From the NCBI GenBank assembly GCA_963676105.1, contig OY781039.1, positions 1,770,001-1,802,000 on the forward strand: a stretch of 32,000 nucleotides of DNA, read 5' to 3'. The DNA is from Erysipelotrichaceae bacterium. GTDB lineage: Bacteria; Bacillota_I; Bacilli_A; Erysipelotrichales; Erysipelotrichaceae. The position numbers and the translations under genes were made by a program. The notes under the pieces were generated by a model, which was given only the letters and a program-made list of their open reading frames with translations, did no database searches and was not told the DNA's origin. Each line of letters opens with the position of its first letter. Position 1 is the stretch's first letter. Below are positions 1 through 32,000 of the stretch, piece by piece.

Positions 1-891
1 TTGATAAAAGTAACCTTCACGTACACCATAGGATGATAATCTAAAGCTTTGTGCTTTAATTTTTTTCATGAGTTCAAATAGAATTAGTGAACCAGGAATG
101 AGTGTTGTTAAACGCTCAGGGACTTGGTTTACAATCACTTCAGCTAAAGCTTTTGGGTCTTCGGTGGCTGAGTCCATAAATTGATTAAGAATGTCATAAG
201 ACATCTGCATATCATAAATAGATTGTTGAATATCATATTTAGCTTGATGGACACGCATAAGAGCACGTGCTGATCCACCAATGCCAAACATGGTCTCAAC
301 TTCGATTTTATCTAACCAATCGATTTGTGCTAATAAATTTTGAATCTCAATACGCATTAACATCATTTCACCATTGCTTGGTAAAATCTCTTGAACATGA
401 TTGATATAAGTATTTAAACTACCCATTGGGATTGAGACAGTATGTATCGCTTTGTCGTGTTTGAAATACGTAATTTCAGTGGATGCGCCACCAACATCAA
501 CACTGACACCTTCGATAGGAAGTTCAATATTTCTTTTTAAACCTTCAAAACCATAGATGCTTTCTTCTTTCGCATCCAATAAATCAATCTTATGTTGGAT
601 GGCATCTTCAATCTGAGTTTTAACAGCTTCTGAATTTTGAATGTTACGAACAGATGCAGTTGCGAAGATATGAAGTTCAACAACATCTTTAGTACGTGCG
701 ATCATCATCAGTTCTTTAAGATTTTCAATAATGGTTTCTATACCCATTTTGCTCATTTGTCCATCAACGATGTACTTGGCACTTTGAGCTTGTCTTTTGA
801 TATTAGTGGTTTTTAAAAGACTTTGACCATCCCAGGTATAAACAACTAAACGAATTGTGTTTGATCCTAGGTCAATAATTCCAATACGCAT
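1..891 (-). CDS. Ppx/GppA-family phosphatase (exopolyphosphatase / guanosine pentaphosphate phosphohydrolase-like); C-terminal end runs off the window
   Basis: Not in the ORF track because it is open to the window edge. Reverse translation from ATG (complement of 889-891) reads MRIGIIDLGSNTIRLVVY...VSVDVGGASTEITYF...SYGVREGYFYQ. The DLGSN and DxGGxSTE phosphate-binding motifs are typical of the Ppx/GppA ASKHA fold. A GAGGA Shine-Dalgarno lies just upstream (complement of ~896-900). The frame stays open for all 297 codons. Confidence 0.75.
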   Translation of the reverse strand, partial: MRIGIIDLGSNTIRLVVYTWDGQSLLKTTNIKRQAQSAKYIVDGQMSKMGIETIIENLKELMMIARTKDVVELHIFATASVRNIQNSEAVKTQIEDAIQHKIDLLDAKEESIYGFEGLKRNIELPIEGVSVDVGGASTEITYFKHDKAIHTVSIPMGSLNTYINHVQEILPSNGEMMLMRIEIQNLLAQIDWLDKIEVETMFGIGGSARALMRVHQAKYDIQQSIYDMQMSYDILNQFMDSATEDPKALAEVIVNQVPERLTTLIPGSLILFELMKKIKAQSFRLSSYGVREGYFYQ

Positions 892-954
892 ATGATCCTC
901 GATTCTACATCAAGTAAAACTTGGTGGGATAATATCATTTTAGTACAAATATCT

Positions 955-988
955 TTGATATTCGTAAAAAAGTGCTTACAATAGAAGC
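955..988 (+). promoter_or_regulatory. Sigma-A-type promoter placed for a leaderless transcript of the LacI-family gene
   Basis: TTGATA (955-960), 16-nt spacer, TACAAT (977-982), then exactly 6 nt to ATG 989. No Shine-Dalgarno sequence lies between them. Confidence 0.45.
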
Positions 989-1969
989 ATGATTAATATT
1001 AAAGAGATAGCAAAGAAGGCTAACGTTGGTGTTGGAACCGTTTCCAGGGTTATTAATAATTCAGGGTATGTTTCTCAAAAGACACGTGAGAAGGTTGAAA
1101 AGGTTATAGCTGAAACGGGTTATCACTCAAATGAAATCGCTCGAAGCATGAGTACACAACACAATAATATTGTGGCTTTTCTATTGCCTAACTCTACGCA
1201 TTATTTCTTTGGTAGTTTAATTCATGAGGTTGAACAAGAACTTTATCGCAAAGGTTATCACCTAATGTTATGTCAATCATCTGAACAATTAGAAAAAGAA
1301 ATTATTTATATTGATTTATTAAAAAAACGACGTGTTGATGGGATTATTCTTTTATCCAATAATGATATTGAAGATTACTTAAATGAAACTATGCCAATTG
1401 TAACCTTTGACCGTAAGTTTGATTTTTTACCTTATGTAGCTTCTGATAACTACCAAGGTGGTGTTTTAGCTGCACAACGTTTAATTAAACAAGGTTGTAA
1501 ACATTTTGCCTTTGTCGGGGATGATGCACAAGGTGAACATACTAGTGTTAAAACAGATGTTAGTAATCGACGCCACGGATTTATTGAAGAATTAAAGCGT
1601 CAAGGAGTAGAGAGTATCCTTAATGTTGAATATCCATTAGGTGATTATAATTATGTCCCTGACTATGTTTACGATACGATCCTAGAACATACAGAACTGG
1701 ATGGAATTTTCTGTAATAATGACAACATTGCTTCAGAAATCGTTATGCATTTAGAGAGTAGTAATAAAAGTGTTCCACAAGATGTCAAGGTTATAGGCTT
1801 TGATGGTGGTGCCTACGGATTTAATTTGGGTCGAAATATTACGTCCATTGTTCAAGATACTCATGAGCTATCAATCGCTTTAGTCGCAAGTTTAATTGAT
1901 CTTATGAAAAAACGAAAAACCAGTAATAAAATAGTGCCAGTTAGTCTTTCTGATGGTGAAACTGGCTAA
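989..1969 (+). CDS. LacI-family transcriptional regulator (sugar-responsive repressor)
   Basis: N-terminal HTH MINIKEIAKKANVGVGTVSRVINN is the canonical LacI/GalR DNA-binding motif. It is followed by a periplasmic-binding-protein-like sugar-binding core (326 aa). Confidence 0.9.
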   Translation: MINIKEIAKKANVGVGTVSRVINNSGYVSQKTREKVEKVIAETGYHSNEIARSMSTQHNNIVAFLLPNSTHYFFGSLIHEVEQELYRKGYHLMLCQSSEQLEKEIIYIDLLKKRRVDGIILLSNNDIEDYLNETMPIVTFDRKFDFLPYVASDNYQGGVLAAQRLIKQGCKHFAFVGDDAQGEHTSVKTDVSNRRHGFIEELKRQGVESILNVEYPLGDYNYVPDYVYDTILEHTELDGIFCNNDNIASEIVMHLESSNKSVPQDVKVIGFDGGAYGFNLGRNITSIVQDTHELSIALVASLIDLMKKRKTSNKIVPVSLSDGETG

Positions 1970-1987
1970 ATTTTCACATAGTAAGTA

Positions 1988-2016
1988 TTGACAGCGCTTT
2001 CAGTTTCATTCATAAT
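1988..2016 (+). promoter_or_regulatory. Promoter of the sugar ABC operon with an overlapping cre-like (CcpA) site
   Basis: TTGACA (1988-1993), 17-nt spacer, CATAAT (2011-2016). TGACAGCGCTTTCA (1989-2002) fits the relaxed cre pattern TGWNANCGNTNWCA and overlaps the -35 box and spacer. Confidence 0.55.
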
Positions 2017-2067
2017 CAAGGTGCAAGGTAAAGATAGAGACATAGTTCTCTATTTAAAAACCTATGG

Positions 2068-2085
2068 TATGGAAACGTTTCCATA
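2068..2085. promoter_or_regulatory. Perfect 18-bp palindromic LacI-type operator
   Basis: TATGGAAACGTTTCCATA is its own reverse complement and has the central CG typical of LacI/GalR operators. It lies between the promoter and the RBS (GGGAG) of the first permease gene. Confidence 0.65.
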
Positions 2086-2105
2086 TTAGATGAAGGGAGT
2101 CAACG

Positions 2106-3203
2106 ATGATTGAAAAAGCATTCTTATCACTTGTTTCATTGGTCATGTTTCTTCTCACGCCATTAGTAGCGCTATATGCAGTGTTACTTAAATGGATTAT
2201 GAAGAAAGATTTCTATGATTTCGATGCGACTAAAGAAAGAAACAAAGTGATGGATCACATTGTGCGTCGTTGGTGGGGTATATCTGATACTGCACAAAAA
2301 AATCGAACATTTGCATTATTCGTAATGCCAACACTATTCGCATTTAGTTTATTCGTAATGTTTACATTTGCCCATGGTATTTACTTATCCATGACAAACT
2401 GGACTGGATTAAATACAGGTAAAGAAGTATTTACAGGACTAGCTAACTACAAAGAAATATTTGGTGATTATGGATTTGCATATTCACTCTATCGAACAGC
2501 ATCCTACGCAGTTATTTCAATCGTTGTAATTAATGTGGTTGCCTTCTTCTTAGCGTTGATGGTTACACAAAACTTAAAACTTAAAAACTTATACAGAGCT
2601 GGATTTTTCCTACCTAACTTAATTGGTGGTTTAGTACTTGGTTATATCTGGCAATTCGTATTCAATAAAGCGGTTACTTCACTCGGTGGTGTATTTGCGA
2701 CTAGTATCTTGGTCAGTGGTGATTCTGCCTTAATTGGATTAGTTATCGTTGTGACATGGCAATATGCAGGATACATCATGATGATTTATATCGCAGCACT
2801 TCAAAACGTTCCACAAGATCTCATTGAAGCAAGTAAGATTGATGGCGCAAATGCATGGCAAAGACTGAAAACCGTTACGATGCCGCTTGTTGCCCAAGCT
2901 TTCACTGTTGCGATGTTTCTAACCTTAGTTACATCATTTAAACAATTTGATACAATCGTATCTTTAACTCAAGGTGGACCAGGGGCACTCTTGCCTCAAT
3001 GGTTAGGCCAAATGTTTGGTTTAGGAACTTTCACGCCGGTTGTGAATTCAAATGAACTCTTAGCCATGAATATTTATCAAGAAGCTTTCACTAAATACCA
3101 ATTAGGCGTTGGGCAAGCTAAAGCAGTTGTCTTCTTTAGTTTCTTGGTTGTTATTTCTCTCTTACAAGTCTATTACAACAAACGTAAGGAGGTTGAACTT
3201 TAA
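2106..3203 (+). CDS. Carbohydrate ABC transporter permease (CUT1 family, MalF/MsmF-like) with an extra N-terminal TM segment
   Basis: Multi-TM protein with the EAA-loop region (EASKIDGANAWQRLKTVTMPL) of binding-protein-dependent permeases. RBS GAAGGGAG lies upstream. Confidence 0.85.
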   Translation: MIEKAFLSLVSLVMFLLTPLVALYAVLLKWIMKKDFYDFDATKERNKVMDHIVRRWWGISDTAQKNRTFALFVMPTLFAFSLFVMFTFAHGIYLSMTNWTGLNTGKEVFTGLANYKEIFGDYGFAYSLYRTASYAVISIVVINVVAFFLALMVTQNLKLKNLYRAGFFLPNLIGGLVLGYIWQFVFNKAVTSLGGVFATSILVSGDSALIGLVIVVTWQYAGYIMMIYIAALQNVPQDLIEASKIDGANAWQRLKTVTMPLVAQAFTVAMFLTLVTSFKQFDTIVSLTQGGPGALLPQWLGQMFGLGTFTPVVNSNELLAMNIYQEAFTKYQLGVGQAKAVVFFSFLVVISLLQVYYNKRKEVEL

Positions 3204-4081
3204 TGGAAACAAAAAGACCTTGGTATTCATTTATCTTCAGTAAATATTTCCCACTTGAAGTCTTAGCATTTGTCCTTATGTTAGTGTTCTTCGCACCATT
3301 TGTGTTGGTGTTCATTAACTCATCTAAAACAGCTTATGAAATTACATTAACACCACTAGCTCTTCCAACAGATTGGAGCAATCTCTACAAAAATGTCATT
3401 GAAATTGCGACACGACCTAAGATTAATTACTTTAGTGCTTTTATTAACTCAACGATCATCACCACTGTTTCATTAACAGCGATTGGTGTCTTAAGTGCCA
3501 TGGCAGCTTGGGTCTTAGTAAGAACTAAAACACGTTATTCAACAATTATCTTTATGTTCTTTCTAGCAGGTATGGTTGTCCCATTCCAAGTGGTTATGTT
3601 GCCTTTGGTTAGATTATTAGAAACCTTAAAAAATCTGACAGGTATTCCATTTAAAGATACCTATCAAGGGGTAATCCTTGCCTATATTGGTTTTGGAGCT
3701 CCATTAACAATCTTTATGTTTCATGGATTTATTAAATCTATACCAATGGATATAGAAGAAGCTGCGATTATTGATGGTTGTACTCGACCACAAGTCTTCT
3801 TCAAAATTATCCTTCCTATTTTAAAACCTATCTTTGTGACCATGTTAGTTATTAATGGTATGTGGATTTGGAATGACTACCTCTTACCATTACTTGTTAT
3901 TGGGGTAGGAGGGGACGTTAAGACTTTACCATTATCAGTGGCATCACTAGCCGGTTTCTATGATAAAGAATGGGCATTGATTTTAACATCAGTCTTAATG
4001 GCTGCACTTCCTGTTCTAATTCTATTCATCTTTGCACAGAAACATATTATTAAAGGTATGACATCTGGTGCGATTAAATAA
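3203..4081 (+). CDS. Carbohydrate ABC transporter permease (CUT1 family, MalG/MsmG-like)
   Basis: EAA-loop EEAAIIDGCTRPQVFFKIILPILKP. The start overlaps the previous stop (TAATG), which implies translational coupling. Confidence 0.85.
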   Translation: METKRPWYSFIFSKYFPLEVLAFVLMLVFFAPFVLVFINSSKTAYEITLTPLALPTDWSNLYKNVIEIATRPKINYFSAFINSTIITTVSLTAIGVLSAMAAWVLVRTKTRYSTIIFMFFLAGMVVPFQVVMLPLVRLLETLKNLTGIPFKDTYQGVILAYIGFGAPLTIFMFHGFIKSIPMDIEEAAIIDGCTRPQVFFKIILPILKPIFVTMLVINGMWIWNDYLLPLLVIGVGGDVKTLPLSVASLAGFYDKEWALILTSVLMAALPVLILFIFAQKHIIKGMTSGAIK

Positions 4082-4219
4082 CTTTGGTTTGAACGATTAA
4101 GAAAATCGTTTAGATAAAGATGTAAGCAAACATAAGTTAGTAGCTTCAAAAGCTTGCATCATGAATTTGGTATTAATCAATCATTGAAGATTGATACACT
4201 TTTTTCAATAAAGGAGGAC

Positions 4220-5488
4220 ATGAAATTGAAAAAGTTAGCATTGTTGTTGGCTTCAATCGTCGTGCTAGGTAGTTTAGCTGCTTGCTCATCTACACCAGCT
4301 GAAGAAGAAGTCGCAAAATCACTCGTTATTTTCCAAAATAAAGTTGAAATTGACGATGTATTATCTGCATACGCTACAGCCTGGGGTGAAGCAAATGACG
4401 TTGAAGTCACTGTAACAACCTGTGGTGGTGATAGCTGTGCATACGGTGATCAAATCTTGGCAGAATTCCAAGGTGAAAGACAACCTGACATCTTCGTTAT
4501 CGAAGGTATGGGCGGATATAATATCTATAAAGATAATATCGCTGCATTCGATGGTGATGCTTGGATTGACAACACCGGTTTAGAATTTGTCGTAGACGGT
4601 ACTGTCTATGGTTTCCCTGTAGCTGTTGAAGCTTGGGGTATGGCTTACAATAAAGACATCTTAGAAGCTGCTGGTGTTGATATTGAAGCATTAATGGATG
4701 TTTCACAAGAAGAATATGCTGCAGTATTTGCACAAATTCAAGATTACTATGACGCTAATGGTATGGATGACTACACTGTAGTATCTATGGCTGCGGGTTC
4801 AGGTATGACTTGGGTTACTGGTTTACATAACTTTAACGGTTATCTATCAGCTGGTTTAGACTATACTGATAATTCTGTTATTACAGCCTTAAACGCAGGT
4901 ACAGTTGATGCTGATCGTTTAGCACAATTAGCTGACTGGGTTGAATTATTATTCATGTATGCTGATCAAACAGTTTTAACAACTGGTGGTTATGATGAAC
5001 AAGTTGGTGCATTCGCAACTGGTAAAGCTGCATTCTTACACCAAGGTAACTGGACAGACAGCTCATATGCTGATTCCGATTTCGAAATGGGTTACTTACC
5101 ACACGCTACTATGGCTGAAGGTAATGATTCTATCTTCGTCGGTGCTCCATCATATTACGTAATTAACAATGCATCTGAAATGCAAGATGTAGCAAAAGCT
5201 TTCTTAGAAGACTTAGCCGCAACTGACGCAGGTCATGATTACATGGTTAACCAAGCTAATATGGTTCCAGCATTCAATTCTGTAACATTATTACCTTCTA
5301 CTCCACTATCTGCTGATGTAGTTAACTGGGTACAAGCTGGTAAGATGTATGCTTGGTGGCAAAATGATATGCCTTCAGGTTTCGGTATGGATACTCTAGG
5401 TCCTATCTACGAATTATTTGCTAAAGGTGAATTAACAAAAGCTGACTTCATTGCACAAGTTACAGCTGCTATTGAAACTTTAAAATAA
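4220..5488 (+). CDS. Extracellular sugar-binding lipoprotein of the ABC transporter
   Basis: The ORF track starts at a TTG at 4154. ATG 4220 follows AAAGGAGGA and gives MKLKKLALLLASIVVLGSLAAC, a lipoprotein signal peptide with a lipobox. The rest is a large sugar-type (Trp/Tyr-rich) solute-binding fold. Confidence 0.85.
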   Translation: MKLKKLALLLASIVVLGSLAACSSTPAEEEVAKSLVIFQNKVEIDDVLSAYATAWGEANDVEVTVTTCGGDSCAYGDQILAEFQGERQPDIFVIEGMGGYNIYKDNIAAFDGDAWIDNTGLEFVVDGTVYGFPVAVEAWGMAYNKDILEAAGVDIEALMDVSQEEYAAVFAQIQDYYDANGMDDYTVVSMAAGSGMTWVTGLHNFNGYLSAGLDYTDNSVITALNAGTVDADRLAQLADWVELLFMYADQTVLTTGGYDEQVGAFATGKAAFLHQGNWTDSSYADSDFEMGYLPHATMAEGNDSIFVGAPSYYVINNASEMQDVAKAFLEDLAATDAGHDYMVNQANMVPAFNSVTLLPSTPLSADVVNWVQAGKMYAWWQNDMPSGFGMDTLGPIYELFAKGELTKADFIAQVTAAIETLK

Positions 5489-5500
5489 GTTACAATTAAA

Positions 5501-5526
5501 GGGCATAGCAATATGCCCTTTTCTTT
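5501..5526 (+). terminator. Rho-independent terminator/attenuating hairpin after the binding-protein gene
   Basis: GGGCATA-GCAA-TATGCCC stem-loop (5501-5518) followed by TTTTCTTT. Confidence 0.6.
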
Positions 5527-5551
5527 CCTAAATTTTATTGAGGTGAAAAAC

Positions 5552-6511
5552 ATGAAAGTTTGTACATTTGGAGAATTACTCATTGATGTTACACCCTATG
5601 GTGTAAGTGATAAAGGCTATCCTGTATCTGAATTTAATCCTGGTGGTGCACCAGCTAATGTGGCGGTAGCGCTAGTTAATCTTGGAGTTGACGCTAGTTT
5701 TATAGGTCAAGTCGGTGATGATCATTGGGGTCATTTCTTAAAATCAGTTTTAGATGAAAAAAATGTAGATACAGAAGGCTTACTTTTAAGCAAAGATTAT
5801 CTAACCACTCTAGCCATGGTTAATTTAGCTGAAAACGGTGAGAGATCATTTAGTTTTTATCGTAAATATGGCGCAGACGTCATGATTAAAATGAATCAAG
5901 GCTTTAAAGATAAAATTGATGAAGCTAATGTTTTTCATTTGGGTTCAGTCTCGATGAGTGATGAACCAAGTCGAAGCACCTCATTCGATTGTTTAAATTA
6001 CGCTAAGACAAAAGGAAAACTCGTAAGTTATGATCCAAACTTAAGAGAGCTATTGTGGCGTGATTTAAGTGAGGCGAAAAAACAAATCCTTAAGGGTATG
6101 CAGTATGCGGATATCGTTAAGGTGTCAGAAGAAGAGTTAGAGTTTTTAACAGATGAAAAAGATCATAAAATAGCTAGTCAACAACTGCTTGATCGTTATC
6201 CGATTAAAATTTTACTTATTACATACGGTAAAGATGGTTGTGTTGTTTGTTCACATGAACAATTTACAAAAGTTGATCCATTTAGTGTTTCTGCAGTAGA
6301 TACAACAGGTGCAGGGGATGGTTTCTTTGGCGCTTTCTTAGCTAAAGTACTGAAATCTAATAAAACAGTGGATACTTTAAGTCATGAAGAATTATGTGCT
6401 TATGCAAAATTTGCGAATGCTTGCGGAGCATATGCGACCACGAAAAAAGGTGCAATAGGTGCTCTCGCAACAGAAGAAATGATAAGAGGTCATTTTGGAG
6501 ACATCGAATGA
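5552..6511 (+). CDS. PfkB-family fructokinase
   Basis: ATG 5552 follows GAGGTG. MKVCTFGELLIDV..NPGGAPANVA at the N-terminus and DTTGAGDGF near the C-terminus are PfkB carbohydrate-kinase signatures. The upstream part of the track ORF (from 5513) covers the terminator and is unlikely to be coding. Confidence 0.85.
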   Translation: MKVCTFGELLIDVTPYGVSDKGYPVSEFNPGGAPANVAVALVNLGVDASFIGQVGDDHWGHFLKSVLDEKNVDTEGLLLSKDYLTTLAMVNLAENGERSFSFYRKYGADVMIKMNQGFKDKIDEANVFHLGSVSMSDEPSRSTSFDCLNYAKTKGKLVSYDPNLRELLWRDLSEAKKQILKGMQYADIVKVSEEELEFLTDEKDHKIASQQLLDRYPIKILLITYGKDGCVVCSHEQFTKVDPFSVSAVDTTGAGDGFFGAFLAKVLKSNKTVDTLSHEELCAYAKFANACGAYATTKKGAIGALATEEMIRGHFGDIE

Positions 6512-8328
6512 ATCATCGAAATGAAATCGAAAAACTTTATCTAAAAGTTTATGGTGAATATGCTCGTCCAAAACTTCAAGAACTCTATGACATCATGGAT
6601 GAAGCAAAGAAAAATCGTAAGAAAGAACTTGTTCAATTAGATGCTAAACAGAAGAACTGGTATTTTTCTCAAAACTTAGTCGGTATGACACTCTATATTG
6701 ATTTATTTGCAGGTGATATAAAAAAGCTTATTCGTAAGATTGATTATTTTAATGATTTAGGTATTACCTTTATTCATTTAATGCCACTACTTAAACCACG
6801 TGATGGTGAAAATGATGGTGGTTATGCCGTTGAAGATTATCGAACAATTGATCCTAACTTAGGAACAAATGAAGACTTTGTTAAACTCTTAGATGTCTAT
6901 CGTAAAAATGGTGTGTATATCTGTATAGACTATGTCATCAATCATGTCGCAAAAGAACATGAGTGGGCAAAAGAAGCCTTAGCTGGTGATAAGACTAAAC
7001 AAGAGTATTTTATTATGTTTGATAATGATGAAATGCCACGTAGATATAACCGTACTGTACCTGAAGTTTTACCAGATAAGTGTCCTGGCAACTTTACCTT
7101 TTATCCAGAAATTAGCAAACATGTCTTTACATCATTCTCTGATTTTCAATGGGACTTAAATTTTAAGAATCCAGATGTCTTTAATGGCATGACTGATAAC
7201 ATGCTATACCTTGCGAATTTAGGTATAAATATGATTCGTTTAGATGCCATTCCATTTATGTGGAAAGAAGTAGATACCACATGTCGTAATTTAGATCCAA
7301 TCCATGATTTAATGCGATTATTCCATCATATTAAAGAGGATGTTTGTCCTTCACTCGCATTGTTGGGTGAAGCGATAGTAGAGCCAGAAGAGATTGTTAA
7401 GTACTTTGGTTCTGATCATGAATCAGAATGCGAAATCATGTATAACGCTAATTTAATGGTAGATATTTATAATGCTTTTGCGACCCGCGATGTTCGCTTG
7501 ATTTCTGTTGATGCAAATCGTTTCCAAATTCCACAACGTGCTAGTTGGATGAATTATGTTCGATGTCATGATGATATTGGTTGGGGTTTTAATAATGAAG
7601 CCATTCAATCATTTGGTTTAGATCCAGAATCACATAAACAATTCTTAATTCAATTCTATGGTAATGATTTTGAAGGTTCATTCTCAAAAGGTGAACATTA
7701 TCAATATAATCCACTGACTCGCGATGCACGTACTAATGGAACCTTAGCAAGTCTATTAGGTCTGGAGAAGGCTGTTGATTATAAAGAAGACTATCGACAA
7801 TATGAAGCATTAAGACGTATTAACTTAGCGCATGCTTTAATCATGAGTTATCGTGGTTTCCCACTCATTTATTCAGGTGATGAAATTGCGACACTCAATG
7901 ATCAAAGTTATTTAGATGACCCAGCTAAATCACGTGAAGGACGTTGGGTTCATCGTCCATTCTTTGATTGGAAACGTTCTAAGAAAAAAGATGAAAAGGG
8001 TACTTTTGAATATGAAGTGTATCAAAGTCTAAAAACACTTATTCAAAAACGTAAGAAATTACCATATCTACAAGGACAAGCAGTTCAGTTTGCTTTAGAT
8101 GTTCATAATAATTCAGTACTGTGTTTAATTAGACGTCATGGTAATAATGCAATGTTCTTACTCTTCAATTTCTCAGAGAATACTCAAATAATTCAAACTG
8201 ATATCTTAAGACAAGTACTTAGTGCTCCTGTTTACGAAGATCTTATTCAAGGTAGAGAGTTTGATATGAATTGGCATAGTATTACACTAAGTCCATATGA
8301 ATATATTTGGGCAGTTCCTAAAAAGTAA
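6508..8328 (+). CDS. GH13 alpha-amylase-family enzyme, amylosucrase-like (sucrose-acting glucosyltransferase/hydrolase)
   Basis: ATG 6508 overlaps the fructokinase stop (ATGA). GH13 catalytic regions are present: DYVINH, GINMIRLDAIPFMWK (nucleophile Asp), LLGEAIV (acid/base Glu), NYVRCHDDIGW. These resemble amylosucrase blocks as I recall them. The track's upstream extension (6394-6507) is an out-of-frame read-through of the fructokinase gene. Confidence 0.8.
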   Translation: MNHRNEIEKLYLKVYGEYARPKLQELYDIMDEAKKNRKKELVQLDAKQKNWYFSQNLVGMTLYIDLFAGDIKKLIRKIDYFNDLGITFIHLMPLLKPRDGENDGGYAVEDYRTIDPNLGTNEDFVKLLDVYRKNGVYICIDYVINHVAKEHEWAKEALAGDKTKQEYFIMFDNDEMPRRYNRTVPEVLPDKCPGNFTFYPEISKHVFTSFSDFQWDLNFKNPDVFNGMTDNMLYLANLGINMIRLDAIPFMWKEVDTTCRNLDPIHDLMRLFHHIKEDVCPSLALLGEAIVEPEEIVKYFGSDHESECEIMYNANLMVDIYNAFATRDVRLISVDANRFQIPQRASWMNYVRCHDDIGWGFNNEAIQSFGLDPESHKQFLIQFYGNDFEGSFSKGEHYQYNPLTRDARTNGTLASLLGLEKAVDYKEDYRQYEALRRINLAHALIMSYRGFPLIYSGDEIATLNDQSYLDDPAKSREGRWVHRPFFDWKRSKKKDEKGTFEYEVYQSLKTLIQKRKKLPYLQGQAVQFALDVHNNSVLCLIRRHGNNAMFLLFNFSENTQIIQTDILRQVLSAPVYEDLIQGREFDMNWHSITLSPYEYIWAVPKK

Positions 8329-8350
8329 AAAAGGCTCACGCCTTTTTATT
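8328..8350. terminator. Bidirectional terminator between convergent genes
   Basis: AAAAAGGC-TCAC-GCCTTTTT hairpin (8328-8347) with A-run and T-run flanks. It overlaps both stop codons. Confidence 0.6.
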
Positions 8351-9521
8351 TTATTTCTATAAACGATTGAAGTTTATCCATACCAATGGCACCAAGTGGT
8401 GCTGTGACAAGTATCGCAAGAACTGCCATCGCAAGTATGGTATTACCACTAGCTAAACCCATACTAAATGGAATAGCACCAATAGCGGCTTGGACAGTTG
8501 CCTTAGGTGAATATGAAACCATACAATAAATCTTTTCTTTAAAAGTAAAATTATTTTTAGATACAGATACAAAGACACCTAATGATCTAAAGATTAGACC
8601 GATAAAGAGAAGAGCTAAAGCACTTAATCCAATGTATTGAAGATGAGTTAAATCTACAATCGCGCCAACTAATACAAAGAGTAATAGTTCGGCAGCCACC
8701 CATGTCTTATTAAACTTAGCGGACAAACGATGAGCTAAGACAGGATATCTTTGAAGTAATGCAATGCCCATCGCTAGAATAGAGATGTAACCAGAAAATG
8801 GAATAATATCACCAAAATGTGACTCGATATTGACTAAGACAAATGATGTCGCTAATAGGATAAGATACTTAACGGTATCTCTTATATGAAATCTCTTAAA
8901 GAATAAAACTAAAATTGTACTAATTAAAAATCCAGTTACAATGCCTAAAATTAAACCTAAAGGTAATCTAACAAAAGTCATCGCATTAACATCTTGTCCG
9001 AGGGCAAGTGCCAAGAATGAACTAAATAAAACAATGACATAAACATCATCAACAGATGAGCCAGCCATAATGAGTTGAGGTATTTTTTTGGTGGTTGCTT
9101 TAGGGTTGTTAATAAGGTTTAGCATACGCGGAACAACTACCGCTGGTGATACTGCCGCAATAATACTTGCGAGTAATGCAGAATCAATATAACTAAGTCC
9201 TAAAAAATGAGGAGCTAATAAAGTGACTGTAATGATTTCTAAGCTCGCAGGTACAAATGATAATAGCACAGCAGGTCTTCCAATTTTCTTTAGATCTTCA
9301 ATATCTAAAGCAAGTCCAGCTCTAAGTAGAATCACAATTAACGCGACCTGTCTTAGTTCACTTGAGATATCTAAAACAGATTGATCTATAAGGTTTAAGG
9401 CATGTGGACCTAAAAGCATCCCTGCGATCATCATGCCGATTAGTCCAGGTAATTTAAGTCGATTAAGGATGCCGCTAAAAAGTAGTCCGACAAATAAAAT
9501 AATTGCTAAGCTTAAAAGCAT
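8346..9521 (-). CDS. Cation:proton antiporter (Na+/H+ exchanger family)
   Basis: 391-aa polytopic membrane protein with about 11-12 hydrophobic segments. Its sequence pattern is typical of the CPA/Na_H_exchanger family. Confidence 0.75.
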   Translation of the reverse strand: MLLSLAIILFVGLLFSGILNRLKLPGLIGMMIAGMLLGPHALNLIDQSVLDISSELRQVALIVILLRAGLALDIEDLKKIGRPAVLLSFVPASLEIITVTLLAPHFLGLSYIDSALLASIIAAVSPAVVVPRMLNLINNPKATTKKIPQLIMAGSSVDDVYVIVLFSSFLALALGQDVNAMTFVRLPLGLILGIVTGFLISTILVLFFKRFHIRDTVKYLILLATSFVLVNIESHFGDIIPFSGYISILAMGIALLQRYPVLAHRLSAKFNKTWVAAELLLFVLVGAIVDLTHLQYIGLSALALLFIGLIFRSLGVFVSVSKNNFTFKEKIYCMVSYSPKATVQAAIGAIPFSMGLASGNTILAMAVLAILVTAPLGAIGMDKLQSFIEIK

Positions 9522-9527
9522 AATTTA

Positions 9528-9555
9528 GTTATAACATGTCCATTGAAAATATCAA
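9528..9555 (-). promoter_or_regulatory. Candidate leaderless promoter of the antiporter gene
   Basis: On the minus strand: TTGATA (c9555-9550), 16 nt, TATAAC (c9533-9528), 6 nt, ATG (c9521-9519). No SD is present. The -10 box ends in C, so the match is weaker. Confidence 0.35.
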
Positions 9556-9589
9556 AATACTTCGGTATATTAATAGAATAAGGGGACAG

Positions 9590-9958
9590 ATGATGAAAAA
9601 AATTATCTTACTATTAACCGTATTACTAACACTTACAGCTTGTTCAACAAGTTCGTCGGTGACAAAAATTGATGCAAAAGAAGCAAAGAGCATGATGGAG
9701 TCACAAGAAGTTATTGTGGTGGATGTTCGAACACAAGCTGAATATGATGAATCTCATATTGAAAATGCGATATTAATTACCAATGAAAATATTGATGGTG
9801 ATCCAGTTGAACTACCAGATAAAGATGCGACGATTTTAGTTTATTGTCGATCAGGAAATCGATCAGCTGAGGCTAGTGCAAAACTAGCGAATTTAGGTTA
9901 CACAAATGTCTATGATTTTGGTGGCATTATTGATTGGCCTTATGCTATTGTTAAGTAG
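9590..9958 (+). CDS. Exported single-domain rhodanese (sulfurtransferase) lipoprotein
   Basis: ATG 9590 follows AAGGGGA. MMKKIILLLTVLLTLTAC is a lipoprotein signal. The rhodanese active-site loop is CRSGNRS, within VVDVRT..EY..SHI. Confidence 0.85.
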   Translation: MMKKIILLLTVLLTLTACSTSSSVTKIDAKEAKSMMESQEVIVVDVRTQAEYDESHIENAILITNENIDGDPVELPDKDATILVYCRSGNRSAEASAKLANLGYTNVYDFGGIIDWPYAIVK

Positions 9959-9960
9959 TC

Positions 9961-10611
9961 ATGGCAAGAAAAGCACGTAATACATTAGATTCAAATTTAG
10001 TTTTAATTACACAAGCCTCTCAATGTGAGGTTTTTCGTGATGATAATGATCGTGAACATTTTCTTACACTCATCGAAAAAGCACAGAAGCAATATAACTG
10101 TAATGTTTTAGCATTCTGTTGTTCAGAAGAAAAAGGTTTTCAACTTGTTTTAGATACGAAGGGTGCAAACCTTTCACGTATTATGCAATCAATATCTATT
10201 TCCTATGCGATGTATCGAAAGAGTGAATCTCGTTTATTCGAACAACGGTATAAATCATATCCACTATACTCAGTAGATCAACTCAAAGAAAAGATCCAAG
10301 AAGTTGGTTTAAAAGATCCACAGTTTGCAGGTTGTTGTTTTATGAAAGATGAAACACACCCATGGGTTAGACGTGTTGATTTAGATGCGACAATCTTTGC
10401 TAGATCAGAACATGAAATCAATAGTCGTACTTATCTTCAAAAATGGTTAGATGAGCATAATATGACTTTTGATGAACTGCTTCAAGATAAGACAATGAGA
10501 AATCAAGCAATATTTGAATTAAGACAAAATTCAACCTGTACTTTAAAAAGGTTATCTGTTGCTTTTGGCTTATCTGAATCTACGATTTCTAAAATACTTA
10601 AACATCATTAA
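9961..10611 (+). CDS. IS200/REP-associated Y1-transposase-like protein with C-terminal DnaA-type HTH; apparently catalytically degenerate
   Basis: The N-terminus MARKARN..., ...DREHFLTLIEKAQKQYNCNVLAFC..., LSRIMQSISISYAMYRK and FEQRYKS are colinear with the COG1943 transposase-like family as I recall it. The expected HxH (HUH) position reads EEKGFQLVL. The C-terminus RNQAIFELRQNSTCTLKRLSVAFGLSESTISKIL looks like a DnaA-domain-IV-type HTH. Confidence 0.55.
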   Translation: MARKARNTLDSNLVLITQASQCEVFRDDNDREHFLTLIEKAQKQYNCNVLAFCCSEEKGFQLVLDTKGANLSRIMQSISISYAMYRKSESRLFEQRYKSYPLYSVDQLKEKIQEVGLKDPQFAGCCFMKDETHPWVRRVDLDATIFARSEHEINSRTYLQKWLDEHNMTFDELLQDKTMRNQAIFELRQNSTCTLKRLSVAFGLSESTISKILKHH

Positions 10612-10643
10612 AATACGATTTATAAAAAAATTAAGCAAAGTTC

Positions 10644-10672
10644 TTTACAATTCAAGTTCTGTCCCCTATACT
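10644..10672 (+). promoter_or_regulatory. Promoter of the TrxR-like/PDO pair
   Basis: TTTACA (10644-10649), 17 nt, TATACT (10667-10672). AGGAGGA RBS and GTG start lie downstream. Confidence 0.5.
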
Positions 10673-10695
10673 ATCCATTGTAGGAGGAACACAAC

Positions 10696-11658
10696 GTGAG
10701 TTTTAACTTTGCTTTTAAAACGGAAACTAAAACAGTAGATACTTCCATTACCTACGATTTTGTAAGTATTGGGGGAGGACCTGCTTCATTAAATGCAAGT
10801 CTGTATGCAAAGCGTAAAGGTTTAAAAACCTTACTCATTGCCAAGAAGATGGGTGGTAACCTGTTAGATACAGATCAAGTAGAAAACTACTTAGGTTTCA
10901 AAATGGAAACAGGTGAAGGACTAGCTGAAAGTTTCGAAAATCATTTAAAGTCATTAGATGTAGAAATACTCAGTGACACATTTGTCAGAAAACTAAGTAA
11001 AGAAAATGGACTCTTCAAAATAGAAATTGAATCTGGTGAAATCATCACAAGTAAAACAGTGATGGTCGCAACAGGATCTCAACCACGACACTTAGGTGTT
11101 AAAGGAGAAGAGACATTTAAAAACACAGGAGTTGCTTATTGTGCCATCTGTGATGCACCTCTATATAAAGATAAGACAGTGATTATTGCCGGTGGTGGTA
11201 ACTCAGCTGTTGAAGCTACGATAGATGTGGCAAAATATGCAAAGAAAGTGATTGTGGTACATCGATCAGAATTCAGAGCCGATGCAATACTACAAGATAG
11301 AATGCGAGCTATTGAAGGGATTGAGATTTATAAACAAACACAAATCTTAGAACTTGTAGGTTCAAATAAACTTGAAGGTGTTAAAGTCTTGGATAAAGAA
11401 ACAAACACTGAAAGAGTGATTGAAACTGAGGGCATATTTATTGAAATAGGACATGTACCTAATTCAAACTTAGTAAAGGATTTAGTTGAACTAAATTCAA
11501 TGAATGAAATTGTTGTTGATCAAAAACAACAAACAAGTCTTGAAGGTTTATTTGCGGCAGGTGATGTCACAGATATCCCTTATAAACAAATTATCTTAGC
11601 TGCAGCGGATGGTGCAAAAGCCGCACTTGCTGCTAGTGAATATGTTGTACACCATTAA
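10696..11658 (+). CDS. Thioredoxin-reductase-fold flavoprotein resembling the C-terminal (FAD/NADH) module of AhpF
   Basis: GTG start 7 nt after AGGAGG. Motifs: GGGPAS FAD-binding motif, redox-active CAICDA, GGGNSAVEA NAD(P)H motif, and C-terminal AAGDVTDIPYKQIILAAADGAKAAL (the YKQ variant I associate with AhpF rather than TrxB). Confidence 0.8.
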   Translation: MSFNFAFKTETKTVDTSITYDFVSIGGGPASLNASLYAKRKGLKTLLIAKKMGGNLLDTDQVENYLGFKMETGEGLAESFENHLKSLDVEILSDTFVRKLSKENGLFKIEIESGEIITSKTVMVATGSQPRHLGVKGEETFKNTGVAYCAICDAPLYKDKTVIIAGGGNSAVEATIDVAKYAKKVIVVHRSEFRADAILQDRMRAIEGIEIYKQTQILELVGSNKLEGVKVLDKETNTERVIETEGIFIEIGHVPNSNLVKDLVELNSMNEIVVDQKQQTSLEGLFAAGDVTDIPYKQIILAAADGAKAALAASEYVVHH

Positions 11659-11676
11659 TTAAGGAGAAACAAAACA

Positions 11677-12315
11677 ATGGAAAAATTATTAAACGAAGAA
11701 GTACAAAATCAATTAAAAGATGTCTTTAGTGGAATGACATCACCAATCACAATGGTTTTATTTACATCAAAAGATGCATGTGAAACTTGTGAACCAACAG
11801 AACAATTATTAAGTGAAGTTTCTGAACTATCAGACAAAATTAATGTTGAAGTAAAAGACATTGCAGATGCTGATGCGAAGAAATATGGAATTGAACGTGT
11901 TCCTTCATTTGTTGTCTTAGATGACAAAGGTGAAGACAAAGGTGTTAAGTTCAATGGTATTCCTGCAGGACATGAAATTAATTCATTCGTTAGCGCAATC
12001 ATGGAAATGGGTGGCGCAACGTCTGAATTACCAGCAGAACTAGTTGAGCGTATTGCTAAAATCGATAAACCTGTAAACATTAAAGTATTCGTGACATTAT
12101 CATGTCCACATTGCCCAGGTGCTGTTCAAAAAGCTCACAAATTAGCAATGTTAAACAAAAATGTAGTAGGTGAAATGGTTGAAGCTCAAACATTCTACGA
12201 ACTTTCACAAAAACATAATGTTTCTGGAGTTCCAAAAATCATTATCAATGATTCATTAGAACTTGTTGGTAATCAACCAATTGAAGCATTCTTAGATCAA
12301 ATCGAAAGTTTATAA
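11677..12315 (+). CDS. Double-thioredoxin-fold protein disulfide oxidoreductase (glutaredoxin-like; resembles the AhpF N-terminal domain / archaeal PDO)
   Basis: Two Trx-fold halves with CETC and CPHC motifs. FNGIPAGHEINSFVSAI and TLSCPHCPGAVQKAHKLAM align with AhpF N-terminal-domain blocks from memory. Confidence 0.75.
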   Translation: MEKLLNEEVQNQLKDVFSGMTSPITMVLFTSKDACETCEPTEQLLSEVSELSDKINVEVKDIADADAKKYGIERVPSFVVLDDKGEDKGVKFNGIPAGHEINSFVSAIMEMGGATSELPAELVERIAKIDKPVNIKVFVTLSCPHCPGAVQKAHKLAMLNKNVVGEMVEAQTFYELSQKHNVSGVPKIIINDSLELVGNQPIEAFLDQIESL

Positions 12316-12398
12316 GACTTAATTAGACAGTTCAAATGATAAGATCCCTCCAAAGTAGACAATGCAAATATGCAAAGTTGAAAGGAGGGATTTTTTAT

Positions 12399-13112
12399 AT
12401 GGGACGTAAGAATAAATATAGTCCTGAAATTAAAGTAGAAATAGTAAAAACTTTTTTAAGAGGTGAAAAATCAGTGAACCAACTAGGATTTGAATTTAAT
12501 GTTCGAGCTTACACGGTTCGTCAATGGATACATAGTTATCAAAAATATGGCAGAGAAATTTTTGAAGATAAAGAACGAAACAAACGCTATACAAAAGAAC
12601 TAAAAGATAATGTCATACACGAATATCTTAACGGCGTTGATTCCTTAGAAGGATTGCGTATTAAGTATCAAATATCATCCCATTCCATCATATTAAATTG
12701 GCTTAGAAAGTATAATAACCATATAGAACTGAAGGACTATGATCCTAAGGGAGATGTTTATATGGCTGGAAGAAGGAAGACAAATTTAGCAGAGCGGGTT
12801 GAAATTGTAGAGTATTGTCTCAAACACAATCGTGAATTTAAAAAGGCAGCTGAAGTTTATCAAGTGTCGTATTCTCAAGTTTATCAATGGGTGAAGAAAT
12901 ATGAACTTGAAGGACAAGATGGTTTACTTGATCGACGTGGTAAACGAAAACTAGAAGATAGTTTAAGTGAAGTTGAAAAGCTGCAGAAGAAGATAGATCA
13001 ACTCGAGAAACAATTAGAACTTAAAGAGAATGAGAACACACTCTTAAAAAAAGTGAAGGAATTCGAAAGGAGGCGGTATTCAGTCAAGTTAGACAAGAAG
13101 CGAAATACTTAG
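12399..13112 (+). CDS. IS3-family transposase OrfA (two HTH modules plus a leucine-zipper-like coiled coil)
   Basis: ATG 12399 follows GAAAGGAGGG. MGRKNKYSPEIKVEIVK..VRQWIHSYQKYG and a second HTH (VSYSQVYQWVKKYE) are followed by LEKQLELKENENTLLKKVKEF. The slippery A AAA AAA at 13046-13052 is in the OrfA frame (TTA AAA AAA GTG). Confidence 0.9.
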   Translation: MGRKNKYSPEIKVEIVKTFLRGEKSVNQLGFEFNVRAYTVRQWIHSYQKYGREIFEDKERNKRYTKELKDNVIHEYLNGVDSLEGLRIKYQISSHSIILNWLRKYNNHIELKDYDPKGDVYMAGRRKTNLAERVEIVEYCLKHNREFKKAAEVYQVSYSQVYQWVKKYELEGQDGLLDRRGKRKLEDSLSEVEKLQKKIDQLEKQLELKENENTLLKKVKEFERRRYSVKLDKKRNT

Positions 13113-13156
13113 CCATACAAAGCTGTCAAAGAGATTATCACTGGAGTATACATTGG

Positions 13157-14056
13157 ATGTGTCAGGTATTAGAGATACCGAGATCTAGTTACTATAAGTG
13201 GTTAAAACGCACTGAAACAGCACAAGAGAAGGAAAACCAACAAATTGCACAATGGATACTTGAGTATGATGAAATATTCGATCATATCTATGGTTATCGA
13301 CGTATGACAATAGCCATTAATCGATTGAATCATAAAAATTATAATCAAAAACGTGTTCGTCGTATGATGCGACTATTAGGGATAAAATCCGTCATACGTA
13401 AAAAGAAGAATAACTATCATAAGTCAGAACCTGAGATTACTGCTGAGAATATCTTAGCGAGAGATTTCTTCGCTAGTGCACCTAATCAAAAGTGGGTCAC
13501 AGACGTAACTGAGTTTAAAGATCGACATACAAAACAGAAACTCTATTTAAGTGCCATCTTAGATTTATATGATCGAAGTATCGTTGCGTATGAGATAAGT
13601 GGACGTAATAATAATCAACTTGTATTCAACACTTTTGAGAAAGCAATGAGTCTTAATCCAGGTGCGAAACCACTGTTTCATTCAGATAGAGGATTCCAAT
13701 ATACAAGTAAAGTATTCAAATATAAGTTAGAAACAAATGGATTGACACAAAGCATGTCTAGAGTTGGCCGCTGTATCGATAATGGACCGATTGAAGGTTT
13801 CTGGGGCATTATTAAATCAGAGATGTATCATCATCATAAATATGAAAACCTACAAGATTTAAACCAAGCTATTCATAAATATATGTCCTTCTACAATCAT
13901 CAAAGATTTCAAAGCAGATTCAATAATCAAACACCTATTGAAGTTAGAGAAGCAGCTTTAAATAGTCAGGTCATTCCACAATACCCAATTAAACCAAATA
14001 ATCGAATCATAAAATACTATGAAACCATAAAACAAAATCAAGAAATAAGAAACTAA
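13157..14056 (+). CDS. IS3-family transposase OrfB (DDE/RNase-H-fold integrase core), probably made as an OrfAB fusion by -1 frameshift at 13046-13052
   Basis: The -1 frame is open from the slippery site through 13157. Motifs: WVTDVTEF (D), HSDRGFQYTS (D), DNGPIEGFWGIIKSE (E). Confidence 0.9.
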   Translation: MCQVLEIPRSSYYKWLKRTETAQEKENQQIAQWILEYDEIFDHIYGYRRMTIAINRLNHKNYNQKRVRRMMRLLGIKSVIRKKKNNYHKSEPEITAENILARDFFASAPNQKWVTDVTEFKDRHTKQKLYLSAILDLYDRSIVAYEISGRNNNQLVFNTFEKAMSLNPGAKPLFHSDRGFQYTSKVFKYKLETNGLTQSMSRVGRCIDNGPIEGFWGIIKSEMYHHHKYENLQDLNQAIHKYMSFYNHQRFQSRFNNQTPIEVREAALNSQVIPQYPIKPNNRIIKYYETIKQNQEIRN

Positions 14057-14187
14057 AAAAGATGACCCATTTTCTGGATCATCTAATCTTTACTTATTTC
14101 CACTGTCTACTTGACAGGGGTCGCATCAAAATGAACTGTCTTTTTTTGCAGCAATATCAAAAAAGACTAAGCACTTATTTAATGATC

Positions 14188-14240
14188 AATCTAATGTCTA
14201 GTGCGTAAAATTATACTTATATGCACTAGATACTTAGATT
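14188..14240. repeat. Palindromic repeat, copy 1 (AGTGC-R-TAAA...TGCACT core with extended arms)
   Basis: AATCTAATGTCTAGTGCGTAAAATTATACTTATATGCACTAGATACTTAGATT is an imperfect ~53-nt palindrome. Its core is related to the copies at 15247 and 15321. Confidence 0.6.
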
Positions 14241-14562
14241 CATTTTGTGTATGCCACAGTGCGTTGCTTGTGATTGGATTAACATAAGGTTATATTAAGA
14301 TTATATTAAGCATATTTGTAAGTACAAATGTGAAGTTATTTGGGTTTATCACATACGATGTTAGTAGGGTTACACGTGATATTGTATTGAGCATAAAGAT
14401 CATTTAAATAATATTTAATAGCCTATTAGTGCTGATTTTAGTTTTATGATTTTGAAATCTTTATAAATTAGAGATACAAGGTCTAGAAAGGGGTTTATGA
14501 GACTTAATTATTGAGTGTTTAGATCTGATGTCTATTTATAAAATAAAGAAAGGAATATATTT

Positions 14563-14976
14563 ATGAAAAAATTATTTAAATTTTTATTTACTGTACTTAT
14601 GGTATTAAGTTTAACAAGTCCGGTTTACGCAAACGATGATTTTTCTTCAACAAATAGTTTAATTCAAAACAATCAAGAATCCATTGAATTAGTAACAACC
14701 GAAAGTGTATTAATTAGAGAAGTTAAAATTTTTATTGCGGGATATTTAGTATCAAAAGTAATAGATGGAATAGTTTATAAAGGAACTGGTTATTATCCTC
14801 AAGATATTACAGATGCCGCTATAGCAGCTGCTACAGATTTTGCTCTTTATAATATTTATCAACATGTTGCACTTTCATCGTCTATTCTTGCAGATTTTTC
14901 GAACGCTGGTGTTTTTATTTCTGCAACAGGAGGTTTTGGCGGTGGCGGTGGTACCACTTGGTCATTTGATTATTAG
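14563..14976 (+). CDS. Orphan secreted protein with a glycine-rich C-terminus (no recognisable family)
   Basis: RBS AAAGAAAGGA. Signal peptide MKKLFKFLFTVLMVLSLTSPVYA|ND. The C-terminus is ATGGFGGGGGTTWSFDY. It sits in an AT-rich patch next to the IS. Confidence 0.6.
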   Translation: MKKLFKFLFTVLMVLSLTSPVYANDDFSSTNSLIQNNQESIELVTTESVLIREVKIFIAGYLVSKVIDGIVYKGTGYYPQDITDAAIAAATDFALYNIYQHVALSSSILADFSNAGVFISATGGFGGGGGTTWSFDY

Positions 14977-15065
14977 TGACATTGTTTGATAATGCATGCA
15001 TCTTAAAAATATAATCGATGTAAAATAATGTTTATGTTGATTTTCAATATAATGAGGTTAAATAA

Positions 15066-15176
15066 ATGAACAAGCGGACAATAATAATATTTATATTAGG
15101 AATGATCGTTGGATTTGTTACAATCCCTATTTTTGGGAATCCATTTAGAGATGTTTTATCATTTTTCTTCAGGTAA
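15066..15176 (+). CDS. 36-aa single-TM micro-protein (hypothetical; not in the ORF track)
   Basis: ATG 15066 lies 8 nt after GAGG. It encodes MNKRTIIIFILGMIVGFVTIPIFGNPFRDVLSFFFR, with a basic N-terminus and one TM helix. An 8-bp hairpin (TTCAATAT/ATATTGAA, 15179-15205) follows the stop. Confidence 0.4.
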   Translation: MNKRTIIIFILGMIVGFVTIPIFGNPFRDVLSFFFR

Positions 15177-15246
15177 TTTTCAATATCTAGCAATCAAATA
15201 TTGAAGGTGTTCTTACAACGATTGACTTAATTAAAAATAATAAAAT

Positions 15247-15276
15247 GAGTGCATAAAAGTATACTTTTGTGCACTC
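15247..15276. repeat. Palindromic repeat, copy 2
   Basis: GAGTGCATAAAAGTATACTTTTGTGCACTC is a 30-nt palindrome with one mismatched pair. It is preceded by TAAAATG, as copy 3 is preceded by TAAAATA. Confidence 0.65.
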
Positions 15277-15282
15277 TCATCG

Positions 15283-15306
15283 AACCCTTATTTAAAAGGG
15301 TTTTTT
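15283..15306 (+). terminator. Rho-independent terminator between repeat copies 2 and 3
   Basis: AACCCTT-ATTTAA-AAGGGTT stem-loop followed by a T-run (TTTTTT). Confidence 0.6.
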
Positions 15307-15320
15307 GATGCTCAAAATGC

Positions 15321-15360
15321 TAAAATAAGTGCATAAAGTAGTTCAATACTTTTTTGCACT
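15321..15360. repeat. Palindromic repeat, copy 3 (longer loop)
   Basis: TAAAATAAGTGCATAAAGTAGTTCAATACTTTTTTGCACT has arms AGTGCATAAAGTA / TACTTTTTTGCACT. It shares the 5' TAAAAT.AGTGCATAAA block with copy 2. Confidence 0.6.
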
Positions 15361-15571
15361 ATTATTGGGAGATTATTTAAAGAATCTTATTTATTAAGCT
15401 CGTTTTAAATCAATGTTCATGAAGAATTGTGATAGTCTATGAAATAAGTGGAAATTCACTCTCAAAGTCTCTCCCAGTAATTAAAAATCAATAAATTTTA
15501 ACTTTCGATATACTATTTTACGGCATTTTGAAAAGAATGAAGATTAATGTGTTTCATTTTGTGCTATATTA

Positions 15572-16486
15572 ATGACTCATATGAGAACTGAAGAAAAACA
15601 ACTTAAATTAATTTGGAAAAAGATTGGTCAACTAGACAGACATTATTATAAAAATGCAGTAGAGCCTAAAGGATCGGTTGTCTCAGAAAGTATTCCATAC
15701 ATAAATGATGATAATCCTATGCATGAGTTAGAAGTGGTCTTGCCAAAAAACAACTCAACTAAACTACCTGTTATCATCAATATCCATGGGGGTGCTTGGA
15801 TTTATGGTGAGAAAGACTCTTATTACAAATATTATTGTATGGAACTAGCGCAATTTAACTATGCAGTAATCAGTATCAATTATCGTTTAGCTTTTGAATC
15901 TCCATTTCCTTCAATGATTGAAGATATTTTTGCGGTTTTTAAATGGCTAGAAAATCAAAGTCAATTTAACTTAGATTTAAATAATGTGTATCTTGTAGGA
16001 GATTCAGCGGGAGCTCATTTAGCGGCTTTGTCTGCTCAAATTATTCAATCAACAGATTTACAAAAACACTATGATGTTAAGGTTCCTTCATTTTCTATTA
16101 GGGGGCTAGGATTAAGTTCGGGTGTTTATGATTTTGACACACTTACGACAGGTGATAATGAATTACCTTTAAAACAAACATTGCTTGAAGTTATGTTTAA
16201 TCGAATAGATTTTAAAAATAATCCTATCTATCAATATTCTTCAGTATCAAAGAATTTAAACAAAGATTTTACACCATCTTATGTTGTTTCATCTCTAGCT
16301 GATCCATTAACACATGAAAGTCAACGTTTCGTAAAAGAGTTGGAAGAAAAAGGCTGTGCCTTTAAACAACATTTCTTTGATAAAACACAGGAATTACCAC
16401 ATGTATTTAATCTTAAAAGTATTTATCCACAGAGTGATTTAGTGAACTCTGAGATGATTGCATTCTTTGATTCTCTAAAGGCTTGA
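15572..16486 (+). CDS. Alpha/beta-hydrolase esterase/lipase (HSL-type, HGG and GDSAG motifs)
   Basis: NIHGGAWIYG (oxyanion HGG motif) and LVGDSAGAHLA (GxSxG nucleophile elbow). The start is uncertain (ATG 15572 or 15581). Confidence 0.8.
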   Translation: MTHMRTEEKQLKLIWKKIGQLDRHYYKNAVEPKGSVVSESIPYINDDNPMHELEVVLPKNNSTKLPVIINIHGGAWIYGEKDSYYKYYCMELAQFNYAVISINYRLAFESPFPSMIEDIFAVFKWLENQSQFNLDLNNVYLVGDSAGAHLAALSAQIIQSTDLQKHYDVKVPSFSIRGLGLSSGVYDFDTLTTGDNELPLKQTLLEVMFNRIDFKNNPIYQYSSVSKNLNKDFTPSYVVSSLADPLTHESQRFVKELEEKGCAFKQHFFDKTQELPHVFNLKSIYPQSDLVNSEMIAFFDSLKA

Positions 16487-16525
16487 TAAGTGCTTTTGTA
16501 AATGATAAACTAAATGAGCATTTAT

Positions 16526-16601
16526 GGACGCTTAGCTCAGCTGGGAGAGCACTACCTTGACGTGGTAGGGGTCATGGGTTCGAGTCCCTTAGCGTCCACC
16601 A
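16526..16601 (+). tRNA. tRNA-Val (anticodon GAC), CCA encoded
   Basis: Cloverleaf folded by hand: acceptor GGACGCT/AGCGTCC, anticodon stem CTACC/GGTAG, loop TTGACGT, T-loop TTCGAGT. There is one T-T mismatch in the T-stem. Confidence 0.85.
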
Positions 16602-16614
16602 TTTATTTCTTTAT

Positions 16615-16690
16615 GCGCCCGTGGCGCAATGGATAGCGCATTTGATTCCGATTCAAAAGGTTGCAGGTTCGACTCCTGTCGGGCGCGCCA
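16615..16690 (+). tRNA. tRNA-Arg (anticodon CCG), CCA encoded
   Basis: Acceptor GCGCCCG/CGGGCGC, anticodon stem TTTGA/TCAAA, loop TTCCGAT, T-loop TTCGACT. Confidence 0.9.
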
Positions 16691-16711
16691 TTAAACGGGT
16701 TTAAATATTGC

Positions 16712-16787
16712 GGGGATTTAGCTCAGCTGGAAGAGCACAACGCTGGCAGCGTTGGGGTCGTGGGTTCGAGTCCCATAATCTCCACCA
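16712..16787 (+). tRNA. tRNA-Ala (anticodon GGC), CCA encoded
   Basis: Acceptor GGGGATT/AATCTCC with the G3:U70 alanine identity pair. Anticodon stem CAACG/CGTTG, loop CTGGCAG. Confidence 0.9.
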
Positions 16788-16801
16788 TTACATAAAACAC
16801 C

Positions 16802-16830
16802 AAAGCTCAGCAATTGCTGAGCTTTTATTT
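16802..16830. terminator. Bidirectional terminator after the tRNA trio / convergent gene
   Basis: AAAGCTCAGC-AATT-GCTGAGCTTT perfect 10-bp stem followed by TATTTT. Confidence 0.8.
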
Positions 16831-17261
16831 TAGTAAGTTAAATTTTGATTTTCAGCTTCACTATCTTTAGATGAACCAAGTCCAATCCCTATGGCTAGAC
16901 CCATGCTTATTCCAATCGCTATAAAGGCAGAGTTTGTACTGCTTAATGCACCACCTATGGCCACTCCAATCGATAAGCCTAAAGCTAAATAGGTGTTTTG
17001 ATAGTAACCTTTTTCAACAAGTCCAAATTGATTTTCACAATACTTAAAAAGTAGATAACTTGTCTTACGATATTCTTTATATGCTTCATTGCTTAGCATA
17101 TTTACGACATCATTGTAGTAAGTATTTACTTGATGATCATCAATGTTTTTTTCTTCTATTTTTTGAGCTAATCGAATAAGTTTGTGAACAAATAGCTTTT
17201 TTTGTTCCTTTGAATCATATTGTTCATTTAAAAACTGTAATTTTTTAATAATATCTTGCAT
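16830..17261 (-). CDS. Hypothetical protein: helical N-terminal domain plus C-terminal glycine-zipper membrane segments
   Basis: 143 aa. The C-terminal LGLSIGVAIGGALSS...GISMGLAIGIGLGS shows GxxxG/glycine-zipper repeats. No family is recognised. Confidence 0.55.
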   Translation of the reverse strand: MQDIIKKLQFLNEQYDSKEQKKLFVHKLIRLAQKIEEKNIDDHQVNTYYNDVVNMLSNEAYKEYRKTSYLLFKYCENQFGLVEKGYYQNTYLALGLSIGVAIGGALSSTNSAFIAIGISMGLAIGIGLGSSKDSEAENQNLTY

Positions 17262-17287
17262 ATATTAAGGTTAACATATGATCTCAA

Positions 17288-17322
17288 TTGAAAAAAACTT
17301 CATTACCCATTACATTATTCAC
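17288..17322 (+). promoter_or_regulatory. Promoter positioned for a leaderless bioY transcript
   Basis: TTGAAA (17288-17293), 17 nt, TACATT (17311-17316), 6 nt, ATG 17323. No SD is present. Confidence 0.45.
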
Positions 17323-17850
17323 ATGACAAATATTAAAACACTAACAACTTCAGCCCTATTAGCAGTTATTATCAGCATTTCGGCTTATATATCTATACCA
17401 CTACCATCCTTCACAGTTTCATTTACATTACAGACTTTAGTCATCATGATTATTGGATTAGGTATGCCAAAAGAAACTTCAATCACATCAGTTCTACTTT
17501 ATTTATTTTTAGGGGCAATTGGTTTACCTGTCTTTTCGCATGGACAAGCAGGTCTTGTGACACTGTTTGGTCCTACAGGTGGTTATTTATTTGGTTTTCT
17601 ACTAGCGACAATTTTCATGAGTTTATTTAAAACAAAAACATTTTTATTAAGGGTCGTATTAGCATTTATTGGCGGCGTTGTTGTTGTATATATCTTTGGC
17701 GTTATTGGTTTGATGTGGGTATTAGAAATTAATGTATTTGATGCGATCATGATAGGTGTTATTCCATTCATTGTATTAGATACAGTTAAGGCTATTTTGG
17801 CAGCTTGGTTTGTGACAAAATATCAAACGATCTTTAATCGATTTAATTAA
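17323..17850 (+). CDS. bioY: Biotin ECF-transporter S component BioY
   Basis: GLPVFSHGQAGLVTLFGPTGGYLFGF is the BioY signature, with about 6 TM segments. The track ORF begins at 17278. ATG 17323 (MTNIKTL...) is preferred because of the promoter geometry and the only 16-bp gap to the divergent gene. The start remains uncertain. Confidence 0.8.
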   Translation: MTNIKTLTTSALLAVIISISAYISIPLPSFTVSFTLQTLVIMIIGLGMPKETSITSVLLYLFLGAIGLPVFSHGQAGLVTLFGPTGGYLFGFLLATIFMSLFKTKTFLLRVVLAFIGGVVVVYIFGVIGLMWVLEINVFDAIMIGVIPFIVLDTVKAILAAWFVTKYQTIFNRFN

Positions 17851-18035
17851 ACTCAACTGAATACTAAGTTAATTGTGCACAAGAATGAAACAATTCACAA
17901 AAATTTCACAGTTCTTACATTGTGTTTTCATAATTCTTGAGTATACTGTACACATAACAAGGAAACCTGTATCAAATTTATACAAATTTCATTGTTCCCC
18001 CTATTAATAATTAATTAATAATCCTTGTTAAAATG

Positions 18036-18067
18036 AAATCGTACTGGCAGCGTACGATTTTTATTTT
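18036..18067 (+). terminator. Rho-independent terminator (bioY 3' end and/or a small RNA)
   Basis: AAATCGTAC-TGGCAGC-GTACGATTT stem-loop followed by TTTTATTTT. Confidence 0.7.
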
Positions 18068-18078
18068 ATACTGTATCT

Positions 18079-18468
18079 ATGAGTAAAACTGTAGTCTTAA
18101 GACTTAAACCAAAAGAAGATATAAAATTAGCCTTAAAGAACTTAGATATTGATTCAGGATCGATTATCAGTGGGGTAGGGTCAGTTTCAAAAATGTGTTG
18201 TCGTATTGACGATGGCGTCACTGTTTTAGAACATCATGAACCGATGGAAATCATTGCCTTTAGTGGCACAATGACCAAGAAGAACTTACATATTCATATT
18301 GCAGGTATTAATGGGAAAATGGAAATGTTTGGGGGTCATCTTATGGATGGCTGTATTGTGAACACAACCATGGAGATTGTGATTTTAGATTTTAGTGATG
18401 AGTATCAAAATGATCGTGAATTTGATGATGCGACAGGTTATGATGAACTCGTTGTCCATAAGCGTTGA
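18079..18468 (+). CDS. PPC/DUF296-domain protein (predicted DNA-binding PCC fold)
   Basis: LRLKPKEDI...GSIISGVGSVSK...LHIHIAG..G...GGHL..GCIVNTTMEIVI follows the DUF296 pattern. TATACT (18067-18072) lies 6 nt upstream of the ATG with no SD. Confidence 0.7.
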   Translation: MSKTVVLRLKPKEDIKLALKNLDIDSGSIISGVGSVSKMCCRIDDGVTVLEHHEPMEIIAFSGTMTKKNLHIHIAGINGKMEMFGGHLMDGCIVNTTMEIVILDFSDEYQNDREFDDATGYDELVVHKR

Positions 18469-18501
18469 CATCAATCGTTAGTTTATATACGATTGAATCA
18501 C

Positions 18502-18577
18502 GCCGGCTTAGCTCAATTGGTAGAGCAACTGAATCGTAATCAGTAGGTTGCGGGTTCAAGTCCTGTAGCCGGCACCA
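18502..18577 (+). tRNA. tRNA-Thr (anticodon CGT), CCA encoded
   Basis: Acceptor GCCGGCT/AGCCGGC, anticodon stem ACTGA/TCAGT, loop ATCGTAA, T-loop TTCAAGT. It is followed by an AAGCC-TTAG-GGCTT hairpin and a T7 run. Confidence 0.9.
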
Positions 18578-18619
18578 TTTAAGCCTTAGGGCTTTTTTTA
18601 TTGGGTGTATAATTTAGAT

Positions 18620-18997
18620 ATGGAAAACAACGAAATTTACACAGAAGAGAAACTACAAAAGAAAATTGTTAAGGTTGCGAAAAAAGCAGGGATTAAATTA
18701 ATCTACTTAGTTTTACTTTTGTTCTATACTCTACAAAAGAAATCAACACCTACCAAAGCAAAGTCAGCGATTATTGGAGGATTAGCGTATTTTATTCTAC
18801 CTTTTGATTTTGTTTCAGATTTAATTCCAGCCATCGGTTTTTCAGATGATCTTACTGCATTAGTGTCGGTACTTATCGCAGTTGCGATGCATGTGGATGC
18901 AGAGGTTAAACGTAAAGCTAAAGATAGATTGCACATTTGGTTTGGTGATTATGATCAATCAGACTTAAGTGATATTGACAAACATCTTGAACAATAA
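18620..18997 (+). CDS. DUF1232 (YkvA-like) membrane protein
   Basis: YFILPFDFVSDLIPAIGFSDDL is the DUF1232 signature. The track uses GTG 18605, but that lies inside an extended -10 box (TGTATAAT, 18606-18613). ATG 18620 is 6 nt downstream of that box. Confidence 0.7.
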   Translation: MENNEIYTEEKLQKKIVKVAKKAGIKLIYLVLLLFYTLQKKSTPTKAKSAIIGGLAYFILPFDFVSDLIPAIGFSDDLTALVSVLIAVAMHVDAEVKRKAKDRLHIWFGDYDQSDLSDIDKHLEQ

Positions 18998-19043
18998 TTT
19001 ATGCAATTTGTTATCTAATGACGCAATTGCATAAATATGACAT

Positions 19044-19065
19044 AAAAGCCTGAAGGCTTTTTTTG
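19044..19065 (+). terminator. Rho-independent terminator
   Basis: AAAAGCC-TGAA-GGCTTTT followed by a T-run. It is preceded by a 12-bp-stem hairpin TTTATGCAATTG...CAATTGCATAAA (18998-19036). Confidence 0.75.
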
Positions 19066-19105
19066 TTTATGGTTTACAATAGATTTGTTGAAATCGGAGG
19101 AATTT

Positions 19106-20272
19106 ATGGACGTAAAAAAATATATAGAAAAATACTATCAGGAAGCTTCAGATATGCGTGACAGTATACATCGTGAACCTGAATTAGCTTTTGAGGAATT
19201 TAAAACAAGTGAAAAGGTGAGAGCTTTTTTAGATAAGCATGGAATTTCTTATAAGTTTCCTATTGCGAAAACAGGCATACTTGCTGAAATAAAAGGGAAA
19301 TTTCCTGGGAAAACTATTTTGCTCAGAGCAGATATGGATGCTTTACCAATGCAGGAAAATAAAGAACATTACAATGCATCTGAAATAGATGGAAAACATC
19401 ATGCATGTGGTCATGACGGTCATACATCCGGTTTATGTTTAAGTGCAGCAGTTTTGAATGATTTAAAAGATGAATTACACGGAACAGTTAAATTTATGTT
19501 TCAACCAGCGGAGGAAGCCATTGGTGGTGCTAAACCAATGATTGATGAAGGTGTTCTTGAAGGCGTTGATATGGCTTTTGGAGCACATTTAATTGGTGAG
19601 ATGGTCGAAGGGACTGTTGGTTTAAAATCTGGTCCAATGATGGCATCTCCCGATACCTTTAATATTAAAGTTTATGGTCGAGGGGGACATGGTTCAAAAC
19701 CATCGAAAGCAATTGATCCAGTTGTTGCGGCAGCTAATGTCATTATGTCAATTCAGACTATTGTATCTAGATTAAACGATGCTTTAGAACCTTTGGTTAT
19801 TACCATTGGTAGTATTCATGGGGGCAGTGCGCCAAATATTATTCCTGATATGGTTGAAATGGTCGGGACTATTCGTACTTTAAATAATGATTTAAGAGCT
19901 AAAGTACCAAACGATATTAAAAAAGTTGCAGAAAATGCAGCGGCTGTTTTAGGGGCAAGAATCGAGTTTGAACTTGAAATGGCTTATCCAGTTTGTATTA
20001 ATGATAAAGAAGCAACGGCGATTGCGAAAGAAGCTTGTTTATCATTCATGGATAAAGAGAATGTTATTGAATTAGAGAAACCAAGTATGGGGGCTGAAGA
20101 CTTTGCCTATGTGACTCAAAATGTTCCCGCTTCATTCATTTATGTTGGTATTGCGAAAGATGAAGAACATCCTATCAATCATCACCACTGTGACTTTACG
20201 TTCGATAATAAAAACTTAAAAGTTATATCAGAAGTCCTTGTTCAGTCAACTCTACATGCATTAAATAATTAG
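19106..20272 (+). CDS. M20-family amidohydrolase (N-acyl-L-amino acid amidohydrolase / hippurate hydrolase type)
   Basis: ATG 19106 follows GGAGGA. Motifs: LRADMDALP, HACGHDGH, FQPAEE..GGA, GRGGHGS. Confidence 0.85.
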   Translation: MDVKKYIEKYYQEASDMRDSIHREPELAFEEFKTSEKVRAFLDKHGISYKFPIAKTGILAEIKGKFPGKTILLRADMDALPMQENKEHYNASEIDGKHHACGHDGHTSGLCLSAAVLNDLKDELHGTVKFMFQPAEEAIGGAKPMIDEGVLEGVDMAFGAHLIGEMVEGTVGLKSGPMMASPDTFNIKVYGRGGHGSKPSKAIDPVVAAANVIMSIQTIVSRLNDALEPLVITIGSIHGGSAPNIIPDMVEMVGTIRTLNNDLRAKVPNDIKKVAENAAAVLGARIEFELEMAYPVCINDKEATAIAKEACLSFMDKENVIELEKPSMGAEDFAYVTQNVPASFIYVGIAKDEEHPINHHHCDFTFDNKNLKVISEVLVQSTLHALNN

Positions 20273-20279
20273 ATATTTA

Positions 20280-20314
20280 AAAAGTCATTCACTTGTAGAA
20301 TGACTTTTGTCTTT
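20280..20314. terminator. Bidirectional terminator between convergent genes
   Basis: AAAAGTCATTC-ACTTGTA-GAATGACTTTT, an 11-bp stem followed by TGTCTTT. Confidence 0.75.
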
Positions 20315-20315
20315 A

Positions 20316-21074
20316 TTAAGGGTTTACGATATCGTCTTCAAATCCTTCTAACCAATCTACTTCATAGAATTCATAGGTCTTATTATATTCATCACCTACA
20401 AAATAAGTTGAAGCATCATAGACTTTCCATTCACCATCAATGAGTACTTCAGCATGGTAGTGAGCGCTGGTTTCTTTGGCGATTGATCGAATGAGTTCAT
20501 AATCGTAATTGTAACCTTTTGAGTTTAATAATTTCTCAAGCCGAGCATATTCATCAGGTCCTAATCCAGTGGTCGTTTTAGGATCGATAGATGAATCGAG
20601 TTCGCTTGGTTTTTCTGCCATTTGTGCAACTCTACAATCTAAGCCTAAGCCATCTGCAATTGAACAGTATATGGTCGCAAAGTTATAACATAGACCTTCA
20701 ATTTTACCTTCTGAGTTTGTCACATCTAACATTTCCAATGTGGTATAGATACCAGGCAACATATAATTCCAACGCATCGCATCTGATATTGGTCCAAAAG
20801 CAACATAGTTCATATTTTCAATTTGCCAATCATAAATACCTTGTGCAATTTCTGTATCACTTCCACTGAGATTAATTCCCAATCTTTCAAGTGTTGTCGT
20901 ATCGAATGTAACAACTGGACTGTTTGGGATAAATTCTACATAATCCATATCTGCTTCATTATCATCTTCATAGTCTTCTTCATAATCTTCATCATCATAG
21001 TAATCATCATCTTCTGCTTGTGCACATGCACCTAACAGAAACAATACAACAAATAAACTCAAGAATTTTTTCAT
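20316..21074 (-). CDS. Lipoprotein with a hyper-acidic D/E/Y linker and a transglutaminase-like Cys-His-Asp core
   Basis: AGGAGG RBS. MKKFLSLFVVLFLLGAC lipobox, then AEDDDYYDDEDYEEDYEDDNEADMDY. Candidate catalytic triad context: GLCYNFATIY (Cys), HYHAEVLI (His), KVYDAS (Asp). Confidence 0.6.
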   Translation of the reverse strand: MKKFLSLFVVLFLLGACAQAEDDDYYDDEDYEEDYEDDNEADMDYVEFIPNSPVVTFDTTTLERLGINLSGSDTEIAQGIYDWQIENMNYVAFGPISDAMRWNYMLPGIYTTLEMLDVTNSEGKIEGLCYNFATIYCSIADGLGLDCRVAQMAEKPSELDSSIDPKTTTGLGPDEYARLEKLLNSKGYNYDYELIRSIAKETSAHYHAEVLIDGEWKVYDASTYFVGDEYNKTYEFYEVDWLEGFEDDIVNP

Positions 21075-21145
21075 AAGAATTGCCTCCTACTTATAGTCTA
21101 TGATTAATTAAAAGCTAACGCAATAATACGAAAGTTGTATTGGGA

Positions 21146-21180
21146 TTGAAACTTAGAATAATTTCAGTCACAATAAAATT
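21146..21180 (+). promoter_or_regulatory. Promoter positioned for a leaderless GNAT transcript
   Basis: TTGAAA (21146-21151), 17 nt, CACAAT (21169-21174), 6 nt, ATG 21181. No SD is present. Confidence 0.4.
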
Positions 21181-21627
21181 ATGAAAAACTATAAGATTAG
21201 TGAATCAAGTCAAAAAGATGAAAACTTTAGATCATTCTTAAAAGAGAAGATTAAAAGTCTTAATAATGAGATATCGTATTATCATCGTATTTCACGTGAA
21301 GAAGACTATGTAGAATATTATCAAGTCAAAGTAGAAGATGATGATTTTGTGGCAGGTTTAAGTGCACGGCTTTATTGGGATTGTATGGAAATTGATGACT
21401 TCTTTATTGAACAAGAATTTAGACTACAAGGTTTAGGTACACATCTTTTAGAGAAGGCAATTGAAGAAGCCATTAAAAAAGAAAAATCTTTCATTATTCT
21501 AACAACTTTCTCGTTTCAAGCTCGTGAATTCTATGAAAAACTAGGCTTTGTGGTTGTGGGAGAAATTAAAGATTATCCACCAGGTGAATCATTATATACA
21601 TTAAGACTAGACCTAAAAAAAACGTGA
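21181..21627 (+). CDS. GNAT-family N-acetyltransferase
   Basis: IEQEFRLQGLGTHLLEKAIEEA (acetyl-CoA pyrophosphate-binding Q/RxxGxG/A motif) and ...AREFYEKLGF. Confidence 0.8.
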   Translation: MKNYKISESSQKDENFRSFLKEKIKSLNNEISYYHRISREEDYVEYYQVKVEDDDFVAGLSARLYWDCMEIDDFFIEQEFRLQGLGTHLLEKAIEEAIKKEKSFIILTTFSFQAREFYEKLGFVVVGEIKDYPPGESLYTLRLDLKKT

Positions 21628-21648
21628 GGCATTTGCTTCACGTTTTGT
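21619..21648. terminator. Bidirectional terminator between GNAT and glmS
   Basis: AACGTGAGGCA / TGCTTCACGTT inverted repeat flanked by A7 and TTTTG. Confidence 0.6.
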
Positions 21649-21651
21649 GTA

Positions 21652-23478
21652 TTATTCAACCGTAACTGATTTTGCTAAGTTACGTGGTTTATCTACATCT
21701 AGACCTCTAAGAACACTTGAGTAGTATGCAAAGAGTTGTAAAGGAATGATAGATAGTAGTGGTACTAAATCAATATGACTTTCAGGAAGGATATAAGTTG
21801 TATCACTGAAATCATCTAGGTATTCAATACCAGGGGTCGCAATTGTAATGACTCTAGCCCCACGAGCTTTAACTTCTTTAATGTTTGAAACCATTTTCTC
21901 TGCTGTATCATGTTGAGTGATTAAAGCTATTACAGGGAAACCTTCTTCGATTAAAGAGATTGTTCCATGTTTTAACTCGCCAGCAGGATAGGCTTCTGAG
22001 TGGATATAAGAAATCTCTTTAAGTTTTAGAGAAGCTTCTAAGGCCATCGCATAATCCATTCCTCTTCCTAAGAAGAAGATATTTCGAATGTTTTGAAGTT
22101 CTGAAGCTAATTGTTTAATAGACTCTTGTTCATCTAAGAGTTTTTGAGCCAATTTAGATACGCCTTTAATCGATGTGATTAAAGTAGAAATTTGATCAGC
22201 ACTTAAATTACCTTTAAGTTGTCCCAGTTTATTCGCTAATAAGATAAATAAGGCAACTTGTACAAAATAAGCTTTAGTAGATGCAACAGATATTTCTAAG
22301 CCTGCCCAAGTATAAAGAACATGATCAGCTTCACGGGCAATGGATGATCCAACCACATTAACGATCGCAATGGTTTTAACACCATTCTTTTTAGCTAAAC
22401 GCATCGCTGCTAAAGTATCTGCTGTTTCACCTGATTGTGAAATGACTATGACCACGTCTTTTTTGTTTAAGATGGGGTCTTTATATCTAAATTCTGAAGC
22501 AACATCTACTTCACACTGAATACGTGCATATTTTTCAATGAGTTGTTTACCGATCATGGCTGCATGCATGGCTGTTCCACAAGCGACTAAATGAATATGC
22601 TCGATATCATTTAAGATTTCATCAGTTAATCCAGCCTCAGTGAAGTCAATCGTATCTTCTTTGATTCTAGGGTTGATCGCATTAAGTAAGACAGCTGGTT
22701 GTTCAGAGATTTCCTTCAACATAAAGTGAGGGTACCCTTCCTTTTCAGCAGTTTGTCTGTCCCAAGAAGCGTGTTGTACTTCTTTTTTGATTTCTTCAAA
22801 ATCTAGATTCATGATTTTGATAGAGTCTTGTTTAATGATCGCAATTTCATCTTCTTCTAAAAGATAGTAATTACGGGTACGATCTAAGATCGCAGTAATA
22901 TCGGATGCGACAAAGTTTTCATCTTCACCGATTCCAACAATTAACGGTGAATCTTTTCGAATCGCATAAATCGTATCTTCATAACCTTTGAAGATAATCG
23001 CAGTCGCAAATGATCCTCTAATTTTCTCTAGAACTTTACGAATGGCTTCTTCAGGATTACCTTTTTGTACAAAGTAATAATCAACGAGTTTCGCTAAGGC
23101 TTCAGTATCTGTTTCTGTTTCAAAAGTATAACCTTTACGAATCATTCTTTCTTTGATTTGAAGATAGTTTTCAATGATTCCGTTATGGACAATTGAAACT
23201 CTATGATTACCATGTGGATGTGAGTTCACATCACTTGGTTCACCATGGGTTGCCCATCGTGTATGACCAATCCCTACTTGGCAATGATCAAGTTTAAAAT
23301 TCTCTAATTTCTTTTCAATATTATCAATACGACCAACAGTTTTAACAGTAGAAATTTCGCCATTATCAAAAACGGAAATTCCAACTGAGTCATAGCCGCG
23401 GTATTCAAGTTGTCTTAAACCCGCAACTAAAAAGTCAGGCGCATTCTTGTGTGTAATAACACCAACAATTCCGCACAT
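21652..23478 (-). CDS. glmS: Glutamine--fructose-6-phosphate aminotransferase (isomerising)
   Basis: MCGIVG N-terminal nucleophile, two SIS domains, C-terminal ...AKSVTVE. 608 aa. Confidence 0.97.
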   Translation of the reverse strand: MCGIVGVITHKNAPDFLVAGLRQLEYRGYDSVGISVFDNGEISTVKTVGRIDNIEKKLENFKLDHCQVGIGHTRWATHGEPSDVNSHPHGNHRVSIVHNGIIENYLQIKERMIRKGYTFETETDTEALAKLVDYYFVQKGNPEEAIRKVLEKIRGSFATAIIFKGYEDTIYAIRKDSPLIVGIGEDENFVASDITAILDRTRNYYLLEEDEIAIIKQDSIKIMNLDFEEIKKEVQHASWDRQTAEKEGYPHFMLKEISEQPAVLLNAINPRIKEDTIDFTEAGLTDEILNDIEHIHLVACGTAMHAAMIGKQLIEKYARIQCEVDVASEFRYKDPILNKKDVVIVISQSGETADTLAAMRLAKKNGVKTIAIVNVVGSSIAREADHVLYTWAGLEISVASTKAYFVQVALFILLANKLGQLKGNLSADQISTLITSIKGVSKLAQKLLDEQESIKQLASELQNIRNIFFLGRGMDYAMALEASLKLKEISYIHSEAYPAGELKHGTISLIEEGFPVIALITQHDTAEKMVSNIKEVKARGARVITIATPGIEYLDDFSDTTYILPESHIDLVPLLSIIPLQLFAYYSSVLRGLDVDKPRNLAKSVTVE

Positions 23479-23499
23479 AAATTATTATGATCCTTTCAA

Positions 23500-23646
23500 A
23501 ATGTGTGAGTAGTTTAGGTTCTGTTGATTTGTCCTATTCCTAACGATGTCACTTATCACCGATGAGGCATCCGCCGAAAACTTCGATACTCCTCATTCCT
23601 CGTCACTTATCATTGTCATTATTTAATGACATTAAGTCGGGCGCTA
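23500..23646 (-). ncRNA. glmS ribozyme: glmS ribozyme (GlcN6P-dependent self-cleaving riboswitch) in the glmS 5' UTR
   Basis: The minus-strand RNA reads A|GCGCCCGACUU...AAGUGACGAGGAAUGAGGAGUAUCGAAGUUUUCGGCGGAUGCCUCAUCGGUGAUAAGUGACAUCGUUAGGAAUAGGACAAAUCAACAGAAC. This matches the conserved core blocks (AGCGCC cleavage site, GACGAGG, AUCGAA..UUCGGCGGAUGCC) directly upstream of glmS. The 3' boundary is approximate. Confidence 0.9.
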
Positions 23647-23782
23647 TAACTATAATTCTTTATTATTTTTATTTGTTTTTTTCTGTCGTTCCCCCTTTCT
23701 AATGAACCTATAATACCATAGGCAAAAGGCAAGTCAAATAGCCTATACAAGCCAAAGTCTATCGTGTATAATAATCTAGCAT

Positions 23783-23859
23783 CGGGACGTAGCACAGCTT
23801 GGTAGTGCGCTACCTTGGGGTGGTAGAGGTCGCGCGTTCAAATCGCGTCGTTCCGACCA
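23783..23859 (+). tRNA. tRNA-Pro (anticodon GGG), CCA encoded
   Basis: Acceptor CGGGACG/CGTTCCG, anticodon stem CTACC/GGTAG, loop TTGGGGT, T-loop TTCAAAT. An extended -10 TGTATAAT at 23764-23771 lies upstream. Confidence 0.9.
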
Positions 23860-23862
23860 CTT

Positions 23863-23939
23863 GCGGCTGTAGCTCAGCTGGATAGAGCAAGCGCCTCCTA
23901 AGCGCTAGGTCACAGGTTCAACTCCTGCCAGTCGCACCA
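23863..23939 (+). tRNA. tRNA-Arg (anticodon CCT), CCA encoded
   Basis: Acceptor GCGGCTG/CAGTCGC, anticodon stem AGCGC/GCGCT, loop CTCCTAA, T-loop TTCAACT. There is one A-C mismatch at the base of the T-stem. Confidence 0.85.
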
Positions 23940-23970
23940 GCTAACAATCGATGTGAAGTTTTACATATAT

Positions 23971-24053
23971 GCACCAGTGGCGGAATTGGTATACGCGCAC
24001 GTTTGAGGGGCGTGTGGGCAACCGTACGGGTTCAAGTCCCGTCTGGTGCACCA
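23971..24053 (+). tRNA. tRNA-Leu (anticodon GAG), long variable arm, CCA encoded
   Basis: Acceptor GCACCAG/CTGGTGC, anticodon stem CACGT/GCGTG, loop TTGAGGG, variable arm TGGGCAACCGTAC. Confidence 0.9.
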
Positions 24054-24065
24054 TCAACAAATTAG

Positions 24066-24090
24066 AGATACGAGAAATCGTATCTTTTTT
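24066..24090 (+). terminator. Rho-independent terminator of the tRNA cluster
   Basis: AGATACGA-GAAA-TCGTATCT followed by TTTTT. Confidence 0.8.
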
Positions 24091-24177
24091 GTTTATAGAT
24101 ATATTTACTAAGTATCTTTGAATCTTATGTGAAACTTACATCTATAATTAACATCACAAAAAAGAATTATGGTATTC

Positions 24178-24208
24178 TAATGAAAATAAAACACATAAAT
24201 TTTCATTA
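24178..24208. promoter_or_regulatory. 10-bp inverted repeat (candidate operator or RBS-proximal hairpin) upstream of the ATP-grasp operon
   Basis: TAATGAAAAT (24178-24187), 11 nt, ATTTTCATTA (24199-24208). It lies between a TATAAT box (24143-24148) and the AAGGTGG RBS. A further TTTTCAT copy at 24221-24227 abuts the RBS. Confidence 0.35.
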
Positions 24209-24240
24209 TTTATGTAAAGTTTTTCATAAGGTGGTGGACT

Positions 24241-25401
24241 ATGAACTATGTATTTATTTCTCCAAGTTTCCCAGATAACTTCAAGTATTTTGTGAACAGA
24301 TTAAATTCATATGGGATTAATGTTTTTGGGATTGCTTCAGACTCTTTTGATAACTTAGATTCAGACTTAAGAGATCATTTATCTGATTATTATCGTGTTA
24401 ATGATTTAGAGAACTATGAAGAAGTTTATCGAGGGGTCGCTTATTTTGCCTATCGTTTTGGCAAGATTGACTATATTGAATCTCATAATGAACATTGGAT
24501 GCAGTTGGATGCGCAACTACGAACTGATTTTAATGTTGATGGTATAAAAAATGATTGGATCATGAGAATTAAGAAGAAATCAGAAATGAAGAAAATCTTT
24601 GAGTCTTTGAAATTACCTCATGATGATGGATCAAGATTTGAAACATTAGATGAAGCAAACAAATTGCTTAAGAAATATAAATATCCAGTCTGTGTTAAAC
24701 CAGATATTGGGGTAGGTGCAGCTTTTACTTATCGACTTAATTCAAATAAAGAATTGGAATCATTCTTTGAATCAAAACCTGATAAAACCTTTATCATGGA
24801 ACCTTTTAATGAAGGAGACATTATTACCTATGATGGTTTATTAGATAAAGAAGGCAAGATTATCTTTGAAAATTCTTTAGTTTATTCACATCCAGTGATT
24901 GATATTGTAAATGATAACTTAGATATGTTTTATTATTCAGATATTAAGATTTCAAAAGATTTAAGAGTGATGAGTCAAAAGATCTTAGATGTTTATCAAC
25001 TTAATACACGTTTCTTTCACTTTGAATTTTTCAAAAGTAAAGAAGGAAAGTTAAGTTTACTAGAAGTAAATATGCGTCCACCAGGTGGTAAAACGATGGA
25101 TATGTTTAACTTCGCTAATGATTTCGATTTCTATGATGCCTATGCAAGACTTGTCGCAGGATTGGATGTTTCAATTCCTAAGAAGAAAACATATAGTGTG
25201 TGTCATGTCGGATTGAAAACGGCAAATGATGAAAAGCGACAATTAAACTATGATCAAATCAAAGAACAGTTTAATGACTTAATTGTTTATGAAGGATCAA
25301 TGGCAGATATCTTATCACCTGCTTTAGGTAATTATTGTTTTTTCTTAAGAAGTTCAAAAATATCTGATGTTAAAAAGGCAGCACAAGCCATTATCAAATA
25401 A
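24241..25401 (+). CDS. ATP-grasp-fold carboxylate-amine ligase, paralog 1 (substrate unknown)
   Basis: YPVCVKPDIGVGAAFTY (ATP-binding Lys/Gly-rich loop region), MEPFNEGD, FFHFEFF...LSLLEVNMRPPGG (Mg-ATP Glu/Asn). It is colinear with the next gene. Confidence 0.8.
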   Translation: MNYVFISPSFPDNFKYFVNRLNSYGINVFGIASDSFDNLDSDLRDHLSDYYRVNDLENYEEVYRGVAYFAYRFGKIDYIESHNEHWMQLDAQLRTDFNVDGIKNDWIMRIKKKSEMKKIFESLKLPHDDGSRFETLDEANKLLKKYKYPVCVKPDIGVGAAFTYRLNSNKELESFFESKPDKTFIMEPFNEGDIITYDGLLDKEGKIIFENSLVYSHPVIDIVNDNLDMFYYSDIKISKDLRVMSQKILDVYQLNTRFFHFEFFKSKEGKLSLLEVNMRPPGGKTMDMFNFANDFDFYDAYARLVAGLDVSIPKKKTYSVCHVGLKTANDEKRQLNYDQIKEQFNDLIVYEGSMADILSPALGNYCFFLRSSKISDVKKAAQAIIK

Positions 25402-25413
25402 AGGATATGTTAT

Positions 25414-26583
25414 ATGAATTACATTATTATTTCCCCCCATTTTCCAGATAACTTCAAACTCTTTAGCACCGCTTTAGCGAAAGAGGGCATTAATGTGTTT
25501 GGGATTGATAATCAGAAATATAGTGACTTATCTGCAGATTTAAAACACTCTTTAACTGAGTATTATCAAGTTCATGATTTAGAGAACTACGATGAAGTTT
25601 TAAAAGCGGTTGCTTACTTCACCCATAAATATGGAAAGATTGATCGTATTGAATCTCATAATGAACATTGGTTAATGTTGGATGCGAAACTAAGAGAAGA
25701 TTTTAATGTATTTGGTTTTAAACCACATGATCTTAAAGCCATTCAGTCTAAGATGAGCATGAAAGCAGTGTTTAATAAAAATGGCATTAAAACAGCACGG
25801 GGTATTGTGATTGATAACCATGAACATGCCTTGAGTTTCATCAATGAAGTGGGTTATCCTGTTGTCGCAAAACCAGATACAGGGGTTGGTGCAAGTGGCA
25901 CCTATAAAATTCATAATGAAACTGAGTTAGATGCTTTTTGTGCGCAGAAAAATCATGCTGCATATGCGTTAGAAGAATATATTCAAGGCGAGATCCATAC
26001 CTTTGATGGTTTAGTGGATAAATACGGGCAAATCGTTTATGCGAATTCCTTTGTCTTTCCAGTAGGTGTTATGGAAACAGTGAATGATGATTTAGATATG
26101 ATCTATTACACCCAAGACACGATTATGGATGATTTAAAGGAAGCAGGTTTTAAAATTGTTGATGCGTTTAATTTAAAAGAGCGCTTCTTTCATATTGAAT
26201 TTTTCAGAACTGCAGCTAATGATCTATACGCTTTAGAAATCAATGTACGTCCACCCGGTGGTTATTCAATGGATATCTTTAACTTTGCGAATGATCGTAA
26301 CTATTATGCAGAATATGCGAAGCTTGTTGCGGGTCAAAGAATTGAAGAAAACATTGGGAATAAATATGTTTGTCTATACATTGGTCAAAAAGCACATATG
26401 GCAGACGACTACCTATTAACAAAATCTGAGGTTAGAGAAAGATATAACGATAAGATTGTTTTTTATGGTGAGATTGCCTCAATTTTTGCGAAAGCTATTG
26501 GGAATTATGCCTATATCTTAAAAGGACATGATTTAAAGGAATTAAAAGATATCGCAAAAGCGATATTAGAAAAGAGAACTTAG
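25414..26583 (+). CDS. ATP-grasp-fold carboxylate-amine ligase, paralog 2 (substrate unknown)
   Basis: YPVVAKPDTGVGASGTY, LEEYIQGE, FFHIEFF...LYALEINVRPPGG. It shares the blocks GINVFGI, DLENY.EV, KID.IESHNEHW, FNFAND and LVAG with paralog 1. Confidence 0.8.
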   Translation: MNYIIISPHFPDNFKLFSTALAKEGINVFGIDNQKYSDLSADLKHSLTEYYQVHDLENYDEVLKAVAYFTHKYGKIDRIESHNEHWLMLDAKLREDFNVFGFKPHDLKAIQSKMSMKAVFNKNGIKTARGIVIDNHEHALSFINEVGYPVVAKPDTGVGASGTYKIHNETELDAFCAQKNHAAYALEEYIQGEIHTFDGLVDKYGQIVYANSFVFPVGVMETVNDDLDMIYYTQDTIMDDLKEAGFKIVDAFNLKERFFHIEFFRTAANDLYALEINVRPPGGYSMDIFNFANDRNYYAEYAKLVAGQRIEENIGNKYVCLYIGQKAHMADDYLLTKSEVRERYNDKIVFYGEIASIFAKAIGNYAYILKGHDLKELKDIAKAILEKRT

Positions 26584-26585
26584 AT

Positions 26586-27338
26586 ATGCACGTAGAATAT
26601 CATGATTACTATAGTTATCGATTAGGGAGAAATATGCCTTTTAAGATTTATGGTCATGCCGGTAAACCGATGATTGTCTTTCCTTCTTCAGGTGGTCGTT
26701 TTTATGAGTATGAAGATTTTCAAATGATTGATGCGATTAGTTGGTTTATTGAACAAGGTTTAATTAGAGTCTATACACCTGATTCTATAGATGCAGAAAC
26801 GTGGTTAGCGGATGGAAAATGGGCAGGGGATAAAGCACGTTTTCATAATGCTTATGATAAATATATTGTTGAAGAATTTGTGCCTTATATCAGACTTCAA
26901 AGTGATTGGCCTTATCAAATGATTGTGACAGGTTGTTCAATGGGGGCATATCATAGCGCAAACTTCTTTTTTAAACACCCTGATGTCTTTGATACACTCA
27001 TTGCCTTAAGTGGTATTTATGATGTGCGATTCTTTGTGGGTGATCACTTAGATGATAGCGATGTCTACTATAATTCACCGGTAGACTATTTAAAAGGCTT
27101 AAATGATCCACATTACTTGGACAGAATAAGAGATGGGAATATAATAATATGTACAGGCCAAGGAGACTTTGAAGCTGATTCAATAAAAGATACACAGCAT
27201 CTACAAGCTGTACTTAATGAAAAAGGTATCGAAGCATGGGTAGATTATTGGGGGTTAGACGTCAAACATGATTGGGAATGGTGGCGTCAACAAATGCCTT
27301 ACTACCTTGGTAAATTGAAAGAGATAGGGAAATTATAA
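26586..27338 (+). CDS. Esterase-D/Fes-like alpha/beta serine hydrolase ('putative esterase' family)
   Basis: GxSxG elbow in VTGCSMGAYHSANF. C-terminal GQGDFEAD and KHDWEWW are candidates for the Asp/His of the triad. Size and layout resemble PF00756-type esterases. Confidence 0.7.
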   Translation: MHVEYHDYYSYRLGRNMPFKIYGHAGKPMIVFPSSGGRFYEYEDFQMIDAISWFIEQGLIRVYTPDSIDAETWLADGKWAGDKARFHNAYDKYIVEEFVPYIRLQSDWPYQMIVTGCSMGAYHSANFFFKHPDVFDTLIALSGIYDVRFFVGDHLDDSDVYYNSPVDYLKGLNDPHYLDRIRDGNIIICTGQGDFEADSIKDTQHLQAVLNEKGIEAWVDYWGLDVKHDWEWWRQQMPYYLGKLKEIGKL

Positions 27339-27343
27339 AAATT

Positions 27344-28525
27344 ATGGATTATTCAAACTTTTTTGATCAGTTAAATGATCGTCACAACACAAATTCCATG
27401 AAATGGGATGCACATGAAATGCTTAAAAAACCAAAGGATACTTATCCTTTATGGGTGGCAGATATGGACTTCAAAGTCATGCCTGAAATCGTAGAAGCTT
27501 TAAAGACAGAAGTGAATACAGCGATTTATGGTTATACTTTTGAAAGCGATGACTATACTAATGCAGTCATTAATTGGTTAGATAGACGACATAACTATCA
27601 TGTCAAAAAAGAATGGATAACATCAACACCAGGTGTTGTATCAGGTGTTAATGCAGCATTATTAGCTTTAACAAATGAGGGGGATCATGTGCTTCTTCAA
27701 GAACCTGTTTACTATCCGTTTAAGCGTTCAATCTTAACCAACAATCGTAAGGTTGCGATTAATGAACTCATCTATACAGATGGTGAATATAGAATTGATT
27801 ATGAAGATTTTGAAAAACAAATCAAAGAGAACGATGTAAAACTTTTTATTTTATGTTCACCTCATAATCCAGTGGGTAAAGTCTTCACTGAAGATGAGTT
27901 AAATAAAATGGTAGATATCTGTAAAAAATATGATGTCATCATTGTCTCTGATGAAATTCACATGGACTTTGTATTTAAACCAAACAAACATATCGTTACA
28001 GCAGAACTTAGAAAAGATTATGCTGATCATATCATTACTTTATATGCAGCCTCAAAAACCTTTAACTTAGCAGGCATGAAAGTATCACAACTCATTTCTT
28101 CTAATCCTGAGTTTATTCAAAAAGTAAAAGATGTTTATATGACTTTAGGACTACATGGTGTAAATACACTAGGCTTAATTGCTTCAACAGCTGCTTATAC
28201 TTATGGAGATGACTATGTGGATGGGATTGTGGCGTATTTAGATAAGAGTATTAAGTGGCTACAAGACTTTTTAAAAACAGAACTTCCACAAGTTAAACTT
28301 GTTAATCCACAAGGAACATATATCTTATGGTTAGACTTTAAATCATTAAACATGAAACAAGATGACTTAGATAAATTTTGTTTAGAAGATGCGAAGATGT
28401 GGTTAAACAACGGAAGCATTTTTGGTCAAGGTGGTGAAGGTTTTATGCGTATTAACTTGGCTTTACCTTTATCAGAACTACAAAAAGTCATGAATCATTT
28501 AAAGAAAGCGATTGATTCGCTTTAG
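27344..28525 (+). CDS. PLP-dependent class I/II aminotransferase-fold enzyme, PatB/MalY-type cystathionine beta-lyase (C-S lyase)
   Basis: N-terminal RHNTNSMKWD...YPLWVADMDF is the PatB/MalY hallmark. Also SPHNPVG, SDEIH and the PLP-lysine motif AASKTFNLAG. Confidence 0.85.
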   Translation: MDYSNFFDQLNDRHNTNSMKWDAHEMLKKPKDTYPLWVADMDFKVMPEIVEALKTEVNTAIYGYTFESDDYTNAVINWLDRRHNYHVKKEWITSTPGVVSGVNAALLALTNEGDHVLLQEPVYYPFKRSILTNNRKVAINELIYTDGEYRIDYEDFEKQIKENDVKLFILCSPHNPVGKVFTEDELNKMVDICKKYDVIIVSDEIHMDFVFKPNKHIVTAELRKDYADHIITLYAASKTFNLAGMKVSQLISSNPEFIQKVKDVYMTLGLHGVNTLGLIASTAAYTYGDDYVDGIVAYLDKSIKWLQDFLKTELPQVKLVNPQGTYILWLDFKSLNMKQDDLDKFCLEDAKMWLNNGSIFGQGGEGFMRINLALPLSELQKVMNHLKKAIDSL

Positions 28526-28534
28526 GAGATTTGT

Positions 28535-29083
28535 ATGAAAGTTGCCGCATTAATGGCTAATGGTTTTGAAGAAACTGAAGCCATCACAACAATTGATATT
28601 TTAAGAAGAGCAGGGATAACGGTTGATTTGGTGTCCATTGCAGACGAGATTGTGACAAGCTCACATGGTGTTAAGCTAGTGTCTGATAAAACATTTACAG
28701 ATATGAATGATTATGATGCGCTATTTTTACCAGGTGGACAACCAGGCACCAACAATCTTAAAGCTGATCAAAGAGTGATTTCGTTAGTTCAAGATTATGC
28801 TTCTCAAAACAAATTAGTTGCAGCTATATGTGCAGCACCTTTAGTTTTAGAAGAAGCAGGCATCTTAAATCAAAAAGCCATCACATCCTATCCGATGGGT
28901 GACTCAAAAGCTTTATTTCCTGATGCTCATTATAGTGAAGAGTTAGTTGTTAAGGATGGGAAAATTCTCACATCAAGAGGTGTTGGGACAGCCCTTAATT
29001 TTGCTTTAGCCTTTGTAGAAGCCTTAGGTTTAGATTCAAAGGATCTTGCGAAATCTGTTTTATTTCAAGGTAAACTGAAATAA
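28535..29083 (+). CDS. DJ-1/PfpI-family protein (YajL/ThiJ-like)
   Basis: GFEE.E, LPGG.PG, and the nucleophile-elbow Cys in AAICAAPLVL. 182 aa. Confidence 0.85.
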   Translation: MKVAALMANGFEETEAITTIDILRRAGITVDLVSIADEIVTSSHGVKLVSDKTFTDMNDYDALFLPGGQPGTNNLKADQRVISLVQDYASQNKLVAAICAAPLVLEEAGILNQKAITSYPMGDSKALFPDAHYSEELVVKDGKILTSRGVGTALNFALAFVEALGLDSKDLAKSVLFQGKLK

Positions 29084-29129
29084 TTCATTTTATATAGAAA
29101 ATATCCATAAGTGAGCCTGCTCACTTAGT

Positions 29130-29212
29130 GCACCAGTGGCGGAACTGGTATACGCGCACGTCTCAGAAGCGTGTGGGCAACCGTACGGGTTCAAGTCCCG
29201 TCTGGTGCACCA
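29130..29212 (+). tRNA. tRNA-Leu (anticodon CAG), long variable arm, CCA encoded
   Basis: Same scaffold as the tRNA-Leu at 23971. Anticodon stem CACGT/GCGTG, loop CTCAGAA. It is preceded by the hairpin TAAGTGAG-CCTG-CTCACTTA (29109-29128). Confidence 0.9.
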
Positions 29213-29224
29213 AAGACTTTATTT

Positions 29225-29250
29225 AACATCTCAAATGGGATGTTTTCTTT
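29225..29250 (+). terminator. Rho-independent terminator after tRNA-Leu(CAG)
   Basis: AACATCTC-AAAT-GGGATGTT (one G-U pair) followed by TTCTTTT. Confidence 0.6.
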
Positions 29251-29287
29251 TGGGGTTTTGTTATACTTGAAGAAAAGCGAGGTGCTC

Positions 29288-29986
29288 ATGAAATTTGTCT
29301 TTGATGTGGATGATACAGTCTATGATCTTAGTGAACCTTTTAAACAATCTATACGTAAGAATTTTCCTGAATTAAAGGTTGATATGGAAAAACTTTTTAT
29401 TCGTTCTCGATACTTCAGTGATGAAATATTTGAAGATCAAATGGCTGGCAAGGTCTCTTTAGAAGATGCTTATATTTATCGCATTACCAAAGCTTTAGAA
29501 GAAGTTGGTTTAAATATTGATAAAGAAGAAGCTTTATCTTTTCAAACAGATTACTATGACTTCCAAAAAGAAATTAAACTGGAACCACTCATGATTGAAC
29601 TCTTTGACTATCTTGTGAAACATAATCTATTAGGGGGGTTTATTACTAATGGAATAAGCCAACACCAAAGAACTAAGATAGAAAATTTGGGCTTAGAGAA
29701 ATGGATACCTAAAGATCAAATACTTGTATCAGGGGAAGTTGAAGTCAATAAACCAGATAAAAGGATATTTGAAATAGCTAAGAAACAATTTGAAATTGAG
29801 TCTGATCAAATCTATTTTGTGGGTGATTCCTTTGATAGTGATGTCATTGGGGCATTAAATGCTGGATGGATTCCAATTTGGTTAAATACTCGAAATAAAA
29901 TAAAACCGCAAGATTTTAATGAGGAAATTGTTGAAGTAAATTCATATAGTGCTTTAATAGAATTAGTAAGAGCTTTAATTAAATAG
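29288..29986 (+). CDS. HAD-superfamily hydrolase (phosphatase-like)
   Basis: ATG 29288 follows GAGGTG. Motif I is FDVDDTVYD (DxDxT). Later motifs are ITNG and VGDSFDSDVIGALNAG. The track ORF start (29171) lies inside the tRNA gene and is rejected. Confidence 0.8.
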   Translation: MKFVFDVDDTVYDLSEPFKQSIRKNFPELKVDMEKLFIRSRYFSDEIFEDQMAGKVSLEDAYIYRITKALEEVGLNIDKEEALSFQTDYYDFQKEIKLEPLMIELFDYLVKHNLLGGFITNGISQHQRTKIENLGLEKWIPKDQILVSGEVEVNKPDKRIFEIAKKQFEIESDQIYFVGDSFDSDVIGALNAGWIPIWLNTRNKIKPQDFNEEIVEVNSYSALIELVRALIK

Positions 29987-30007
29987 ATAATCAATAGGAG
30001 ATGATCT

Positions 30008-30754
30008 ATGACTAAACAGGTAATTTATCAATTTTATGCAGAATTAAGTGATTATAAGTATGGATGTAATCGACGTTTTCAAATCAAGGCCGATAGGACA
30101 ATGTCAAATCTTGCTTACACTTTGATGACTATGTTTGAAATGAAAGCGAGTCATCTCTTTCGTTTTATGTATAATGCAGAGTTAAATTTCATCACAAAAG
30201 TTGGTGAACATATAACAAATGAAATTAATCAAAAAGCGTTAATGCAATTCAACACGAATCCAAGTTTTAAAATGTGTATAGTTGAACTTCCTAATGAATA
30301 TATGCAAGGATTTGAACGATTCAAAACATTTGACGCAAGTGAAACGTTGATAAAGGATTTAGTTAGTGAACCCAATGAGTTTATCGATTTTGAATATGAT
30401 TTTGGGGATAGTTGGATGATTCATTTAGTGCTTGAAGAAATTATTGTGAGTGATACAACAAGATATCCTACAAAAATGTTTCCGAAAGTGATTGACGGAA
30501 AGGGTTATGGAATTATCGAAGACTGTGGAAGTATTCCTGGCTTAGAAAGTATTTATCGTGCATTTGAAAAGAAGTCGGGTAAAAAGTATGACGAGTTCGT
30601 TGATTGGTTAGGGACTGATCAATTAGATATGAAATCCTTTGATTTAGAAGAAATGAATGTACGTTTAAAGAAAATCCCTAGACTTTATCAAAAAGTATAT
30701 GAAGAAGACTATCGAATAAGTGAATCTGAATATCAATATTTAGAAAGGCTTTAA
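30008..30754 (+). CDS. pRiA4b-ORF3-like (PF07929-type) domain protein, function unknown
   Basis: IYQFYAELSD...RRFQIKADRTMSNLAYTLMTMFEMKASHLFRF...FEYDFGDSWMIHLVLEEI...GKGYGIIEDCGSIPG follows the plasmid pRiA4b ORF-3 family pattern as I recall it. Confidence 0.6.
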   Translation: MTKQVIYQFYAELSDYKYGCNRRFQIKADRTMSNLAYTLMTMFEMKASHLFRFMYNAELNFITKVGEHITNEINQKALMQFNTNPSFKMCIVELPNEYMQGFERFKTFDASETLIKDLVSEPNEFIDFEYDFGDSWMIHLVLEEIIVSDTTRYPTKMFPKVIDGKGYGIIEDCGSIPGLESIYRAFEKKSGKKYDEFVDWLGTDQLDMKSFDLEEMNVRLKKIPRLYQKVYEEDYRISESEYQYLERL

Positions 30755-30773
30755 TATATAACTTAAAGATTCT

Positions 30774-30801
30774 TTGACATAGCATTTTGGTATGCTATAA
30801 T
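30774..30801 (+). promoter_or_regulatory. Promoter of the trp T-box leader
   Basis: TTGACA (30774-30779), 16 nt, extended -10 TGCTATAAT (30793-30801). Confidence 0.7.
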
Positions 30802-30802
30802 G

Positions 30803-31097
30803 TGAAAAATAAATAAACCGTTGAGACGGAGATAACGGTAGATATGACTTTACAGAGAGCCCAAGGTGCTGCGATTTGGGTAAGACACAGTTTATCAAAT
30901 GGACCGTTGAGGGTGTAGTGAAAAGCAAGTGCTTATTATTCTACAACGTGAAGAGCTACGTTAGTTGCTCAGGGATATGTTAGTATCCTATAAAAGTGCA
31001 TCGTTTTTTTGATAAGAACGGTGAAACAAGGTGGCACCGCGATACGTGTAATACATCGTCCTTGGCAAAACAAAAAGTTTTGCTTAGGGCGTTTTTT
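30803..31097 (+). promoter_or_regulatory. T-box riboswitch leader, Trp-specific (specifier UGG)
   Basis: Stem I has the AGAGA box (30854-30859 region). The specifier loop reads ..AAA UGG A.. with TGG at 30900-30902. The T-box sequence AACAAGGTGGCACCGCG is at 31025-31041. The terminator CGTCCTTGGCAAAAC/GTTTTGCTTAGGGCG plus T6 is at 31057-31097. It sits immediately upstream of trpE. Confidence 0.9.
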
Positions 31098-31133
31098 ATT
31101 TCTAGGCAAACTGACATAAAAGAGGTAAACCTT

Positions 31134-32000
31134 ATGAAAATTGTTCCTAGTCTAGAAGAAGTTAAAGCGATATCTAATGAAAAAAAATACGATATTGTAC
31201 CGCTTAGTTGTGAGATCTTATCTGACTTCACAACACCTTTAGAAGTCTTAAAAATCTTAAAGAATAAATCTAAACATGCTTTTCTACTTGAGTCTGTTCA
31301 AGGACAAGAAAAATGGGGACGTTATACTTTCTTGGGTTATGATCCTAAGTTTGATTTGAACTGCGTTGATGGAGTCATGAGTATTAAAGATGCATCATCG
31401 AAAACTGATAATCCATCTAAAGTATTAAGAGATATCTTAGCTCAATATAAAAGTCCTCAATTTGATTATCTTCCTTCGTTTACAGGTGGTTTAGTAGGTT
31501 ACTTCTCTTATGATTATATTAACTATGCAGAACCTAGCACTAAAGTTAAAGTCGATGATTCAGAAGGTTTTAAAGATGTTGATTTAATGCTCTTTGATAA
31601 AGTCATTGCTTTTGATAACTTTAGACAAAAAATTATATTAATTGTTAATATCCCACTAAAAAATATTGAAGCTGAATATGCGAAAGCCATTGAGAGTTTA
31701 AAAGCTTTAGTTAAACTCTTAAAAACAGGAAAAAAGATTCAAGAAGAAGCTGGCAAGTTAATGGGAGAAGTTACCCCTTTATTTGATAAAGAACATTTCT
31801 GTACTATGGTTGAAAAAGCAAAGCATTATATCCATGAAGGTGATATCTTCCAAATTGTTTTATCGAATCGTTTAAGTGCTCCGTATACTGGTAGTTTACT
31901 AAATGCCTATCGAGTACTTAGAACCATTAATCCTTCTCCTTATATGTTCTATTTCTCTGGAACAGATGTGGAAGTGGCTGGAGCATCTCCAGAAACATTA
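31134..32000 (+). CDS. trpE: Anthranilate synthase component I (N-terminal part; continues beyond the window)
   Basis: Not in the ORF track (no stop in the window). AAAGAGG RBS. MKIVPSLEEVKAISNEKKYDIVPLSCEILSDFTTPLEVLKILK...AFLLESV...KWGRYTFLGYDP...GGLVGYFSYDY...GDIFQIVLSNR...INPSPYMFYF are TrpE/chorismate-binding signatures. Confidence 0.9.
   Translation, partial: MKIVPSLEEVKAISNEKKYDIVPLSCEILSDFTTPLEVLKILKNKSKHAFLLESVQGQEKWGRYTFLGYDPKFDLNCVDGVMSIKDASSKTDNPSKVLRDILAQYKSPQFDYLPSFTGGLVGYFSYDYINYAEPSTKVKVDDSEGFKDVDLMLFDKVIAFDNFRQKIILIVNIPLKNIEAEYAKAIESLKALVKLLKTGKKIQEEAGKLMGEVTPLFDKEHFCTMVEKAKHYIHEGDIFQIVLSNRLSAPYTGSLLNAYRVLRTINPSPYMFYFSGTDVEVAGASPETL

Follow-up and report, generated by a model that had tools for sequence, protein, structure and literature searches.

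An ATP-grasp ligase and serine hydrolase cassette with a duplicated ligase precedes a patB–DJ-1 pair in an Erysipelotrichaceae bacterium

Introduction

Do five tightly packed genes at the end of a tRNA cluster in an Erysipelotrichaceae genome specify one pathway, or are they a composite of separable units? The genes encode two ATP-grasp ligases, a serine hydrolase (these three hereafter the cassette), a C-S lyase and a DJ-1 family protein, and lie in the 32 kb stretch of DNA that was analysed (the window). The original prediction tentatively read them as a single pathway built around two sequential ligations and yielding or recycling a cysteine- or thiol-containing compound.

Results

The block consists of five open reading frames on the + strand separated by 12, 2, 5 and 9 nt, as the original prediction had it. 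ATP-grasp ligase 1 (24241..25401, 386 aa) and ligase 2 (25414..26583, 389 aa, RizA-like L-amino-acid-ligase fold) are followed by the partner serine hydrolase (26586..27338, 250 aa), a PatB/MalY-family PLP-dependent C-S lyase (27344..28525, 393 aa) and a DJ-1 family protein of the glyoxalase III/deglycase type (28535..29083, 182 aa). The upstream boundary is an intrinsic-terminator-like hairpin and T-run on the + strand (24064..24097; 10-bp stem, hairpin at 24064-24087, then TTTTGTTTATA) directly 3′ of tRNA-Leu(GAG) (23971-24053), where a tRNA Pro/Arg/Leu cluster ends. Downstream, a palindromic, unstranded hairpin (29108..29127) lies between the DJ-1 stop codon and tRNA-Leu(CAG) (29130..29212, + strand), which is near-identical to tRNA-Leu(GAG). 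The block had been described as insulated on both sides; the upstream terminator and the downstream hairpin and tRNA are indeed present, but the downstream hairpin lacks a + strand T-run and is no canonical + strand terminator. The first terminator-like site on that strand past DJ-1 (29225..29252; 8-bp stem at 29225-29244, then TTCTTTTGGG) is located 3′ of tRNA-Leu(CAG), so the block transcript may include this tRNA, which is possibly co-transcribed with the five genes.

The first ligase gene is preceded by a strong Shine-Dalgarno sequence, AAGGTGGTG. Conserved columns in an alignment of five upstream regions mark a candidate extended −10 element, TGgTATTCT (24170..24178, + strand), that may act as the promoter; a generic promoter scan made no call at this site. 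An operator-like element (24181..24226, + strand) sits 3′ of the candidate −10 and 5′ of the ribosome-binding site, with half-sites TGAAAA (24181-24186) and TTTTCA (24200-24205) and a 14-bp palindrome, TGTAAAGTTTTTCA (24213-24226); all five loci of the lineage have the palindrome ahead of the first ligase gene. Against an expectation of 0.05, the 32 kb window contains a single match to the pattern TGWAAANNTTTWCA; a match also lies at the corresponding position in loci L001, L082, L083 and L084, and just three more occur elsewhere among 171 loci. The five genes are probably transcribed together. Since patB–DJ-1 begins 5 nt 3′ of the cassette in this lineage, its transcription probably starts at the operator-controlled promoter of the cassette. 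A promoter-like site within the hydrolase gene (TGGACA-16-TATAAT, 27118-27145) could drive patB–DJ-1 separately; promoter-like matches in the region were no more frequent than in shuffled sequence.

BLASTP aligned the two ligases with 167/386 identities (43%), zero gaps and E = 1e-119, and all sequence blocks quoted earlier are present, bearing out the claim that they are full-length, colinear paralogs. Both score over the cut-off of Pfam ATP-grasp_4, and they fall far under the cut-offs of the NCBIfam models that they touch. Profile and structure searches gave RizA/RhiM as the nearest solved relative, at ~17% identity and best by both sequence and fold. The family profile matched RizA with E = 2e-21 (runner-up 9e-10), and the top Foldseek matches of the AlphaFold model (pLDDT 90.5) were RizA (E = 1.4e-25, TM 0.73), BL00235, PurK and BacD. 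The ligases had been judged by eye to be unlike the familiar ATP-grasp enzymes. This stands insofar as no curated family claims either protein and no curated family or paper gives a ligase product, but the best match is an L-amino-acid ligase, a type that had been excluded by eye. Because PurK (~5e-21) scored nearly level with L-amino-acid ligases in the fold search, we can go no further than to infer that the ligases form amides between amino acids.

In an alignment of 25 sequences including both window ligases, K153, E187, E262, E275, N277 and R279 (ligase 2 numbering) were invariant, and RizA K151, E193, E268, E281 and R285 are counterparts of the invariant catalytic positions. RizA holds the adenine of ATP with K151 and E193 and coordinates Mg2+ with E268. 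Docking puts R285 at the substrate, and the R285A mutation abolishes activity; the role of E281 as a second Mg2+ ligand is drawn solely from an analogy with RhiC E271 (PMC13579937). With the ATP-grasp catalytic Lys, Glu and Arg positions invariant in both copies, both ligases are predicted to be catalytically competent, in agreement with the original prediction.

The ligase copies form two sister clades, and the clade that unites them holds only this lineage. Most other genomes have one ligase, to which ligase 2 is closer than ligase 1, the faster-evolving copy. The duplication is specific to this lineage, and independent tandem duplications of the ligase are found in five other locus groups (L007/L096, L021, L036, L063 and L134). 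At L082, from a close relative, the first copy has been lost, leaving a single ligase. This distribution speaks against two sequential ligations as the core logic of the system.

The partner hydrolase scores 37.6 bits against PF00756 (Pfam cut-off 22) and carries a GCSMG motif with an invariant nucleophile, S118; H228 is also invariant. The top folds for its model (pLDDT 92.9) are feruloyl esterases, S-formylglutathione hydrolases, esterase D and Ag85, with feruloyl esterases and Ag85 as close as S-formylglutathione hydrolase, and its earlier description as a serine hydrolase of esterase-D-like fold was correct. It has the fold (TM ~0.75) and the G-x-S-x-G nucleophile elbow of esterase D/S-formylglutathione hydrolase, CE1 feruloyl esterases and Ag85, and the conserved His in its HDW motif aligns with 5vol, but it is only 13-17% identical to these PF00756 esterases and has a GCSMG signature of its own. 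It matches no NCBIfam model, including those of S-formylglutathione hydrolase. As ligase partner, the hydrolase keeps 50-68% identity across phyla.

Among 80 ligase-seeded genome loci drawn from many phyla, 53 have the hydrolase gene directly beside the ligase gene and one has it 3 kb away; it is absent in the other 26, four of which end at a contig end. With no hydrolase within 10 kb in ~22 of the ~76 untruncated loci, the ligase can evidently work alone or has a partner encoded elsewhere. Adjacency was seen in 72/80 hydrolase-seeded metagenome loci (ligase first in 60, hydrolase first in 12), and five of the eight exceptions end at a contig edge. The pair spans Bacillota, Chloroflexota, Desulfobacterota, Cyanobacteria-related groups, Deinococcota and Pseudomonadota in variable flanks, and no third gene family was found to recur beside it in the surveyed loci. 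Judged from these neighbourhoods, the conserved unit is one ATP-grasp ligase together with one PF00756 serine hydrolase.

The assignments of PatB (TIGR04350, 440.7 bits, cut-off 340) and DJ-1 (TIGR01383, 173.6 bits, cut-off 131.25) to the PatB/MalY C-S lyases and the DJ-1/YajL-type glyoxalase III or deglycases were upheld, both being over curated NCBIfam cut-offs. The five-gene order is retained in L001, L083 and L084, down to 63% ligase identity, and L082 has four of the five genes behind a different upstream flank. Conservation of the neighbourhood nevertheless stops at this lineage, since a PatB or DJ-1 homologue accompanies the ligase–hydrolase pair in none of the 160 ligase- or hydrolase-seeded loci outside it. 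More distant PatB homologues have neither DJ-1 nor the cassette alongside. At L167, glmS, a ribozyme, tRNA Pro/Arg/Leu and a terminator are followed by patB–DJ-1 and tRNA-Leu, the three cassette genes being absent; this DNA is 77% identical to the patB–DJ-1 region of L083. The presence of patB–DJ-1 at the same glmS–tRNA site without the cassette indicates that PatB and DJ-1 are independent of the ligases. The five genes are two separable units, and a single thiol pathway is therefore unsupported. Yet patB–DJ-1 stays joined to the cassette despite divergence to 63% ligase identity, even with the different flank of L082, so a lineage-specific functional link may exist.

The PatB and DJ-1 proteins themselves are ordinary; only their position 3′ of the cassette is lineage-specific.

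Discussion

We interpret the block, with moderate confidence, as a composite operon in which a widespread ligase–hydrolase cassette is joined to an ordinary patB–DJ-1 pair. The cassette would comprise a RizA-like ATP-grasp carboxylate-amine ligase, here in tandem copies, and a dedicated cytoplasmic esterase-D/PF00756 serine hydrolase; patB, for the C-S lyase, and DJ-1 would be a second unit that in this lineage directly follows it. Each ligase would use ATP-Mg to convert a carboxylate, most likely that of an amino acid, to an acyl phosphate, and attack by an amine would give a dipeptide-like amide. The hydrolase is proposed to have this same metabolite as its target, whether by breaking the product down or by cleaving an ester to free the carboxylate substrate. 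The second ligase copy would widen or change the choice of substrate and would not be an obligatory second step. ATP-dependent dipeptide-like amide formation with a dedicated hydrolase is thus the most likely function of the cassette.

In Bacillus, rhizocticin biosynthesis uses two L-amino-acid ligases, RizA/RhiM and RizB/RhiC (PDB 4wd3; PMC13579937). The rhizocticin cluster and the window block both have two ligase genes together, and the window ligases share the three-domain ATP-grasp architecture of RizA as well as its ATP-binding, Mg2+ and substrate residues (K151, E193, E268 and R285). However, pocket residues differ, and the window ligases are tandem paralogs of recent origin, in contrast to RhiM and RhiC, which catalyze two different, successive ligations. 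Moreover, the window block lacks a phosphonate/antibiotic gene cluster, and its ligases have a hydrolase partner in many phyla. BacD/YwfE, BL00235 and other stand-alone L-amino-acid ligases have the same fold (Foldseek E 1e-19 to 7e-22) and presumably the same ATP-dependent acyl-phosphate chemistry, but the BacD equivalog model gives the window ligases 25.5 bits against a cut-off of 850, and BacD-type ligases occur in antibiotic clusters or alone, without a PF00756 hydrolase. Cyanophycin synthetase/cyanophycinase and glutathionylspermidine synthetase/amidase resemble the cassette in that an ATP-dependent amide ligase is matched by a hydrolase of the bond it forms, but they are non-homologous to it, with a different hydrolase fold, and evidence for a polymer or glutathione is absent here.

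Could all five genes after all belong to one pathway for making or recycling a low-molecular-weight compound that contains cysteine or a thiol, through two sequential ligations, a thioesterase-like hydrolase, the C-S lyase and DJ-1? The tight spacing, the single conserved operator-like element ahead of the block and the retention of five genes in L001, L083 and L084 and of four in L082 despite its other flank would suit this proposal, as would the distant hydrolase paralog that adjoins a DJ-1 gene in L170/L171. We consider it quite improbable given the 0/160 outside loci with PatB or DJ-1, patB–DJ-1 without the cassette in L167 and the single ligase of L082. The thiol reading had drawn on PatB, DJ-1 and the esterase-D fold, but the hydrolase fits no S-formylglutathione hydrolase model, the ligases are far under NCBIfam cut-offs, and ligase 2 matches just one PDB chain bearing the name glutathione synthase, 7ta5, with E = 0.098. 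That ligase and hydrolase are merely chance neighbours, a synteny accident devoid of functional link, is very improbable: the hydrolase is missing at about a quarter of ligase loci, but adjacency in 72/80 hydrolase-seeded and most ligase-seeded loci, across many phyla, in variable flanks and in both gene orders, already contradicts it.

Two further possibilities concern what the cassette makes, and we regard each as rather unlikely. The cassette might be a small-scale system that both makes and breaks down a compound, either an oligo- or poly-amino acid or a dipeptide serving as compatible solute (compare cyanophycin synthetase/cyanophycinase and NAGGN), with the ligase building and the hydrolase mobilising it. 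A synthetase–hydrolase pair with no further genes would agree with this, as would the in vitro formation of Leu oligomers by RhiC, a related ligase (PMC13579937). A weak Pfam match links the hydrolase to Peptidase_S9, and beside the ligase of L015 an S9 peptidase takes its place, although in this one case only; in Pfam and fold the hydrolase is of the esterase-D type, outside known peptidase families. Lys/Ala-rich tails in a distant hydrolase subfamily would suit polyanion binding, and, by their record titles, many of the source genomes derive from saline or soda environments, a signal that may stem from database sampling. Mur-ligase and primer-binding domains are both lacking in the ligase, which scores 32 bits with the cyanophycin synthetase model (cut-off 850). 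Alternatively, the ligase may make no peptide bond, and instead carboxylate an amine via carboxyphosphate, as PurK does, or form an ester or thioester, the esterase cleaving the labile bond or an ester precursor. The PurK fold score (~5e-21, against 1e-25 for L-amino-acid ligases), the NCBIfam PurK models among the best sub-threshold matches and a partner from the esterase/thioesterase superfamily point this way. In the sequence profile, however, RizA leads by a clear margin (2e-21, with carboxylases at 9e-10 or worse), PurE, the usual partner of PurK, is absent from the ligase loci, and biotin-carrier or carboxyltransferase neighbours were not found at the surveyed loci.

Our preferred reading remains the composite operon. 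Its ligase–hydrolase cassette is widespread and uncharacterised, and in this bacterium the ligase has been duplicated.

Layout and flanks of the five-gene block

Five plus-strand open reading frames lie exactly where the original prediction placed them, separated by the 12, 2, 5 and 9 nt that it had read. They encode ligase 1 (24241-25401, 386 aa), ligase 2 (25414-26583, 389 aa), a serine hydrolase of Pfam family PF00756 (26586-27338), a PatB C-S lyase (27344-28525) and a DJ-1 protein (28535-29083). The two ligases are indeed full-length paralogs, with 43% identity end to end in a gapless alignment (E = 1e-119). A strong ribosome-binding site precedes the ligase 1 gene. Upstream of the block, a terminator-like hairpin with a T-run (24064-24087) lies by a tRNA Pro/Arg/Leu cluster; downstream of the DJ-1 gene, a hairpin (29108-29127) is followed by tRNA-Leu(CAG) (29130-29212), and the first plus-strand terminator-like site past the block is found beyond this tRNA gene (29225-29244). 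tRNA-Leu(GAG) (23971-24053) and tRNA-Leu(CAG) are near-identical, differing mainly around the anticodon, and they form 83-bp direct repeats that flank the five genes on both sides. A compositional signal of horizontal transfer was sought in the five genes, and their GC and GC3 contents are like those of the rest of the window. A PADLOC search for defence systems gave no match for the ligases, the hydrolase or DJ-1.

The surroundings of the block were also annotated. A glmS ribozyme (Rfam RF00234, 65.9 bits; 23501-23656, minus strand) lies upstream of glmS (21652-23478, minus strand). Beyond the block are a gene for a HAD-family hydrolase (29288-29986), which is YjjG-like but below the cut-off and is absent from the close relative L001, and then one for a PRiA4_ORF3-like protein (PF07929, E = 8.5e-33; 30008-30754). 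A T-box leader (RF00230, 96.7 bits; 30812-31066, plus strand) follows, and synteny with L001 makes it the probable leader of an operon for tryptophan biosynthesis (trpE onward). The region 9536-12315 encodes a rhodanese lipoprotein and a double thioredoxin-fold protein and has a weak match to an IS200-like Y1 transposase (E = 4.7e-4); none of these is related to the five-gene block.

Family assignment of the ligases

Both ligases pass the cut-off of 27 bits for Pfam PF13535 (ATP-grasp_4), ligase 1 with 30.8 bits and ligase 2 with 45.6 bits. By sequence, the best match of both among solved structures is RizA (PDB 4wd3; E = 6e-7 and 1e-11, respectively), an L-amino-acid ligase of rhizocticin biosynthesis in Bacillus, and RizA came out on top in phmmer, family-profile and Foldseek searches alike. 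A 25-sequence family profile matched RizA with E = 2e-21; the runner-up was carbamoyl-phosphate synthetase (9e-10). The AlphaFold model of ligase 2 (pLDDT 90.5) has the predicted three-domain ATP-grasp fold. It gave 570 PDB matches at E <= 0.001 in Foldseek, the best 50 of which were all ATP-grasp enzymes; these searches returned RizA (E = 1.4e-25, TM 0.73, 17% identity) and also BL00235, PurK and BacD. The closest characterised relatives of the window ligases are thus L-amino-acid ligases of the RizA/BacD type, and the ligases would class with the ATP-grasp amide ligases. The conserved ESHNEHW and METVND loops would line a candidate substrate pocket.

Residues K153, E187, E262, E275, N277 and R279 (ligase 2 numbering) are invariant in the 25-sequence alignment A1, which includes both window ligases. 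Five of them, K153, E187, E262, E275 and R279, align with K151, E193, E268, E281 and R285 of RizA. K151 and E193 of RizA contact adenine/ATP, E268 is a Mg2+ ligand, and R285 was docked at the substrate, the R285A mutant being inactive; the paper assigns no role to E281 (PMC13579937), which may be a second Mg2+ ligand by analogy with E271 of RhiC. Because these catalytic residues are invariant in both ligases, both are predicted from sequence to be active, in keeping with what had first been proposed.

In the original prediction neither ligase matched, by eye, the familiar ATP-grasp enzymes, and no curated family with a known product claims them: BacD and all other NCBIfam models fall below their cut-offs for either protein. 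For the BacD equivalog model NF053745 the score is 25.5 bits and the cut-off 850; the cyanophycin synthetase model TIGR02068, with the same cut-off, scores 20.6 and 32.2 bits. Cyanophycin synthetase moreover fuses the ATP-grasp unit to a Mur-ligase domain, whereas the window proteins, at 386 and 389 aa, are single ATP-grasp units. Paired ligases of graspetides (microviridin type) were rejected as well. Such systems require a precursor peptide and a RimK-like macrocyclase; the ligase and hydrolase genes are accompanied by no third conserved gene or ORF, and the best folds are those of L-amino-acid ligases and PurK, not RimK/MdnC.

The partner hydrolase

The hydrolase passes the PF00756 ('putative esterase') cut-off with 37.6 bits against 22. 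Its S118 (within GCSMG) and H228 are invariant, and both align with the esterase 5vol. The nearest folds of its structure model (pLDDT 92.9) are feruloyl esterases, S-formylglutathione hydrolases, esterase D and Ag85, at 12-18% identity. No NCBIfam family matches it at E <= 0.01. An assignment as S-formylglutathione hydrolase (FrmB/esterase D orthologue) was discarded; no curated model matched, and the kinship is at the level of the fold, with 12-16% identity. The protein belongs to the superfamily and not to any characterised enzyme family. Its profile retrieves about 370 representative clusters at E <= 1e-30, compared with over 5,600 cluster representatives for the ligase query at E <= 1e-5, a threshold that also takes in other ATP-grasp families.

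Long homologues of the hydrolase were searched for Rosetta-stone fusions, and their extensions proved to be only low-complexity tails of Ala, Lys and Thr in which no Pfam domain was recognised. In one long form, P0421, the nucleophile Ser is replaced by Asp (GCDLG). A distant paralog (36% identity) at loci L170/L171 (1214-3510) is extended by about 200 aa in which Ala, Lys, Thr and Pro are abundant; its gene is divergent from an adjoining DJ-1 gene, whose product shares 41% identity with DJ-1 of the window, and a ligase is absent.

The ligase-hydrolase pair recurs across phyla

We surveyed homologous loci from both sides. A ligase-profile scan with one genome per species yielded 80 loci from Bacillota, Chloroflexota, Desulfobacterota, Melainabacteria, Obscuribacterales and Meiothermus, and also from Synergistota, Myxococcota, Pasteurellaceae, Neisseriaceae and streptococci. 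The hydrolase gene directly adjoins the ligase gene in 53 of the 80 and lies 3 kb away in one; it is missing from 26, four of which are interrupted by a contig end. The reciprocal, hydrolase-seeded scan of metagenome contigs gave a further 80 loci, with an adjoining ligase in 72 (ligase first in 60, hydrolase first in 12); five of the eight exceptions begin less than 180 nt from a contig end. The hydrolase depends on the ligase more than the ligase does on the hydrolase. Annotated megaplasmids of Peptoclostridium acidaminophilum and Pararhizobium qamdonense also carry the pair, in unrelated contexts.

Blast clustering of 849 neighbouring ORFs found no further conserved neighbour beyond ArgRS at four Anaerolineae loci, and among 60 neighbours in the same orientation classified by Pfam, likewise only ArgRS recurred (4/60). 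Since hydrolase adjacency recurs and no other neighbour is conserved, the functional unit is one ligase plus one hydrolase. The ArgRS recurrence is probably local synteny, too local for interpretation. At L020, from an Anaerolineae MAG, the ArgRS gene (11949-13658) lies directly 3' of the hydrolase gene; RizA is Arg-specific. At three loci, another hydrolase occupies or joins the partner position. An S9 prolyl-oligopeptidase-family protein (L015, 7606-9468) overlaps the ligase gene by 4 nt and a different PF00756 esterase stands at L025 (2540-3322), the usual hydrolase being absent from both loci; at L048 a different PF00756 esterase (8224-9024) is present on top of the usual one. We found no paper on the pair when the literature was searched for ATP-grasp or L-amino-acid ligases with an esterase or neighbouring genes, and both families bear generic names only.

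Ligase duplication is confined to the lineage

Neighbour-joining analysis of 156 ligases places the clades of the two window copies as sisters, and their joint clade holds only the window and the four lineage loci L001, L082, L083 and L084. Ligase 1 evolves faster, with 48-54% identity to the window copy in L083/L084 versus 63-66% for ligase 2, but it is still constrained, since its identity in L001 (82%) is similar to that of the other four genes. In L082 the first gene is orthologous to ligase 2, and ligase 1 is lacking. Independent tandem duplications occurred in five other locus groups (L007/L096, L021, L036, L063 and L134). Because the duplication is lineage-specific and L082 is single-copy, two serial ligations, as originally envisaged, are not the basic design.

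PatB and DJ-1 associate with the pair only in close relatives

The last two genes of the block are readily classified. PatB scores 440.7 bits with the PatB/MalY C-S lyase model TIGR04350 (cut-off 340; residues 7-390) and its translation contains an SKTF motif with the PLP-binding Lys; DJ-1 scores 173.6 bits with the glyoxalase III model TIGR01383 (cut-off 131.25) and contains an AICAAP motif with the nucleophile-elbow Cys. The five-gene order is kept in L001, L083 and L084 (ligase 2 identities of 81, 66 and 63%), and four of the five genes are found in L082 (70%). In the 160 ligase- and hydrolase-seeded loci from outside the lineage, the pair never stands beside a homologue of PatB or DJ-1, so the five-gene association does not extend past close relatives.

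The decisive relative is L167 (JGI Ga0672873_0002050, 1-3250), in which glmS, the glmS ribozyme, tRNA Pro/Arg/Leu and the terminator are arranged as in the window. Directly after the terminator come patB (59% identity), DJ-1 and tRNA-Leu, and the three cassette genes (both ligases and the hydrolase) are missing; patB-DJ-1 is bracketed by tRNA-Leu genes here too. At the DNA level L167 and L083 are 77% identical over the patB-DJ-1 region and 95% over the tRNA/terminator flank, and from these sequences they appear closer to each other than either is to the window. On this identity pattern, L167 may have lost the cassette. Whether or not it did, patB-DJ-1 persists there without the ligases, and the locus shows that the cassette varies naturally between presence and absence. 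Neither a DJ-1 gene nor the cassette lies near the more distant PatB homologues (51-53% identity).

A conserved palindrome upstream of the first ligase gene

The window and the four lineage loci have three upstream features in common (24170-24226 in the window): a TG-n-TATTCT extended -10-like element (24170-24178), half-sites TGAAAA and TTTTCA before the first ligase gene, and a 14-bp palindrome, TGWAAA-NN-TTTWCA (24213-24226). The palindrome, an operator-like motif (TGWAAANNTTTWCA), has a single occurrence in the window, where chance predicts 0.05. It is present at the homologous position in L001 (8800-8813), L082 (2809-2822), L083 (121-134) and L084 (151-164), and a survey of 171 loci found just three further copies. 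In L167, patB is not preceded by it. The 2-nt centre precludes an RNA hairpin, so the palindrome is probably read by a dimeric DNA-binding repressor. The L082 copy reads ATGT-N8-ACAT and fits exactly a candidate PadR-type operator layout. Rfam searches of the region in front of the ligase detected no known element, either in the window or in 14 related loci from Bacillota, and none of ten small window ORFs scanned as transcription factor candidates near the block proved to be one.

The conserved palindrome and the 5-nt gap between the hydrolase and patB genes favour co-transcription of the five genes in this lineage, as judged from DNA features. In addition, patB could be served by a promoter-like site at 27118-27145, within the hydrolase gene.

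Discussion

The block is real, and its ligase-hydrolase pair is widely distributed and genuinely uncharacterised. The reading of all five genes as a single pathway for a thiol metabolite rests only on their juxtaposition, which is specific to this lineage, and in L167 the same backbone lacks the cassette. A five-gene small-molecule pathway acting as a unit is thus not supported, and we consider the thiol pathway very improbable. The block is best explained as a composite operon. By homology to RizA, the cassette would activate a carboxylate as an acyl phosphate and couple it to an amine, and the hydrolase would either turn over the ligase product or unmask an esterified substrate. RizA/RhiM and RhiC resemble the system in fold, chemistry and the presence of two ligases per cluster. 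Cyanophycin synthetase/cyanophycinase and glutathionylspermidine synthetase/amidase share the pairing logic, but homology is absent in both cases.

As a tentative proposal that goes beyond the composite operon, the ligase and the GCSMG hydrolase might form an undescribed two-enzyme system, horizontally spread over at least six phyla, that makes and breaks a small amide, for example a signal, a short oligomer kept as a reserve or a compatible solute of the dipeptide type. Its product might be diversified by repeated duplication of the ligase, and in this lineage the system might have come under a dedicated repressor together with patB-DJ-1.

These findings caution that a tight five-gene operon seen in a single genome can result from the recent joining of independent units, and annotation should not inherit the thiol-metabolite hypothesis. 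Defining the unit as two genes makes its function directly testable. The pair could thereby gain a function assignment in fermenters, Chloroflexota and sulfate reducers, and such an assignment would extend to some animal-associated Pasteurellaceae, Neisseriaceae and streptococci that also carry it.
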